Below are positions 1-58,584 of a stretch of 58,584 nt of DNA, piece after piece. The notes beneath the pieces are model-generated. The model was not told the DNA's origin and searched no databases. It was given only the letters and a program-made list of their open reading frames with translations. Source of the DNA: an uncultured Bacteroidales bacterium (GTDB taxonomy: Bacteria > Bacteroidota > Bacteroidia > Bacteroidales > PUMT01). Numbering within the stretch: the stretch's first letter is position 1; each line of letters opens with the position of its first letter. Where the stretch lies: the NCBI GenBank assembly GCA_964520585.1, contig CAZFOO010000012.1, positions 1 through 58,584 on the forward strand, given 5' to 3'. Made by a program: the position numbers and the translations under genes.

Positions 1-175
1 GGTTTACAAAAATCAACATATCATTGTGCTGCAAGGCAATTCCTTATTGAATATTCACGTTGTAATGGACATTTCCCTTACCTTTTTCATCTTGTGCCGG
101 CGATGAAAAGGCCCCGGCACAAGATAACCATAGGAGAAAAAATAATATAATACAATAGTTTCCAGGTCTCAACAT
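1..175 (-). pseudogene. 5' part of an exported protein gene (possibly acyloxyacyl hydrolase/PagL-like beta-barrel) with an in-frame TAA at 44-46; runs off the window
   Basis: ATG at 175 gives signal-peptide-like MLRPGNYCIILFFLLWLSCAGAFS; the frame stays open after the TAA (NVNIQ*GIALQHNDMLIFVN) to the edge. Family call is a weak resemblance only. Confidence 0.3.
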
Positions 176-266
176 AATTTTCTTCTGATGTAACCCAAAG
201 ATAAAAGATAACGTAATAATAAACCGAATGGCCTTCAAAATAAATTAAAAGAATGCCCGTAGTTTA

Positions 267-298
267 TTTAAAATCTTTAGGGGTTTTTGTTAATTTTG
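267..298 (+). promoter_or_regulatory. Bacteroidota housekeeping-type promoter upstream of the polysaccharide operon
   Basis: TTTA(267-270)-N20-TAATTTTG(291-298) versus consensus TTTG-N19-21-TAnnTTTG; a second -7 element TATCTTTG lies at 405-412. Confidence 0.5.
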
Positions 299-354
299 CC
301 GGAATTCTAACGGAAACCTTATTCTAATTTAATAAGTATTACTGTGACCCAGAG

Positions 355-366
355 GGCGAAGCTGTG
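355..366 (+). promoter_or_regulatory. candidate ops-like antitermination loading site (GGCGAAGCTGTG)
   Basis: GCGAAGC mini-hairpin core at 356-362 in the leader, about 55 nt after the -7 element; resembles ops (GGCGGTAGCGTG). Confidence 0.3.
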
Positions 367-498
367 AGTATATTTAATCCCCCCTGTTTATTTGCCGGTT
401 TTTATATCTTTGTCCGAATTGAAAACAATAGAATCCTCCAGTTACAGTTTTATTTTCTTAACCATCTATTAATTAATACGAACAGATATTTTCTTAGA

Positions 499-2934
499 AT
501 GGCAAATCCTATTCGTTTACTGACGTTTATCCTATTTTGCGGAGGCTCATTGTTATCCTCTGCTGATTCCATAGCTCAGTCTCCTCTGGACGCGAGGGAT
601 CTTTCAACTGTAAGATCTGAAAATGTAAGTAATGCTCAATTAATGAGATTCATCGAACAGGGGGAAGCCCAGGGGGTATCGGTTGATGACGCCATACAGA
701 TGGCAAGGTTGCGAGGACTGCCGGCCTCTGAAGCAGAAACTCTTGCACGGAGGATACGAGAACTGGAGATGGAACGTCAGAGGCAGGAATTTGAAGAAAC
801 CGGATTTAGCGATCCTGATAGTTTAACTCAAGATACTATATCTGAACTCGAAGGTGGACTTGATGCTATTGGCAGAAGGATTTTTGGAGCCAGGTTGTTC
901 AGCCAGGAGGGACTCACTTTTGAACCATCAATGAACGTTCCTACACCCGTTAATTATGAACTTGGTCCTGGTGATGAGATTGTAGTTGATATATGGGGAG
1001 AGGCTACAAATGTTCACCGATTGGAAGTAAGTAATCAGGGTACAGTAACTATAGAGAACCTTGGCCCAATATATGTTCATGGTTTAAGTATAAGTGATGC
1101 CAGTGACCGGATTATCGAAAAATTGAGATCACTCTACAGGGGATTACGTCCCGGAAGTGCAAATCAGACTGTTTTCGCCAGAGTTCATCTAGGTCAGTTA
1201 AGGAGCATACAGGTAACAGTTATGGGAGAAGTGCGATCACCGGGCAATTATACACTTTCATCTCTGGCAACAGTTTTCAATGCTTTATATAATTCACAAG
1301 GGCCCAATAATATTGGTTCTTACAGAAGCATTAAGGTAATACGTGGTAATGAAGTTGCAGCAGAGCTGGATGTTTATGATCTGCTGATACATGGTAACCA
1401 GATTGATAATATTCGTCTGAGGGATCAGGATATAATAAAGGTTGACCCTTACACTGCCAGAGTTGATGTGCAGGGTAGAGTTAAAAGGGAAGGTTTTTAT
1501 GAAATGAAAGAGGGAGAAAGTCTCGCAGACCTTATACAGTTTGCCGGACAATTTGCCGATTCCGCATATACCAAACAGGTAAGGATACACAGGTATACTC
1601 CTATCGAAAGAAAGATATTAAGCGTAAGACAGGAAAATTATCCTGATTTTGAGTTAATGAATGGGGATGTTGTTTTCGTTGATCAGGTGCTTGACAGGTT
1701 TGAAAACCGGATAAGTATATCAGGAGCAGTATGGCGCCCGGGAGAATATGAGCTTCGGGAGGACATGACTGTTTATGACCTTATAAGTGAAGCAGAAGGC
1801 CTTCGTCCTGATGCATACCGGAGCAGGGCAATTATAAACAGGTTAAAAGATAACTTTGATTTCACCCTTTTGTCATTTGATCTTGAAAGACTCATGGAAG
1901 ATCCGGATGAATATAATATTCCGCTTCAACCCGAAGATGAAGTACTGATACAGACTCTTTTTGATATGAGAGAAAACTATACCGTTCTTATTGAAGGAGC
2001 GGTCAGGGAAGTTGGAGAATATCCCTTCAGAGACAATATGACTCTTGAAGACCTCATACTTAAGGCAGATGGTTTTCGCGAATCTGCTACTGAAGCCAGG
2101 ATTGAAGTTTTCCGCAGGATCATTGGAGAATCAGATGCATCAAGCAGGGGAAACCGTTTGGCTGAAACATTTATCTTTGAAGTTGCAAGGGACTTAAGCC
2201 TTAGAGATGAAGATAAACGATTTATACTTCAGCCATTTGATCAGGTATATGTCCGCCGTAAACCCGATTACCATGTTCAGCAGAATGTAATACTGGAAGG
2301 TGAGGTTATGTATCCCGGAACATATACTCTTGCTAACCGGAATGAGAGGATTTCTGATGTAATAAAAAGAGCCGGCGGACTAACTCCTGAGGCATATCCG
2401 GAAGGAGCAACTCTTGTTCGTGATATTGAGCAGCTCGAAAGAGCTGACATTGATATTATGGCCGGTTATGATGAGGTTATTGATACGGTAGCACAGCAGG
2501 AAAATTTTGTTGGGATTAACCTTCCTCAAATCATGGCAAAGCCTGGTTCCACAGAGGACCTCTTCCTGCGGGAAGGTGATATTATCAGGGTCCCGCTGGA
2601 GCTACAAACCGTTAAAGTCAGTGGAGCGGTCCTCCGGGAAGTAGAAGTAAGGCATATCGAAAAAAGAAGTCTGCAATACTACATAAACCGTTCAGGAGGA
2701 TATTCAGAAGATGCCTTGAAACGCCGGGTGTATATTGTTAATGCAAATGGCAGCGTTAAGGCCCGAAGGAAATTCCTCCTTTTTAATTCCAATCCTGTAA
2801 TAGATCCAGGCGCCGAAATCATCATTCCTCAGAAAGCCGATCGTGAACGGATGGACACGAGAGAATTTATTTCTGTAATGGCCTCTATTGCTTCTACAGC
2901 CGCTGTAATTGTAACAATTATTACCAGACTTTAA
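499..2934 (+). CDS. SLBB-repeat polysaccharide export protein (Wza/KpsD-like)
   Basis: ATG 499 followed by a signal peptide; Poly_export motif YELGPGDEIVVDIWG; repeated SLBB units (V.GEV.PG.Y); C-terminal PGAEIIIP plus helix. Confidence 0.9.
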   Translation: MANPIRLLTFILFCGGSLLSSADSIAQSPLDARDLSTVRSENVSNAQLMRFIEQGEAQGVSVDDAIQMARLRGLPASEAETLARRIRELEMERQRQEFEETGFSDPDSLTQDTISELEGGLDAIGRRIFGARLFSQEGLTFEPSMNVPTPVNYELGPGDEIVVDIWGEATNVHRLEVSNQGTVTIENLGPIYVHGLSISDASDRIIEKLRSLYRGLRPGSANQTVFARVHLGQLRSIQVTVMGEVRSPGNYTLSSLATVFNALYNSQGPNNIGSYRSIKVIRGNEVAAELDVYDLLIHGNQIDNIRLRDQDIIKVDPYTARVDVQGRVKREGFYEMKEGESLADLIQFAGQFADSAYTKQVRIHRYTPIERKILSVRQENYPDFELMNGDVVFVDQVLDRFENRISISGAVWRPGEYELREDMTVYDLISEAEGLRPDAYRSRAIINRLKDNFDFTLLSFDLERLMEDPDEYNIPLQPEDEVLIQTLFDMRENYTVLIEGAVREVGEYPFRDNMTLEDLILKADGFRESATEARIEVFRRIIGESDASSRGNRLAETFIFEVARDLSLRDEDKRFILQPFDQVYVRRKPDYHVQQNVILEGEVMYPGTYTLANRNERISDVIKRAGGLTPEAYPEGATLVRDIEQLERADIDIMAGYDEVIDTVAQQENFVGINLPQIMAKPGSTEDLFLREGDIIRVPLELQTVKVSGAVLREVEVRHIEKRSLQYYINRSGGYSEDALKRRVYIVNANGSVKARRKFLLFNSNPVIDPGAEIIIPQKADRERMDTREFISVMASIASTAAVIVTIITRL

Positions 2935-2954
2935 ATAATTTATAAGAGTTTAAA

Positions 2955-4088
2955 ATGCAAAACAACGATTCTCAAAGAGATGAAATTGATTTAGTTGAAG
3001 TTCTTCTTGTCTTTTGGCGTGAAAGAAAAGTGATATATATCAGTGTAGTCATCTTTGTTATGCTGGGAGTTCTAAAAACCTGTTCCACCCCAGATGAATA
3101 CACATCAGAAGTTAAATTGATGCCGGAATCAAATGTTCAGAATAACATGGGGGGATTTGCCAGACAATTTGGTATAAGTCTGCCTAATAATACAGAACAG
3201 GGCATTCCTTCAAGATATTATCCTGATATTACAAAAAGCCTGCCTTTTATTATTCCATTAATGCAATTTGAGGTTATCATTTCTGGCACAGATGAGAAAA
3301 TTACTTTATATGAATATATTTTAGAATATAAATCACAAAGATCTTTTATTCAGAAATCAACAGACAAAGTTAAAAAGTACACCATTTTTTTACCTTTTAC
3401 TATATTGGACTGGATCACAGGTTCTAATTCAGCCAGTAAAGATGAACCCTCATTTTCTTTAGACATGGAAGATGACGGACAGGAGGATAAAAATAATCAG
3501 AATAACGTATTAAGTTTAACAAAATCAGAATGGTCTGTAGTTAGGGAATTACAAAACTCAACAGGGTTGGATATTGATCGTGAATCAGGAATAATTACCA
3601 TATCTTCTTCAATGCCTAATCCTGTAATCGCTGCAATGGTTGCAGACAAAGTAACAAGTTTGCTTGCTAAATATATCAAAGAATATAAAACTGAAAAAGC
3701 AAAGGTTGATTTTTTATTTGTCGAAAATAGATTTGAAGAGGCAAAGGCGGACTTTAATATAGCACAAGAACGTTTAGCAAGATTTCGTGATGAAAACAGG
3801 GGGCAATTGACACAAACAGCAAGAATCGAGGAACAACGTCTCCAAAGCCAGTATGACCTCTCATTTAACGTATATAATGTATTAGCCGGCAGATTAGAGG
3901 AAGCCCGAATTAATCTTCAGCAGGAAACGCCTGTTATTAATATAATAGAACCAGCTTCTGTCCCAACCCAAATTAGTTCTCCAAAAAGAAATTTTATCTT
4001 AATCCTTTATTTTGTTTTAGGGATATTCTTTGGGTTTATATTTATTTTTTTACGGATTTTATGGAAAAAAATTCGTCGTCAGTTATAA
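2955..4088 (+). CDS. wzz: chain-length determinant Wzz
   Basis: N-terminal EIDLVEVL plus TM, coiled-coil middle, IIEPASVP..SSPKR plus C-terminal TM; no kinase domain. Confidence 0.85.
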   Translation: MQNNDSQRDEIDLVEVLLVFWRERKVIYISVVIFVMLGVLKTCSTPDEYTSEVKLMPESNVQNNMGGFARQFGISLPNNTEQGIPSRYYPDITKSLPFIIPLMQFEVIISGTDEKITLYEYILEYKSQRSFIQKSTDKVKKYTIFLPFTILDWITGSNSASKDEPSFSLDMEDDGQEDKNNQNNVLSLTKSEWSVVRELQNSTGLDIDRESGIITISSSMPNPVIAAMVADKVTSLLAKYIKEYKTEKAKVDFLFVENRFEEAKADFNIAQERLARFRDENRGQLTQTARIEEQRLQSQYDLSFNVYNVLAGRLEEARINLQQETPVINIIEPASVPTQISSPKRNFILILYFVLGIFFGFIFIFLRILWKKIRRQL

Positions 4089-4141
4089 ATTATATAAACA
4101 ATCCTGATGGTTTTTAATGCCTTTTTCAGTCCCTGTAAATT

Positions 4142-5596
4142 TTGTCATCTCTAAAACAAAAAACAATTTCGGGACTTGCCTGGAGTTTTATCGATATTTT
4201 CTCTAATAAAGGTATTAGTTTTGTTTTTGGTATAATTTTAGCCAGACTTCTTACACCCCGGGAGTTTGGTCTGGTGGGAATGGTTAGCATTTTTATCGCA
4301 ATTTCAAAATCTTTAATGGATAGTGGCTTTTCAAGTGCTTTAATAAGAAAGAAAGACTGTACCCAAACTGATTACTCCACCGTCTTTATATTTAATACTT
4401 TATCCAGTATTTTTCTTTACTTAATTTTATATTTATCGGCAAATGCAATAGGTGAATTTTTCGATGAACCCCAACTTGAGCTCATTCTGCAGGTTTTAGG
4501 AATAGGATTAATAATAAATTCTTTCTCTATTATACAGAGGGCTATCTTAACTAAAAGAATAGATTTTAAACTACAAACCAAAATATCACTTCTTGGCTCA
4601 TTAATAGCTGGAAGTATTGGAATATTTCTGGCATATAGTGGATACGGAGTGTGGAGTCTGGTCTATATGTCTTTGGCAGGTTTTTTTGTTTCAACCGTTT
4701 TATTATGGTTATGGAATCAGTGGAGGCCTTCACTGATATTCAGCACAGATTCATTCAGGGAACTGTTTTCTTTTGGTTCTAAACTTATGTTAAGCAGTAT
4801 ACTTAACACCGTATATAAAAATATTTATAATCTTGTAATTGCAAAGTATTACACTGCTGCAGATTTGGGATTCTATACCCGGGCTAATCAGTTTAAGGAA
4901 TTCCCTGCTGAAAAATTAACTTCAATTATTCAGAGAGTTAGCTATCCTGTTCTTTCCTCTGTACTTGATGATATCGCCCGGTTACGTTACTACTATCAAA
5001 AATTAATTAAAAGCACAATGCTGATAAGTTTTGTTCTTATGATGGGCCTGGCTGCGACTGCTGAACCCTTAATTATTACTCTTATAGGCGAAAAATGGCT
5101 CCCATCTGTTATGTATTTACAATTGCTTTGTTTTGTTGGTATGCTTTATCCTTTACATGCAATTAATCTTAATATGTTAAAAGTTTTAGGCAGGTCAGGC
5201 CATTACTTAAAGCTCGAAGTAATTAAGAAGTTTATTGCCATCCCTATTATACTTACAGGAATTTTCATTGGTATTTTCGAAATGTTATTAGGAATGATTA
5301 TCACTTCCTTTATAAATTATTTTTTGAATTCATATCTTTCCGGAAAATTAATCAGCTACTCAAGCTGGAAACAGTTAAAAGACATTTTTCCCTCCTTTAT
5401 GCTGGCACTGATAATGGGAGGTATTCTGCTATCAATCAACATGTTTTTTGAAATTAACAGCTTCCTCATTCTAATGATACAAGTTATAACCGGAATCGTT
5501 ATTATTATAGGAGTCTCTGAAATATTTAGATTAGAAAGTTATATAGAGATTAAAGCAATAGTTATTGATAAAATAAAGCGTAATGGATCTTTATAA
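4142..5596 (+). CDS. wzx: Wzx flippase (WzxC-like)
   Basis: SLKQKTISGLAWS...ILARLLTPREFGLVGM; multi-TM; TTG start. Confidence 0.9.
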   Translation: MSSLKQKTISGLAWSFIDIFSNKGISFVFGIILARLLTPREFGLVGMVSIFIAISKSLMDSGFSSALIRKKDCTQTDYSTVFIFNTLSSIFLYLILYLSANAIGEFFDEPQLELILQVLGIGLIINSFSIIQRAILTKRIDFKLQTKISLLGSLIAGSIGIFLAYSGYGVWSLVYMSLAGFFVSTVLLWLWNQWRPSLIFSTDSFRELFSFGSKLMLSSILNTVYKNIYNLVIAKYYTAADLGFYTRANQFKEFPAEKLTSIIQRVSYPVLSSVLDDIARLRYYYQKLIKSTMLISFVLMMGLAATAEPLIITLIGEKWLPSVMYLQLLCFVGMLYPLHAINLNMLKVLGRSGHYLKLEVIKKFIAIPIILTGIFIGIFEMLLGMIITSFINYFLNSYLSGKLISYSSWKQLKDIFPSFMLALIMGGILLSINMFFEINSFLILMIQVITGIVIIIGVSEIFRLESYIEIKAIVIDKIKRNGSL

Positions 5597-7031
5597 CCCT
5601 GATTGGAACAAAAACCTTGCGAATTTTTTATTTCTTAAAAGTGCATTCTGTACTTCTAATAAGTTCATTAAAACTGAAGAAGTAATTGACTGGTTAAAGG
5701 AACAAAATGATAAAGTGAAGGTTAAGGTTATAAGGACTTCTTTTAGTAAATTAAAAGACTGGAGTTATGAAGGTGTTAGTGGTTCAATCAGACATAAAAC
5801 AGGAAAATTTTTCAGCATAGATGGGATCCGCGTAGATACCAACTGGGGAAATGTAAGTAATTGGGAGCAGCCAATTATCAATCAACCTGAGGTAGGTTAT
5901 CTTGGATTTATAACAAAAGAATTTGACGGAGTATTATATTTTCTTACCCAGGCAAAAATTGAGCCGGGAAATGTAAATTATGTTCAGTTATCTCCAACGC
6001 TACAAGCAACCCGGAGTAATTATACACAAGTTCATAGCGGAAGCAGGCCACAATATCTTGAATATTTTGTAAAAGCAAAGCCAGAGCAAATTCTTTTAGA
6101 TCAACTTCAATCAGAACAAGGCGGGAGGTTTTTAAAGAAAAGGAACCGGAACATAATCATTAAAATTGAGGATGATATACCGGTATATGATAACTTCACT
6201 TGGCTTACACTAGCTCAGATTAAGAAGTTGATGCAGAAGGACAATCTTGTGAATATGGATACGCGGACTGTCGTTTCAGGCATACCATACGGTAGTTTTA
6301 ACGATAATGTCATAGATTTCTTTAATTTTTTGGCAGAAGAAACTTCAGGAAATCAAATATCAAAAGCCTTATTTAAATCCGTACTATCGCAAGAGGGTGC
6401 CTATAACAGCATTGAAGATATAATGTCCTTTATGACCCACCTGAAAAGCATTTTTGATTTGGATGTTAGAAACAAACCATTGGAAGGATTAACACAATGG
6501 ATTTTTGATGATGAAGGAATTTATCATCTCGAAAATAAGTACTTTAAAGTTATACCTGTTGATGTCGAAATTGGTAACAGAGAAATTGTAAAATGGTGCC
6601 AGCCAATGGTAGAGCCTGCGCAGGAAGGATTATGTGCATTTGTTTGTAAAGAAATTAATAATGTGCTGCACTTTATAGTTCAGGCAAAACTTGAAGCCGG
6701 AAATTTCGATATTATTGAATTTGCGCCGACAATTCAGTGTCTGACAGGGAATTATCGACAAACAAAACATGGCGCACTTCCCTTTCTTGATTATGTATTG
6801 AATGCCCGAAAGGAACAGATTGTATATAATTCATTACAGTCCGAAGAGGGTGGCAGGTTTTATAAAGAACAAAACAGAAATATGATTATTTTATCTGACG
6901 ATGAAATTGGCACAGAGTTACCCCCAAACTATATATGGATGACCCTGAATCAGTTACATACCTTTCTTAAATTTAACAACTATTTAAATGTGCAGGCACG
7001 AAGCTTAATTGCTGCTATATCATACATTTAA
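5583..7031 (+). CDS. NDP-hexose 2,3-dehydratase (EvaA/OleV family)
   Basis: Internally duplicated domain: WEQPII/WCQPMV, QAKIEPGN/QAKLEAGN, LSPTLQ/FAPTIQ, QSEQGGRF/QSEEGGRFY. Confidence 0.9.
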   Translation: MDLYNPDWNKNLANFLFLKSAFCTSNKFIKTEEVIDWLKEQNDKVKVKVIRTSFSKLKDWSYEGVSGSIRHKTGKFFSIDGIRVDTNWGNVSNWEQPIINQPEVGYLGFITKEFDGVLYFLTQAKIEPGNVNYVQLSPTLQATRSNYTQVHSGSRPQYLEYFVKAKPEQILLDQLQSEQGGRFLKKRNRNIIIKIEDDIPVYDNFTWLTLAQIKKLMQKDNLVNMDTRTVVSGIPYGSFNDNVIDFFNFLAEETSGNQISKALFKSVLSQEGAYNSIEDIMSFMTHLKSIFDLDVRNKPLEGLTQWIFDDEGIYHLENKYFKVIPVDVEIGNREIVKWCQPMVEPAQEGLCAFVCKEINNVLHFIVQAKLEAGNFDIIEFAPTIQCLTGNYRQTKHGALPFLDYVLNARKEQIVYNSLQSEEGGRFYKEQNRNMIILSDDEIGTELPPNYIWMTLNQLHTFLKFNNYLNVQARSLIAAISYI

Positions 7032-7092
7032 TCTGTTTCTTTTATGTTACATTTATTAATTTACAGGCTAAAGCATTTCAAATTTCAGGTAC

Positions 7093-8175
7093 ATGTATAT
7101 TAATATATTACGACATATAGTTTTAATTATAACTTTTTGTTGTTTTCTTTTTATTTACGGTTGTGAGAAGGTAGACAATTATGAAATATTTTATGAAATT
7201 GATGAGAGTTATTTTGAATATCCATTCGATACACTTTTGGATTATTATATAATTAGTGCATGGAGAATTCTGGGAGATACTGTTCCTGCTTATACCCCGG
7301 AAATGGTCGCAACCCATACAAAATTGGTTGGTAAACTTCCCTGGGTAACTCCAACTTCAAGCGCAAATTTGCAGTTTGTCATCGGGCAAACTTCTGGCTG
7401 GCCAAAAAATCCTGAATATCCTGATGACCCTGAAATTCCTCCCCAAAATATTTACGGGTATCAAATAACAGATCTTGATTACAATAACCCTAAAGTAAAA
7501 GTTGTTTTAACTGCTGGCCAGCACAGCACTGAATTTCCGGGAAACTATGCGCTGGAAGGAATGGTTAATTTCCTTGCCGGAAGTGATCCACGGGCTGTTT
7601 TTCTGCGTAGGAAAGCAGTATTTTATGTTTATCCGGATATCAACCCGGAGGGTAGGTATATGGCCATAAAAAAAATTAATCTGCAGTCAGCTCCAGATCC
7701 TAATGCAAAAAATGACGGACGCTACAGGGGAAATCCGGAATTATATGCAGCAGGTGAAAAAGATCACAACAGGGTTTGGCTGGAAGAGTTTTTCGGTAAA
7801 TTTTCAACGATTGACCTTCTCATAGCGGCATGGGAAAAGGATTTCGGAAATAAAGCAGATTACTTGTGGGATATGCATGGACCACAGCCAACCGGAAACT
7901 GGCGCTCACCAAGCCTCGATGCAAGTACCAATGCATATGCTAAGGCTCTTATGAGGATCGAACCTGAATTGTTAAGATGCGGACCCCCGGGAGAATTTAA
8001 GGCATATGTTGCTTATAGCCCACCCGGGAAAATAGGATTATATGCTTTGGATGATCAAATTGGTCTTCATGTTAAATACCCTTATGTATATGAAGGCGGA
8101 CCATGGACACGTGAGCGGTTATTATTATCAGGTAAGAGACTCGCTATAGCCTTTTATGAGGTATTAAATAATTAA
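7093..8175 (+). CDS. M14 zinc carboxypeptidase-fold lipoprotein
   Basis: Lipobox-like LFIYGC; HxxE Zn motif (GQHSTE), YPDINPEG, DHNR, DMHG. Confidence 0.7.
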   Translation: MYINILRHIVLIITFCCFLFIYGCEKVDNYEIFYEIDESYFEYPFDTLLDYYIISAWRILGDTVPAYTPEMVATHTKLVGKLPWVTPTSSANLQFVIGQTSGWPKNPEYPDDPEIPPQNIYGYQITDLDYNNPKVKVVLTAGQHSTEFPGNYALEGMVNFLAGSDPRAVFLRRKAVFYVYPDINPEGRYMAIKKINLQSAPDPNAKNDGRYRGNPELYAAGEKDHNRVWLEEFFGKFSTIDLLIAAWEKDFGNKADYLWDMHGPQPTGNWRSPSLDASTNAYAKALMRIEPELLRCGPPGEFKAYVAYSPPGKIGLYALDDQIGLHVKYPYVYEGGPWTRERLLLSGKRLAIAFYEVLNN

Positions 8176-8251
8176 TTGTAAATTTTTTACTTATAACCTT
8201 TTCGAAGCAACCGGATAAGTCTGAGTTATATATATTCTGATTTGCGTTAAT

Positions 8252-9235
8252 ATGAAAGAAGTTATAAATATTGGTATAATTGGCATCGCTAACATTGCTT
8301 TGCGCTCGGTAATTCCTTCCATTATAGATTTAGGTGAGTATTTCAGGTTATATGGACTAGCAAGCAGAAACGCTGAAAAAGCAAAAGACACCTGTAGATT
8401 ATTTAACACAAAGGCATATCAGGATTATGATGAACTAATTAATGATGATAATCTGGATGCTGTATATATTCCTTTGCCAAATGCCCTCCATGCATCCTGG
8501 ATAGAAAAATCCTTACAAAAAGGATTGCATGTTTTAGTAGAAAAATCACTTGCATGCAATTTGGAAGATGCACTATATTTGAATAATCTGGCCAGGGAAA
8601 AATCACTCGTATTATTGGAAAATTTTCAGTTTCAATTTCATAGCCAACTCTATTATATTAAAGAATTGTTGCAGGAAAATAAAATTGGCGGTTTAAGATG
8701 CATTAGAAGTGCATTTGGATTTCCCCCATTTCCTGATAAGAATAATATCAGGTATAAAAAGGAACTTGGTGGTGGGGCATTGCTGGATGCTGGAGCATAT
8801 CCGGTTAAAATTTCTCAGGTTTTTCTTGGGAATGACCTGGATGTTGAATCAGGTAATCTATTTTATGATGAAAATTTAAATGTTGATATCTGGGGAGGCG
8901 GTTGTCTGAAACAAAAAAACGGATCATTATTTTCCCAAGTAGCATTTGGGTTTGACAATTTTTATCAGTGTAATATTGAATTGTGGGGAAGTAAGGGCAG
9001 AATTTCTACAAATAGAATATTTACTGCTCCCCCTGATTTTGAGCCTGTTATTAAATTAGAAACGGGATATGGGAAGGAAATCATAAAATTGCCCCCGGAT
9101 AATCATTTTATAAAGATGTTAATGCATTTTTATGATTTGATCACACTCCAGAAAAATACAGAACAGGAGTATTTACAAAACATAAATCAGGCCCGGCTTA
9201 TATCTGAACTTAAAACAAAATCAAATGGGCAGTAA
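8252..9235 (+). CDS. Gfo/Idh/MocA oxidoreductase, probable NDP-3,4-diketo-2,6-dideoxyhexose 3-reductase (OleW/KijD10-like)
   Basis: GIIGIANIA, AVYIPLPNALH, HVLVEKS, NIRYKKELGGGALLDAGAYP; near the 2,3-dehydratase. Confidence 0.8.
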   Translation: MKEVINIGIIGIANIALRSVIPSIIDLGEYFRLYGLASRNAEKAKDTCRLFNTKAYQDYDELINDDNLDAVYIPLPNALHASWIEKSLQKGLHVLVEKSLACNLEDALYLNNLAREKSLVLLENFQFQFHSQLYYIKELLQENKIGGLRCIRSAFGFPPFPDKNNIRYKKELGGGALLDAGAYPVKISQVFLGNDLDVESGNLFYDENLNVDIWGGGCLKQKNGSLFSQVAFGFDNFYQCNIELWGSKGRISTNRIFTAPPDFEPVIKLETGYGKEIIKLPPDNHFIKMLMHFYDLITLQKNTEQEYLQNINQARLISELKTKSNGQ

Positions 9236-10310
9236 ACCAATATATGTTACTCAGCCATCTCTTGCTCCACTGGATGAATATGTAGAATTATTAAAGGGTG
9301 TATGGAAACGTGGGATCCTGACTCATAACGGCCCCCTTGTTCAACAGTTTGAAAAGGAGATTGCTTCAAAATTAAAGTTGTCTAATTTCGTCGCAGTCGC
9401 CAATGGAACTATAGCAATCCAGATGGCAATTAAAGCCCTGGAACTTCAGGGAGAAATAATTACTACACCTTTTACATGGATAGCAACAATTAGTGCAATA
9501 AAATGGGAAGGTTGCACACCTGTTTTTTGCGATATAGATCCTGAAACCTTAAATATAGATCCAACCAAAATAGAGTCTCTTATAACTAAGAAGACCGTTG
9601 CGATTATGCCTGTGCATGTTTTTGGCAATCCATGTGATGTTGATGCTATAGATATTATTGCCAAAAAGCATAATCTCAAAGTTATTTATGATGGTGCTCA
9701 TGCTATTGGTTCTAAGTATAAAGAAAAAAGTCTTTTGGAATATGGCGATATAACAGCAACCAGTTTACATGCTACTAAGTTATTGAATACTGCTGAAGGA
9801 GGAGGTTGCATTACAAAAAACCCGGAGCTTTATGAGAAACTTAAGAGAATTAGATTTTTTGGACATAATGAAGAGAAAGATATCGTTGAAGATGGGTTTA
9901 ATGGCAAAATGACAGAAATCCATGCAGCATTGGGTATCGCAAATTTAAAATATTATGATTCTGTTTTAATGGATCGTGAAATTAAGTACAATAAGTATCA
10001 GGAGGGTTTATCAGAATTAGAATTTCTTAAATTTCAAAGTGTTCCTCAGGGAACTTCTAATTATTCATATTTCCCGGTTATTTTTGATACCGAAGACAGA
10101 TTATTAAAAACGCTGAAACTTTTAAATGATCATCAAATTTACCCAAGGAGGTATTTTTACCCTTCGGTAAATACATTTACCAATATTTTGGATTTTCAGG
10201 AATGTCCAGTTTCGGAAGATATTTCAAAAAGAATTTTGTGTTTACCATTGTATTTAAGTTTGGTCAATGACGAAATGAATAAAATAATCAAGATAATAAA
10301 TCAAAATTAG
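9225..10310 (+). CDS. DegT/DnrJ/EryC1/StrS PLP aminotransferase, VioA-like sugar 4-aminotransferase
   Basis: IYVTQPSL, LTHNGPLVQQFE, IYDGAHA, SLHATKLLNTAEGG, RRYFYPS. Confidence 0.85.
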   Translation: MGSKPIYVTQPSLAPLDEYVELLKGVWKRGILTHNGPLVQQFEKEIASKLKLSNFVAVANGTIAIQMAIKALELQGEIITTPFTWIATISAIKWEGCTPVFCDIDPETLNIDPTKIESLITKKTVAIMPVHVFGNPCDVDAIDIIAKKHNLKVIYDGAHAIGSKYKEKSLLEYGDITATSLHATKLLNTAEGGGCITKNPELYEKLKRIRFFGHNEEKDIVEDGFNGKMTEIHAALGIANLKYYDSVLMDREIKYNKYQEGLSELEFLKFQSVPQGTSNYSYFPVIFDTEDRLLKTLKLLNDHQIYPRRYFYPSVNTFTNILDFQECPVSEDISKRILCLPLYLSLVNDEMNKIIKIINQN

Positions 10311-10343
10311 TTAATAAACAATATTTTAATTTTAAAAAAACTA

Positions 10344-10808
10344 ATGGAACCCTCAAAACTTGGTCATTATTATGAAGAGTTTGTTGTTAACGAAACTATC
10401 GAGCATTCACTTTCAAAAACTATTTTCGAAAGTGACAATAATATGTTTTCACTTCTGACAATGAATCATCATCCTGTTCACATTAATACTGATTATGCTA
10501 TAAACAATCAACATGGCAAGTTGTTGGTTGTCGGCACGTTAGTGTTTTCACTTGTTGTTGGAATTACAGTACCTGATATCAGCGGTAAGGCAATTGCTAA
10601 TTTAGGTTATGAAACCATTGATCACCTTGCTCCAGTCTTTATTGGTGATACAATTTATGCTAAAACAAAGATTTTATCAAAAAAAGCATCTTCATCAAAA
10701 CATGACAGGGGCATTATTCATGTTGAAACCATTGGGTATAATCAAAATAATGAGGATGTTATTAAATTTAAGCGTTCAGTTTTATTAAAAAAACAAAATT
10801 TTATCTGA
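10344..10808 (+). CDS. MaoC-family (R)-specific enoyl-CoA hydratase/dehydratase
   Basis: GHYYEEF, DNNMFSLLTMNHHPVH catalytic-type segment, PVFIGDTI. Confidence 0.85.
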   Translation: MEPSKLGHYYEEFVVNETIEHSLSKTIFESDNNMFSLLTMNHHPVHINTDYAINNQHGKLLVVGTLVFSLVVGITVPDISGKAIANLGYETIDHLAPVFIGDTIYAKTKILSKKASSSKHDRGIIHVETIGYNQNNEDVIKFKRSVLLKKQNFI

Positions 10809-10809
10809 T

Positions 10810-11700
10810 ATGAGCCAAAATTTATTTCGCAGTTTAATGTTTGTCCCTGCACACAATAAAAAACTTATGGATAGTGCAGCAAAATCCAATGCCGACGTTC
10901 TGCTTCTAGATATTGAAGATTCTGTTCAACCAAAGGATAATAAACAAATTGCCAGAAATACGATTATTGATTACGTTAAAAAGGGCAAATTTATAAACCA
11001 TTGTCTTTATCCACGTATCAACGACAGTGAAAGCGGAGAGTTATTAAAGGATTTGACGCAATTAACTATAGAAGGTATTGATGGATTTATGTATCCAAAA
11101 TCATATAAAGGAGATGACATATATTTTATTGACAAATTGCTTGAGACTATAGAATATGAAAGAGGGTTTGAAAAAGGCAGATTTAAGCTTATACCATTAA
11201 TCGAAACCTCTGCTGCTGTACTGAATGCGCAAGACATAATCAAAGCTAGTAAACGCGTTGTTGCTATTGCGTTTGGTTGTGAAGATTTTATTACAGATTT
11301 GCAGGGGGTGCATGATCATGAAGGTCAGAGTATTTTTACTCCAAGAGCATTGATTGCTCTTGCCGCCAGAGCAAATCAGGTTATCCCTGTGGATACAGTA
11401 CATATTAATGTTCATGATATGGAAGATCTGGAACGTAATCTGATTATTGCAAAAAACCTTGGTTTTGAAGGTATGCTTGTGCTAAATCCAAAAGAAATTC
11501 CTTTGGTACATAAATATTTTTCTCCTTCATTAAAGGAATATGATTCTTCTCTTGAAATGCTGAAACTTGCTGCAGAAGCTGAAAAGGAAGGGAAAGGTGT
11601 AGCAGTCATGAACAACAGATTTATTGGACCGCCTATGGTAGTAACAGCTAAAAGAATTATTGGAAGGTATGAAATGATTCAAAATAAAACAGTTCTCTGA
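10810..11700 (+). CDS. CitE/HpcH-family CoA-ester lyase (malyl-/citramalyl-/citryl-CoA lyase-like)
   Basis: RSLMFVPA, LLDIEDSV, PRIN, LIET, FGCEDF, LGFEGM, FSPS. Confidence 0.85.
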   Translation: MSQNLFRSLMFVPAHNKKLMDSAAKSNADVLLLDIEDSVQPKDNKQIARNTIIDYVKKGKFINHCLYPRINDSESGELLKDLTQLTIEGIDGFMYPKSYKGDDIYFIDKLLETIEYERGFEKGRFKLIPLIETSAAVLNAQDIIKASKRVVAIAFGCEDFITDLQGVHDHEGQSIFTPRALIALAARANQVIPVDTVHINVHDMEDLERNLIIAKNLGFEGMLVLNPKEIPLVHKYFSPSLKEYDSSLEMLKLAAEAEKEGKGVAVMNNRFIGPPMVVTAKRIIGRYEMIQNKTVL

Positions 11701-11702
11701 AA

Positions 11703-12362
11703 ATGAAAAAGCTTGTTATCTTAGGAGGCAGGGGTATAGGAATGATTGCTGCTTCAGTTGCAAATGATTTGGGTACATATGAAATTATGGGGTTTTTAAA
11801 TGATTTTTTGCCTGTCGGTGAAAAAATAGGAAAATACAGGAGCTATAAAATTATTGGCAAGTCATTAGATGTTTCTAACTATTTGGAAGACGAAAATGTT
11901 TATTTTTTTATCGGTTATGTAGGAATGAAAAATGAAAAAGAAGTATATGAAAAAATCACTTCATTAAATATTCCCCGCAACCGTTATGCAACTTTAATTC
12001 ACCCTACAGCAATAATCCCAAAGGGCTTTTGTTGTATTGGAAATGGCGTTTTGATGGCACCCCTGTCACAATTATCTCCGGATACTACTGTTGAAGATAA
12101 TTGTATTTTATTGCCAAATTCTTTCCTGGGTCATGATAGCACGATGAGAAGGTTTTCACATATTACCTCAAATAGTGTAGTTGGCGGGAATGTCATTATC
12201 GGGAAAGGTGTGCACATAGGCACTAATGCAACAATACGTGAAGATGTAACTGTTGGTGATTTTTCTCTCATTGGCTCAGGTTCTGTTGTACTTAAAGATG
12301 TTCCTGGTAATTCAATTGTTGTTGGAAACCCGGCAAGGATACTAAAATCAAAAAATGAATGA
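11703..12362 (+). CDS. NeuD/PglD/VioB-family sugar N-acyltransferase (left-handed beta-helix)
   Basis: LVILGGRG Rossmann-like start, ATLIHPTA, GHD, hexapeptide repeats, VVGNPARIL. Confidence 0.85.
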   Translation: MKKLVILGGRGIGMIAASVANDLGTYEIMGFLNDFLPVGEKIGKYRSYKIIGKSLDVSNYLEDENVYFFIGYVGMKNEKEVYEKITSLNIPRNRYATLIHPTAIIPKGFCCIGNGVLMAPLSQLSPDTTVEDNCILLPNSFLGHDSTMRRFSHITSNSVVGGNVIIGKGVHIGTNATIREDVTVGDFSLIGSGSVVLKDVPGNSIVVGNPARILKSKNE

Positions 12363-13345
12363 GTATTCCTCTGGTTTCTGTCTGCTGCATTACCTATAAT
12401 CATGAAAATTATATCGGCGATGCAGTTGAAGGATTCTTAAGCCAACGGACCACCTTTCCTGTTGAGGTTATTATCCATGATGATGCTTCAACTGACAGGA
12501 CAGCCGGTATTATTAAAAAATATGCTAATCGGTATCCTGAAATAGTTATACCAATACTTCAGGAAGTAAATCAATATTCAAAGGGCATAAAGCCATCAAC
12601 AACTTATGTTTGGCCCCGGGCTAAGGGTAAATATATCGCTTTATGTGAAGGTGATGATTTTTGGACTGATCCTTTAAAACTGCAGAAACAGGTTGACTTT
12701 TTGGAAAATAATAAAGATTTTGTTTTATCCTTTCATAATACCATTGGCATAAACGAAGATAAAGGATATCCGGAACAAATAAAAATGGTAAATCAGTTGT
12801 TACAATTACCTCCGGAAAAAGTGCCGGTTGAGCATCGTACTCATACATGCTCTTTATTTTTTCGCAATATTATCAAGGATTTTCCAAAGGAATACTTCGA
12901 AGTTGTCAACAGTGATACTTTTTTAATTTTTTTATTATCACGACATGGAAAACGTATATATCAGAATGATATCTACCCATCGGTAAGGAGATATCATAAA
13001 ACTTCGGTCTGGGCATCAAAAGGTTTAGAGTACAAGAAAAAACAAAAAATAAACACCTATTCCAAGATGCTTGAGATAGCAATTAATGATGATGAGCGTA
13101 ATCGGATCAAGGTAAATATTATTAAAGAGCATATTCAGATTTTTCAACATCAGTTTTCCAGATTCAAGATAAGATCTGGGTTTAAGAACCTGTTTGTAAC
13201 TTTAAAGATCGCAATCAAACAAAAAAACCTGCTCTTGTTTTGTTTATATGGTTTGCCCGGGTTGTACTACCTGTCAAGAATACCATATAAGGTATACGCA
13301 AAACTGAAATACTATATGAGTAATTCATTGACTATCAAATCCTGA
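12359..13345 (+). CDS. GT2 glycosyltransferase
   Basis: VSVCCITYNHENYI, HDDASTD, ALCEGDDFWTDPLKLQKQV. Confidence 0.9.
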   Translation: MSIPLVSVCCITYNHENYIGDAVEGFLSQRTTFPVEVIIHDDASTDRTAGIIKKYANRYPEIVIPILQEVNQYSKGIKPSTTYVWPRAKGKYIALCEGDDFWTDPLKLQKQVDFLENNKDFVLSFHNTIGINEDKGYPEQIKMVNQLLQLPPEKVPVEHRTHTCSLFFRNIIKDFPKEYFEVVNSDTFLIFLLSRHGKRIYQNDIYPSVRRYHKTSVWASKGLEYKKKQKINTYSKMLEIAINDDERNRIKVNIIKEHIQIFQHQFSRFKIRSGFKNLFVTLKIAIKQKNLLLFCLYGLPGLYYLSRIPYKVYAKLKYYMSNSLTIKS

Positions 13346-13361
13346 TTACAATACCCGTTAA

Positions 13362-14555
13362 ATGAATATCCTGATATATTCTACCAAATCAGCTTATGCA
13401 TTTTCAAAAATTGGGGGAGCAGAATCATCTTTACAACTGATAGCTGAAAAGCTTGCAGATAATGGCAATAAGGTGGTTTTTATAACCGGCAAGGGAAACT
13501 GGCGATTAAAATATAAACCTGTGGTATTTAAAAAGGTTCAGGTTTATTTTTTCCCAAATTTTATTGATCGCCTGATTCTTATAATTTTTAACAAATTCTT
13601 ATCATCTTATCAATTTATCGTATTTAAAAAGCGATTAAAGAGATTACTGAAAGAAACCATTCTTCGCGAAAAAATTGATATTGTTTATACGTACTATGAA
13701 TTAGATATTCTTAAACTTTTTATTAGTGTTCAACGGGAAACTAAAAGCTTTGCTCTGGTAATGCGTATGGCTGGTTTGTTTTGGCATGAACAAATTAAGA
13801 AGAATTCCTTATTGAAAGCAGAATATGAGCAAGTATTTAATTCGGTTGACAGTATCAATTATATATCTGCCGGTCTTTTAAAGTTAGTTAATTCTCTTTG
13901 CGAAGATTCAGGGGTTAACCTGAATAATAAGAGGTATTTTACTGGAGATATTGGGGTTGATAGTTTCGAAGCACAAAAAATGTGGAAAGGCCCAAAGCTT
14001 GATGACAAACTTGTTATTCTTGTAGCAACCAGGTTTTCAGTACATCAAAAAAGACAGGACTTGATAGTTGATGCAATGGCATTTTTAAAAAATGATGACA
14101 GGATTAAATTAATAATGGTTGGAGATGGGCCTAACAGAAGTAAAATAGAGCAGAGGATAATCCATCATGGTTTGGAAGAAATTGTTTCAGTTATTCCCTT
14201 CATTCCCCAAAAGGAGTTATGGGAGCTGATGCAGAACGTGGATATTTTAGGTCATCCATGTGATTACGAAGGTTTAAGTAAAATAATCATAGAAAGTATG
14301 ATGATGGGTCTGCCTGTACTTGGTTCAAATGTATTGCCACTTTCAGATTATATTGAGGATGGAGTTAATGGTTACCTTTCAGATAATATACCTGAAAAAT
14401 GGGCTAAAAAAATTGTTTCAATATTGGGCAATAAACAGGATCTGAATAGAATATCAAAAAATGCAATGCTCTTTGCTGAAAATAATTATGATGCAAATCA
14501 TAATGTTGAACTATTTGAGAAGGAATTCAGTAAATTGATTAAATCAGAAAAATAA
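13362..14555 (+). CDS. GT4 glycosyltransferase
   Basis: GGAE, MVGDGP, YEGLSKIIIESM (EX7E). Confidence 0.85.
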   Translation: MNILIYSTKSAYAFSKIGGAESSLQLIAEKLADNGNKVVFITGKGNWRLKYKPVVFKKVQVYFFPNFIDRLILIIFNKFLSSYQFIVFKKRLKRLLKETILREKIDIVYTYYELDILKLFISVQRETKSFALVMRMAGLFWHEQIKKNSLLKAEYEQVFNSVDSINYISAGLLKLVNSLCEDSGVNLNNKRYFTGDIGVDSFEAQKMWKGPKLDDKLVILVATRFSVHQKRQDLIVDAMAFLKNDDRIKLIMVGDGPNRSKIEQRIIHHGLEEIVSVIPFIPQKELWELMQNVDILGHPCDYEGLSKIIIESMMMGLPVLGSNVLPLSDYIEDGVNGYLSDNIPEKWAKKIVSILGNKQDLNRISKNAMLFAENNYDANHNVELFEKEFSKLIKSEK

Positions 14556-14591
14556 AAGTAATCGTTAAATGTAGTTATTACTGGTGCAGAT

Positions 14592-16310
14592 ATGATAGAA
14601 AGTTTTTTAATATTTAGTAAATCATACAGGTTTTTATGGTTTTTTTTAATTGCAACCTTTTTGGCAACTAATATTTCTGGTAATGATGTTCCTGCTTTCC
14701 CTGGTGCAGAAGGATTTGGGAAATACTCAAAAGGAGGAAGGGGAGGGGTAGTTTTACAAGTAACTAATGTGAATGACAACGGACCAGGTAGTTTACGGGA
14801 AGCTTTGGAATATGAAGGGCCTCGTATAATTGTCTTTTCTGTAAGCGGAGTTATTAGTTTGAAGGAACCCATTTTTATTGATAACCCTTTTGTAACGCTG
14901 CTTGGGCATACTGCTCCTGAAAAAGGTGTTGCTATTCGGGGTAATCAGTTACATATACGCACTCATGATGTTATAATAAGATTCTTGAGAATGCGTATCG
15001 GAGATGTGAATTTTGGTAAGCTTAACCATTGGCAATCATTAGATGCAATAGATATTGGTAATGGTAAAAGCGATGATGTTCATAATATTATTATTGATCA
15101 CTGTTCTATAAGTTGGGCTACAGATGAAAATATTGGTTTATGGGGTGACTCCTATAATATTACAATTCAAAACAGCATTATTAGTGAAGGCTTAAACTTT
15201 GGTAAAAATATTCAAAAAAGAGGAATGGGTATACTGGTTGGTCCTTGGGCTGAAAGGATTTCCATTCTGAATAATCTTTTTATTCATAATGGTAAAAGAA
15301 ATCCAAGAATGGGCAATGGGGGATTAGGGGATGTCAGAAATAATACAATATATAATCCTGGCTGGATGGGAATAAATATTTGGAATGAAAAAACAGATAA
15401 ACCACAAACTCTTAATATAGTTAAGAACATTTTTATACCTGGTCCTGATACAGAATTTGAAAAAGAAATAAGTATATGGGATCCTACTACACATCCTGGG
15501 AAGGTTTATATTGCTGATAACCTCGGATTTTCAGGTGATACTAATTATGATAACTGGGTAATGGTAGAAGATGCTAATTCCCCTAGGGATCCTATCACTC
15601 CGGAACAAATTGAAAGAGTTAAATCCGACGAGGAGTTTCTTAATGAGGTTTCTAAAACTAAATCATTTGAAGAAATGAATCATTATGTTCAATATTATGT
15701 AGGTGCAAGTTTGCCTTTAAGGGATGAAGTTGATGTAAGACTTATCAATGAGTGGAAATCAGGAAAAGGGAAATTAATAAAATCACAAGATGAAGTTGGT
15801 GGTTGGCCTGTATATAGTGCCGGTATTAAGAGGGTTACCTTGTTTGGTGAAGGGAATGGGGATGACATTATTCCTTTGGGATGGAGAGAAAAGTATAATA
15901 TTTGGCGTGGAGACGAAAATGAAGATTTCAATGGTAACGGATATACTAATATTGAGGAGTTTTTTAATGGTACTAATCCCTTGAGCCAGGAAGAACCTTC
16001 CATAATGCAAATATTTGAAGGCTTTGGAGCTATAGTTGAGGAAAAAAGAAGTGTAGAATTAGAACAAAATTTCCCTAATCCTTTTCGCGATTATACTAAT
16101 ATTAGATTCTCTATACAAAAACATGTTTTTGTATTATTTAATATTTACGACTATACAGGTATAAAGGTTGATGAATTGGTTGATGCAGAACTTTACCCCG
16201 GCCGATATGAAATCCTTTGGAAACCCTCAAAAGGACTTCCTCCAGGGATTTATTTAGGATATATGGTTATAGGTAATGAAAAATTAAGTATTAAAATGAT
16301 GATGAATTAA
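14592..16310 (+). CDS. PL1 pectate-lyase-like protein with T9SS type A sorting domain
   Basis: PAFPGAEGFG..GGRGG..VTN..D.GPGSLR, IIDHCSISWATDE, RNPR; C-terminal LEQNFPNPF...IYD..G...PPGIY...K.M. Confidence 0.85.
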   Translation: MIESFLIFSKSYRFLWFFLIATFLATNISGNDVPAFPGAEGFGKYSKGGRGGVVLQVTNVNDNGPGSLREALEYEGPRIIVFSVSGVISLKEPIFIDNPFVTLLGHTAPEKGVAIRGNQLHIRTHDVIIRFLRMRIGDVNFGKLNHWQSLDAIDIGNGKSDDVHNIIIDHCSISWATDENIGLWGDSYNITIQNSIISEGLNFGKNIQKRGMGILVGPWAERISILNNLFIHNGKRNPRMGNGGLGDVRNNTIYNPGWMGINIWNEKTDKPQTLNIVKNIFIPGPDTEFEKEISIWDPTTHPGKVYIADNLGFSGDTNYDNWVMVEDANSPRDPITPEQIERVKSDEEFLNEVSKTKSFEEMNHYVQYYVGASLPLRDEVDVRLINEWKSGKGKLIKSQDEVGGWPVYSAGIKRVTLFGEGNGDDIIPLGWREKYNIWRGDENEDFNGNGYTNIEEFFNGTNPLSQEEPSIMQIFEGFGAIVEEKRSVELEQNFPNPFRDYTNIRFSIQKHVFVLFNIYDYTGIKVDELVDAELYPGRYEILWKPSKGLPPGIYLGYMVIGNEKLSIKMMMN

Positions 16311-17422
16311 TGAGAATTGGGATAATTAATCAGCATATATTCGATATTCTGGGGGGGAGTGAAGTTCAATGTGATATAATTGCCAGGCATCTAGGAAATA
16401 AAGGCCATGAGGTTTATTATTTTGCGGTAAAAGGAAGAAAAGTACACTATGACACACAGTATAAAGTAATTCCCATTCCTGATTTGAAGCCACTTCCACT
16501 ATATCAATTGCTTAAAGAAAAAAAGATTGATGTTGTATATTGGAGATATAATAAAAAAAGTTTATTTGTTACGGCATTTATCTCAAAATTGGCCGGATCT
16601 AAATTTATCTATTCAATTAGCTCAATTCCCGATACACGTTTGTTGATTAATAGTGGGGAAAGCCGAAATCAAAATATGACTTTCAGGCTAGTAATTGACA
16701 CCGGAATTCTTAAATCAATCTTTCGAAAGATATACAGATCCTTCAAAAGTGCTTCTAATTATATTGCAGTTCCCTTATTTGCAGATGGTATTATCAGCAA
16801 TAATTCTGACCATCTTAATCATATGGATTTAAAGAACTTTTGCAGGGGAAAAAAAGTAGTCATTCGTAATTCTGTAGAACTGTTAGATGGTAAATTTGAA
16901 TGGCCTGCTCCTTTTGTTATTTGGATCGCAAGCCTAAAGTCAAAAAAAAATCCTGAAATTTTCCTCAAATTGGCTAAGGCTTGCAGATTTAAGAATATAG
17001 ATTTTCTAATGATAGGTGCTATACAGGATACAAAGTATGATTATTTTTCACACATGAAAGATTTAGAAAATTTTCATTATTTGGGTCTTCGTTCGTTACA
17101 TGTGGTCTTTAGTATGTTGAATAATGCTCTATTCCTTGTACATACATGTGATCCCGAGGGCTTCCCAAACAATTTAATTCAGGCATGGTCATCAGGAAAG
17201 CCTACAATAAGTTTATTCTATGATCCTGAAGGCTTAATTGAGAAGGAGGAGTTAGGATTTTATTCAAGATCCTTTGATAAGTTAGTTTCAGACACTGAAG
17301 ATCTTATTAAGGATGAAACCCTGAGAGAAAATATGGGAAATAAAGCAAGAGAATTTTCAATGATTCAATTTGATCCTGAGAAAAATGTGCAAAAACTTGA
17401 GAGGTTTTTTCAAACTATATAG
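16310..17422 (+). CDS. GT4 glycosyltransferase
   Basis: GGSE, KKNPE, EGFPNNLIQAW; TAATG overlap with the lyase gene. Confidence 0.85.
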   Translation: MRIGIINQHIFDILGGSEVQCDIIARHLGNKGHEVYYFAVKGRKVHYDTQYKVIPIPDLKPLPLYQLLKEKKIDVVYWRYNKKSLFVTAFISKLAGSKFIYSISSIPDTRLLINSGESRNQNMTFRLVIDTGILKSIFRKIYRSFKSASNYIAVPLFADGIISNNSDHLNHMDLKNFCRGKKVVIRNSVELLDGKFEWPAPFVIWIASLKSKKNPEIFLKLAKACRFKNIDFLMIGAIQDTKYDYFSHMKDLENFHYLGLRSLHVVFSMLNNALFLVHTCDPEGFPNNLIQAWSSGKPTISLFYDPEGLIEKEELGFYSRSFDKLVSDTEDLIKDETLRENMGNKAREFSMIQFDPEKNVQKLERFFQTI

Positions 17423-17482
17423 TGATAATGAATTGGATTTTGGTTGTAGTTGTGAAAATGCTGTAAAACTGATGTTGTAAAA

Positions 17483-18757
17483 ATGAACAGTAATCTTGTA
17501 GATACTTATCTTTACTACTCGTACATACATAAATGTAATGCTGAAATTTTAAACCATGATTTTTGGCAAAGCAGGCCAGTAAAGAATAGATACACAATCA
17601 TGGAAACAGCAGACAGATTTGATCAGATTTTCGACCAGTTGCTAAACGAAAATTCCTCCAGCAAGCATATAGTACCTTTAAGTGGGGGATGGGACAGTCG
17701 TGCTATCCTGGGTGCATTATGCGAAAGGATTAATAATGATGAAATTGAAACTGTAACTTTCGGGGTTCCTGGACAACTGGATTACGATATAGGCCTTATG
17801 ATTGGAAAGAAAACCGGCGTAAAATTCAATAGTTTGGATTTGAGGTTAATAGATTTTAATTGGGAAGCAATTATAAAATCTGTTAAAATTTCTCCGTGGA
17901 CCTATGTTCCGGATGGTTTATTTAATCAGGCTTCGATAGATTTCGTTATGAAAAAAAATGGTTTAATCTGGAGCGGGTTTCTTGGAGATCCCCTCACCGG
18001 GAGTCATTTAAACACTGCTGTAAAGGAATATGCAGAATTTGCAGACTTATTTGTGAAAAAACAACAGAGGTGCACTTCACTATTTTTGCCCTCTGCAGAT
18101 TATAAGCCTGCTTTGCCAGAAAGTTTTGATTCTGGTAATACGAATTACAGGTATGATGACTATTTGGATTTAGTTATCAGACAGGCAAATTGTATTGCAC
18201 CTATTGTGTTATTTCGGGATATTGATCGTTTGGATACTACCATTATTGATTATAAAAATAATATAAAAGTTGTTGTTCCCTTTTCAGAGAAGAACTGGAT
18301 CAGGTATTGGCTTGATGCTCCTGAATCTTACAGAAGAGAACAAAGACTTTATTTGGATATGCTTAATTATAAATTTCCAAAGCTTTTTGCCTTACCATCA
18401 AAGCAAGATCTGGGACTTCCGCATAATGCATCAATAAGAAAATTTTTAACTAAAGGGAAGCATTATATAAAAACTAAAGTTCAAAAGAAATATCCATACT
18501 TAAGGATAAGATCCGGCATTAACTTGAATTACCTGGATTATGATCAAATGTATAGGCACCGTAAGGATTATAAGGAAACCCTGCTTACAGCTTTTGATTA
18601 TCTGAAAAGTAATAAAATTGCTCTATGGCTGAATTATGATAAGTTATGGAATGAGCATATGAGAAACCAAAAGGATTATGGTGATGCTTTTAATGTATTA
18701 GTTGGGTTGGCTGCGAATCTTAAAGTAAGTGAGGATGATAATAATTTATTTGGTTGA
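17483..18757 (+). CDS. asparagine-synthetase C-terminal-like ATP-dependent amide ligase lacking a glutaminase domain
   Basis: PP-loop VPLSGGWDSR, TFGVPGQLD, WSGFLGD; no N-terminal Cys Ntn domain. Confidence 0.7.
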   Translation: MNSNLVDTYLYYSYIHKCNAEILNHDFWQSRPVKNRYTIMETADRFDQIFDQLLNENSSSKHIVPLSGGWDSRAILGALCERINNDEIETVTFGVPGQLDYDIGLMIGKKTGVKFNSLDLRLIDFNWEAIIKSVKISPWTYVPDGLFNQASIDFVMKKNGLIWSGFLGDPLTGSHLNTAVKEYAEFADLFVKKQQRCTSLFLPSADYKPALPESFDSGNTNYRYDDYLDLVIRQANCIAPIVLFRDIDRLDTTIIDYKNNIKVVVPFSEKNWIRYWLDAPESYRREQRLYLDMLNYKFPKLFALPSKQDLGLPHNASIRKFLTKGKHYIKTKVQKKYPYLRIRSGINLNYLDYDQMYRHRKDYKETLLTAFDYLKSNKIALWLNYDKLWNEHMRNQKDYGDAFNVLVGLAANLKVSEDDNNLFG

Positions 18758-18763
18758 AAGACT

Positions 18764-19885
18764 ATGAAGATTGCATATATTTCAACTTCCACTATACCTT
18801 CTAAATCTGCAAATAGTGTCCATGTAATGAAAATGTGCCAGGCTATTGTCAGAAGTGGCCATTCGGTATTGTTGTTTGCACAAAACAGACGGACAAATGT
18901 TATTCATGAAATTAAGAACGATTTTGATTATTATGGAATAGACAAATGCTTCCGGATTATTAAAATTCCCTGGTTGCCTGTTTTTGGAAGAAGCATTATT
19001 TATAGTTTTCTTTCTGCAATTAAGGCCAGAATAAATAAAGTTGATCTGGCATTTTGCAGAAGCGTTGCCGGAGCCTATTTTTCTGCTAAATTCGGTTTGC
19101 CAGTAATTTTGGAAGTTCATGCTCCAATTCTTGTTTTTGGAAGGTTTTCTGAGATACTGTTTAAAAGATTAATTAGAAGCAGTAATTTGAAAAAACTTGT
19201 AGTAATAACTCATAGTTTAAAGAAATATCTCGTTGAAAAATACAATTTAATTAATGTCGATGTTGTTGTAAGTCCAGACGGAGCTGATGAATATAAGTCC
19301 GATGATTATTCGCCAATTTTAATTAATAAAACGAAACAACTAAATGCAGGTTATGTAGGGGGTCTTTATACAGGTAAAGGTGTTGAAATTATTATGTTGC
19401 TTGCTAAAGAGTGTTCATGGGCAGATTTCCATATTATTGGTGGATCAGATGAAGAGGTGAATAGTTATAAAAAGGAATTTTCGTCCTTGAAAAATATCAC
19501 TTTCTATGGTTATCAACCTCCTTCAAAAGTTAATTCATATCTTCAGTCTTTTGATGTTGTCCTAATGCCAAATCAAGAAAAAATGTCCACTTTTGGTGGC
19601 AATGGTGATATCGGAAAGTGGACATCACCTCTTAAAATGTTCGAATATATGTCTGCAGCTAAACCCATTATTGCTTCACGACTTGAGGTATTGCAAGAGA
19701 TTTTGGAACATGAAGTTAATTCCTTGCTTTGTGTGCCGGATAATATTTCTGATTGGAAAACAAGCCTTGAGAGATTAAGAGATGATGTTAAATTAAGGAA
19801 ATTTTTGGGAGACAATGCTTTATCCGATTTCCTTAAAAACTATACATGGAAAATCAGGGCAAAAAACTTATTAAATAATATTTAA
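18764..19885 (+). CDS. GT4 glycosyltransferase
   Basis: ANSVHVMKMCQA, YVGGLYTGKG, TSPLKMFEYM. Confidence 0.9.
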   Translation: MKIAYISTSTIPSKSANSVHVMKMCQAIVRSGHSVLLFAQNRRTNVIHEIKNDFDYYGIDKCFRIIKIPWLPVFGRSIIYSFLSAIKARINKVDLAFCRSVAGAYFSAKFGLPVILEVHAPILVFGRFSEILFKRLIRSSNLKKLVVITHSLKKYLVEKYNLINVDVVVSPDGADEYKSDDYSPILINKTKQLNAGYVGGLYTGKGVEIIMLLAKECSWADFHIIGGSDEEVNSYKKEFSSLKNITFYGYQPPSKVNSYLQSFDVVLMPNQEKMSTFGGNGDIGKWTSPLKMFEYMSAAKPIIASRLEVLQEILEHEVNSLLCVPDNISDWKTSLERLRDDVKLRKFLGDNALSDFLKNYTWKIRAKNLLNNI

Positions 19886-19931
19886 CCGATTGGCAAGCTC
19901 TTTACTGTAAAACGTTTTTGTGAAGTTTTAA

Positions 19932-21245
19932 ATGGTAATACGAATTAAAAACCTTCTAACTGTTAAATTAGAATATATTTCAGCCCTGGCAATAGGGTTT
20001 TTATTATTCTTTTTTTTATATGGAATAGATTTTACCTTTCTCCCTCTTTCGACAGCAAGGATAATTGTGTTGGCCGGGGCAGGTTATATATTGCTAAGCA
20101 TAACTTCAGATACCTCTATAATTTTAAGGAGGTCGTTTGTTTTTTTATTAATGCTGTATTTTGTTTTATTAAGCTGGATAGCATTTATAACATTCGTGTA
20201 TGATCTTAAGGATATTACGATATTAACGGGGATACTACTAATGTTTGCTCATTCTTTTATAGGAGGGTATTTCTTTGCTATGTTATTTAATAGATTTGAA
20301 TACGATTTTAGAAGTGTTATACTGTTTATTCAGGTTGCCATAACAATACAGGCAGTTTTTATTATTATATATTTTTTGAGTTGGGATTTCAGAGAATTTA
20401 CTTTCTCATATATACCCGAAACAGGAAATATAGACTACAGGGAAAACCTGTTTCAATCCAGGGGTTTAACTCATTCTTCTGGTGCAGCTCTTTCAGTTTT
20501 ACAATCATTAGGAGTTTTATTTACCTCATATCTGCTATCGACAGTTAGTTTTAAGAGCAAACAATTTCTTTATTTATCCCTTAGTTTTGGATTGCTCTGT
20601 ATTTCTATATTTTTAACAGGAAGAACTGGGTTTCTAATGCTACCATTAGTGGGTGTTTACTTTTTCATGCTCATGGTTTTCAAGCTCAAAATACCAAAGA
20701 ATGTAGGGTTTTTTATTTTAATTGCACCACTTATGCTTCTTGTATCCTATTTTACATTCAGATATGTATACAATAATTTTTTTGGTGGCATAACAACTGC
20801 AGGAGGTGAGGATATTCTCAGCAGAGTTTTTAGATGGTATATTGAAGAATTCTATAGTGATGGTCGGTTACAATCTAAAACATTTACTTTTTTAACATCA
20901 ACTCATTTGTTTTTTCCTGAAGATAATTCAGTTCTATTATTTGGAGATCCAACCACATGGTCTCTTAACCGTATAAGATCAGACATTGGCCTTGTCCGAA
21001 TGTGGCACGGAATAGGTCTTCTGGGAATAATTTTGTACTATTCATTTATAATAGCTCTTTTTATGCAAATGATATTATCATCCCGAGGGTTTAATGAAAA
21101 GCTTATGTTATCCTTGTTGCTCCTTTTTCTATTTATAATTGAATTCAAAGAACCATTTATGTTTAGTGTGTCAGTGAATGCATTTTTTATCCTGATATTT
21201 AGTTATATGTTCTTGAATAACATCAGGAATGGTGTTAAGTTATGA
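19932..21245 (+). CDS. wzy: probable Wzy polymerase
   Basis: About 10-11 hydrophobic segments, LTGRTG, late periplasmic loop with SDIG; position among GTs. Confidence 0.7.
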   Translation: MVIRIKNLLTVKLEYISALAIGFLLFFFLYGIDFTFLPLSTARIIVLAGAGYILLSITSDTSIILRRSFVFLLMLYFVLLSWIAFITFVYDLKDITILTGILLMFAHSFIGGYFFAMLFNRFEYDFRSVILFIQVAITIQAVFIIIYFLSWDFREFTFSYIPETGNIDYRENLFQSRGLTHSSGAALSVLQSLGVLFTSYLLSTVSFKSKQFLYLSLSFGLLCISIFLTGRTGFLMLPLVGVYFFMLMVFKLKIPKNVGFFILIAPLMLLVSYFTFRYVYNNFFGGITTAGGEDILSRVFRWYIEEFYSDGRLQSKTFTFLTSTHLFFPEDNSVLLFGDPTTWSLNRIRSDIGLVRMWHGIGLLGIILYYSFIIALFMQMILSSRGFNEKLMLSLLLLFLFIIEFKEPFMFSVSVNAFFILIFSYMFLNNIRNGVKL

Positions 21246-22354
21246 ATGTATTGTTAGTAATTGATCATTTTGGATCAGGTGGAGCACAAAGGCAAATGGT
21301 TAATCTGGCTATAGGCTTGAGAAAACAGGGTTGTGAGGTTGATGTATTTATTTATTATCCGGAGTTTAATTTTCACAGACAGGTCCTGGAGCAAAATTCG
21401 GTTAATATTATAGATCATTATAAAGAAAAAACAGGAATATCTTTTAGTGTATTTTTTCACCTGAGGCAAATTTTAGTGAAAAATACATACGATATTGCTC
21501 TTGCCTACCTCGACACACCCAGTGTTTACCTGCTATTCAGTGGAATTAAGTGCAAAACAAAACTAATTGTTTCAGATCGCAGTTCATATCTTGGAGCACC
21601 CGGGAAATATTCTTATTTGATTAAACGACAGATATTCAGGCTTGCACATAAAGTTATAACAAATTCAGAAATGCAAAAAAGCTGGTTTGTTAATACTGCC
21701 GGATTTCCTGATAATAAAATTGTTACCATTTATAATGGTTACGATGAAAAAGCATTTTATATTGATAAAACATTTTTCCCTTCCAACCCTAAGTTAAAAC
21801 TAATTGCTATTGGAGGTATCAGGCCGGTAAAGAACATTGAAACCTTGATATTAGCACTGGATTTATTTTATCAAAAGCACAGGTGGTTGCCTGATATCTC
21901 ATGGGTAGGTAAATCTGACGACTTTGAATACGAAATGAAAGTTAAGAATTTATTAGAATCAAAAACCGAAGTAAAGACTGTATGGAAATGGATGGGAGAA
22001 AGAAGAGATATTCCCGGGTTACTTGCTACTAATCATGCTTTGATCTCTCCCAGTTATTATGAAGGGTTGCCAAATGTTATTTGTGAAGCGTTATTTTCCG
22101 GTAAGCCTGTTCTTACATCAAATGTTTGTGATAATCCTGTTCTTGTTGAAGATAATGTCAGAGGATTTTTATTTAATCCCAAATCTCCAGAATCGATTAT
22201 GAGGTCAATTGAAAGTCTTGTTGGTTTAAATCGCAATGAATGGCTATCAATGAGTAAAAACTGCAGATTGTTCGCTGAAAATAATTTGAGCCTTGATAAT
22301 ATGGTTAGTGCATATATGACCGTGTTTAATTCAGTATTGGAGAAACCCGATTGA
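21242..22354 (+). CDS. GT4 glycosyltransferase
   Basis: GSGGAQRQ, PSYYEGLPNVICEA. Confidence 0.9.
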   Translation: MNVLLVIDHFGSGGAQRQMVNLAIGLRKQGCEVDVFIYYPEFNFHRQVLEQNSVNIIDHYKEKTGISFSVFFHLRQILVKNTYDIALAYLDTPSVYLLFSGIKCKTKLIVSDRSSYLGAPGKYSYLIKRQIFRLAHKVITNSEMQKSWFVNTAGFPDNKIVTIYNGYDEKAFYIDKTFFPSNPKLKLIAIGGIRPVKNIETLILALDLFYQKHRWLPDISWVGKSDDFEYEMKVKNLLESKTEVKTVWKWMGERRDIPGLLATNHALISPSYYEGLPNVICEALFSGKPVLTSNVCDNPVLVEDNVRGFLFNPKSPESIMRSIESLVGLNRNEWLSMSKNCRLFAENNLSLDNMVSAYMTVFNSVLEKPD

Positions 22355-23328
22355 AATTGATGATCAATAATAAAGTTGATGCGATTTTGATATTGGGAAG
22401 GATCCCACCTCCGATTGGAGGTGTAACAATTCATGTGAAAAGGCTCCTGGATGCTTTCTCCGGGACAAATATAACTAAGTTCTGTAGTCTTTCTGAAATC
22501 AGTTCTTTTCATTTTCTGAAACAATTTCTTCAGTATCGTTTTATTCATTTACACACAAGTAATCCTGCATTCCGTAGTTTCCTGTGTTTTTTCTCCATGT
22601 TGCTGAACAAAAAATTAATTATAACTTTTCATGGAAATATTGGCAGATACGGAGCTTTTAAAAATATTTTGGATAAATTATCTATATGGCTGTGCTCTAA
22701 GCCCATACTGCTAAATAAGGAAAGTTGCAGGAAGGCTTTGAAACTCAACTCCCGCTCTGAATTGCTATCAGCATTCATTCCCCCTTTAAAGACTCATGCA
22801 CTTCCAGAAAACCATTTCAAAGAAATTCAGGCTTTGAAATCTAAAGGGATTAATATTTATTGTACAAATGCATTTAATGTGACTTTTGACAAGGAGGGAA
22901 AGGAAATATACGGGATTACCCAACTTCTGAAATTGTTTTCAAGAATACCGGAATCCAGACTGGTTATTTCCGATCCAAGTGGTCAATATAAAAATTATAT
23001 TTTAAAGAATTATCCCGATTTTAAAAGTACTCCTTTATGGATTTCTGAGCCTCACGATTTTTTTGAGGTTCTAAAGCTTAGTGATGGATTTATAAGAAAT
23101 ACAACGACTGATGGCGATTCACTTTCGATAAAGGAGTCATTATTTTTAAATGTTCCTGTGTATGCTACTGATGTTGTGGACAGGCCACATGGTTGTTTCT
23201 TATATAAGAAACCAGACAATCTTTTTGATCATTTCTCAACAAAAAAAATAAGTGTAAATCCGGTTGGTAAAATTAACATTGAGTCCCCGGTAAAAAGACT
23301 CGAAGAAATATACACATCCTATTTATAA
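22351..23328 (+). CDS. GT4-like glycosyltransferase
   Basis: PPPIGGVTIHVKRL, FIRNTTTDGDSLSIKESL; TTG start overlapping the upstream stop (ATG alternative at 22360). Confidence 0.7.
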   Translation: MKLMINNKVDAILILGRIPPPIGGVTIHVKRLLDAFSGTNITKFCSLSEISSFHFLKQFLQYRFIHLHTSNPAFRSFLCFFSMLLNKKLIITFHGNIGRYGAFKNILDKLSIWLCSKPILLNKESCRKALKLNSRSELLSAFIPPLKTHALPENHFKEIQALKSKGINIYCTNAFNVTFDKEGKEIYGITQLLKLFSRIPESRLVISDPSGQYKNYILKNYPDFKSTPLWISEPHDFFEVLKLSDGFIRNTTTDGDSLSIKESLFLNVPVYATDVVDRPHGCFLYKKPDNLFDHFSTKKISVNPVGKINIESPVKRLEEIYTSYL

Positions 23329-23337
23329 AAAAAATCA

Positions 23338-25506
23338 ATGAAACAAATTTTACAATCATTTAGAACAGGTAAGACTGAATTAGTGGATGTTCCTTTACCA
23401 AAGGTTTCCAGAGGAAGTCTTTTGATTAAAACAACACATACCCTGGTTTCACTAGGGACTGAAAGGATGTTGGTGGAATTTGGAAAATCCAGTTTAATTT
23501 CCAAAGCCAGACAGCAACCAGATAAGGTTAAGATGGTTTTAGACAAGGTAAAGTCAGACGGGTTATTGCCGACTATTGAAACCGTATTTAATAAACTGGA
23601 CGAACCATTGCCGTTAGGTTACTGTAATTCTGGAATAGTGGTTGCAGTTGGCGATGATGTTGATGGTTTTTCCATAGGTGACAGAGTTGCCTCTAACGGT
23701 AATCACGCTGAATATGTTTGTGTTCCTAAGAACCTGGTGGCAAAAATACCCGGTAACGTAACTCAGGAGGAAGCTGCCTTTACCGTTATAGGGTCAATCG
23801 GACTTCAGGGTATAAGATTATGTAATCCATCCTTTGGAGAAACAATAGTTGTAATTGGCTTAGGTCTGATAGGTTTATTAACAGTTCAATTGCTAAGAGC
23901 TAATGGCTGTAGAGTTATAGGTTTAGATATAGATGATAACAAGTGTGCATTAGCAAGAAAAACAGGTGCTCATGTTATAAATACCAGCAAAGGAACTGAT
24001 CCCGTAAAGGCTGTTCTTGATCTTACTGAAAATATAGGAGCGGATGGGGTTATTATTACGGCCTCAGCTAAAAACAATGAAATAATATCTCAGTCGGCCA
24101 AGATGAGTCGTAAAAGAGGACGCATCATTCTGGTAGGTGTGGTGGGATTAAATATTGACAGATCTGAATTTTATCAAAAGGAGTTAGTTTTTCAGGTGTC
24201 ATGTTCTTACGGACCTGGAAGATATGATGAAAATTATGAGCAGAAAGGGATTGATTACCCATTACCTTTTGTCAGGTGGACAGAGAAAAGGAACTTCGAG
24301 ACTATTCTGGATAATATTAGTACCGGATCTTTAAATGTGAAAGAACTGATCACCGAGCAAGTTGATATTGCTGATTATTTGTCAATCTATGATAACATCG
24401 GGCAAAGCAAGTCAATTGCATCAATTTTAAGATTTTCTGATAATACAAGTATTACGGATACCGGTCCAGGTATGCAAACAATCATCTTAAATGATAAATC
24501 TTTTAAAGAGTCTAAAGGAGTTATTGGTGTTATAGGTTCCGGAAATTTTGCTAAAATGACTATGTTGCCAGCATTAAAAGGTTCAGGAGCAGAATTTAAG
24601 TATATTGCATCATCCAAAGGAGTCTCAGGAACGATGCTGGCAAGAAAGTTTGGTTTTTCACATAGTACTACTGATTATAAGGAAATACTGGCAGATAAGG
24701 ATGTTGATGTAATATTTATATCGACCAGACATAATTCTCATGCAGAATTAGTTATAGAATCACTAAAGGCAGGAAAACATGTATTTGTCGAAAAACCACT
24801 TGCTATTACTGAAGTACAGTTTGGTAAAATTATTAGTCATCTGAATTTAGTTGATTTAAATAATACCTCAATTACCATAGGCTTTAATCGCCGCTTTTCT
24901 CCTCATACTCAATTCATAAAAAAATCCCTTGGTGAGAATCCCGGACCGATTAATATAAATGCTACAATGAATGCAGGATTTATTCCTCCCGATGTCTGGA
25001 TTCATGATATGGAGATAGGAGGTGGACGGATAATAGGGGAGGCCTGCCATTATATTGATTTATGCGTTTATCTTACTGGTTCTCAGATTGAATCTGTTTG
25101 CATGAATTCCATGGGGAAAGATCCACAACAAAATACAGACAACGCCAGCATTTTGTTGAAGTTCAAGAATGGAAGTAATGCAGTTGTAAATTATTTTGCC
25201 AATGGATCTAAAGCCTACAGCAAAGAAAGGGTTGAAGTATTTTCTGCTGAACGCACATGGGTCCTGGATAATTTCCGTTCAACAAAAGCCTTTGGTGTAA
25301 AAGGCCCTGGAAAACTTAGAACTAAAATCAACAAGGGACATAAAAATCAGTTTTACGAATACATTAAAAGAATTAAAACCGGAGGGGATCCTATTATTTC
25401 TATTAATGAAATTCTTAATGTGACGCAGGCATCTTTTGCTGCAATTCGCAGCCTGAAAGAGAATAAGTGGATCAAAATTAAACAGACTTATCTGGATTAT
25501 AATTGA
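23338..25506 (+). CDS. bi-domain oxidoreductase (Zn-ADH-like plus Gfo/Idh/MocA), WeeE-like
   Basis: SLGTERM, PLGYCNSG, GLGLIG, SCSYGPGRYD; second domain IGSGNF, HVFVEKPL, GFNRRFSP, GGGRIIGEACH. Confidence 0.85.
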   Translation: MKQILQSFRTGKTELVDVPLPKVSRGSLLIKTTHTLVSLGTERMLVEFGKSSLISKARQQPDKVKMVLDKVKSDGLLPTIETVFNKLDEPLPLGYCNSGIVVAVGDDVDGFSIGDRVASNGNHAEYVCVPKNLVAKIPGNVTQEEAAFTVIGSIGLQGIRLCNPSFGETIVVIGLGLIGLLTVQLLRANGCRVIGLDIDDNKCALARKTGAHVINTSKGTDPVKAVLDLTENIGADGVIITASAKNNEIISQSAKMSRKRGRIILVGVVGLNIDRSEFYQKELVFQVSCSYGPGRYDENYEQKGIDYPLPFVRWTEKRNFETILDNISTGSLNVKELITEQVDIADYLSIYDNIGQSKSIASILRFSDNTSITDTGPGMQTIILNDKSFKESKGVIGVIGSGNFAKMTMLPALKGSGAEFKYIASSKGVSGTMLARKFGFSHSTTDYKEILADKDVDVIFISTRHNSHAELVIESLKAGKHVFVEKPLAITEVQFGKIISHLNLVDLNNTSITIGFNRRFSPHTQFIKKSLGENPGPININATMNAGFIPPDVWIHDMEIGGGRIIGEACHYIDLCVYLTGSQIESVCMNSMGKDPQQNTDNASILLKFKNGSNAVVNYFANGSKAYSKERVEVFSAERTWVLDNFRSTKAFGVKGPGKLRTKINKGHKNQFYEYIKRIKTGGDPIISINEILNVTQASFAAIRSLKENKWIKIKQTYLDYN

Positions 25507-25604
25507 TAATTGATTGAATATTAAACTTTTTGTCAAGTTTGATTGGATTTTAATGAATTGATATCAGTCTTAAGGACCTTACAGTCGATTTTCAAATTGC
25601 CTGA

Positions 25605-27470
25605 ATGAAAAAATTATTAATTGTAATCAGAACGGTCTTCCGGTTAGGATTATGGAATGTAGCCTATGTTTTTTTGTACAGGGTTGCACTAAAAACTGGA
25701 ATAATAAGATACAAATTTCCGGTTAAACAATTAATTTCCACCGAGAATTTTTATGGTTCATATGAAACGACAGGAGCATATCCTGATGAGTGGAAGCAAT
25801 ATCTGTTAAATGATGCAGACCATATCTTATCAGGCTTTTTAAAATATTATTCCTTTCACTGGAAGAAGGTCGGCAATCCTCCTGACTGGTTCTTTAATCC
25901 TTTTTCCGGTACTCACTATCCTGATAATCATCTTCACTGGACTAAACTAAGCGATTTTCACCAGGAGGCGGGAGATATTAAAAATATATGGGAAGCTTCG
26001 AGATTTGAATGGCTTGTAAAACTTGCCAGAGCTTATGCAGTTACAGGCAAAATTGATTATCTGGATGGTATAAACACCCGGATAAACGATTGGGTTTTAA
26101 AAAACCCTGTCAATACAGGCCCAAACTGGAAGTGTGGGCAAGAGGTGGCTTTTCGTGTGTTTAACTTATTAATTGCGGCATATATACTTAAGAATCATCT
26201 TAATCCTGCAAGTGTATTATCAGATCTGATCTATGCTCACCTGGAGAGGATCAATAATAATATCGGTTATGGTTTAGCCCAGGATAACAATCATGGCATA
26301 AGTGAGTCAGCAGGGTTATTTGTTGGTGGCAGCTGGCTTATGATGCTTAATGATGAAAAGTATCTGCTTTCAAAAAGTTATTCCGAAAAAGGCAGGAGAA
26401 TTCTTGAAAAGCAGGTTGAAAAACTTATAGCTCCTGATGGTAGTTTTTCGCAGCATTCTACAAATTATCACCGTGTAGTACTCGATACTATCTCATATGC
26501 TGAGTTCTGGCGAATAACTACCAGGCAGGAACCTTTTTGCGAAATATTTTATTCAAGGGTCAGGGCTGCAATTGATTGGCTATTCGATATAACTGACTCC
26601 AGCAATGGTAATGTGCCAAATTTCGGTGCAAATGATGGGGCTATGATAAATCAACTGCATTCATGCTCATACCGCGATTTCAGGCCTTCTTTGCAATTAT
26701 CCGGTGCCCTTTTCTTTAAAAATAACTTATATGAAAATGGGAAATGGGATGAACCACTCAAGTGGTTGGATTTAACAGAAATATTTAAAAAGCAAGATAG
26801 CCTTGTAAAGAAAAACAAAATACTCAACACAGGGTATCTTTTTCTTCATAGCAGTGATGCCTTAGTCTTTTTAAGACTGCCATATTTTAGGTTCAGGCCT
26901 GCTCATAATGATGTATTTCATTTTGACCTGTGGCATAAAGGAGTTAATATATTGTGTGATGCAGGGACATATTCCTATAATCCTCCGCCTGATGAAGAAG
27001 TGAATTTGAAATCGGTTAATCATCACAACACAGTTTGTTTTGATGGAAATGAACAAATGCCTCAATTAAGCAGGTTTTTACTCGGTAACTGGCTAAGGGT
27101 TGATCATATCGGAAACATACAGGAGGATTCCGCCGGTTTAACAGAATGGACCGGGTCGTATTATGACAATAATAGAAATCGTCATCAGAGAAAAATAACC
27201 TCCGGAAACAATCTGTGGATTATAGAAGATACTCTTGAAGGAAACTTTGCTAATGCCAGAATAGGTTTTAATATCAATTATCAGAAAGTAATTTTAGCAG
27301 GGCGCGAAGTATTTTTCCCTGGTGGTAAATTAACATTTGATGCAAAAGTTACTGCTACTCTCACAGATTCCCCTGTTTCAGAGTACTATTTTGAAAAACA
27401 TTTAGTAAAAAGATTAATAATGGAGGTTGATAAACCAGGCATATATAAGACAGTGCTGTCTTTCAACTAA
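25605..27470 (+). CDS. heparinase II/III-family protein, WeeF-like
   Basis: GDIKNIWEASRF, GPNWKCGQE, QDNNHGISE, FSQHSTNYHR, RPAHND, DAGTYSYN, HNTV. Confidence 0.8.
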   Translation: MKKLLIVIRTVFRLGLWNVAYVFLYRVALKTGIIRYKFPVKQLISTENFYGSYETTGAYPDEWKQYLLNDADHILSGFLKYYSFHWKKVGNPPDWFFNPFSGTHYPDNHLHWTKLSDFHQEAGDIKNIWEASRFEWLVKLARAYAVTGKIDYLDGINTRINDWVLKNPVNTGPNWKCGQEVAFRVFNLLIAAYILKNHLNPASVLSDLIYAHLERINNNIGYGLAQDNNHGISESAGLFVGGSWLMMLNDEKYLLSKSYSEKGRRILEKQVEKLIAPDGSFSQHSTNYHRVVLDTISYAEFWRITTRQEPFCEIFYSRVRAAIDWLFDITDSSNGNVPNFGANDGAMINQLHSCSYRDFRPSLQLSGALFFKNNLYENGKWDEPLKWLDLTEIFKKQDSLVKKNKILNTGYLFLHSSDALVFLRLPYFRFRPAHNDVFHFDLWHKGVNILCDAGTYSYNPPPDEEVNLKSVNHHNTVCFDGNEQMPQLSRFLLGNWLRVDHIGNIQEDSAGLTEWTGSYYDNNRNRHQRKITSGNNLWIIEDTLEGNFANARIGFNINYQKVILAGREVFFPGGKLTFDAKVTATLTDSPVSEYYFEKHLVKRLIMEVDKPGIYKTVLSFN

Positions 27471-27544
27471 AATCTGATGATAGATTGCAGATATTATTTA
27501 ATAATTTATCCTATTGTTAAAGTTTATCATTCGCAGGTTAAATT

Positions 27545-28786
27545 ATGAGAATTCTTCTTATTCATCAATATTTTCTTGAACGGGATGATCCCGGAGGTTC
27601 ACGGTTTAATGAAATGACCCGTTACTGGTCGGAACAAGGTCATGATATAACGGTTCTTGCCGGGATGATTCATGCAAATAAATCTAAAAAAAGGCCTGAG
27701 TATAAAGGGAAGTATATTGTTAATAAAAAGCAAGATGGGATAACTGTGTTACGTTGCCATGTATCTGAAACCTATAATACAAATTTTGCCGGAAGGTTAT
27801 GGGGGTACTTTTCTTTTGTAATTAGTTCAGTTATTGCCGGCTTATTTAAGACCAAGGGTAAATTTGACCTGATTCTCGTTACATCTCCACCGTTATTTGT
27901 TGGTGTCACGGCATTTATACTTTCCATTTTCAAGCGCATACCTTATGTTTTTGAAGTCCGGGATCTTTGGCCTGAATCTGCAATAGATACCGGATTACTA
28001 TCCAGTAAACCTATAATTAAATTTGCTTACTGGTTTGAATCATTTATATATAATAAGGCGAGTCTTATTAATGTCTTAACACCTGCATTCAGAGACATAT
28101 TAATAAGTGAAAAGAACGTTCCTGAGAGCAAGGTTATATTTATTCCTAATGCTGCTGATTTCAGCTTGTCAGACCTTGTTTTAAAAAGCTTTGATCGACA
28201 GGCATTCCGGCTTGAAAATAATATTAACGATAAATTTGTAATTACATATGTTGGTGCTCATGGAGTTGCAAATCACCTTATACAATTACTTGATTCTGCC
28301 GAATTACTTAAAGACTCAAATGTTTTGTTTCAGTTAATTGGCGATGGCATGCAAAAAAGAATGCTAATTAAGGAAACCGGAAGGAGAGGGTTGAATAATA
28401 ATGTTAAATTTATAGATCCTGTACCTAAAAGTGAAGTGTTCAAATATATAATTGCATCTGATATGGGTGCTTCTGTATTGAAACGGGTTGATGCATTTAA
28501 AACAATATACAGCAATAAGACATTCGATTATATGGCTTGCAAGAAACCTGTTCTGTTGCTGATTGATGGAGTTTCCAGGGAACTGGTAGAGAAGGCAAAT
28601 TGTGGTGTATATGCTGAACCTGAAAATCCTGTTGATATTGTATCGAAAATAAGGATTTATCTGTCAGATCCGGAGTTATTAAAAAAACAGGGGGAGAATG
28701 GATATCAGTATGCTAAAACTCATTTTGACAGAAAGGTGCTGACAAATAAATATCTTAAATATCTTCAGGTTGCTGCCAGAGACTGA
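27545..28786 (+). CDS. GT4 glycosyltransferase (WbuB-like)
   Basis: TSPPLF, FEVRDLWPESA, YVGAHGVAN, SNKTFDYMA. Confidence 0.9.
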   Translation: MRILLIHQYFLERDDPGGSRFNEMTRYWSEQGHDITVLAGMIHANKSKKRPEYKGKYIVNKKQDGITVLRCHVSETYNTNFAGRLWGYFSFVISSVIAGLFKTKGKFDLILVTSPPLFVGVTAFILSIFKRIPYVFEVRDLWPESAIDTGLLSSKPIIKFAYWFESFIYNKASLINVLTPAFRDILISEKNVPESKVIFIPNAADFSLSDLVLKSFDRQAFRLENNINDKFVITYVGAHGVANHLIQLLDSAELLKDSNVLFQLIGDGMQKRMLIKETGRRGLNNNVKFIDPVPKSEVFKYIIASDMGASVLKRVDAFKTIYSNKTFDYMACKKPVLLLIDGVSRELVEKANCGVYAEPENPVDIVSKIRIYLSDPELLKKQGENGYQYAKTHFDRKVLTNKYLKYLQVAARD

Positions 28787-28799
28787 TTGGGGAAATTTT

Positions 28800-29411
28800 A
28801 TGACAATTTATTCCAGGTTTTTTAAAATAATTTTTGACTTTTTGGTCAGTATCTTCTTGTTGATACTTTTAACTCCTATTATTCTGGTAGTTACTATATG
28901 GTTATTTCTGGTTAATGGAGGGAAGCCTTTTTTTTATCAGTTAAGGCCAGGTAAAAACGCCCGCATCTTTAAGCTGATCAAGTTTAAAACAATGACCGAC
29001 AAAACAGATAGTCATGGTAATTTGCTGACTGATTCTGAAAGACTCACTTCACCGGGTCGTTTAATTCGTAATTTATCTTTAGATGAACTTCCTCAATTAT
29101 TAAACGTAGTTAAAGGCGATATGAGTCTTGTTGGGCCGCGACCTTTACTAATAGAATATTTGCCATTATATAATGACAGGCATAAACGCAGGCATGAAGT
29201 TAAACCTGGAATAACAGGATGGGCCCAGGTTAACGGACGGAATGCAATTAGCTGGGAAGAAAAGTTTGATTTTGATATATGGTATGTAGATAATATATCA
29301 TTTTTAATAGATCTTAAAATACTCTGGATCACTTTTTTAAAAGTATTAAAAAAGGAAGGGATTAATCAGAAAACTGACATTCCTATGGAAAAATTTAAAG
29401 GAAGTGAATAA
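28800..29411 (+). CDS. pglC: initiating phosphoglycosyltransferase (PglC-like)
   Basis: KFKTM, SLDELPQLLNVVKGDMSLVGPRP, PGITGWAQVNGRN; ATG 28800 preferred to TTG 28770. Confidence 0.85.
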   Translation: MTIYSRFFKIIFDFLVSIFLLILLTPIILVVTIWLFLVNGGKPFFYQLRPGKNARIFKLIKFKTMTDKTDSHGNLLTDSERLTSPGRLIRNLSLDELPQLLNVVKGDMSLVGPRPLLIEYLPLYNDRHKRRHEVKPGITGWAQVNGRNAISWEEKFDFDIWYVDNISFLIDLKILWITFLKVLKKEGINQKTDIPMEKFKGSE

Positions 29412-30010
29412 TGTATTTATATGGTGCAAGCGGTCATGCTAAAGTAATTATTGAAATTCTTGAACAGAACATGGTTACTGTTGACGGACTTTACGATGAC
29501 AATCCTGATATAAAACAATTACTTGGTTATAGGGTTTATGGTTCTTTGTCTAGTAAAAGGATTCCTAAAGTTCCATTTATTGTTTCAATTGGCAATAATT
29601 CATTGCGAAAGAAAATAGTAGAGGAGTACAATCTTTTATTTGGAAATGCATTTCACCTGACATCCGTAATTTCAAAACGGACCAAAATCGATGAAGGTTC
29701 GGTTGTTCTTGGAAACGTAGTAATTAACTCTGGTGCTCTGATAGGCAAACATGTTATATTAAACACTTTATGCAGTATTGACCATGATTGTGTTATTGGC
29801 GATTATGTTCATATTTCACCCAATGCATGTTTAAGTGGAGGCGTTAGTATAGGAGAAGGGACTCATATTGGTTCAGGATCTGTTATAATTCCCGGTATTT
29901 CCATTGGAAAATGGGTTACTATAGGTGCAGGCTCTGTAATCATAAGCGATGTGCCTGATTATGCTACGGTAGTAGGAAATCCTGGGAATGTAATTAAAAT
30001 GTCGAAGTGA
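29411..30010 (+). CDS. pglD: UDP-4-amino-sugar N-acetyltransferase (PglD-like)
   Basis: YGASGHAKV, IGNNSLR, IDHDC, hexapeptide repeats, VVGNP. Confidence 0.8.
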   Translation: MYLYGASGHAKVIIEILEQNMVTVDGLYDDNPDIKQLLGYRVYGSLSSKRIPKVPFIVSIGNNSLRKKIVEEYNLLFGNAFHLTSVISKRTKIDEGSVVLGNVVINSGALIGKHVILNTLCSIDHDCVIGDYVHISPNACLSGGVSIGEGTHIGSGSVIIPGISIGKWVTIGAGSVIISDVPDYATVVGNPGNVIKMSK

Positions 30011-30186
30011 AGGTGTGAACAGTTACTATAGATGTTCAGGTTTCCAATTTTCAATGTAATATCTTTTCAGAACCTTGTTCAGATTTTTATATTGATTCAA
30101 ATCTTTTGACCCTGTTTCGTTCAGTTTTATTAAAAAATAGTAGAGGATTGCACAACAGTAAATTAGTTTTATTTGAATAGTTTTTG

Positions 30187-31359
30187 ATGAGCAATAAAAA
30201 AATCTGGCTTTCTTCTCCGCATATAGATGGGAATGAGCAAAAGTTTATAAATGAGGCATTTCGTACTAACTGGATTGCCCCTTTAGGACCCAATGTTAAT
30301 GGATTTGAGGAAGATCTTCAGAAATTTACCGGAGTAAAATATGTCGCTGCATTGACATCGGGAACTGCAGCAATTCATCTTGGATTAATTAACCTTGGGG
30401 TTAAAAGGGATGATATTGTATTGTGCCAGAGCCTCACTTTCTCAGCTTCTGCCAATCCTGTCGTTTATCTTGGTGCTAATCCGGTATTTATAGATTCTGA
30501 ACCTGATACATGGAATATGAGTCCTGGTCATCTGCAAAATGCTATTAAAGCTTGTCTTGATGGTAAGCTCATCGTTAACGGGATAAAAATACCCAAACCG
30601 GTCAGACCAAAAGCTATAATTCCGGTTCATCTATACGGAATGCCCGCAAAAATGAATGAGATTAATTTAATTGCGGCCAAATACAATATTCCTGTTCTTG
30701 AAGATGCTGCTGAAGCTTTGGGCAGCTGCTACAATGGAAAACCTTGTGGATCACTATGCCAGTTAGGAGTGTTGTCTTTCAATGGGAACAAAATAATAAC
30801 TACCTCCGGAGGTGGCGCACTGCTTTCCAATAATGAATCATATATCAGGAAAGCAAGGTTTCTGGCTACCCAGGCAAGGGATAGTGCACCTCACTATCAG
30901 CATTCTGAAATTGGCTATAATTACCGAATGAGCAATGTTCTTGCAGGAATAGGTCGTGGACAAATGGAAGTTTTGGAGAAGAGGATAAGCAAGCGGAGAG
31001 AGAATAACAGAATGTATCGGGATATGCTAAATAATATTGAAGGCATAACATTTCTTAACGAGCCTGAGGGCCACTTTTCAAATTTCTGGCTTACGACAAT
31101 TCTTGTTGATCCTGAAAAAACGGGAGGAGTTACCCGCGAAGATGTCCGCCTTGCTTTTGAGAAGGCTAATATTGAAGCAAGACCTCTCTGGAAACCTATG
31201 CACCTCCAGCCTGTTTTTGCTGATGCACCATTTTTTGGCGGCGGGGTTAGTGAAATGTTATTTCAAAATGGACTGTGCCTGCCTTCAGGATCTAACTTGA
31301 CCGATAATGATTTTGAACGTATCCATAAGGTGTTGAAATTACTTTTTGGGTTGAATTGA
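30187..31359 (+). CDS. pglE: UDP-4-keto-sugar aminotransferase (PglE/EpsN-like)
   Basis: IWLSSPH, NWIAPLGPNV, EDAAEALGS, SFNGNKIITTSGGG, GYNYRMSN, RPLWKPMH. Confidence 0.85.
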   Translation: MSNKKIWLSSPHIDGNEQKFINEAFRTNWIAPLGPNVNGFEEDLQKFTGVKYVAALTSGTAAIHLGLINLGVKRDDIVLCQSLTFSASANPVVYLGANPVFIDSEPDTWNMSPGHLQNAIKACLDGKLIVNGIKIPKPVRPKAIIPVHLYGMPAKMNEINLIAAKYNIPVLEDAAEALGSCYNGKPCGSLCQLGVLSFNGNKIITTSGGGALLSNNESYIRKARFLATQARDSAPHYQHSEIGYNYRMSNVLAGIGRGQMEVLEKRISKRRENNRMYRDMLNNIEGITFLNEPEGHFSNFWLTTILVDPEKTGGVTREDVRLAFEKANIEARPLWKPMHLQPVFADAPFFGGGVSEMLFQNGLCLPSGSNLTDNDFERIHKVLKLLFGLN

Positions 31360-31431
31360 TTTTCTGGGTTTAATTTATTAGTTGGCACCTGATACTTATC
31401 TGTTAATAACCTGAAAGAACCTTTAATAATA

Positions 31432-34317
31432 ATGTATATGCAATACCTCCTCACTCTTCCTCAAAACCTGATTTCTTATTTTCACGCAATTGAGGCTAAA
31501 CCGGCTTCTGAATGGTTTGTTGCTTCCGATCCTGAAGGTGTAGCCCTGGGTTCGGGAGGGGGAACTGCGTACTTGCTTTATCAATGCTGGAAACAGCAGG
31601 GTTCCAAAGATAATTTTGAATTCTGGCTTGAAAAGGAGCAGAGGGTGCTTATACACGCAGGTGGAAAAAGTCGCCGGTTGCCTTCTTATGCTGCTACCGG
31701 AAAGATCCTTACTCCACTACCTGTTTACAGATGGGAAAGGGGCCAGAAGATTGACCAGAAGCTCCTGGATATTCAACTTCCATTTTATCAAAAGGTATTG
31801 GATAAATCTCCGGTGAAACTCAATACGCTTATTGCAAGCGGTGATATACTTATACTCAACGAGGATGATTTTGGTCACCTGCCTGATGTGGATGTTCTTT
31901 TATTCGGGACATGGACTGAAGCGGTGCAGGCATCAAGGCACGGGGTATTCTTTTGTCATCGTAATAATCCGGGGGAGCTTGCATTTATTATGCAAAAGCC
32001 ATCTACCAGCCAGATACAGGATCTTGTTGATGATTACTACTTTATGATGGATGTCGGGGTTTGGTTGCTGAGTCCTCGCGCCGTTAATAAGCTTATGGCC
32101 GCATGTAAATGGGACATGGATGTGCAGAAATTTTTAGATGTGGATAACCGGCCTTCTTTTTATGATCTTTATGGGGAATTCAGCAGATTCCTTGGAAATG
32201 AGCCGGCAGAATCTCTTGAAGGTCGGGATAAGCTTACCACTGCAGTTGTTCCTTTAAAGGCTGGCTCTTTTTATCATTATGGAACGAGCAGGGAGTTGAT
32301 AGAATCAACATTCCGTATACAGAATAAAGTGACAGATCAGCGGGAGATATGGCATAAAAGGATAAAACCTCATCCCGATATTTTTGTGATGAATGTGTCT
32401 CATGAAGGATCTTTGAATGAAAGTCACCAAAACTTGTGGATCGAGAATTCTTATATACCATCCGGTTGGAATTTTTCAAACAGTCATATATTTACAGGCA
32501 TACCTCAGAATAACTGGAATTTAAACATCCCTTCCGGAGTTTGTCTGGATATGATTCCCGTTGGGGATAACCGTTATTGCATCAGACCTTACGGAATTGA
32601 TGATATCTTCAGCGGTAAGGCAGCGGATAATGGGACAATCTGGCTGAACGCACCTTTAAATAAGTGGTTTGAAGAGCGGGGAATGGATTTGGATGATGCT
32701 TCGGTGGACAGCGAAATCGATATTTTTGATGTGCCATTGTTTCCGGTTTCAGATACTGTTCACTCTTTGGGAGAATTAATTCACTGGATGATAAATTCAG
32801 ATAATACTCAGAGTACCCATCTGCGCAAAAAATGGTTAATTGCTGAACGTTTGGCCGCATCTGAAATTCAAAGCAGAATTAATTTGGAAAGGTTATATAA
32901 TCAACGTGAAGAGTTGATGAAAACGGCTTTGCCTGCAATGGCCAGGAATCATAGTCAAAGTGTTTTCTATCAGCTTGATCTTGATCATCTATCAGATATT
33001 TATGCAGGTTCGGATATTCCTCTCCCTGCAAAAGCAGAAAAGGGTACTTCACTAATGAACCGGATCCATAATCATATGTTCCTGTCAAGGGTGATGCAGA
33101 AAAAGGGGCTGGAATGGGAATATTATGAGCAGAAGGCTTTTGGGTTACTCCGTAATGGAATGACGGGACTTTCTGAATTCAGGAATGAGAAGCCGGTACG
33201 TAATGTATTGAGCGATCAGATTGTATGGGCACGCAGTCCTGTGCGCCTTGATCTGGCAGGTGGCTGGAGCGATACCCCTCCTTACTGCATTATTAATGGC
33301 GGAAGGGTGATGAATATGTCAGTAGAGCTTAACGGCCAGCCACCTATTCAGGTATATATAACGCCTTCCGGGAAACCGGAGATCAGGATTAAATCAATTG
33401 ATCTTGGACTTGAATCCGGGATTTATGAATATTCTGAACTTGAGGATTACAGCAGTGTGGGGTCGGGTTTTACTATTGTCAAAGCAGCTCTTATGTTGTC
33501 AGGCTTTCATCCCGGATATGGTGCTTCCTTCTCATCACTTAAGGAGCAGCTAAAGAGTTTTGGAGGTGGTTTTGATATCTCTTTTCTGGCTGCAGTACCC
33601 AAGGGTTCCGGTCTGGGAACAAGTAGTATTCTTGCTGCATCTTTATTGGGTGCTTTGTCTGAATATTGTGGCCTTGACAATAATCCGGTGACCATTGGCA
33701 AAAAAACTCTTGTCCTCGAACAGATGCTTACCACCGGCGGTGGATGGCAGGATCAGTATGGAGGAATAATTCCCGGGATAAAAGTGATTGAAACCGGTCC
33801 GGGATTCGGACAGGAACCTGAGATCAGATGGCTCCCTGATAATCTTTTTCGTAATCCTGAATACCATTCATGCATGTTATTGTATTATACAGGAGTTACC
33901 AGGGTGGCTAAAAATATCCTTGCAGAGATAGTAAGGGGAATGTTCCTGAACCGGCAGGATACTCTCTCTACTGTTCGTGAAATTTCATTTAATGCTGAAA
34001 GGATAGGTGAGGCTTTGCGTAAAAGCTCATGGAACGATTTCAATTATTGTATAGAAGAAAGCTGGAAGCTGAACCAGCGCCTCGATAAGGGCACCAACCC
34101 CAAATCTATTCAGGATCTGTTAAATCCAGTGGAACCCTTATTATTATCTAAAAAACTTTTGGGTGCCGGTGGTGGAGGTTACCTTTTCATGATTGCCAGG
34201 GACCCTGATGCTGCTGCTAAAGTTAAAAATATTCTAAAGAGGAATCCGCCTAATGATAAAGCTCGTTTTGTGGATTTTAAAATATCACAAAAGGGCCTTT
34301 CTGTTACCAGAAGTTGA
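31432..34317 (+). CDS. fkp: bifunctional L-fucokinase / GDP-L-fucose pyrophosphorylase
   Basis: DP....LGSGGGT, HAGGKSRRLPSY; GHMP part RSPVRLDLAGGWSDTPP, PKGSGLGTSS, GGWQDQ, KLLGAGGGG (alternative start 31438). Confidence 0.95.
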   Translation: MYMQYLLTLPQNLISYFHAIEAKPASEWFVASDPEGVALGSGGGTAYLLYQCWKQQGSKDNFEFWLEKEQRVLIHAGGKSRRLPSYAATGKILTPLPVYRWERGQKIDQKLLDIQLPFYQKVLDKSPVKLNTLIASGDILILNEDDFGHLPDVDVLLFGTWTEAVQASRHGVFFCHRNNPGELAFIMQKPSTSQIQDLVDDYYFMMDVGVWLLSPRAVNKLMAACKWDMDVQKFLDVDNRPSFYDLYGEFSRFLGNEPAESLEGRDKLTTAVVPLKAGSFYHYGTSRELIESTFRIQNKVTDQREIWHKRIKPHPDIFVMNVSHEGSLNESHQNLWIENSYIPSGWNFSNSHIFTGIPQNNWNLNIPSGVCLDMIPVGDNRYCIRPYGIDDIFSGKAADNGTIWLNAPLNKWFEERGMDLDDASVDSEIDIFDVPLFPVSDTVHSLGELIHWMINSDNTQSTHLRKKWLIAERLAASEIQSRINLERLYNQREELMKTALPAMARNHSQSVFYQLDLDHLSDIYAGSDIPLPAKAEKGTSLMNRIHNHMFLSRVMQKKGLEWEYYEQKAFGLLRNGMTGLSEFRNEKPVRNVLSDQIVWARSPVRLDLAGGWSDTPPYCIINGGRVMNMSVELNGQPPIQVYITPSGKPEIRIKSIDLGLESGIYEYSELEDYSSVGSGFTIVKAALMLSGFHPGYGASFSSLKEQLKSFGGGFDISFLAAVPKGSGLGTSSILAASLLGALSEYCGLDNNPVTIGKKTLVLEQMLTTGGGWQDQYGGIIPGIKVIETGPGFGQEPEIRWLPDNLFRNPEYHSCMLLYYTGVTRVAKNILAEIVRGMFLNRQDTLSTVREISFNAERIGEALRKSSWNDFNYCIEESWKLNQRLDKGTNPKSIQDLLNPVEPLLLSKKLLGAGGGGYLFMIARDPDAAAKVKNILKRNPPNDKARFVDFKISQKGLSVTRS

Positions 34318-34394
34318 ATAATCTGAGCAATAATTTCCGGAAGTTATTTTGGTTCGTGTAAAATAGAATATAGATATTTAAGTTATACAATTAG

Positions 34395-34420
34395 ATTTCC
34401 TCGCAGTGTTGCGGGGAAAT
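34395..34420. terminator. GC-rich hairpin after fkp (terminator-like or REP-like palindrome)
   Basis: ATTTCCTCGCA-GTGT-TGCGGGGAAAT, 11-bp stem with one G-U; no clear U-tract. Confidence 0.45.
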
Positions 34421-34596
34421 TCAATTTCTACCGGCATTAAAAAACAATGATATTCCTGGTATCTGGTATATTGACAAACATAACCTGAAATAATCCGTTG
34501 CCTGGCAGTTTTAATAATACATAAACTGGTTTTTTCCAGATAATTTTTTATAATATTGAAATAGCAGGTTTACCGGATTTATAATTAATAAAGTTA

Positions 34597-36018
34597 ATGT
34601 CAAAATATATTTTATCATTTCTTGCAACCATTCTGCTTCTTGCTTCGTCTTATGAAATAAGAGCCCAGATTAAGCGGCCCGGCTGGGAAGCAGGAATGTC
34701 TGCAGTTGGCGGTTTTGGTAAGCAGGCTCCTTTTTGGATTATATCAAACAGACAGGGCAAATTCCTGCCTGAAAAATATGCCGGTTCAATGGAATTAGGA
34801 ATCTTTGCAGAAAGTTATACAGGCAGGGTGATTGATTATGACTACGGTGCTGAACTGTACGGCAGACGTGGTGGCGATGGAGATCTCTGGCTGCATCAGG
34901 CTTATGCTGGTATTACCTTTTATAATTTGGTGAGGGTCAGGGCAGGTATGCAGGAAGAAGTTGTGGGAAGCAAAGTTCCTTCCCTTTCTACCGGTTCGGT
35001 TATATGGTCCGGAAATGCCAGGCCAATGCCCAAAATTGAAATTAGTACTCCCGGGTACTTCTCAGTGCCTTATACAGGAGGTTATCTTGAAATGAAAGGG
35101 CTAATTTCCCACGGTTGGTTTGAGGAGGGAAGATATGCCAGCAATGTCTGGCTTCATCATAAGAATGCATATGTTCGGTTAGGAGGTTCCTTTCCTGTAA
35201 ATATTTATTACGGGTTTAATCACTATGCCATGTGGGGTGGCAGTTCTCCAAGACAGGAGCAACCTTATCCTAAAGATTTTAAAAGTTTTATTAAGGTATT
35301 TTTCAACCGGTCGGGAGATAAAGGAGATTCTTCAACGCCTGAAGGATGGGCGATGAACAGGTATGGTAACAGCCTGGGTTCTCAGAATTATGGTATTGAG
35401 CTTAAGATAGATGATTATTCTGCCGGACTTTACCAGCAGGATGTATTTGAAGATGGCTCAGGTATGAGAAAGAGGAATTTTCCTGATGGGTTATGGGGTG
35501 CTTGGGTTAGATTTACAGAGGAGAAAAAACCGCTTCAGGCAATAGTATATGAATATCTTCAAACAACAAGCCAGAGTGGGGCTTTTCATGACGTGGAGGG
35601 AGATACTTTAGGAGGGAATGATAATTATTTTAATCACGGGCATTATAAGTCCGGTTGGACATATTATGATTACACAATCGGTACGCCCATTATAACATCA
35701 CCTGTTCTAAACGATCCTCCTTCGCAAAGTATCAGTAACAACAGGGTAGTTGCCCATCATTTGGGATTTGAAGGGCACTTTACAGATGTTATTGCTTACA
35801 GGAACTTTTTTACTTTTTACAGGAATTTTGGGACTTACAGCAATCCTTTCAGCGAACGGAGAGATCAGTTTAGCTGGATGATGGAAATTGTCGGACCACT
35901 GAGTTTTTTTGATCTGGAAGCAGGTGTTACCCTCGCGGCCGATTTTGGTGAAATGTACGGTAATAATTACGGAATGGTTATAACTCTCCGTAGAACTGGA
36001 TCCTTTTTGGGAGAATAG
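34597..36018 (+). CDS. wzi: capsule assembly Wzi-family outer membrane protein
   Basis: Signal peptide; PFW..SNRQG, SGNARPMP, WLHHK, GNSLGS, FEDGSG, DNYFNHG.Y. Confidence 0.8.
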   Translation: MSKYILSFLATILLLASSYEIRAQIKRPGWEAGMSAVGGFGKQAPFWIISNRQGKFLPEKYAGSMELGIFAESYTGRVIDYDYGAELYGRRGGDGDLWLHQAYAGITFYNLVRVRAGMQEEVVGSKVPSLSTGSVIWSGNARPMPKIEISTPGYFSVPYTGGYLEMKGLISHGWFEEGRYASNVWLHHKNAYVRLGGSFPVNIYYGFNHYAMWGGSSPRQEQPYPKDFKSFIKVFFNRSGDKGDSSTPEGWAMNRYGNSLGSQNYGIELKIDDYSAGLYQQDVFEDGSGMRKRNFPDGLWGAWVRFTEEKKPLQAIVYEYLQTTSQSGAFHDVEGDTLGGNDNYFNHGHYKSGWTYYDYTIGTPIITSPVLNDPPSQSISNNRVVAHHLGFEGHFTDVIAYRNFFTFYRNFGTYSNPFSERRDQFSWMMEIVGPLSFFDLEAGVTLAADFGEMYGNNYGMVITLRRTGSFLGE

Positions 36019-36462
36019 ATTATTTATAAATTAAAGAACAGGATATTACAGCAATAATAACTATTTTAGAGACAATTGTAGAAATTGATCATAAGTTAGT
36101 GATTAATAAAGTTCATATATTGTTTACTTTTGTAGTCTATAATTATTTAAATTTGATCTAATATTGTGCTTAATAAGCTGCAGGGCTGGTTAATAAACAT
36201 GGCGGACTTTTAAGATTGTTTTTAAGTCAAATTAGATTTTTATGATTAATATGCTGAAAACAAAATAGTTTTTATTGAAACTAATGTGAAAATAGTTCGT
36301 ATTATTTATGAAAAATATTATTTTTGTTCGACCAAATAAAAAGTTAGCAAAAATCTGATATTGAGAGAGATGCTGTTTGAGTGATTTTTTAGACCTGATG
36401 CAGGTACTTACAACTGGCAGGTTTTAGATGGAAAGTTAATAACCCGGTTACAAAAATTTGTT

Positions 36463-38319
36463 ATGAAAGACAGGAGGAAATTCAAATTTATCATAGATCT
36501 GCTAGTTTGGACGGCAACCATACCGGTAGCATATATATTACGTCTTGAAGGACAATGGTTTCCATATGCATCTGATATCGGATTACTGATAATTGCCTCG
36601 GCTCCCATTATGGCGGGTATTATTTATTTACTGAGGCTGAACAGACAATCATGGAACAATATTAGCATCCGCGACCTGTTGCGTTTGGGGCAGGGGATCC
36701 TTATTTATGCTGTAGTTCTGGCTCTCGCTGTTACCGGTCTTGGTGAATTGATCTTTGTCCCCTTATCCGTACCTCTTTTATCTTCTATTCTTGCCCTGAT
36801 ATTTCTTGGCGGTGTACGGGTGGTTACCAGGCTTAAGCTGGAATATTTTGAAAACCGTCATGTCAGAAAATCAAAACATCCGGCTAAAAAAATACTTATC
36901 GTCGGAGCAGGTGCCGCAGGAAACCTGCTGGTTCGTGAAATGTTCAGACATCCCGGTGTAAGGATGAAACCTGTGGGTTTTCTGGATGATGATTACAACA
37001 AACAGAAGGAAATTTATATGGGTGTACCCGTTCTGGGGCGTATTGCCGACATGAAAAAGGTTGTTGAAGATAAGGATATCGATATGTTGCTGATAGCTAT
37101 GCCTACGGCTCCCGGCAGGGCGATCCGTGAGGTTGTTGAACAGGCTAAATCCGCCGAAGTCGATTTCCAGATAATGCCCGGACTGTACGAGCTGATGAGC
37201 GGGAAATTCAACATTACCCAGCTTCGGGAAGTTGATGTGCAGGATCTTTTACGTCGTGATCATGTTGAACTGGACTTTGAATCTATTTCCGAATATATTC
37301 ATAATAAGGTTATTATGGTTACCGGTGCCGGTGGGTCAATAGGCAGCGAAATTGTAAGGCAGATAACAAGGTGTGATCCGAAAAAAGTACTTCTTCTTGG
37401 AAGAGGCGAAAACTCCATATTTAAGATTGAGAACGAATGCAGACAGCTTTTTCCTGAAATTGAGTTTGTAAGCCTTATTACAGATGTCAAGGATATTCAT
37501 TCTCTGGAATCTAATTTCATTAAGCACCGACCACAGGTTGTATTCCATGCTGCTGCACACAAGCATGTGACACTGATGGAGAATAACCCGGAGCAGGCAA
37601 TTCTCAACAACGTGGGGGGAACCCGTAATGTGGCGAACATGGCCCTTAAATACGGTGTTGAGAGGTTTGTTAATGTTTCGTCGGACAAGTCTGTTAATCC
37701 TACCTCTGTAATGGGCGCCTCAAAGCGTGTTGCCGAATTTGTCGTTGAATGGGCTTCCTGTCAGGCAGAAAAGGGCCAGCAGTTTGTTTCCGTGCGATTT
37801 GGTAATGTCCTTGGAAGCAGGGGCAGTGTTGTTCCCCTGTTTAAGCAACAGATTGAAAATGGTGGTCCGATCACAATTACCCATCCTGATATGACCCGTT
37901 ATTTTATGACTATCCCTGAGGCATCTCAATTGGTGATACAGGCCGGGGGACTGGGAGGTAATGGTTCTGTTTATGTACTGGATATGGGAGAGCCAGTTAA
38001 GATAGTCGATCTGGCAAATGACCTTATCAGACTTTCGGGTCTTACTCCCGGTGATGATATTGAGATTGAATATACGGGTATGAGACGTGGTGAAAAGATG
38101 TATGAGGAGCTGCTTACCGATGAGGAAAGTACTTCTGCTACGCGGCATGCCAAGATTTTCGCAGCTAAAACATCCGGTTATCCGAGAGAGAGGTTTGATG
38201 GGCTGCTTGAAGAACTTTTTAATAGAGCAATCAGGCATGAAGGGATGGCAATAAGGGAGCAGTTAAAGGTGATTATCCCTACTTATGAGTTTGAAGCCGA
38301 CAGGGTGGTAAGTACCTGA
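36463..38319 (+). CDS. pglF: membrane-bound UDP-GlcNAc 4,6-dehydratase (PglF/CapD/WbpM)
   Basis: 4 N-terminal TMs, IVGAGAAG, VTGAGGSIGSE, HAAAHKHV, SSDKSVNP..VMGASKR, VRFGNVLGSRGSV, GEKMYEEL. Confidence 0.9.
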   Translation: MKDRRKFKFIIDLLVWTATIPVAYILRLEGQWFPYASDIGLLIIASAPIMAGIIYLLRLNRQSWNNISIRDLLRLGQGILIYAVVLALAVTGLGELIFVPLSVPLLSSILALIFLGGVRVVTRLKLEYFENRHVRKSKHPAKKILIVGAGAAGNLLVREMFRHPGVRMKPVGFLDDDYNKQKEIYMGVPVLGRIADMKKVVEDKDIDMLLIAMPTAPGRAIREVVEQAKSAEVDFQIMPGLYELMSGKFNITQLREVDVQDLLRRDHVELDFESISEYIHNKVIMVTGAGGSIGSEIVRQITRCDPKKVLLLGRGENSIFKIENECRQLFPEIEFVSLITDVKDIHSLESNFIKHRPQVVFHAAAHKHVTLMENNPEQAILNNVGGTRNVANMALKYGVERFVNVSSDKSVNPTSVMGASKRVAEFVVEWASCQAEKGQQFVSVRFGNVLGSRGSVVPLFKQQIENGGPITITHPDMTRYFMTIPEASQLVIQAGGLGGNGSVYVLDMGEPVKIVDLANDLIRLSGLTPGDDIEIEYTGMRRGEKMYEELLTDEESTSATRHAKIFAAKTSGYPRERFDGLLEELFNRAIRHEGMAIREQLKVIIPTYEFEADRVVST

Positions 38320-38366
38320 TCATCCGTTTTCAGTATCTTTCAATAATTTTTATTTAATATTTTTTT

Positions 38367-38415
38367 TGCAAATCAGAATTTTGTTTATTATATTTTTACA
38401 AAATTCTGACTTGCA
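38367..38415. repeat. 18-bp inverted repeat after pglF (terminator or operator)
   Basis: TGCAAATCAGAATTTTGT-N13-ACAAAATTCTGACTTGCA, 17/18 complementary. Confidence 0.6.
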
Positions 38416-38493
38416 GAAATAATCGGTTTGCTTTCCCATGCATTTTTTTCATCCGTTTGTTTGGATTTTTGGATAAAAAAAATTCATGTACAT

Positions 38494-38522
38494 TTGCCGG
38501 TGATTTTAACCGGCAATTTTTT
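38494..38522 (+). terminator. intrinsic-terminator-like hairpin with T6, overlapping a TACATTTG -7 element (38489-38496)
   Basis: TTGCCGGT-GATTTTA-ACCGGCAA-TTTTTT. Confidence 0.45.
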
Positions 38523-38531
38523 GAATTATTT

Positions 38532-39617
38532 ATGCGCATCTTGTTTGTCCATTCTATAGGAAAAAGAAAATTCGGTGGCGGAGAAAAATGGCTTATTTCT
38601 GCGGCTTCCGGATTGAGGGATAGTGGGCACAGGGTGATCGTGGGAGGCAGGCCGGGTTCAAGGCTGCTTAAGGCTGCCCGGCTCAACGGGCTGGAGACTG
38701 TTAATTTCAATATTTTCAGTGATTTAAGTATTTATCATGTCTTCAGGATAGCCCGGTTTATAAGGACCAACAATATAGACGTGCTTATCACTAAAGGCCG
38801 GGATCTGGCTGTGGCAGGTTGTGCCGCCAGAATGGCTGGTAATCCGCTGGTTTTGGTTCGTCACGGACTCCCTATGCAGACGAGTTTCAGGAAACATTCA
38901 TTTCTTCTAAGAAAGCTTGCCGATGGAGTCATTACCAACACAAAAAGCATAAAGGAATTTTATGAACATAAGAATCTGGTTAAAAGGAATTTTACCAGGG
39001 TGATTTATAATGGTACTAATGCCACTAATAATGTACCATCCTATAATTATGCACAACGGTTTCCGGGAAAGAAAATAGTTCTTACCGTGGGAAGGCTTGC
39101 CATTCAGAAAGGTTATTATTACCTTATTGATGCTATCTCCCTGCTCAGCAGGGAGCACGGCGATATTATGTTTGTTGTGCTGGGAGAGGGGAAACTGCAT
39201 AATAAGCTGTTGTCCTATGCCAGGCAAATGGGTGTATCGGAAAGGATACACTTCGAGGGTTTTGTTGATAATGTTGTACCTTATCTTAAGGGATGTGATC
39301 TTTTTGTGCTTCCTTCACTATATGAAGGTATGTCAAATGCAGCCATGGAAGCCATGGCTTATGGCAAGCCTGTAGTGCTGACCAATGTAAATGGCGCAAG
39401 GGAGCTTATTCCTGATGATAGCAAGGGTATTCTTATTCCGCCTAAAGATGCCCGGGCAATTGCTGATGCTGTGATAAGGCTTAAGGAGGATCGTGAGCTT
39501 CGTGAAAAGCTGGGTCAGGAGGCTAGCAGGCATGTTCTTGCAAATTTCCCGGTATCATCTATGATAACCAATATACAGTCCTATATCGAGGAACGGCTCA
39601 TTGCCAGAAATTCCTGA
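38532..39617 (+). CDS. GT4 glycosyltransferase
   Basis: FGGGEKW, VGRLAIQKG, LPSLYEGMSNAAMEAM; ATG 38532. Confidence 0.9.
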   Translation: MRILFVHSIGKRKFGGGEKWLISAASGLRDSGHRVIVGGRPGSRLLKAARLNGLETVNFNIFSDLSIYHVFRIARFIRTNNIDVLITKGRDLAVAGCAARMAGNPLVLVRHGLPMQTSFRKHSFLLRKLADGVITNTKSIKEFYEHKNLVKRNFTRVIYNGTNATNNVPSYNYAQRFPGKKIVLTVGRLAIQKGYYYLIDAISLLSREHGDIMFVVLGEGKLHNKLLSYARQMGVSERIHFEGFVDNVVPYLKGCDLFVLPSLYEGMSNAAMEAMAYGKPVVLTNVNGARELIPDDSKGILIPPKDARAIADAVIRLKEDRELREKLGQEASRHVLANFPVSSMITNIQSYIEERLIARNS

Positions 39618-39712
39618 ATTGTTAATGTTTATAACCTTGTTTTTTTTGAGTTCGGTAATGACCTGCAGTTATTTTGGCAAAGTAATGTCCCGCCGGGTCT
39701 GTGACCGCCACA

Positions 39713-39746
39713 ATTAAAACCGAACATTAAAACCGAACATTAAAAC
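39713..39746. repeat. 13-bp tandem repeat, about 2.6 copies
   Basis: ATTAAAACCGAAC ATTAAAACCGAAC ATTAAAAC. Confidence 0.8.
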
Positions 39747-39869
39747 TGTTAAAAAGATGCCTGGCTATTCGGGGTTAAAACATAGTGTCAGCCTTTTGAA
39801 CATAAAATGCCTTGCATCTGTTATTTTGAAGATGTAATATACTGTGGGGTGATAGTTTTGTGAATCTTT

Positions 39870-40688
39870 ATGAGAAGTAAGATCTTTATATTTATATTTA
39901 TTTTGTCTGCTTCAGCCATTTTCGCCGAAGAGGGAGATAGATGCGTTCATGATATTTTTGCCTTTCAATCTGGTGAGGAGGTTCAATATACTGTTTATTA
40001 TAATTGGGGACTTTTATGGGTAAATGCGGGACTGGTAACTTTTAATGTGCATGAGTGCCTTTATAGAAACCGGCCGGTTTACCACCTGGATAGTTATGGC
40101 CGTACTCACCGCCGTTATGACTGGATGTTCAAGGTAAGGGACAGGTTCCAGTCCTACGTGGACAAGGAGACATTTCGTCCCCTCTGGTACGAGATGGATA
40201 CCTATGAGGGTGGTTATGTGGCAAGAGATCTTTATAATTTTATACCTGAAAGCAACCAGGTGATCACCACTACGGAAAATTCCGACCGGCCGCTTAGGGT
40301 TGACACCCTGGATATACAGACTTGCTCATACGATGTTATAACGGCCATATATGTTGCCCGTAACCTTGATTTTGCCTCCTACAGCATAAATGAGCCAATA
40401 CCCTTCAGCATACTTATCAGCAACGAACTCTTTGAACTTAGTCCCCGCTACCTCGGCAAAGAGACCATCACAACCCGGGAAGGAGAGACTTTCAGTTGTA
40501 TCAAGTTTTCTGTTGAGCTGGTGGAAGGGTTTATCTTTACGGGAGGGCATGATATGTTCGTATGGGTGACCGACGATGATAACCGTGTTCCTGTACTGGT
40601 GGAAGCGCAGATACGGGTTGGTTCGGTTAAGGCCATGCTAAAGTCTTCCCGGGGTCTCCGGAATCAGGAATCGGCGAGGGTTGAGTGA
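39870..40688 (+). CDS. DUF3108 domain exported protein
   Basis: Signal peptide; AFQSGE...YYNWG..WVNAG, FKVRD, WVTDDDNRVPV..EA.I.VGSVK. Confidence 0.75.
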   Translation: MRSKIFIFIFILSASAIFAEEGDRCVHDIFAFQSGEEVQYTVYYNWGLLWVNAGLVTFNVHECLYRNRPVYHLDSYGRTHRRYDWMFKVRDRFQSYVDKETFRPLWYEMDTYEGGYVARDLYNFIPESNQVITTTENSDRPLRVDTLDIQTCSYDVITAIYVARNLDFASYSINEPIPFSILISNELFELSPRYLGKETITTREGETFSCIKFSVELVEGFIFTGGHDMFVWVTDDDNRVPVLVEAQIRVGSVKAMLKSSRGLRNQESARVE

Positions 40689-40766
40689 TCTGCCCCCAGA
40701 TTACTGGTAATAAATTTTTAAAATAGATTGGTCAGAAGAAGTCTGAGTGATCTGCCCGGATCTGTT

Positions 40767-41144
40767 TCAGGCTTCCTGGTGCTTTCTGCTGAACATCCAT
40801 TTCCATGCCAGCCATCCCGGAAAAAAGCCAAGGGTATTGGCAACAATATCCAGATAGCTGAAGTGACGGCCGTATCCTCCTGCAACTTGCAAAACTTCCA
40901 TTATCGTTCCCCAGGCAAATACAAAAAGAAGTGGAAAATACTGCCTGTATCTGCTGCTGAATTTCGTCGGCCAGGTATAGAAAATAAGGAAAGTAAGTAT
41001 TGTATACATCCCAAAGTGTATTACCTTGTCGGCGTGCGGGAATAATCCTGCACTGGGTATAGGTAATGAACCTGCGGGTAACAGGCTGAGTGCTGTAATG
41101 ATGATCAGATATATAAATAAAAGCATTATCCTGATTTTGAACAT
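40767..41144 (-). CDS. VanZ-family membrane protein
   Basis: DKVIHFGMY, EVLQ, R.FSYLDIVANTLG. Confidence 0.8.
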   Translation of the reverse strand: MFKIRIMLLFIYLIIITALSLLPAGSLPIPSAGLFPHADKVIHFGMYTILTFLIFYTWPTKFSSRYRQYFPLLFVFAWGTIMEVLQVAGGYGRHFSYLDIVANTLGFFPGWLAWKWMFSRKHQEA

Positions 41145-41199
41145 TGGATTCTTTGTGAATTAACGGTAAAAATAAATATTTAGCGTGTTAGGCATAATA

Positions 41200-42090
41200 T
41201 TATCCCGGGTTTAGGATTTTGAGAAGGGATAAAAGTTCCGCCACCTTTTCCTTGAAACCTGACTTTTCATAAGCGATGACCAGGTTTTGCAATAACCGCC
41301 TGATGATCTCCTGGTTGGAACAAGGTGTGTACCAGCTTTTTTCCGGCTCCATGTTCTGCAGTTTCAGATAATGGTCTATCTCTTTCTTACCCAGTACCGT
41401 ACCCCTGTTATAGGGATTAATATAAAAAAGTACTTCCTTCATGGAAGTTTTCTTTTTTAAGGTGCTTTGCAATACACTTTTCAGGGGGCCGGGCTCGTCC
41501 ATATAGGCCAGGATGAATATTTTCGGGAGACTGACCCCTGAGATGGGAATATTCAGCCTTCTCGCTACCAGCATGTATATTATGGCCAGTGATACTGCGT
41601 TTCCTTTTTTGCTTTCCAGTACCTGGTTTAGGTAAGAATTGCGGGGTGCATGTGCCGTTTCATTCCTCCTGAATTTATGCAGGTCGAACATTATATGGTT
41701 CATTACCCTTACCTTTTCAAGTGCGGTCAGCCTGTTATTAAGCTCCAGCCAGACATCTTTGGCAATCCGCTCTATTTCCTGTTCAGTATCATCTGGCTCA
41801 AGATCGGGAAACTGGTATTTAGCTATCCAGAATGCTCCTTCGTGCAGGTCTTTTGCACCTGACTCATTCCATCTAAGAAGATTGTTTTTTACGTTGATGA
41901 ACTGAATTTCCTGAATAATGGTTTCAATTTTTTCCTGGTAAAGGAGGTCGGGTGATCTTTCCCACGCATTTTCAAGTTCGGGAATAATATCGGTCCCCAG
42001 CTTCCTCAGGTTGCCGGTAACTACATCGCTTACCTCGGCATCGGGGTCGTCGAGAAGATGTATCAGTGCCTGTATATCCTTTTTATTCAT
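41200..42090 (-). CDS. transglutaminase-like SirB1-family protein
   Basis: ALIHLLDDPD, NSYLNQVLESKKGN..SLAIIY, FYINPYNRG. Confidence 0.8.
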   Translation of the reverse strand: MNKKDIQALIHLLDDPDAEVSDVVTGNLRKLGTDIIPELENAWERSPDLLYQEKIETIIQEIQFINVKNNLLRWNESGAKDLHEGAFWIAKYQFPDLEPDDTEQEIERIAKDVWLELNNRLTALEKVRVMNHIMFDLHKFRRNETAHAPRNSYLNQVLESKKGNAVSLAIIYMLVARRLNIPISGVSLPKIFILAYMDEPGPLKSVLQSTLKKKTSMKEVLFYINPYNRGTVLGKKEIDHYLKLQNMEPEKSWYTPCSNQEIIRRLLQNLVIAYEKSGFKEKVAELLSLLKILNPG

Positions 42091-42970
42091 GGTATTCCGT
42101 TACAAGTTTTCCCAGTACCCTGTCAATGAGTTTTAACATCGTCTCTTCATGCCTGGTGCTGTATGTCTTTGTACTCCTGTTAGCTATAACAGCACACACG
42201 GTAACAGCTTCATGGCCTAGAAGTCTGGAAAGTCCGTAAATTGCCGATCTTTCCATTTCATACTTTGCTAACCGGTGCCTTCCCTACCTGAACAGTTCTC
42301 TCTTGTCATTCAGTCCCGCGTCGGCGGTTCTGAGCCTTAGCTCGCGGCCCTGTGGACCGTAAAAGCCGGGTGCGGAAATGGTAACTCCCGGTATCATACC
42401 TTCTCCGCTGAATTTTCTGAATAGCTCACCGGAGGCAGCTACAACATAAGGCGACGCAAGCCTTACGTCCCAGTCCACGAACTTCTTAAACGCCTCTTCA
42501 AAGCCCTTGTCGCATATCTCATCGCGGCGGGCATAAAAATTAAGGAGTCCGTCGAAACCCATTGCCATCTCTGAAATAACAAAAGAGTCCACCGGAATAT
42601 CCTTCTGGAGGGAGCCGGTGGTTCCTATACGGATAAAATTGAGCTTTTGGGGCTCTTCTTTTACCTGCCTGGTATGCATGTCAATGTTTGCCAGCGCATC
42701 AATTTCGGTTAGCACAATGTCTATGTTGTCAGTTCCTATGCCTGTTGCAATGACACTCACCCTGGTTCCCTTGTAGTATCCGGTGTGGGTAACGAACTCT
42801 CTTCTTCTTTTTATTATTTCGACCGAATCGAAAAAGGAGGAAATTATCTCTACCCGGTCCGGATCGCCGACAAGTATAATATTGGATGCTATATCGCCGG
42901 GAATCAGGTTCAGGTGATATATGCTGCCGTTGGGATTCAGCACCAGGTCAGTTGTTTTCAGGTTGTCCAT
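42083..42970 (-). pseudogene. udp: nucleoside (uridine) phosphorylase with one in-frame TAG at 42284-42286 (pseudogene or sequence error)
   Basis: GSIYHL, LVGDPDRV, TGIGTDNIDIV, RIGTTGSLQ, GFYGPQGR; after the TAG the frame continues YEMERSAIYGLSRLLGHEAVTVCAVIANR to TAA 42083, overlapping the next ATG. Confidence 0.8.
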
Positions 42971-43156
42971 CTGAAAAGTTGCTTTTTTTGTTTTTATGCA
43001 ATCCATACCTTAACAGGTAATGGCCGGGTAGCTTTTTCACAAAGATAAAAAATAATTGCTTTTATGATCATCCATATGCAGAGTCACAGAAATTCCCTCC
43101 ATGTTTACCTGAACCTGCCGGCATTCGGGTACATTTATCCTGCAAAAGGCATGAAT

Positions 43157-43188
43157 TTTGCCCTAAAAGATTCATATGTGTATCTTTG
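43157..43188 (+). promoter_or_regulatory. consensus Bacteroidota promoter
   Basis: TTTG(43157-43160)-N20-TATCTTTG(43181-43188); a divergent -7 element for udp lies at 43040-43047 on the minus strand. Confidence 0.65.
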
Positions 43189-43204
43189 GGATGCATGGAT
43201 TTAG

Positions 43205-43247
43205 AAGCAGCATTCAGCTAAAAGTTCAACTTTAGCTGAATGTGCTT
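43205..43247. repeat. long hairpin in the DUF4293 leader
   Basis: AAGCA-G-CATTCAGCTAAA-AGTTCAAC-TTTAGCTGAATG-TGCTT. Confidence 0.65.
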
Positions 43248-43340
43248 GAATTGATATATACGAGTTTTTTTTGATATTGGTTTTACGGTACAGGAATTTA
43301 TTCTTTATCTTTACTGCAGCTTATAAAGAAAATAAATATT

Positions 43341-43808
43341 ATGATACAGCGAATACAAACTATCTATCTGTTTCTAGCGGCTATTGTTCTGTTTTCAATA
43401 TTCTTTTTTCCTTTTGTGGAAGTTGTCGATGTCAATGATCAGTATTACCGGTATGATATACATGGGATCCATCAAGGCATGGGGGAAACGGCACAGCTTG
43501 TTTATTCTGTATTGCCGTTGAGGTTTTTGGTATTCGTCACTGCCTTATTATCGCTGGTCACCATTTTCCTGTTTAAGCGCAGGATCCTGCAGATAAGATT
43601 ATCCATCTTCAATATAGTATTGCTGGCAGGTTTCTATGCCCTTTTCTTTTTCTATCTCTACCAGCTTAATCAGGAGGCTGATGCGGCCACCACAAGTTAC
43701 AAGATACCGGTGGTATTCCCGGTGGTGGCCATCATCTTTATTTACCTGGCAATACGTAACATCGGCAAGGATGAGCTTCTGGTAAGGTCGTACGACAGGA
43801 TAAGGTAA
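43341..43808 (+). CDS. DUF4293 family membrane protein
   Basis: MIQRIQTIYL start, IFLFKRRILQ, I.KDE.LVRSYDRIR end. Confidence 0.85.
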   Translation: MIQRIQTIYLFLAAIVLFSIFFFPFVEVVDVNDQYYRYDIHGIHQGMGETAQLVYSVLPLRFLVFVTALLSLVTIFLFKRRILQIRLSIFNIVLLAGFYALFFFYLYQLNQEADAATTSYKIPVVFPVVAIIFIYLAIRNIGKDELLVRSYDRIR

Positions 43809-43821
43809 TACGGGGAAAGTC

Positions 43822-44283
43822 CTATATAAAGACCATATGCTCCTGATCGGTTATCTTTTCACAATAATGGCACTTCAGCGACACTTCATTTTTTGATATG
43901 ACCCTGAATTTCGGTTTAACATTATCGTTGTTGGTAATACATTTAGGGTTGAAGCATTTAACTATACCTGTAAATTCATCGGGCACTATCACTTTCTTTT
44001 TTTCCTCTACTTTATAATTCCTTATAATGTTGAGTTTTGCTTGTGGCGCAGCTACTGCGATACGGTTTATCTCTTCATCCACAAAGAACTTGTCAGATAT
44101 CTTGACAATGGCTTTCAGTCCCTGCTTTTTGCTTTCCAGATTGGTACCGAATGTAATCTGATTTTCTATATGATCAAGTCCCAGAATATTAATTACCTTA
44201 AAAAGGTTGTTCGCCGGTATGTGATCTATAACAGTGCCGTTTTTTATAGCACTCACCATTAACTGTTTAACATTTTTTTCCAT
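43822..44283 (-). CDS. pyrI: aspartate carbamoyltransferase regulatory chain
   Basis: VSAIKNGTVIDHIP; Zn ligands CFNPKC and CHYC. Confidence 0.95.
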   Translation of the reverse strand: MEKNVKQLMVSAIKNGTVIDHIPANNLFKVINILGLDHIENQITFGTNLESKKQGLKAIVKISDKFFVDEEINRIAVAAPQAKLNIIRNYKVEEKKKVIVPDEFTGIVKCFNPKCITNNDNVKPKFRVISKNEVSLKCHYCEKITDQEHMVFI

Positions 44284-44289
44284 TTCTGT

Positions 44290-45201
44290 TTAGTTTTTTA
44301 TTCCGAGAATCAGTGATATAATTGCCTGTCTGGTATAAACCCCGTTTAAAGCCTGTTGGAAATAATACGCCTTGTCGTTACTGTCAACATCGGTGCTGAT
44401 CTCGCTGACACGTGGCAGTGGGTGGAGTATCTTCAGGTTATCCCTGGTATCCTGCAGCATGCTATTTCTTAATATATATGCGTTTTTTGTTTTTTCGTAC
44501 TCTATAGGGTCGGAGAACCGCTCCTTCTGTACCCTGGTTACATACATTATATCGGCCTCGGAAGCAATGTCCTTAAAGTCAGTATATTCGTAATACTTTA
44601 AGCCTTTTTGGTCAAGTATCATTTTATATTCATGGGGCACCCTCAGTTCTTTAGGGGATATGAAATAGTATGTCGCATTGAAATGTGCCATGGCCATCAG
44701 AAGGGAGTGTACGGTGCGGCCATATTTGAGGTCCCCCACAATTACAAGATTCAGGTTGTCAAGTGTGCCCTGGGTTTTCCTTATCGAGTAAAGGTCCAGC
44801 AGGGTCTGTGTAGGATGCTGGTTGGCCCCGTCTCCCGCATTAACAACCGGTACCGTGGCTACTTCGCTGGCATATCTCGCACTGCCTTCAATGGGATGGC
44901 GCATCACTATCAGGTCACTGTAATTACTGACGGTCTTGATGGTGTCATTTAGTGATTCACCTTTTGTGGAGCTGGATGAGGCAGTGTCCGAGAATCCTAT
45001 TATCCTGCCTCCAAGCCTGTTGACGGCACTCTCGAAACTTAGGCGGGTTCTTGTAGAGGGTTCAAAAAACAGGGTGGCAACCACCTTTTCCTGCAGAAGT
45101 TGCTGGGATGGGTTTTTCTCGAATTCACCTGCCAGGTCAAGCACTCGAATTAGTTCCTCCTTCGAGTAATCGTCGATTGATATTAGACTTTTATTCTTCA
45201 T
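44290..45201 (-). CDS. pyrB: aspartate carbamoyltransferase catalytic chain
   Basis: [37 protein letters not shown]. Confidence 0.97.
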
Positions 45202-45316
45202 TGGTAAGGGTTATGGTTAGCAATTTATCTGTTGCACGGTTATAATATGGCTCATAATGCCATGCAGGTAAAAATAATCAAGTTAAGGGAGGCAAAAAAA
45301 TGGTGTTAATAATTTA

Positions 45317-45931
45317 TTAATAAGTTCCTGGGATTTTTTTTATGCCGGCCGTTCTGATGCGTTTAAGGCGTTCATAAAGTCTTTTAGATCTTTTCAGCGG
45401 GATGCGTGCCTGGATTGAACAGTCCATCCCGAAGTCCTGCGCCACCTGTTCGGCCTGTTCCTCTTTCAGTACCTTCATTACCATGTTCATGGCGCTGTAG
45501 GGGAAGCTTATATCGTATATATCCTCAACGTTTTCTGTAATGATATCGGACTGCTCAAGGGCATCTGCGGCAGCTTCACGATAGGCATTTATGAGTCCCC
45601 CGGTGCCAAGCAGGGTGCCGCCGAAATAGCGCACCACCACGATCAGTATGTTGGTCAGGTCATATTTTTGAATTTGTCCCAGTATGGGTTTGCCGGCTGT
45701 GTTTGTCGGTTCGCCGTCATCATTTACCCTGAAGTGTTCTTTTTCTGCACCCAGTCTCCAGGCATAGCAGTGGTGCCGGGCGTCATGGTATTTTTCGCGC
45801 AGTGTGTCGAGTATCTCTTTTACCTGGTCTTCACTGTTTACGGGCCAGGCTAAAGAAATGAATTTACTGCCCCTGTCCTTGAAAATACCTTGTGATGGTT
45901 TTTTTATGGTCAGGTAGCTTTGGCTTTCCAT
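45317..45931 (-). CDS. yigZ: YigZ/IMPACT family protein
   Basis: ARHHCYAW, NDDGEP..TAG.PI, VVRYFGGTLLG.GGLI.AY. Confidence 0.9.
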   Translation of the reverse strand: MESQSYLTIKKPSQGIFKDRGSKFISLAWPVNSEDQVKEILDTLREKYHDARHHCYAWRLGAEKEHFRVNDDGEPTNTAGKPILGQIQKYDLTNILIVVVRYFGGTLLGTGGLINAYREAAADALEQSDIITENVEDIYDISFPYSAMNMVMKVLKEEQAEQVAQDFGMDCSIQARIPLKRSKRLYERLKRIRTAGIKKIPGTY

Positions 45932-45936
45932 AGGGG

Positions 45937-46725
45937 CTATACAAGCATAAATTGTGAAGTGAAGAATGCTGCCGTTTTTGCCAGCACTATATCCCTTTGT
46001 TCATGATGAGGAATATGTCCGCACTGAGGTATGTGAAGAAATTCTCCCGGTCCTCCTACCCCCGATGTTATAGTCTCGGTCTGCAATGTAGTACCATAGT
46101 TGTCATCTTCGCCCTGTATGGCAAGCACCGGTGCCTGGATCTCCGGAAGGATAAGTTCTATGCTCCAGCTGGATGTTTCTCCTGAAGTCCACACGTTGGC
46201 CCAACTGTAAAACATTGAATCGGTGTTGTCTCCGTGATATTTAAGAAGCTTCTCACGCAAGCCGTTGTTCTTATATGCGTAAACAGCCTGTTCTATTCCC
46301 CGCACGGTAACGGGTTCAAGGAAGATATGTGAAGATTCGGCGACAAGAGCAACTGTTTTCTCCGGATAAAGTGCAGAGAAAATGAGTGCTATGGTTCCGC
46401 CGTCACTGTGTCCGAAAAGCATTACCCGTTGTGATATTTCAAGTTTTTCAAGCAATTCGGGAAGAACCCCTGAGGCCTCATGGTAAAGGAAGTCATTTTC
46501 CCGTGGTTCCTGTATCTTTTCAGATTTACCGTAACCGTAGCGGTCATACATCAGTCCGCGGCATCCCGTCATACGGCATAACATAAGCGGAAAATCCTTC
46601 CATAGTTTCATGCAGCCCAGACCCTCATGCAAAAATATTATTACCGGTTTTTCAGGATTATGAGAATCGTCATTAATCCATTGATAGGCAAGCTTATGAC
46701 CTCCAACTACCAGGTTTTTTATCAT
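45937..46725 (-). CDS. alpha/beta hydrolase
   Basis: FLHEGLG, GHSDGG nucleophile motif, QGEDD.YG, GHIPH; -7 element TATATTTG at 46751-46758 (minus strand). Confidence 0.9.
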   Translation of the reverse strand: MIKNLVVGGHKLAYQWINDDSHNPEKPVIIFLHEGLGCMKLWKDFPLMLCRMTGCRGLMYDRYGYGKSEKIQEPRENDFLYHEASGVLPELLEKLEISQRVMLFGHSDGGTIALIFSALYPEKTVALVAESSHIFLEPVTVRGIEQAVYAYKNNGLREKLLKYHGDNTDSMFYSWANVWTSGETSSWSIELILPEIQAPVLAIQGEDDNYGTTLQTETITSGVGGPGEFLHIPQCGHIPHHEQRDIVLAKTAAFFTSQFMLV

Positions 46726-46813
46726 ATGCTTCTTTCAAATTATTGGACGTCAAATATAGAAAAAATTGATTAAAAGCAAGCGTATTCAATGTTAATTATT
46801 AGGCGGCCAGGTT

Positions 46814-47857
46814 CTAAGCGGTTGCATCAGTGCTTTTTGGAATTATTTTTTTTTGGTGGCCTGCCGGCTGTATCCTGTAATTTTTAACTGCCTCTATTAG
46901 TTTGGGCATGACATCCTCTATATCACCTACTATGCCATAATCGGCTGATTTAAATATAGGGGCTTCGGGATCTTTGTTTACTGCTACTATCATTCCCGGT
47001 GAGTTTATTCCTGCAAGGTGCTGTACCGCCCCGGAAATTCCCAGCGCCAGGTAAATGCCAGGCGATATTACCTTGCCGGTTTGCCCTACGTAGCCGTCAT
47101 GGGGGCACCACCCTGCATCCCATGCTGGCCTTGAACATGCGGTTGCTCCACCCAGCAGCTCTGCCATTTCTTCTACATATCTCCAGTTTTGTTTGTTGCT
47201 CAGACCTCTTCCGCCAGATACAACTATTCCCGCTTCACTGAGTTTGACCTGTTCATTTGATTTGATAGTGCCTACAACGCGTATGCCCAGGATCTTATTA
47301 GGGGATGATGTTGTTTCGTGGTTACCCGGGATGAATTCGGAAACATTTAAAGGGACAGGGTTTTCTTTTATTCCAAAGCTGTTGGGAAGCAGAATAAGTA
47401 CTTTTACCGGGGTTCTCACTGTCACCGTTGCAATGGCTTTACCTGAAAATACTTTTTTGTTTATCATGAAAGGATTGTAATTTTTGGGAAGCGAATATAT
47501 GCCGGGAATCATACCTGCTCTGAGCTTTGCCGAAACCACGGGGGCTATGGCTTTTCCTGCAACACTACCTGCAAACAACACTATCCCCGCGTTCTCTTTT
47601 TCAGCCGCCTGCCTGATCGTTTCTGCATTATCTGAAATGCCCGGGTTGCTGTTTTGAATATCCTTCATCAGTATAATATTGTCTGCTCCATATTTTGCCA
47701 TGCATGCTAATGCTTCTTCATTGGCTTTTGATAAGGTCAGGGCAGTAACTGTACCTTTTGTATTGTTTTTCAATGTACATGCATAAGTCAGAAGTTCGAG
47801 TCCGCTTTTTCGTATTTTTCCCTCATCTGTTTCTATATATACTAAAATATTCTTCAT
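46814..47857 (-). CDS. etfA: electron transfer flavoprotein alpha subunit
   Basis: VVSGGRG, CSRP, VGQTGK, GISGAVQHLAG, NKDPEAPIF..ADYGIVGD; ATG 47857. Confidence 0.9.
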   Translation of the reverse strand: MKNILVYIETDEGKIRKSGLELLTYACTLKNNTKGTVTALTLSKANEEALACMAKYGADNIILMKDIQNSNPGISDNAETIRQAAEKENAGIVLFAGSVAGKAIAPVVSAKLRAGMIPGIYSLPKNYNPFMINKKVFSGKAIATVTVRTPVKVLILLPNSFGIKENPVPLNVSEFIPGNHETTSSPNKILGIRVVGTIKSNEQVKLSEAGIVVSGGRGLSNKQNWRYVEEMAELLGGATACSRPAWDAGWCPHDGYVGQTGKVISPGIYLALGISGAVQHLAGINSPGMIVAVNKDPEAPIFKSADYGIVGDIEDVMPKLIEAVKNYRIQPAGHQKKIIPKSTDATA

Positions 47858-47889
47858 GGAAAATGTTTGAATGATTTGCACATATTGTT

Positions 47890-48639
47890 TTATTTGGTTA
47901 CGGTACCGTTGCTCAGCTTTTCTGCAATCTCACTAAAATCATTGCCGGTTATTATCCTGCATTCCTTTTCTGAGTTTGGCAGTTCATATGCGGAATATTC
48001 CACCATCTGCTCTGCATCTATGGCCCGGAATACTTCAACAGGCTTGTTTCTTGCCTCCATTATGCCCCGCATAGAGGGAAGGCCGGGTGCAGAAGCCACC
48101 CCTTTTTGTATGACTGCAATAAACGGAACTTCTGCTTCCAGCTTTTCCTTCCCTCCTTCTACCTCTCTTTGCACCATTACTTTATTGTCATTTATTTCGA
48201 TAGCGGAAATGTTGGGCAGGCAGGCATAACCGGTAAGCTCCGCAAGCATTCCGCCTACGGCATTGCCGTTGAAATCGGAGGACTCGATTCCTGTGAGTAC
48301 CATATCGTAATAATCTGTATTAATTACTTCGGCTATCTGGCTGGCTACGAACCATGCATCAGGCGGATCTGCATCTATACGAATCGCCCTGTCGGCTCCC
48401 ATAGCCAGGGCTTTTGTGAGCGTGGGCGTGGCATCATTCCGTCCAACGGTGATTACCGTAAGTGACTCTATAAAATCCCCGTGCTCTTTCTTAAGCTCCA
48501 CAGCCCGTGTTAGTCCGAGTTCATCCCATGGATTGATAATCCATTTTATTTCTGAAAAATCTACTGAACTGCCATCCTGTGTAAGCCGGATTTTTGTTTC
48601 GGTATCAGGAACATGGCTTATACATACCAGTATTTTCAT
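47890..48639 (-). CDS. etfB: electron transfer flavoprotein beta subunit
   Basis: MKILVCISHVPDT, INPWDE, ALAMGADRA, G.ESSD, REVEGG. Confidence 0.9.
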   Translation of the reverse strand: MKILVCISHVPDTETKIRLTQDGSSVDFSEIKWIINPWDELGLTRAVELKKEHGDFIESLTVITVGRNDATPTLTKALAMGADRAIRIDADPPDAWFVASQIAEVINTDYYDMVLTGIESSDFNGNAVGGMLAELTGYACLPNISAIEINDNKVMVQREVEGGKEKLEAEVPFIAVIQKGVASAPGLPSMRGIMEARNKPVEVFRAIDAEQMVEYSAYELPNSEKECRIITGNDFSEIAEKLSNGTVTK

Positions 48640-48717
48640 GTGTACAAATCAGGTTAATCAAGTTAATATTCAATTAGTTATATTTTGCACGGAATTGAAT
48701 TTCCGTATTTCTAACCC

Positions 48718-48776
48718 ATGGATCCCTCATGTTTATACATTGTATTTTGTGTTAAGAATTAACATGAGGGATTCAT
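48718..48776. repeat. inverted repeat in the etfB-mvaA divergent region
   Basis: ATGGATCCCTCATGTT-N27-AACATGAGGGATTCAT (12 bp perfect, 16 bp with one G-U). Confidence 0.7.
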
Positions 48777-48851
48777 CTTTTTAATTAGTTTTATGCAAAC
48801 ATTTTTTTATAGTAATTAATATTACCTGATCCTTTATAAATATTTTTCAAT

Positions 48852-48890
48852 AAACAGTAAACAGTTTTTTGTTTTAAATGTTTACTGTTT
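48852..48890. repeat. perfect 12-bp inverted repeat in the etfB-mvaA divergent region
   Basis: AAACAGTAAACA-N15-TGTTTACTGTTT. Confidence 0.7.
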
Positions 48891-49067
48891 GTTTAACTAT
48901 TTGGTGTTTTGTTATCAACAAACAGCTTGTGGGGTGCCTGGTAATAATATTATTCAATATACAACAAATGTGATAACTTATGTGATCATTATGTTTTAAA
49001 ATTTATGAACAATAATGAAACTTTTGTTTAATTTTAGACTATAACCTTATCAAGAACCTGTTCTATT

Positions 49068-50393
49068 ATGCAAGATAAGAAAATAATTTCCGGGTTTTCA
49101 GGCATGGACAGAAATGAGAAGCTTTCTTTGTTTTTGCAGGGTTTGAATGATCCTGAACGGGCCAGGAGCGAGCTTGAATCATACAGGCATGCTGACCCCC
49201 TTATTCAGAAGCTGCATGATGAATTCAGCGAAAATACCATTACCAATTTCTTCATGCCGTATGGTATTGCACCGAACTTTCTTATAAATGGAAAGTATTA
49301 CATGTTGCCTATGGTAACGGAAGAGAGTTCTGTTGTCGCTGCTGCCTCACGAAGTGCAAAATTCTGGTCCCGCAGAGGAGGGTTTAACATTGTTGTTCAC
49401 GATACCATAAAAAACGGACAGCTCCATTTTATCTGGAATGGCAATCCTGCAAAGCTGAAAGATTCTTTTCCCGGGTTAAAGGAACTGCTGCTGAAAAAGA
49501 CAGGTCATATTACTTCCAATATGGTAAAGCGTGGAGGAGGGATAAGGGATATAAGTCTGGTGGATAAAAGGGATCAAATTAAAGGTTATTTTCAGCTGAA
49601 TGCTGATTTTGACACTCGTGATTCCATGGGAGCCAATTTTATCAATTCATGTCTTGAGGAATTTGGTGTTGTTATTAAGGAATTCTTTAAGGATAATGAA
49701 TTATTCGAAAAGGAGGAAAGGGAGGTAGAAGTTATTATGGCTATACTTTCTAACTATACCGGTGATTGTATTGTTACCGCGGAAGTTAGCTGTGATGCCG
49801 ATGAATTGCAGGAGATTGCCGGGGATATGCCGGTGCCGGATTTTATCCGGAAATTCGATTTTGCCATGAAAATGGCTGAAACTGATGTTCACCGTGCCAC
49901 TACTCATAACAAGGGTATTTTCAACGGTGTGGATGCGGTGGTTATTGCAACGGGAAATGATTTCCGTGCTGTGGAGGCTGCCGGCCATGCATGGGCTGCC
50001 AGGGAAGGCCGTTATAAAAGCCTTTCGACTTTATTCCTCGATAAGGCAAAATTCTCCATGAGCCTTACTTTACCTCTGGCGGTTGGTACTGTCGGGGGAT
50101 TGACAGGGTTGCACCCTTTGGCAAGGCGTTCGCTTCAGCTGCTCGGTAATCCTGATTCAAGGGAGCTGATGGGCATTATAGCAGCAGCCGGACTGGCTAG
50201 TAATTTTGCGGCAGTGAGCTCTCTTATAACCAAAGGTATACAAGCAGGGCATATGAAGATGCATCTTTCTAATATACTGAACCATTTTGGCGCGTTAGAT
50301 AAGGAAAGAGAGGCTGCTGTGGAATATTTCAGTAACAAAAAAGTTGGATTTGCCTCTGTAGAGGAGTTTTTGAAGAATTTCCGGCGACAATGA
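49068..50393 (+). CDS. mvaA: class II HMG-CoA reductase
   Basis: ENTI, PMVTEESSVVAA, DSMGANFIN, ILSNY, RATTHNKGIFNG, GNDFRAVEA, GIQAGHMKMH. Confidence 0.93.
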   Translation: MQDKKIISGFSGMDRNEKLSLFLQGLNDPERARSELESYRHADPLIQKLHDEFSENTITNFFMPYGIAPNFLINGKYYMLPMVTEESSVVAAASRSAKFWSRRGGFNIVVHDTIKNGQLHFIWNGNPAKLKDSFPGLKELLLKKTGHITSNMVKRGGGIRDISLVDKRDQIKGYFQLNADFDTRDSMGANFINSCLEEFGVVIKEFFKDNELFEKEEREVEVIMAILSNYTGDCIVTAEVSCDADELQEIAGDMPVPDFIRKFDFAMKMAETDVHRATTHNKGIFNGVDAVVIATGNDFRAVEAAGHAWAAREGRYKSLSTLFLDKAKFSMSLTLPLAVGTVGGLTGLHPLARRSLQLLGNPDSRELMGIIAAAGLASNFAAVSSLITKGIQAGHMKMHLSNILNHFGALDKEREAAVEYFSNKKVGFASVEEFLKNFRRQ

Positions 50394-50533
50394 CGATCAA
50401 GTCTGAATGGTATGAATTAGCACAGGATATGAAATTGTTCACAGGTCAGCTTTATTATTCTTAAGTGTTTAATTTTCACTAAAAAATTCATATATTTTTG
50501 AATTAGGATGATAGGAATAAAATATTGTATATA

Positions 50534-51589
50534 ATGATTTCAGGCAATAACGAAACTTTAAATAAGGTGGGAGGGAAGCGTAATAAGGCTTCCGCATCTT
50601 TCTGGTCGCGAGGCAAACTGCTGATCACCGGAGAATATGCCGTTCTGTATGGAGCCGGATCGCTGGCGCTGCCTGTTAAACAAGGACAGAAGCTGATATG
50701 GAGTGAGGGAAATAAAGGTCCGGGAAGAAATAGTGATGGGGAAAGGGATCTTAAATGGGTTACCAGGGTGAATGGTAAAAAATGGTTTAGTGCTGTTTTC
50801 AGAGGTTCCGATTATTTACCTGTTTCAGCTGACGACTGGACCAAAGCGGACTTCCTCAGGCATATTATCTTTAATGCTTCCCGGCTGTCGGATGGCCCCC
50901 CTCTTTTTGGAAAGGTGGAGAGTCTGGTGGATTTTGATATGGAATGGGGACTGGGAAGTAGTTCTTCGCTGATATCCAATGTTGCTTTCATGTTTGATGT
51001 GAATCCCTTTGCATTGCATTTTGCTGTTTCAAAAGGATCTGGTTATGATATAGCATGTGCACGTTCCAATTCTCCGGTTATTTACAGGCTTTCCTACCAG
51101 TCAGATAATTATAGCAGGGAAAAAACTGCAGCTGTGTCTGAGGGCATCTTTCCTGTTCCTGTCTACAGGGCGGTGGACTTCAATCCGCCTTTTAAGGATA
51201 AGCTTTTCTTTGCCTATACGGGAAGAAAACAGGATTCTGCCGTATCTGTTAATAAATTCCTGTCCGGAACCGGATTAAATGACAATGACGTTGCTGCTAT
51301 CACCCGGATCGGAGAGGAAGTCCTTAAGGTGGGAGATATCGGTGGATTTAACAGTCTGCTAAAGGAGCATGACCACATCCTGTCCGGTGTTCTTGATGAA
51401 GTACCTGTAAATGAAAGCCTGTTTGGGGACTTCCCCGGTTATGTCAAGTCCCTCGGTGCCTGGGGTGGTGATTTTGTATTGATTAGCTGGGAGGGGGATG
51501 TTAAAGATTTGGAAGCCCGTCTTAAACAAAAGGGTATAGATATTGTTTTACCCTATGATACATTAATTTTCTTTTCCAATGGAAAATAA
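50534..51589 (+). CDS. GYDIA-family GHMP kinase, probable phosphomevalonate kinase
   Basis: GKLLITGEYAVL, WGLGSSS, GSGYDIACA, KSLGAWGGDF; mevalonate gene context. Confidence 0.8.
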   Translation: MISGNNETLNKVGGKRNKASASFWSRGKLLITGEYAVLYGAGSLALPVKQGQKLIWSEGNKGPGRNSDGERDLKWVTRVNGKKWFSAVFRGSDYLPVSADDWTKADFLRHIIFNASRLSDGPPLFGKVESLVDFDMEWGLGSSSSLISNVAFMFDVNPFALHFAVSKGSGYDIACARSNSPVIYRLSYQSDNYSREKTAAVSEGIFPVPVYRAVDFNPPFKDKLFFAYTGRKQDSAVSVNKFLSGTGLNDNDVAAITRIGEEVLKVGDIGGFNSLLKEHDHILSGVLDEVPVNESLFGDFPGYVKSLGAWGGDFVLISWEGDVKDLEARLKQKGIDIVLPYDTLIFFSNGK

Positions 51590-52643
51590 CCTTACCGGGG
51601 GTATGGTCTCCTGGCGAAGTCCCTCCAATATAGCTCTGGTAAAGTACTGGGGAAAGAGAAAGGGACAGATACCTGAAAATCCTTCAATTAGTATTACCCT
51701 GGGAAGATCGTTTACCACGACCACCGTTCGTTTTTTTCCGGCGAAAGGGGAAGGGGGTTTGAAACGGTTTTTGTTTGAAGGAAAGGAAGAAATATCTTTT
51801 GCCGGAAGGATATGCTCATACCTCAATGAGATAAGTCCACTCTACCCTTTTCTGACTGACCTGGAGCTTGAAATTGAAAGTGAAAACAGTTTTCCTCACT
51901 CTTCCGGCATAGCATCGTCAGCTTCCGCTATGTCGGCTCTGGCTTTATGCCTGACTTCAATGGAACGGCTTATGCTTAATTCGCCTTCTGATGATGACAG
52001 CTTCTTCAGGAAGGCTTCCTACGCCGCCAGGGTCGGATCTGGCAGCGCTGCCAGATCTGTTTATCCCGGGTTCGTCCTTTGGGGAAAGACTCCGGAAATT
52101 TTTTATTCTGAGAATGAATTTGCCGTGCCGCTTAATGACTCTATACACAGTGAGTTTAACGATATCCGGGATGCCATAATGATCGTGGATGAGAATCCCA
52201 AGTCCGTTTCAAGCAGTGCCGGTCACTCTTTGATGAAAAATAATCCATGGTCCCCTGTCCGCTATAAGCAGGCTGTAGCTCATACGTTAAGGCTGACAGA
52301 GGTTCTTTCTACCGGCGATGTTGATGAATTTATCCGGATAGTGGAGAAAGAAGCGATGACACTGCATTCCCTCATGATGAGTTCCGATCCAGGATACATC
52401 CTTATGAAACCCGGTACCCTGGCAATAATTGAAAAAGTACATTCCTTCAGGAAGAAAACAAACATACCGGTTGCATTCACCCTGGATGCAGGCCCGAATG
52501 TGCACCTGATCTATCCTGGCAGGTTTTTTGAACCAATAAAGAAGTTTATTGGTGAAGAGCTGGTTAAACACTGCAGCCGGGGTAAATGGATAGATGATTT
52601 GGGCGGAGCAGGTCCGGTGGAGATATCTTCAACCGGCTTTTAA
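51579..52643 (+). CDS. mvaD: diphosphomevalonate decarboxylase
   Basis: SPSNIALVKYWGK, NPSIS, GIASSAS, ARVGSGSAARS, FTLDAGPNVH. Confidence 0.92.
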   Translation: MENNLTGGMVSWRSPSNIALVKYWGKRKGQIPENPSISITLGRSFTTTTVRFFPAKGEGGLKRFLFEGKEEISFAGRICSYLNEISPLYPFLTDLELEIESENSFPHSSGIASSASAMSALALCLTSMERLMLNSPSDDDSFFRKASYAARVGSGSAARSVYPGFVLWGKTPEIFYSENEFAVPLNDSIHSEFNDIRDAIMIVDENPKSVSSSAGHSLMKNNPWSPVRYKQAVAHTLRLTEVLSTGDVDEFIRIVEKEAMTLHSLMMSSDPGYILMKPGTLAIIEKVHSFRKKTNIPVAFTLDAGPNVHLIYPGRFFEPIKKFIGEELVKHCSRGKWIDDLGGAGPVEISSTGF

Positions 52644-52670
52644 CGGGATATTAAAAAAAAAGATTGTTCA

Positions 52671-53675
52671 GTGAAACACAAGAAAAAAGGCCGCAAAGTA
52701 AATGTAAATGGCCCCGGGTTGTTTTATGCAAAGATACTGCTGTTTGGTGAGTACAGTGTTATATTCGATTCAATGGCCCTTACCATGCCTTTTACCTATT
52801 TTTCAGCTGGCTTCAGCTTTTTGAACAAAAGCCGGTATACCGGGTATGATCTTGCCAGACTTTCAAATGCCATGCTGAAGGAATACGGAGAGTGGCTGTC
52901 AGGAGATGATAGTCCGCGATGCCTCAAAAACCTGCTCAATACCTCCGGTTTTTTGAAGGATTTAGATGAGGGGATGTTCCTGAAGTCTGATATTCCACAG
53001 GGATACGGACTCGGCAGTTCCGGTGCTCTTTGTGCAGCCGTTTATGATCGCTATGCGGTTGAGCCTGTCTGTAATGATGATTCTGTGGGGCATGAAGATA
53101 TGGTGCAGCTCAAAAGTATATTCGCTTCGATGGAGAGCTGGTTTCATGGCACCAGTTCGGGACTCGATCCGCTGACCTGTTATTTCGGGAGACCGCTACT
53201 GGTGGATCCGGGCGAGGGGATGTCTGTTGCAGGTATTCCTGAGGGTGACGGGGACAAGCGTGCTGCTATTTTTCTTGTCGATACGGGACTGCCGGGTAAA
53301 ACCGGTCCACTAGTGAATCTGTTTATGGAGAAAGCCTCTGAACGGGGATTTATGGATCTGGTGAATGATACAATGATACCTGCAGTGAACACATGTATTG
53401 GTTCTATGATCAGCGGGAACCTGCCTCTTTTTCTTTCCGGACTCAAAGAGCTTTCACTCTTTCAGCTTCAATATATGAAACCGATGATACCTGGTGATTT
53501 TTTGGGAGTGTGGGAGCGTGGAATGGCTTCCGGCGATTTTTTTATGAAGCTTTGCGGATCGGGTGGAGGAGGATATCTGCTTGGGTTTACCCGGGATATG
53601 GAAAAGACTGCGGCAATTCTTTCCCTCGATAATATAGATGTGCTTACTGTCACAGGCAATTCACCGGTACAGTGA
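52671..53675 (+). CDS. mvk: mevalonate kinase
   Basis: AKILLFGEYSV, IPQGYGLGSSGA, FHGTSSGLDP, KLCGSGGGG. Confidence 0.85.
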   Translation: MKHKKKGRKVNVNGPGLFYAKILLFGEYSVIFDSMALTMPFTYFSAGFSFLNKSRYTGYDLARLSNAMLKEYGEWLSGDDSPRCLKNLLNTSGFLKDLDEGMFLKSDIPQGYGLGSSGALCAAVYDRYAVEPVCNDDSVGHEDMVQLKSIFASMESWFHGTSSGLDPLTCYFGRPLLVDPGEGMSVAGIPEGDGDKRAAIFLVDTGLPGKTGPLVNLFMEKASERGFMDLVNDTMIPAVNTCIGSMISGNLPLFLSGLKELSLFQLQYMKPMIPGDFLGVWERGMASGDFFMKLCGSGGGGYLLGFTRDMEKTAAILSLDNIDVLTVTGNSPVQ

Positions 53676-53819
53676 ATGGTCTGATAATACCGTATTTTTC
53701 TGCGCTCTTGCTTTATTTGCGGGAAAAAGTGTATTTTAGCGGTGAACCTAAATTAAAATCGTTTGTTTATTTTGTAAGTGAAATAATTTAATCATTCAGA
53801 TACTTAAATAGTTGTTATA

Positions 53820-54752
53820 ATGGAAAATAATTCTTCTTTTGCTGCATGGATGGCCCAGATAAGGGCTAATTTTCTTCTTTTGGCCGTATTTCTTGTGGGT
53901 ATCGGTCTTGCCATTACATGGAACTTTTTTTCCTCTATGAATGTTGATTTTAATTACATCCACGCAGCACTTATCATGGCAGGGGTTGTGCTTGCCCATA
54001 TTTCAGTTAACCTGTTTAACGAATATTCCGATTATAAAACCAGGATCGATTTCAATACTGTCCGAAGCCCTTTCAGTGGGGGAAGCGGCATGATGGTTGA
54101 AGGCAAAACCAATCCCCAAACAGTACTTTACAGTGCCATAAGTACCCTTGTTGTGGCTTTTGGTATAGGAGTCTATTTTGCTTTTGTTGCGCATTGGAGT
54201 GTTTTGGTTATTGCGGTTGTCGGGGGAGTGACAATTGTTATTTATACTCCGGTTCTGGCAAGGTTCATGCTTGGGGAGCTTTTCTCGGGACTGGCACTTG
54301 GCACCCTGGTTGTTATTGGTACTTATGTAGCTATGACTGCTTCGCCGGGGATGGAACTGGGTCAAATACTTACATCTGAGCTTATCCTTATATCGATTCC
54401 CCCCGGCATCCTTACTTCATTGCTGCTTCTTATAAATGAGTTTCCAGATGTTGAGGCCGACCGAAAAGGAGGCAGGAAACACCTGGTGATAAGGTTTGGG
54501 AAGAAAAAAGCCGCTTACATCTATGCTTTTGGAGTCTTTATTGCCTTCGGGATCATTATTGCACTTCCTATACTTGGTATGGCATCAACATGGATTTACC
54601 TGGCGCTAATACCTTTGCCTCTTGCCCTGCATGCGAGTTTTCTGGCTATTAACCATAGTGATGACAATAAAAAGATTATTACTGCCATGGGGAATAATGT
54701 GATGACGGTGCTTGGCACCGACCTTCTCCTGGCTATTGCCATATTGATATAG
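53820..54752 (+). CDS. menA: UbiA-superfamily prenyltransferase, MenA-like
   Basis: Multi-TM; NLFNEYSDYKTRID, FSGGSG, INEFPDVEADRKGGRK. Confidence 0.6.
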   Translation: MENNSSFAAWMAQIRANFLLLAVFLVGIGLAITWNFFSSMNVDFNYIHAALIMAGVVLAHISVNLFNEYSDYKTRIDFNTVRSPFSGGSGMMVEGKTNPQTVLYSAISTLVVAFGIGVYFAFVAHWSVLVIAVVGGVTIVIYTPVLARFMLGELFSGLALGTLVVIGTYVAMTASPGMELGQILTSELILISIPPGILTSLLLLINEFPDVEADRKGGRKHLVIRFGKKKAAYIYAFGVFIAFGIIIALPILGMASTWIYLALIPLPLALHASFLAINHSDDNKKIITAMGNNVMTVLGTDLLLAIAILI

Positions 54753-55019
54753 GCTGTTTCCGTGCATTTCTTTTTGTTTTTCATGCCAGGCCATCACCTG
54801 AAGGATTCAGGTTACAATTAAAACTATAAGATGGATTAGAGGATGCATCTTCATCAGGAACGTGTTCTTCTTTTCTTTACCGCTTAATTACTAATCCCGA
54901 CCGTTCACCATAATTTTTCTTTGAAAGATTGCGGACTGTTAATACTCTTTGTAACTTAATATTAAAAGCCACTCGTGGTGGTGATTTCTATTAAAGTAAT
55001 TAATTAAAACTTAATTATT

Positions 55020-57389
55020 ATGCAGTTACAAAAGGTATTATCCGTAAAGGCCGGAGCTATTCTGCTGCTTCTGCTTTTTGCTGTTAAAACAGTGAATGTA
55101 AATGGACAGGTGCCGGTCACGGCCACTGCATCTGTTTTTACACCGTCTCCCGGTGATATTGTAAATATCAGTGTTGCCACAGGCTCTGTGACTGATCTCT
55201 ATTATGCCGAGTCAGTGGTTTCTTTTGATCCCGCAATCATGGAATTTATGTCCGTCATAACAGGTCCTCTTACAGTAGATGGTATCTGTGTTTCAGGTGA
55301 TCTTGGTAACGGGAGGACTGGAATATCGGTCTCCAGAACCTCTCCTTCTGAGAATGGTGAAGGGGGGATATTCATGGTGGTGTCTTTTATGGTGAAAGGT
55401 AATGCTCCAGGTGGATCTACAGGGGTCAATTTTTCGGACTTTCTGATAGTTGATTCTTCAGGAGAAACTGTGGATGCTGATGTTCCCGGCCCGGTCATTC
55501 TGGATATTGAATACACGATTTCCGGTATCGATCTGCTCATTCCCGCTATGGTAACTGTTGATGAAGGTGAATCTTTCATGGTTGATGCTGCAATAGTTGC
55601 CCCGGAGGTAAATGATCCGCAGAGGGTAGTCTGCGATATTGGTGTGATATCTTGTGATGTGTCGGGGGACTGGCAGGATTTTGAATGGGGTGCAATGGAT
55701 TTTGAAGGGGTTGGTGAAGGGGACAGCCTGTTTTATTCTGCAGAGACGGCCCTGGCTCTGCCTGCAGGAGAATGGTTTATTGCAGTAAGGGCATCCCTGG
55801 ATGGGGGCGATTTTATATATGGTGGTCCTGATGGCACAGTCACCTCTCCTGATGGTACGCTCGCCCGGCTCAGTATTAATCCACGCCCGCCTTTCAGATA
55901 TGCCCTGGCTGAGTGGGATTTTGACAGCGAGTCCCTGCTTCCCTCTCTCGCCATAGCCACTAACAGGGAATCCGTATTACAAATCGCCGGTGCCGGGATC
56001 ACAGGCTTCCTTTCGGGTTACAGGGGGATGGCGGCAAATTCCAATAACTGGTCTAATACAGATGGGGGACTTTGTTACTGGTGGGTGGAGATTTCTACCA
56101 GCGGGTTCACATCGGTCGAAATATCTTCGAAGCAATATGGATCGGGTACTGGTCCTCGTGATTTCATGCTGGAATACAGTTTTGACGGTTTTCAGTGGCA
56201 TGCTGTGGCAGGAGGAGAGATAATGGTTGAAAGTAACTGGAGCAGCGGAGTGCTTGACCGGCTGCCTTTACCGGATGAGGTGGGGGACAGGGAGAAGGTG
56301 CTTCTGAGGTGGGTAATAACATCTGATGCCAGTGTCAGTGGCGCTGTTACCGGTCCGACGGGTACTAGCCGCATTGATGATATACTTATCAGCGGTGTTA
56401 ATCCCAATCCTCAAATGGTGACTGTTTTTCCGGGTGATGCGAATAATGACGGACTGGTAAATGCTGATGATGTTCTCCCCCTGGGGGTTTACTGGTTAAG
56501 CGGGGGACCGCCGGCAGGAGCGGGGGATGCCGGCTTTGAATCCCGCAACACTGAACAGTGGATACCCGCCGGGGCTACGTTTGCCGATACCAATGGTGAC
56601 GGCATCGTAGATCACCGCGACCTGCTGGCTGTGGGAATGAATTTCGGTGAAAGTCCCGGATCTGTTATCAAAGACAGTACTGTGCCACTGGCTTCCCTGG
56701 TTGTCGACCCGCTTGAAGGGGGTAGACTGAGGAGAATCGAGATTGAGAGTGAACCCGGGGTGCCGCTGAGGGGAGTTTCCTTTAGCATCGGATTTCAGGG
56801 AATACCTTCAGGCATGTGGGAAACCGGGGATATTATCCCTGCTTTTGCAGAAGATCATGATCAGGAAGAGCTTATTTCTTTTGCCCGGACTGATGAGCAT
56901 GTTTTTGAAGCTGCTTTCGCCTTCAAGGGTCCGGGTGAGGATCTTTCGGCACGGACCCTGGTCGGCTTTGAGCTGATTATTGATGAACAGTGGGATGATG
57001 TTTTTATGGTCCACCTCAACCGCCTTTCTGTAAGCAACAGTGGTTCGGCTAATGTCAGTATGGGAGAGGGGGGACTGGCTTTTTCCGGAGGGTTGTCTTT
57101 TGTTCCGGAATTGTCAGATGGAACCGGGGATTTCCTGTTGAAGGTCACCCCCAATCCCTCTTATTCAAATTCGTTTATCACCTTCTGGCTTAAAGGCCAT
57201 TCCAGGGTCAGACTGGATATAATCTGCATGCAGGGTAAGGTGGCGGCCACGCCGGTGGACGGGTTTCTTGAAGAGGGCAGGCACAGGATCGGGTTTGACG
57301 GCAGCTTACTTTCTCCCGGCGTCTACCTGTGCAGGCTGACCACCGGGAAACGTAAAAGCCAGGTTGTCCGGATGGTGATTTTACCGTGA
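55020..57389 (+). CDS. T9SS-secreted multidomain protein with cohesin-like and dockerin-like modules
   Basis: Signal peptide; cohesin-like N-terminus (SFDPAIMEF...VSFMVK); paired Ca loops PGDANNDGLVNADD and ADTNGDGIVDHRD; CTD PNP...G...LSPGVYLCRL. Confidence 0.7.
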   Translation: MQLQKVLSVKAGAILLLLLFAVKTVNVNGQVPVTATASVFTPSPGDIVNISVATGSVTDLYYAESVVSFDPAIMEFMSVITGPLTVDGICVSGDLGNGRTGISVSRTSPSENGEGGIFMVVSFMVKGNAPGGSTGVNFSDFLIVDSSGETVDADVPGPVILDIEYTISGIDLLIPAMVTVDEGESFMVDAAIVAPEVNDPQRVVCDIGVISCDVSGDWQDFEWGAMDFEGVGEGDSLFYSAETALALPAGEWFIAVRASLDGGDFIYGGPDGTVTSPDGTLARLSINPRPPFRYALAEWDFDSESLLPSLAIATNRESVLQIAGAGITGFLSGYRGMAANSNNWSNTDGGLCYWWVEISTSGFTSVEISSKQYGSGTGPRDFMLEYSFDGFQWHAVAGGEIMVESNWSSGVLDRLPLPDEVGDREKVLLRWVITSDASVSGAVTGPTGTSRIDDILISGVNPNPQMVTVFPGDANNDGLVNADDVLPLGVYWLSGGPPAGAGDAGFESRNTEQWIPAGATFADTNGDGIVDHRDLLAVGMNFGESPGSVIKDSTVPLASLVVDPLEGGRLRRIEIESEPGVPLRGVSFSIGFQGIPSGMWETGDIIPAFAEDHDQEELISFARTDEHVFEAAFAFKGPGEDLSARTLVGFELIIDEQWDDVFMVHLNRLSVSNSGSANVSMGEGGLAFSGGLSFVPELSDGTGDFLLKVTPNPSYSNSFITFWLKGHSRVRLDIICMQGKVAATPVDGFLEEGRHRIGFDGSLLSPGVYLCRLTTGKRKSQVVRMVILP

Positions 57390-57395
57390 CAGTAA

Positions 57396-57466
57396 GATTG
57401 TCTAAGGATTGCGGTTTCTCTATCAGATCGGTACGATTGTCTAAGGATTGCGGTTTCTTATCAGAT
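57396..57466. repeat. two-copy direct repeat (33/32 bp, 6-bp spacer) between convergent genes
   Basis: GATTGTCTAAGGATTGCGGTTTCT(C)TATCAGAT at 57396-57428 and 57435-57466. Confidence 0.85.
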
Positions 57467-57479
57467 ATGCTGGTCGGCA

Positions 57480-58133
57480 TCATCTTTGCAGTTCCTTATT
57501 ATCCTTGCTGCCCAGGGTATATACTATCTTTTTGTCCCTGAAGGTGACGGCTATCAGGTCGAGCACAATCAGGTTGACTAGAATGGTTGAAGCCCTGGGC
57601 AGGTTCAGCCGTGCCAGGCGCTGGAACATTGATAATGTTATGGTGTCATTTTTCTTTAGATAGTCGAAGAGTATTCTCTCTTTTTCAGAATACCTTATCA
57701 GTGTTCCTGTGGGGCGCCCATGTCGTTTCCAGACCCTGATCAGGATCTTGTTGGCTAGCATGTTCTCATCGTTCACCCGTATGTAAGCAAGCCATTTTCC
57801 CTCTTCGGACCGTGCGAAATGGGGCGGGGTGTCGCTGCCGGGGATCTTTGCTTCAAGAATGGTCTTACCGTCAATCTGCCATTCCCTCACAGTGAAATCC
57901 ACTTCGGGCTTGCAGTATAGCTGGGCTGCCGCTTCAAGCATATAGTATTCCTCATCTGATCTGATGCCTGCTATTTTCCCGTTGTCCTTTACCCCTACAA
58001 GGAGGGTACCTCCCTCTGTGTTGGCAAAAGCTGAAAGGGTACGGGCAATCTTTCTGGAATCGGATATCTCGAATTTGAAGTCCAGATGCTGACCTTCACC
58101 ACCAGCTATTAATTGCTTAACATACGCGTTCAT
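57480..58133 (-). CDS. Schlafen/AlbA_2 domain protein with C-terminal wHTH-like region
   Basis: GEGQHLDFK, LSAFANTEGG.LLVGVKDNG, AYIRVND. Confidence 0.85.
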   Translation of the reverse strand: MNAYVKQLIAGGEGQHLDFKFEISDSRKIARTLSAFANTEGGTLLVGVKDNGKIAGIRSDEEYYMLEAAAQLYCKPEVDFTVREWQIDGKTILEAKIPGSDTPPHFARSEEGKWLAYIRVNDENMLANKILIRVWKRHGRPTGTLIRYSEKERILFDYLKKNDTITLSMFQRLARLNLPRASTILVNLIVLDLIAVTFRDKKIVYTLGSKDNKELQR

Positions 58134-58142
58134 AGGCTATAT

Positions 58143-58584
58143 TTACGAAGTTCTTCCTGCCATATCTTTCAGCAGGCTGCGTACACTGCCGACCGAGTCT
58201 GTGTAATATTTTGCCTGAGTGGACTTTGTTCCTACCTTTATGGTGAGAGCATCTTCAGGCATTGCTCCAAAAGTATATTCGTCCGTCCAGTCATCCCCCA
58301 GCGCCATTATAAAGTCATACTCTCCCTTGCTTAGTTGCTGTCCGGCAGCTCTTCCTTTATTGATGCCGGAATTTTTCACTTCGATCACCTTGTCGCCGTC
58401 CATAATCTCCAGATTCAGGTTGGGTACCAGTTCCCGTAATTCATCCTTCAGCTCCCACGAACGTATCTCTCCAAGGTCTGGATCGGCATGACGGTAGTGC
58501 CATACCAGTGAATAGTTTTTCTCCTCCAGAAGGGACCTTGGCGTACGGTCAACATAAAATTTAATGATGGGGCGGATGATATCC
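58143..58584 (-). CDS. C-terminus of a trehalose-6-phosphate phosphatase domain, probably a bifunctional OtsA-OtsB; 5' end outside the window
   Basis: Frame open to the edge: VDRTPRSLLEEKNYSLVWHYRHADP...GDKVIEVK...NKG...ALGDDWTDEYTF. Confidence 0.85.
   Translation of the reverse strand, partial: DIIRPIIKFYVDRTPRSLLEEKNYSLVWHYRHADPDLGEIRSWELKDELRELVPNLNLEIMDGDKVIEVKNSGINKGRAAGQQLSKGEYDFIMALGDDWTDEYTFGAMPEDALTIKVGTKSTQAKYYTDSVGSVRSLLKDMAGRTS

Follow-up and report, generated by a model that had tools for sequence, protein, structure and literature searches.

The vicenisamine branch of vicenistatin synthesis reportedly comprises a 2,3-dehydratase (VinD), a 3-ketoreductase (VinE) and a 4-aminotransferase (VinF), and SpnO, SpnN and SpnR are said to perform the early steps of forosamine synthesis. 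The order of the chemistry in these branches is the one proposed here, with a Nudix-type dehydratase and a GFO/IDH/MocA 3-ketoreductase followed by C4 transamination of a dTDP-sugar. The dehydratase EvaA (4j7g) and the ketoreductase KijD10 (3rbv) serve epivancosamine and digitoxose, respectively, in actinomycete antibiotics. The dTDP-viosamine/N-acetylviosamine pathway (VioA/DesI-type enzymes plus VioB; 2po3, 7txp) has the same last two steps, namely C4 transamination and LbH N-acylation; VioB is named for viosamine N-acetylation. In the same phylum as the present host, a 2,6-dideoxyhexose, digitoxose, is contained in the protein O-glycan of Tannerella forsythia (PMC6120980). In the text of that paper, the words 'dehydratase' and 'deoxy' occur 0 times each, and no biosynthetic genes were seen named.

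The window, i.e. the whole 58,584-nucleotide stretch of DNA that was analysed, contains nine genes directly 3′ of wzx that run in one direction and overlap or are closely spaced (−14, 61, 76, −11, 33, 1, 2, −4 and 16 bases between neighbours, from wzx onward; Table 1). The genes, their order and their spacing, all on the + strand, were as described in an earlier note on this DNA, and all of its enzyme assignments hold at the family level. Its statement that the sub-cluster has no SDR 4-ketoreductase was also confirmed: Pfam searches found no SDR genes from wzx to the GT2 gene, and the single SDR-like stretch that the RmlB profile detected on the whole contig is part of the PglF-like gene. The locus is rich in glycosyltransferases, and the PglC-like, PglD-like, PglF-like and second DegT aminotransferase genes form a separate bacillosamine-type branch.

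Table 1. Features of the polysaccharide locus, with window coordinates and the basis of each assignment
Feature	Position	Strand	Basis and remarks
Wza-type polysaccharide export protein	364..2934	+	Pfam: Poly_export and SLBB repeats
Wzz/PCP chain-length determinant	2955..4088	+	Pfam: Wzz and GNVR, without kinase domain
Wzx flippase	4142..5596	+	Polysacc_synt_3, 321 bits; 11 TM-like segments; 14-base overlap with dehydratase gene
NDP-hexose (dTDP-4-keto-6-deoxyglucose) 2,3-dehydratase, EvaA-like, 482 aa	5583..7031	+	PF03559, 497 bits; two Nudix-like domains
M14-like putative lipoprotein	7093..8175	+	Peptidase_M14, weak match, 31.6 bits
NDP-hexose C3-ketoreductase, KijD10-like, GFO/IDH/MocA	8252..9235	+	Pfam, PDB match
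Sugar aminotransferase, DesI-like, DegT/DnrJ/EryC1 family	9225..10310	+	Pfam, 300 bits
MaoC protein, single hot-dog	10344..10808	+	Closest: itaconyl-/mesaconyl-CoA hydratases
CitE-like/malyl-CoA-lyase-like TIM-barrel protein, HpcH_HpaI	10810..11700	+	Pfam, NCBIfam, PDB
LbH N-acyltransferase, NeuD/PglB/VioB type	11703..12362	+	Pfam, NCBIfam, PDB: PglD_N and hexapeptide repeats; NeuD/PglB/VioB model, 159.5 bits (cut-off 160.8)
GT2 glycosyltransferase	12359..13345	+	Pfam
Candidate Wzy polymerase, 437 aa	19932..21245	+	11 TM-like segments; no Pfam family
PglC-like initiating sugar transferase	28770..29411	+	
PglD-like acetyltransferase	29411..30010	+	
Second DegT aminotransferase	30184..31359	+	
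PglF-like dehydratase	36463..38319		
SDR-like stretch of PglF-like gene	37312..37689		RmlB profile

The M14-like gene, whose product has an N-terminal hydrophobic segment ending in IYGC and an H144-x-x-E147 motif, had been bracketed with the sub-cluster in the earlier note. Its position is correct, but its membership of the pathway is not supported, no homologue being present in two sets of 27 and 8 related loci; it is probably a co-directional insert, outside the nucleotide-sugar pathway. It splits the operon, so that the genes on either side of it are only putatively co-transcribed.

EvaA was the sole PDB match of the dehydratase (383 bits), and Glu127 and Glu178 of the latter align with EvaA Glu139 and Glu190, which are catalytic residues (PMC8987622). 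For the ketoreductase, the top PDB match was KijD10, annotated as 'sugar 3-ketoreductase' (206 bits, the next unrelated entry scoring 95 bits), with Lys98 (in an EK motif) and Tyr183 aligned with residues 120 and 204 of the KijD10 chain. Both matches are full-length, but the setting here is a Bacteroidota polysaccharide locus and not an actinomycete antibiotic pathway.

A search for co-occurrence of these families in gene neighbourhoods, proposed in the earlier note, was run on 27 related loci and on an unbiased sample of 400 other Bacteroidota genomes. The dehydratase-ketoreductase pair was observed in 26 of the 27 loci and an aminotransferase orthologue (at least 60% identical) in 15; four of the 12 loci without one lie on contigs no longer than 3306 bases. 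The arrangement is therefore not due to chance, and dehydratase, ketoreductase and aminotransferase recur as a cassette in the glycan loci of Bacteroidota. Where the aminotransferase is present, the next gene encodes a variable N-modifier (an LbH transferase, a formyltransferase, an ATP-grasp protein or an LbH-GT2 fusion). In four loci without the orthologue (L002, L011, L013 and L024), an SDR adjoins the pair instead; digitoxose, as in T. forsythia, is the type of sugar that would fit such loci. Whether or not a locus has the aminotransferase, its ketoreductase orthologue shows about the same identity (59% in L013, one of those without), and the enzyme therefore appears to have one job, C3 reduction, in both settings. 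The earlier note had held 2-deoxysugars to be rare in O-antigens and capsules; with the dehydratase family in 7 of the 400 sampled genomes, and digitoxose in T. forsythia, the cassette is not particularly rare.

The aminotransferase had DesI (2po3) as its top PDB match, with 177 bits as against 149 bits for the C3 enzyme QdtB, although PDB scores separate C4 from C3 aminotransferases poorly. Its score against the DesI model TIGR04427, the top NCBIfam match (254 bits), falls far below the model cut-off of 650, but every NCBIfam model that it matches best describes a C4 enzyme. In the phylogenetic tree, the 16 aminotransferases that adjoin the dehydratase-ketoreductase pair form one clade (support 100/99), a Bacteroidota clade of its own, to which this protein belongs by sequence, unlike its counterparts in the vicenisamine and forosamine pathways. 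Three of the 400 sampled genomes contain orthologues that are at least 67% identical, in each case adjoining the dehydratase; the next best relatives in that sample are at most 54% identical and are not adjacent to a dehydratase. In L021, a second lineage, a WecE-like C4 transaminase (431 bits; equivalog cut-off 375), occupies the same kind of cassette. The aminotransferase is thus predicted to act at C4, and the suggestion of the earlier note that it, and not a reductase, would resolve the C4 ketone gains support from these data and from the alternation with SDRs.

The MaoC and CitE-like proteins represent the same pairing of families as Mcl/Mch (malyl-CoA lyase and mesaconyl-CoA hydratase) and RipC/RipB (Ccl/Ich, itaconate degradation), which are the kinds of protein that they match best in structural and NCBIfam searches. 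They differ from those systems in the single hot-dog domain of the hydratase, in their setting in polysaccharide synthesis rather than central carbon metabolism, and in Gly273 of the CitE-like protein, which replaces the catalytic Asp that is conserved across the superfamily (PMC3832036). The earlier note's 'CitE-like lyase' therefore stands as to family but is doubtful as to lyase, since the protein, with Gly at this position, may neither make nor cleave a C–C bond. As the genome, which is 97.8% complete, yielded no isocitrate lyase, it is hard to see where the glyoxylate required for malyl would come from.

It is possible, if rather unlikely, that the MaoC/CitE-like pair is not the source of an acyl donor at all, being a remnant catabolic pair or one with another substrate, and that the sugar is simply N-acetylated. 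The missing Asp is consistent with this, as is the fact that the closest solved structure to the acyltransferase is VioB (7txp), whose function is mentioned above; acetyl-CoA could well be all that the acyltransferase uses. Against it, the pair is highly conserved (alignment columns are 64% and 75% identical on average), with Asn41 and His46 of the MaoC protein invariant in 11 orthologues and the Mg and Arg sites of the CitE-like protein (D34, E36, D37, R69, E132 and D159) invariant too. The IGPP motif is kept in 116 of the 120 best CitE-like homologues, and the loss of Asp was therefore selected and does not represent decay. Moreover, eight of the 400 sampled genomes carry the pair, each time inside a polysaccharide locus and close to genes for an LbH transferase and a DegT aminotransferase (in L072, in an RmlA-RmlB-...-NAT-WecE-like operon), and orthologues of the acyltransferase (at least 64% identical) were found only in loci with the pair (L001, L007, L008 and L071). 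The two genes are a separate, portable module that most likely makes the acyl-CoA donor, probably one with an unusual acyl group; our best guess for that group is a C4–C5 hydroxy- or enoyl-dicarboxylic one, such as citramalyl, mesaconyl, itaconyl or malyl.

As regards the sugar itself, it seems quite improbable that two sugars are made, the pair yielding a 2,6-dideoxy-4-ketohexose to be finished by an unlinked reductase, and the aminotransferase and acyltransferase yielding N-acyl-viosamine from dTDP-4-keto-6-deoxyglucose. The genome has further SDR genes elsewhere, the many glycosyltransferases could be read in this way, and the sister clade of the aminotransferase (about 50% identical) resides in loci without the dehydratase; yet close orthologues were found only next to the pair (three of three in the sample of 400), an SDR replaces the aminotransferase where the latter is lacking, and the PglF-like gene is the only SDR found on the contig. 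Amination at C3 of the 3,4-diketo product (on which EvaB and DnmJ presumably act), with C4 reduction by the GFO/IDH/MocA enzyme to give a 3-amino-2,3,6-trideoxyhexose, has precedent in antibiotic pathways in which a 3-aminotransferase follows the 2,3-dehydratase, and would suit the narrow score difference between QdtB and DesI, but is very improbable given that the oxidoreductase is specifically KijD10-like, that its orthologues are equally identical beside candidate SDR 4-ketoreductases, and that the C4 models and the independent WecE-like enzyme of L021 all point to the other carbon.

The recurrent cassette, the cassette-bound aminotransferase clade, the alternation with SDRs and the variable N-modifier argue instead for a dTDP-4-acylamino-2,4,6-trideoxyhexose as the likely product. 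The sequences themselves establish which genes are there, the families to which they belong, the retained catalytic residues of the dehydratase and the ketoreductase, and how the genes co-occur; the steps, regiochemistry, stereochemistry and acyl group of the pathway are those that we infer. RmlA and RmlB, encoded elsewhere in the same genome (478 and 477 bits, both over the cut-offs), would supply dTDP-4-keto-6-deoxyglucose, which the EvaA-like enzyme would dehydrate at C2–C3 to a 3,4-diketo-2,6-dideoxy intermediate; reduction at C3 by the KijD10-like enzyme and amination at C4 by the DesI-like PLP enzyme would then give dTDP-4-amino-2,4,6-trideoxyhexose. The VioB-type transferase would acylate the amine, probably with the acyl-CoA donor from the MaoC/CitE-like pair, and the neighbouring GT2 would add the acylated amino sugar to the repeat unit. 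The GT2 is the likely transferase for this sugar; in L004, L014 and L027, homologous GT2 domains lie 3′ of the LbH acyltransferase or form one protein with it. The predicted pathway differs from those of vicenisamine and forosamine in that the amine is N-acylated, not N-methylated, and in its location in a Wzx/Wzy polysaccharide locus and not a polyketide cluster; from that of viosamine in that its substrate would lack the 2-hydroxyl and its acyl group is probably not acetyl. Digitoxose, the sugar of T. forsythia, has no amino group, and the product predicted here would be its 4-acylamino analogue.

On the sequence evidence, the sub-cluster is probably a dTDP-sugar branch from which a 4-acylamino-2,4,6-trideoxyhexose enters a capsule or exopolysaccharide of the Wzx/Wzy type. 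It represents a Bacteroidota polysaccharide cluster with an intact 'antibiotic-style' enzyme set, the product of which is most likely a rare cell-surface sugar.

The sub-cluster lies in a long polysaccharide locus of co-directional genes at the start of the 58,584-base contig. The G+C content of this locus is approximately 0.30–0.39, versus 0.40–0.52 farther downstream. Its Wzx flippase, Wza-like exporter and Wzz-type co-polymerase were identified with Pfam, as was a PglC-like initiating transferase (Bac_transf), and a membrane protein of no known family with 11 TM-like segments is the candidate Wzy; this complement is that of a Wzx/Wzy-dependent locus. Also present are at least six glycosyltransferases of the GT4 type, PglD-, PglE- and PglF-like genes, Wzi and an Fkp-like fucose-activating enzyme. 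The span assigned to the sub-cluster in the earlier note, 5583 to 13345, matches exactly the stretch bounded by the dehydratase start and the GT2 stop, and the gene content described there was confirmed. The distances between successive genes, from wzx on, are −14, 61, 76, −11, 33, 1, 2, −4 and 16 bases. Coordinates of these and other features are collected in the table.

Coordinates of features in the window and in related loci
Locus	Feature	Coordinates	Remarks
Window	Dehydratase	5583-7031	
Window	M14 gene	7093-8175	
Window	Ketoreductase	8252-9235	
Window	Aminotransferase	9225-10310	DegT family
Window	MaoC protein		154 aa
Window	CitE-like protein	10810-11700	296 aa, TIM barrel
Window	LbH acyltransferase	11703-12362	PglD_N plus hexapeptide repeats
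Window	PelZ-like pectate-lyase/beta-helix protein	14592-16310	
Window	Alcohol dehydrogenase-oxidoreductase fusion	23338-25506	722 aa
Window	Heparinase II/III-like protein	25605-27470	
Window	Fkp-like bifunctional protein	31432-34317	
L007	Second HpcH/CitE-like gene	13994-14806	
L070	Second HpcH/CitE-like gene	9683-10540	
L072	Second HpcH/CitE-like gene	9698-10510	
L074	Second HpcH/CitE-like gene	7783-8604	
L075	Second HpcH/CitE-like gene	9852-10679	
L076	Second HpcH/CitE-like gene	8258-9091	
L013	Branched-sugar gene set	10001-15584	Rhodoferax MAG
L003	PF15617/PF15632 gene	14468-15610	
L012	PF15617/PF15632 gene	8853-9275	
L018	PF15617/PF15632 gene	13499-14773	
L085	PF15617/PF15632 gene	5719-6993	

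The biosynthetic locus includes the PelZ-like protein (198 bits against the PelZ model), whose C-terminus weakly matches a T9SS-dependent protein, and the heparinase II/III-like protein; these two may act in polymer processing or chain trimming. Encoded amid the glycosyltransferases is a protein in which a zinc alcohol dehydrogenase-like domain is fused to a GFO/IDH/MocA oxidoreductase. The Fkp-like protein combines fucose pyrophosphorylase and GHMP kinase, and its position beside Wzi suggests that salvaged fucose is converted to GDP-fucose for this polymer.

Proteins of the EvaA family carry two tandem Nudix-like Hexose_dehydrat domains in a single chain of approximately 470 aa. The window dehydratase has this architecture: two tandem PF03559 domains were matched at 497 bits over two stretches, and both halves were recovered in a second search. 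The sole match in the PDB was EvaA (383 bits, aligned to EvaA residues 27–461). An excerpt from a 2022 review (PMC8987622) states that mutation of Glu139 or Glu190, in pocket A, abolishes EvaA activity; the residues aligned with these in the window protein are Glu127 and Glu178. The dehydratase is predicted from its sequence to convert dTDP-4-keto-6-deoxyglucose to the 3,4-diketo-2,6-dideoxy product. The oxidoreductase encoded downstream matched KijD10, annotated as a 'sugar 3-ketoreductase', at 206 bits over residues 5–323, whereas the next unrelated PDB entry of the GFO/IDH/MocA family scored 95 bits. Its Lys98 (in an EKP motif) and Tyr183 align with residues 120 and 204 of the 3rbv chain, which we take to be the catalytic Lys102 and Tyr186 of KijD10, the chain-to-native offset being 18 by our own count.

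With the dehydratase as query and one genome per species, 27 related loci were obtained. In all but one of them (26 of 27) the dehydratase is followed by a ketoreductase homologue, and the one exception is a contig of 1497 bases. Fifteen of the 27 then encode an aminotransferase with at least 60 % identity to that of the window; four of the 12 others are on contigs of 3306 bases or less. The cassette that includes the aminotransferase was found in Pontibacter, Flavobacterium, Prolixibacteraceae, Paludibacteraceae, Bacteroides intestinalis, Alistipes, Prevotellaceae and Hoylesella timonensis, and the dehydratase–ketoreductase pair is also present in records from Rhodoferax, Legionella and Tolypothrix. 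Two of the aminotransferase-bearing loci, L004 and L017, come from the cultured Pontibacter pamirensis and Bacteroides intestinalis AF14-32, respectively. In L022 (Chlorobiota) and L025 (Pseudodesulfovibrio), the dehydratase is accompanied by remoter ketoreductase-like matches (36 and 33 % identical, respectively). The Rhodoferax gene set in L013 adjoins a Wzx gene and combines the dehydratase and ketoreductase with an RmlD-like reductase and a sugar C-methyltransferase; it is a set for a branched 2,6-dideoxy sugar of the mycarose kind, within a glycan locus of a proteobacterium.

The idea of a role in the pathway for the M14 gene was rejected. The protein has one N-terminal hydrophobic segment, which ends in a Cys (IYGC), and an HxxE motif, and its matches to M14 peptidases are weak; no homologue was present in either set of related loci (27 and 8); and its family, 49 environmental database proteins from several phyla with matches labelled KSB1 and Planctomycetota, has no sugar context. 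The gene product is treated as a putative M14-like lipoprotein, encoded by an insert between the dehydratase and ketoreductase genes and external to the sugar pathway.

The best matches of the aminotransferase were to DesI, in the PDB (177 bits) and among NCBIfam models (TIGR04427, 254 bits against a cut-off of 650); it is DesI-like, but not a DesI equivalog. Since QdtB, which acts at C3, scored 149 bits versus 177 for DesI, similarity alone cannot place the amination at C3 or C4. Amination at C4 is inferred from gene context. In loci without the aminotransferase, an SDR, the candidate 4-ketoreductase family, occupies its position, either by itself (L002 and L024) or with an FdtA-like isomerase (L011); in L013 the position is taken by the RmlD-like reductase and C-methyltransferase. 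In loci with the aminotransferase, the gene after it encodes an enzyme that modifies the nitrogen. This is an LbH transferase in L004 and L012 (and in L001, where a nuclease-like gene is inserted first), an LbH–GT2 fusion in L014 and L027, an N-formyltransferase in L009, an ATP-grasp ligase in L017, L018 and L019, and one or other of the LbH transferase and ATP-grasp ligase in the sampled genomes G368 and G369. The ketoreductases are about as similar to that of the window in loci lacking the aminotransferase (59 % identity in L013, 51 % in L011) as in those carrying it (59 % in L004, 58 % in L001). The simplest reading of this alternation between an SDR and an aminotransferase with its N-modifier is the one put forward in the earlier note, that the aminotransferase takes the place of a 4-ketoreductase on the 4-keto-2,6-dideoxy intermediate. 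The sub-cluster contains no SDR, and the PglF-like gene is the sole SDR in the window.

The gene order differs in L021 (a Bacteroidota MAG) and L022 (a Chlorobiota MAG), in which the aminotransferase gene lies between those for the dehydratase and the ketoreductase-like protein. The L021 aminotransferase scores above the equivalog cut-off for the WecE-like dTDP-4-amino-4,6-dideoxygalactose transaminase (431 versus 375), and this separate lineage supports the reading just given. After these three genes (the aminotransferase being WecE-like), both loci have a GT4 gene and one for an ATP-grasp enzyme of PurD-like (GARS) type; a 4-amino-2-deoxy pathway seems to have been assembled independently here.

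Genes for a PF15617 C–C bond lyase or a PF15632 ATP-grasp protein directly follow the 2-deoxy aminotransferase in four loci (see table). Both families were first described from Ter-operon-linked pathways, and such neighbours suggest additional unusual N-substituents.

Because the 27 loci had been selected through the dehydratase, 400 evenly sampled Bacteroidota genomes were added, with 14 control genomes. PF03559 was detected in seven of the 400 and in none of the controls. Aminotransferases at least 67 % identical to that of the window were found in three of the sampled genomes (G368, G135 and G369), each approximately 1–2 kb from a dehydratase on the same contig. The next-best relatives, at most 54 % identical, were found in 69 further genomes, and none adjoins a dehydratase; an FdtA-type isomerase was not seen among the immediate neighbours of the seven of these that were annotated. 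In a maximum-likelihood tree of 34 aminotransferases, all 16 encoded beside the pair form one clade (100/99 support), the sister of which is a clade of aminotransferases of approximately 50 % identity (95/95). RmlA and RmlB, both above their cut-offs, are encoded elsewhere in the genome; the only rmlB above cut-off is on a 2216-base contig, G000:C236. Taken together, the recurrent cassette and the SDR alternation support the pathway to an N-acyl-4-amino-2,4,6-trideoxyhexose proposed in the earlier note at the level of gene context, the chemistry itself being a prediction.

The acyltransferase encoded downstream scored 159.5 bits against the NeuD/PglB/VioB model (TIGR03570; cut-off 160.8), and its closest solved structure is VioB (7txp, 83 bits). 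Between its gene and that of the aminotransferase lie the MaoC and CitE-like genes. The closest NCBIfam model to the MaoC protein, RipB/Ich itaconyl-CoA hydratase (NF038241), was matched at 132 bits against a cut-off of 340, so that the protein is classed as hot-dog, MaoC-like rather than as a RipB/Ich equivalog; it is also closest to the two solved mesaconyl-/beta-methylmalyl-CoA (de)hydratases. The CitE-like protein has its closest matches among malyl-CoA lyases and CitE. In the 400-genome sample, CitE-like orthologues 61–68 % identical were found in six genomes and relatives with 46 and 38 % identity in two more. All eight have an adjoining MaoC gene and, close by in a polysaccharide locus, genes for an LbH transferase and for a DegT aminotransferase; only one of them, G135, has the 2-deoxy cassette too. 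One such arrangement, in L072, reads RmlA, RmlB, a second HpcH-like gene, MaoC, CitE-like, LbH transferase and a WecE-like aminotransferase above the equivalog cut-off (541 versus 375). As the MaoC and CitE-like genes occur with different amino-sugar genes in these eight genomes, they are read as a portable module for the N-acylation of varied amino sugars. Orthologues of the window acyltransferase (at least 64 % identical) were seen solely in acyl-module loci (L001, L007, L008 and L071), and because of this confinement to loci with the pair of genes, the module probably makes the acyl donor, a role predicted from co-occurrence. A second, shorter HpcH/CitE-like gene (270–285 aa) is found with the MaoC and CitE-like genes in five of the eight sampled genomes and in L007; the window is without it.

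Excerpts from a structural study of malyl-CoA lyase (PMC3832036) describe the Mg ligands Glu141 and Asp168, together with Glu44/Asp45, Asp42 and Arg76, as conserved. The same excerpts propose Asp299, in the C-terminal lid, as the acid/base for the acetyl-CoA enolate, kept across the CitE-like superfamily and malate synthases and replaced by Glu in the thioesterase clade. With residues counted on the 4l9y chain (offset 21), the Mg and Arg sites Asp42, Glu44, Asp45, Arg76, Glu141 and Asp168 are retained in the CitE-like protein as D34, E36, D37, R69, E132 and D159, invariant in 11 orthologues. The position of Asp299 is occupied by Gly273, in the motif FIGPP, in all five of the PDB alignments shown, in which no acidic residue was found near it. 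This Gly is likewise invariant in the 11 orthologues, and the IGPP motif is present in 116 of the best 120 of 4585 database homologues (E ≤1e–20), the public names of which are 'CoA ester lyase' or 'citrate lyase subunit beta'. The family label is thus right, but a residue that defines a working C–C lyase is missing. This large subfamily, with Gly at the superfamily Asp position, is a clear target for enzymology.

We infer a ranking of acyl candidates from the leaning of the MaoC matches towards C5-dicarboxylates, the failure to find isocitrate lyase in the genome (97.8 % complete) and the known N-(4-malyl) amino sugars, the last of which occur in Pseudoalteromonas O-antigens according to the part of PMC3210612 that deals with them. 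Malyl derived from glyoxylate was set aside as the first choice on account of the isocitrate lyase result. A more specific proposal, which we regard as improbable, is that MaoC and the Asp-less CitE-like protein constitute an undescribed portable acyl-donor module for amino sugars, which would use non-canonical CitE chemistry to assemble a dicarboxylic acyl-CoA, branched or hydroxylated (citramalyl, mesaconyl or itaconyl type), so that the cell surface would show a new 2-deoxy-4-amino monosaccharide bearing an acidic, possibly electrophilic, acyl group. One option for such chemistry would be a decarboxylative condensation, which could proceed without an enolising base.

The vicenisamine and early forosamine pathways employ the same chemistry as is predicted for the window cassette. 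Adjacent genes for a 2,3-dehydratase, a 3-ketoreductase and a 4-aminotransferase are common to the vicenisamine-type pathway and the window, but the former ends in N-methylation and transfer to a polyketide, whereas the window has an acyltransferase and polysaccharide genes, and neither an N-methyltransferase nor a PKS was found in the sub-cluster. The sub-cluster would work like the vicenisamine pathway, but is not a member of it. The 2,3-dehydratases identified so far are described, in the excerpt from PMC8987622, as coming from antibiotic pathways. Digitoxose, a 2,6-dideoxy sugar, is present in the O-glycan of Tannerella forsythia, a Bacteroidota surface glycan, as stated in a portion of PMC6120980. 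Searches of open-access full text, which covered comma-bearing terms in part, returned no paper on a polysaccharide pathway that combines a 2,3-dehydratase, a 3-ketoreductase and an aminotransferase, or on glycan loci with MaoC/CitE genes. The most original element of the locus is the acyl module and, in it, the Asp-less CitE-like enzyme.

The cassette represents a ready-made set of enzymes for glycodiversification. If the prediction is true, the 4-acylamino-2,4,6-trideoxyhexoses are a class of surface sugars that structural work has overlooked, which could be because their glycosidic bonds are acid-labile. Since the aminotransferase-bearing cassette occurs in host-associated Bacteroides, Alistipes, Prevotellaceae and Hoylesella as well as in environmental Bacteroidota, it could be relevant to the diversity of capsules, to phage receptors and to immune recognition.

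Follow-up and report, generated by a model that had tools for sequence, protein, structure and literature searches.

A MaoC/CitE-like gene pair adjoining a sugar N-acyltransferase gene, a candidate acyl-donor cassette of bacterial surface-glycan loci

In this article, we describe three adjacent plus-strand genes in a 58,584-nucleotide stretch of DNA from an uncultured Bacteroidales bacterium (contig CAZFOO010000012.1, positions 1 to 58,584; hereafter the window), where they lie inside a surface-polysaccharide locus of about 40 kb, after a DegT sugar aminotransferase gene. In the ORF list of the window they encode a MaoC protein (154 aa), a CitE-like protein (296 aa) and a left-handed beta-helix (LbH) acyltransferase (219 aa), with gaps of 1 nt between the first two and 2 nt between the last two. 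The aminotransferase ORF stops 33 nt ahead of the MaoC ORF, the 3' end of the acyltransferase ORF overlaps a GT2 glycosyltransferase gene by 4 nt, and all three genes are contained in a single tight run extending from 8252 to 13345 (Table 1). The original prediction had placed three genes 1-2 nt apart after a sugar aminotransferase, and both the ORF coordinates and the Pfam matches agree with it.

Table 1. Genes of the window that bear on the proposed acyl-donor cassette
Feature	Coordinates	Strand	Evidence
NDP-hexose 2,3-dehydratase	5583..7031	+	Pfam Hexose_dehydrat, E 3.5e-150
Gfo/Idh/MocA oxidoreductase	8252..9235	+	Pfam GFO_IDH_MocA, E 2.7e-22, and C-terminal domain
DegT/DnrJ/EryC1 sugar aminotransferase, nearest to 4-aminotransferases	9225..10310	+	Pfam, E 3e-89
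MaoC (hot-dog) enoyl-CoA hydratase/dehydratase, single domain	10344..10808	+	MaoC_dehydratas, E 1e-15; MC_hydratase, E 1.2e-17
CitE-like CoA-ester enzyme, TIM barrel and swapped lid	10810..11700	+	Pfam HpcH_HpaI, E 1.5e-40
NeuD/PglB/VioB-type left-handed beta-helix (LbH) sugar N-acyltransferase	11703..12362	+	Pfam Hexapep and PglD_N
GT2 glycosyltransferase	12359..13345	+	Pfam Glycos_transf_2, E 1.5e-22
Second, PglD-type N-acetyltransferase	29411..30010	+	PglD_N, E 8.8e-16; Hexapep

The 2,3-dehydratase probably carries out the first committed step towards a deoxy-amino sugar, the candidate acyl acceptor, and RmlA and RmlB, its substrate suppliers, are encoded elsewhere in the genome. The oxidoreductase gene shares 11 nt with the aminotransferase gene and its position suggests a sugar 3-ketoreductase, a role for which we take KijD10-type enzymes as the precedent; the best NCBIfam model of the aminotransferase is PLP_DesI (254 bits, under the cut-off of 650), and the GT2 enzyme is a candidate for transferring the acylated sugar. 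A separate PglD acetyltransferase had also been predicted at 29411, and the gene found there sits in a PglB/PglD/PglE/PglF-like block, so ordinary acetylation is covered separately. Among the window proteins there is no CoA-transferase or CoA ligase, nor any member of the CitD or CitF families.

The MaoC protein, the sole close copy in the genome, belongs to the MaoC/hydratase-2 hot-dog family (PF01575, 57.9 bits against a cut-off of 27). Its best NCBIfam model is RipB/Ich (NF038241, 132.2 bits, below the cut-off of 340), followed by the 2-methylfumaryl-CoA hydratase model (59.7 bits), its best structure matches are the mesaconyl/beta-methylmalyl-CoA enzymes 4e3e and 8hgn, and on sequence grounds it is assigned to the RipB/Ich and mesaconyl-CoA hydratase branch. 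The motif N41-x-x-P44-x-H46 is retained in at least 97% of 74 orthologues; N41 occupies what we take to be the position of the Asp in the classical hydratase-2 motif, and in the alignment Asn stands there in the second domain of 4e3e as well.

The CitE-like gene is the only CitE/HpcH-family gene of this 97.8%-complete genome, and its product scores 139 bits against PF03328 (cut-off 25) and has the TIM barrel of the CitE-like superfamily. With Foldseek, its AlphaFold model (pLDDT 95.2) gives TM values of 0.77-0.89 to malyl-CoA lyase, CLYBL and citramalyl-CoA lyase, with 0.87-0.89 for 4l9y and 5vxc, 0.85-0.87 for 4l9y and 5ugr and 0.73-0.77 for the solved citramalyl-CoA lyases 8khl and 6aq4. E132 and D159 (the Mg ligands), R69, D34, E36 and D37 align with their counterparts in 1sgj and 5ugr, and each is retained in 83/83 members of the clade; the Mg2+ ligands, the substrate Arg and the water-binding Asp/Glu-Asp have described roles in the superfamily (PMC3832036). 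Immediately before the Mg-binding Asp there is a Glu, which ordinary CitE proteins share and which is no guide to substrate. None of the named models for CitE, RipC or malyl-CoA lyase is matched above its cut-off, among them TIGR01588 for the citrate lyase beta subunit (190.6 bits, cut-off 443.4) and NF038242 for RipC/Ccl (105.4 bits, cut-off 375); the higher score of the citrate lyase model counts against RipC-type chemistry. Since both it and the MaoC protein are below every curated equivalog cut-off, transfer of a substrate by homology is weak.

A distinctive feature of this enzyme is found in its lid, where the position of the catalytic Asp is taken by Gly273 (FIGPP), as it is in all 83 orthologues examined, whereas relatives keep the Asp: MVDEP in 1sgj, MVDAP in 8khl and 9nzb, MVDSP in 6aq4, LIDIA in 5ugr and MVDGP in E. 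coli CitE. According to PMC3832036, this residue (Asp299 in MCL-R and Asp318 in MCL-C, the Chloroflexus lyase) abstracts or donates the alpha-proton, is conserved throughout the superfamily and in malate synthases and is the proposed base, and the corresponding Asp to Asn mutant of malate synthase G is dead. In the model, residue 273 directly follows the lid beta-hairpin (strands 265-267 and 270-272; pLDDT 95), which is the place of Asp318. Gly, Ser or Ala replaces the lid Asp in 60 of 132 full-length representatives, at identities as low as 30%, a state that to judge by these sequences marks a large CitE-like subfamily. E229 stands where the superfamily has Gln (HPxQ), and this replacement occurs in 17 of the 60 Gly/Ser/Ala-type representatives versus 0 of 66 Asp-type proteins; E229 as a stand-in for the lost Asp across the subfamily was rejected because only these 17 carry it. 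A clade with Gly in place of the lid Asp makes a simple reversible lyase doubtful, and the enzyme may not be a plain reversible lyase at all. The expectation that it condenses reversibly in the manner of known CitE-family lyases is weakened by the lost Asp and by the scores below the named-model cut-offs.

For want of the base Asp, the CitE-like protein might play the same donor role through other chemistry, such as a decarboxylative condensation between a 2-oxo acid and malonyl-CoA or methylmalonyl-CoA, in which loss of CO2 would provide both the enolate and a thermodynamic drive, or an isomerisation or intramolecular CoA shift on a dicarboxylic acyl-CoA. Several of the observations above fit such a change, namely an invariant Gly273 at the place of Asp318 while the Mg ligands, Arg69 and D34/E36/D37 stay intact in the same 83 proteins, the breadth of the Gly/Ser/Ala state and the confinement of E229 to that type, to which can be added the distant Gly-type loci L100, L101 and L102 (40-43% identity), which again adjoin MaoC and an LbH gene, CitE paralogue or AAC(3)-like gene. 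However, a malonyl carboxylate site is not evident from the sequence, E229 or an invariant His (168, 198 or 234) could act as base and restore an ordinary lyase, and we know of no precedent for a decarboxylating CitE-like enzyme, so that these options, even taken jointly, seem unlikely to us. The distant loci come from a metagenome search with an alignment of distant Gly-type members, one of whose two patterns was generic; most of its output was Asp-type housekeeping CitE-likes, and L100-L103 and L107 alone were informative. The cassette is abundant, 4585 clusters (at 90% identity) attaining E 1e-30. It is tempting, though speculative and in our judgement unlikely to be right, to see in the Gly-type ('GPP') proteins a distinct undescribed class that would irreversibly synthesize hydroxy-dicarboxylic acyl-CoA for glycans in many phyla, for instance by decarboxylative condensation of malonyl-CoA with pyruvate after loss of the base Asp, and that with MaoC would furnish nonulosonic acids and both 3- and 4-amino sugars with a citramalyl, itaconyl or mesaconyl substituent, an anionic or Michael-acceptor N-acyl group.

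Searching 185,579 species genomes gave 299 CitE-like matches, and the loci surveyed here, 83 in all, comprise the window, three same-order genomes and 79 of the best 80 of these matches, with context counts resting on our own ORF calling. The CitE orthologues in them share 63-72% identity and come from many phyla. Cultured carriers include Algoriphagus marincola DSM 16067, A. formosus, Salegentibacter salarius DSM 23401, Parafilimonas terrae DSM 28286 and Lishizhenia tianjinensis. MaoC is present in 74/83 loci and directly upstream of the CitE orthologue in 71/83, so the arrangement is not due to chance; a PglD-type LbH gene is present in 60/83 (directly downstream in 25), and an N-acyltransferase, either LbH or AAC(3)-like, lies no more than six genes away in 67/83, two unrelated acyl-CoA-dependent transferase folds coming after the pair. 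When only the 57 loci with at least four genes on each side are considered, MaoC and a transferase are each found in 51; six lack a transferase inside six genes, and six lack MaoC, which in some of these is replaced by PaaK-like CoA ligases or a second CitE paralogue, so the MaoC and CitE pair is not the sole architecture. Three sugar pathways, for different classes of amino sugar, host the cassette: FdtA/RmlA/RmlB 3-amino sugar loci, PseB-PseC-cytidylyltransferase-...-NeuB nonulosonic acid loci and the 2,3-dehydratase route seen in the window; GT2 is the downstream neighbour family most often seen in related loci (21 loci). The original prediction of a dedicated acyl module of glycan loci is supported by these counts, and the closest homologues of the pair, whose linkage to sugar genes was the point on which it could have failed, do adjoin such genes. 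Identity to the window proteins is 56-76% for MaoC (mean 68%) and 24-71% for LbH (mean 35%), and this far better conservation of MaoC and CitE than of the transferase fits one acyl donor serving many acceptors. No CitE-like orthologue was found in 19 same-family genomes, and the pair is accessory, with a patchy, strain-level distribution like that of other glycan cassettes. Individual loci vary: L042 and L055 adjoin housekeeping and LPS-core genes and not a typical glycan locus, a pyruvyl-transferase fusion adjoins the pair in L051, and some cassette loci hold an AlaDH/PNT-N-like gene.

The third protein carries PglD_N and Hexapep domains and scores 159.5 bits against TIGR03570 (NeuD/PglB/VioB), whose cut-off is 160.8; its best solved relative is VioB (7txp, E 1.9e-22). 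His144, which we take to be the catalytic base, is aligned with a His in the VioB, PglB-ATD and PglD sequences and is retained in at least 90% of 60 cassette-linked LbH relatives, and the protein is presumably the user of the acyl-CoA made by the pair. Since VioB and PglD, the solved relatives nearest to it, transfer acetyl groups, it could also be an ordinary N-acetyltransferase, with the pair serving another glycan step, such as the supply or removal of a 2-oxo acid (pyruvate or glyoxylate) for pyruvyl or carboxyethyl decoration, or CoA ester salvage; the six full-flank loci without a nearby transferase, the pyruvyl-transferase fusion of L051 and the AlaDH/PNT-N-like genes would all be at home there. 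Nevertheless, a separate PglD already exists in the window, pyruvate and acetyl-CoA are central metabolites for which a dedicated supply is unneeded, and an acyl-CoA-dependent transferase of one or other fold comes right after the pair far more often than other families, for which reasons we regard this explanation as improbable.

We favour, with a probability of roughly 60%, the reading that the MaoC and CitE-like enzymes, as a portable module of two, make or tailor a non-acetyl acyl-CoA whose acyl group the adjacent LbH protein moves to an amino sugar, by the chemistry of RipC and RipB run backwards. This reading draws on gene context and homology: what we observe is how the genes are ordered, which families they belong to, how well the cassette is conserved and that it is linked to N-acyltransferase and amino-sugar genes, and from these observations we infer the direction of the reaction, its substrates, the acyl group and the acceptor. 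The acceptor would most likely be a dTDP-4-amino-2,4,6-trideoxyhexose produced by the upstream 2,3-dehydratase, ketoreductase and aminotransferase, and the chemistry most likely that of the itaconate-degradation pair RipC/RipB (Ccl/Ich) in reverse: the CitE-like enzyme would join an acetyl-type CoA thioester to pyruvate to give citramalyl-CoA, MaoC would interconvert this with itaconyl- or mesaconyl-CoA, and LbH would transfer the acyl chain to the amino group of the nucleotide-linked sugar, irreversible amide formation drawing the sequence forward to a sugar with an anionic C5-dicarboxylic N-acyl group. A precedent is the reversed citramalyl-CoA lyase and itaconyl-CoA hydratase pair, which gave itaconyl-CoA in vivo when pulled by an irreversible step (PMC11367265), while citramalyl-CoA synthesis from pyruvate was seen only with a high excess of pyruvate, according to PMC3832036. 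The same paper states that CitE-type enzymes require a carboxylate-bearing carbonyl partner, and a 3-hydroxybutanoyl product, for which MaoC alone could suffice, was set aside accordingly. The predicted dicarboxylic donor fits a MaoC protein that scores best against dicarboxylic acyl-CoA hydratases; its malyl or fumaryl form is less likely, as isocitrate lyase has no match in the genome of the window or in 4/5 other carrier genomes, and a C5 acyl from pyruvate (citramalyl, itaconyl or mesaconyl) is favoured by the MaoC scores together with this absence.

The itaconate-degradation proteins RipB/Ich and RipC/Ccl of Yersinia and Pseudomonas, with Rv2498c of M. tuberculosis as a further comparison, represent the same two protein families, encoded side by side. 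One might then propose that the pair serves to break down or detoxify itaconate or citramalate and is in the locus by chance, RipB/Ich being the best NCBIfam match of MaoC and RipC the second-best of the CitE-like protein, and the hydratase gene preceding the lyase gene just as it does in rip operons. We give this very little credence: the scores are far under the equivalog cut-offs (132 versus 340 and 105 versus 375), the window has no RipA-type CoA transferase partner (the single family-III enzyme of the genome, CoA_transf_3, is on contig C38), Gly has replaced the catalytic lid Asp, the distribution is patchy and strain-level as for other glycan cassettes, and the association with glycan genes is kept across the 83 loci. 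Unlike the rip genes, the cassette sits in glycan loci beside an N-acyltransferase, where the presumed direction is synthetic and not degradative.

A functional analogy, though not homology, is offered by anthrose synthesis in Bacillus, which involves the hydratase AntA, the aminotransferase AntC and the beta-helix N-acyltransferase AntD, and in which AntA is of crotonase type and acts on an intermediate that catabolism already provides. In both systems a CoA-ester hydratase, a sugar aminotransferase and an LbH N-acyltransferase are encoded together (9225-12362 in the window), and the shared logic would be to give a 4-amino-6-deoxy sugar an acyl group other than acetyl, AntD having been linked to 3-hydroxy-3-methylbutyryl-CoA (PMC8141488). 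Unlike AntA, however, the hydratase of the window is of MaoC type and coupled to a C-C enzyme, which suggests an acyl chain that is built from scratch and dicarboxylic. [quoted passage not shown] The VioA/VioB and PglE/PglD systems likewise pair an aminotransferase with a NeuD/PglD-family LbH, but use acetyl-CoA without dedicated acyl-CoA enzymes alongside. Hydroxy-dicarboxylic N-acyl groups do exist on bacterial amino sugars, since N-malyl amino sugars occur in the O-antigens of Pseudoalteromonas rubra, Vibrio vulnificus and Shewanella algae, the V. vulnificus malyl amide being linked via C4 as expected from malyl-CoA, with no gene assigned in the accessible part of that report (PMC3210612). 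Among the papers listed by a full-text literature search, none links MaoC- or CitE-type enzymes to glycans, and a paper on the Tenacibaculum maritimum O-antigen cluster does not mention citrate lyase, MaoC, HpcH or hydroxyglutarate.

N-acyl groups set the charge, antigenicity and phage recognition of surface glycans, and for most of the non-acetyl groups, malyl among them, no donor-supplying genes are known. The cassette described here is widespread and unstudied, and most likely makes an unusual acidic acyl group for an amino sugar, replacing acetyl; it crosses phyla and goes with three or more amino-sugar pathways, among them those of pseudaminic/legionaminic-type loci. Knowing its product would also reveal what an enzyme of the CitE fold does without the canonical base, and would let many glycan loci be read from their sequence.

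A single plus-strand polysaccharide locus runs from 364 to ~39600 of the window, with a Wza-like exporter, Wzz and Wzx, numerous GT2 and GT4 genes, and a PglB-type phosphoglycosyl transferase, PglD, a PglE-like aminotransferase and a PglF-like dehydratase. Its G+C content is 0.32-0.37 across 4-30 kb versus 0.40-0.51 beyond, and low G+C of such a kind is common in variable glycan loci. ORF coordinates and Pfam matches confirm the originally noted run of three closely spaced genes after a sugar aminotransferase gene, coding for a MaoC protein, a CitE-like protein and a left-handed beta-helix (LbH) N-acyltransferase; the separate PglD was likewise found. The gaps between the three are 1 nt and 2 nt, the aminotransferase ORF ends 33 nt 5' of MaoC, and the transferase ORF overlaps the following GT2 gene by 4 nt.

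Features of the window named in the text
Feature	Coordinates	Strand	Remarks
NDP-hexose 2,3-dehydratase	5583-7031	+	
Carboxypeptidase-like lipoprotein	7093-8175	+	360 aa; weak Peptidase_M14 match (E 1.7e-07)
Gfo/Idh/MocA oxidoreductase	8252-9235	+	
DegT aminotransferase	9225-10310	+	most like 4-aminotransferases; DesI model 254 bits
MaoC	10344-10808	+	154 aa; Pfam MaoC_dehydratas, MC_hydratase
CitE-like	10810-11700	+	296 aa; Pfam HpcH_HpaI 139 bits
N-acyltransferase	11703-12362	+	219 aa; Pfam Hexapep, PglD_N
GT2	12359-13345		
PelZ-like pectate lyase	14592-16310	+	NCBIfam 198 bits, cut-off 840
Zinc-type alcohol dehydrogenase + Gfo/Idh/MocA oxidoreductase fusion	23338-25506	+	722 aa
Heparinase II/III-like	25605-27470		
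PglD	29411-30010		
Fkp-like salvage enzyme	31432-34317	+	961 aa; fucose pyrophosphorylase + GHMP kinase domains

The lipoprotein-like N-terminus of the putative carboxypeptidase has a Cys after a hydrophobic stretch, and its gene lies in an odd position between those for the 2,3-dehydratase and the putative ketoreductase (Gfo/Idh/MocA). Also inside this biosynthetic locus are the heparinase-like, fusion and Fkp-like genes, and a pectate lyase gene whose product ends in what we take to resemble a type IX secretion sorting tail.

The MaoC protein scores best against the NCBIfam model RipB/Ich (132 bits, cut-off 340), its top-scoring families all being dicarboxylic acyl-CoA enzymes, and the CitE-like protein against citE (190.6 bits, cut-off 443), RipC/Ccl (105, 375) and malyl-CoA lyase (46.6, 500), so that by these cut-offs the cassette enzymes are members of no curated equivalog family. 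At least 97% of 74 orthologues retain the MaoC motif N41-x-x-P44-x-H46, whose N...H pattern also occurs in domain two of the mesaconyl-CoA hydratase 4e3e. The transferase reaches 159.5 bits against TIGR03570 (NeuD/PglB/VioB; cut-off 160.8), with VioB 7txp its nearest solved relative (E 1.9e-22). RmlA and RmlB genes occur on other contigs of the same genome, therefore dTDP-4-keto-6-deoxyglucose should be available and, because the aminotransferase most resembles 4-aminotransferases and the transferase VioB, we infer dTDP-4-amino-2,4,6-trideoxyhexose as the acceptor.

In the window's genome (4.3 Mb, 97.8% complete), this locus carries the sole CitE-family gene and the sole close MaoC; the only other HpcH_HpaI match is a pyruvate kinase. 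Among 60 related genomes, a CitE orthologue was found in none of the 19 from the same family (74-99% complete) and in three from other families of the order (65-69% identity), all three with MaoC beside or near CitE, an LbH gene nearby and glycan-gene neighbours. The remaining matches are about 27-32% identical, and the eight inspected are all ordinary CitE-like proteins with the superfamily's catalytic Asp. A scan of 185,579 species, one genome each, gave 299 relatives, the best 80 of which (63-72% identity to the window's CitE) span, among others, Bacteroidota, Cloacimonadota, Ignavibacteria, Delongbacteria, Desulfobacterales, Treponemataceae, Aminicenantes, Calditrichota, Balneolaceae, Opitutales and Tissierellia.

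With one of these 80 dropped (L045, its CitE ORF not intact), 83 loci were left, counting the window and the three same-order genomes, and neighbouring ORFs were taken by our own calling (at least 80 aa, longest non-overlapping) and clustered. Of the 83, 74 contain MaoC (immediately upstream of CitE in 71), 60 a PglD-type LbH cluster (at +1 in 25), 47 DegT, and 66 an LbH or AAC(3)-like N-acyltransferase within six genes, or 67 counting a differently clustered LbH of locus L056. Where at least four genes flank each side (57 loci), MaoC occurs in 51, a transferase in 51 and DegT in 35; the six lacking MaoC are L047, L062, L063, L069, L073 and L088, and L051 has no transferase within five genes. 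The original prediction hinged on the homologues being linked to sugar genes, and linked they are: recurring Pfam neighbours include, for making and modifying nucleotide sugars, RmlA, FdtA ketoisomerase, UDP-glucose dehydrogenase and RmlB-like and PseB-like dehydratases; cytidylyltransferase and NeuB of nonulosonic acid synthesis; GT2, GT4, Wzx, phosphoglycosyl transferase and GtrA for transfer and export; and ATP-grasp ligase, WbqC, LPG_synthase_TM, PGA_cap, LUD domain and PaaK-like CoA ligases. At least three sugar routes therefore accommodate the cassette, namely FdtA-type dTDP-3-amino sugars, pseudaminic/legionaminic-type loci (e.g., Algoriphagus L065 and L076, in the order PseB-like, DegT, cytidylyltransferase, [CitE paralogue, MaoC, CitE], LbH, weak GT-B match, NeuB) and the window's 2,3-dehydratase pathway.

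Two loci, L042 and L055, are atypical for glycan loci, the pair being flanked on one side by a divergently oriented DapD-like tetrahydrodipicolinate N-succinyltransferase and on the other by an M48 peptidase; GT4, Kdo transferase and housekeeping genes lie alongside. At L073:10895-12184, L014:8570-9832 and about eight more loci, mostly of Cloacimonadota, CitE is directly followed by one or two adenylate-forming CoA ligases of PaaK-like type, frequently accompanied by an AlaDH/PNT-N-like gene, PGA_cap, LPG_synthase_TM, GT2 and LbH; MaoC is absent from some of these loci.

Orthologues of the pair resemble the window's proteins closely (MaoC 56-76%, mean 68%, n=73; CitE 63-72%), and the cassette-linked LbH proteins range over 24-71% (mean 35%, n=59) with His144 kept in at least 90%; in several loci the LbH is replaced by a transferase of the unrelated AAC(3) family. 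One unvarying source of acyl-CoA, shared by diverse sugar-specific transferases, would produce such a pattern. Such AAC(3)/Antibiotic_NAT genes lie after or near the pair, LbH being absent, at L023:10899-11816, L029:7149-8114, L046, L086 and L102, and we know of no described role for that family in glycan loci.

The window's protein departs from CitE-like lyases in one defining feature, the lid Asp. Pairwise alignment sets F-I-G273-P-P against M-V-D-E-P (1sgj), M-V-D-A-P (8khl, 9nzb), M-V-D-S-P (6aq4) and L-I-D-I-A (5ugr); E. coli CitE has M-V-D-G-P. This Asp (Asp299 and Asp318 in two malyl-CoA lyases) follows the lid beta-hairpin and has been proposed to abstract and donate the proton at the thioester alpha-carbon; the Asn mutant of its counterpart in malate synthase G is inactive. 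It is described as conserved throughout the superfamily and in malate synthases, the sole exception noted being a malyl-CoA thioesterase cluster with Glu (Zarzycki and Kerfeld, PMC3832036). Gly273 is found in 83/83 clade members, as are all of the remaining catalytic and metal residues (D34, E36, D37, R69, E132 and D159) and Glu229, which takes the place of the HPxQ Gln. The AlphaFold model (pLDDT 95.2, pTM 0.91) best matches malyl-CoA lyases, CLYBL, M. tuberculosis CitE and (S)-citramalyl-CoA lyase (TM 0.73-0.89), with predicted lid strands at 265-267 and 270-272 and residue 273 immediately after. The 150 best clusters at 50% identity have 132 full-length representatives, in which the lid site is Asp in 66, Gly/Ser/Ala in 60 (42, 9, 9; down to 30% identity), Glu in 3, Thr in 1 and a gap in 2, and Glu replaces the HPxQ Gln in 17/60 Gly/Ser/Ala-type versus 0/66 Asp-type representatives, so a large Gly-type subfamily exists to which the window's protein belongs, its members bearing generic database names (CoA ester lyase, or HpcH/HpaI aldolase/citrate lyase family). 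In 20 loci, the window not among them, the pair has a second CitE paralogue (22-27% identity) next to it, immediately 5' of MaoC or of CitE (L015:8117-8947 and 19 others, e.g., L044, L053, L065, L076 and L087), with Glu at its lid site in 16/20, the state reported for the thioesterase cluster (PMC3832036), and Thr in 4/20.

As for the acyl group, isocitrate lyase had no match in the window's genome or in four of five other carrier genomes, the fifth giving a partial 45-bit match only; glyoxylate from this source would thus not be generally available, and pyruvate, or possibly oxaloacetate, is favoured as carbonyl partner. This choice in turn favours a C5 acyl group (citramalyl, itaconyl or mesaconyl) over malyl or fumaryl. 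Reversed citramalyl-CoA lyase plus itaconyl-CoA hydratase has been made to run in vivo with an irreversible step pulling (PMC11367265), a pull that amide formation would provide here. Against simple reversal stand the missing base Asp and the report that malyl-CoA lyase made citramalyl-CoA only with high pyruvate excess (PMC3832036), which together leave room for the speculative alternative that the CitE-like enzyme forms its enolate differently, e.g., by malonyl-CoA decarboxylation. The original reading of an unusual acyl-CoA supply module stands in outline, and its simple reversible lyase becomes doubtful.

The module shares its logic with AntA/AntC/AntD of anthrose synthesis, and its MaoC and CitE-like enzymes have homologues in RipB/RipC and in the pair of malyl-CoA lyase and mesaconyl-CoA hydratase. 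AntD has been linked to 3-hydroxy-3-methylbutyryl-CoA (PMC8141488). N-malyl groups have been described chemically on amino sugars (PMC3210612), showing that such acyl groups exist. Among the papers listed in full-text literature searches, none ties MaoC/CitE-type enzymes to glycans. The cassette of glycan loci is real, conserved and horizontally mobile, and probably an acyl-donor module.
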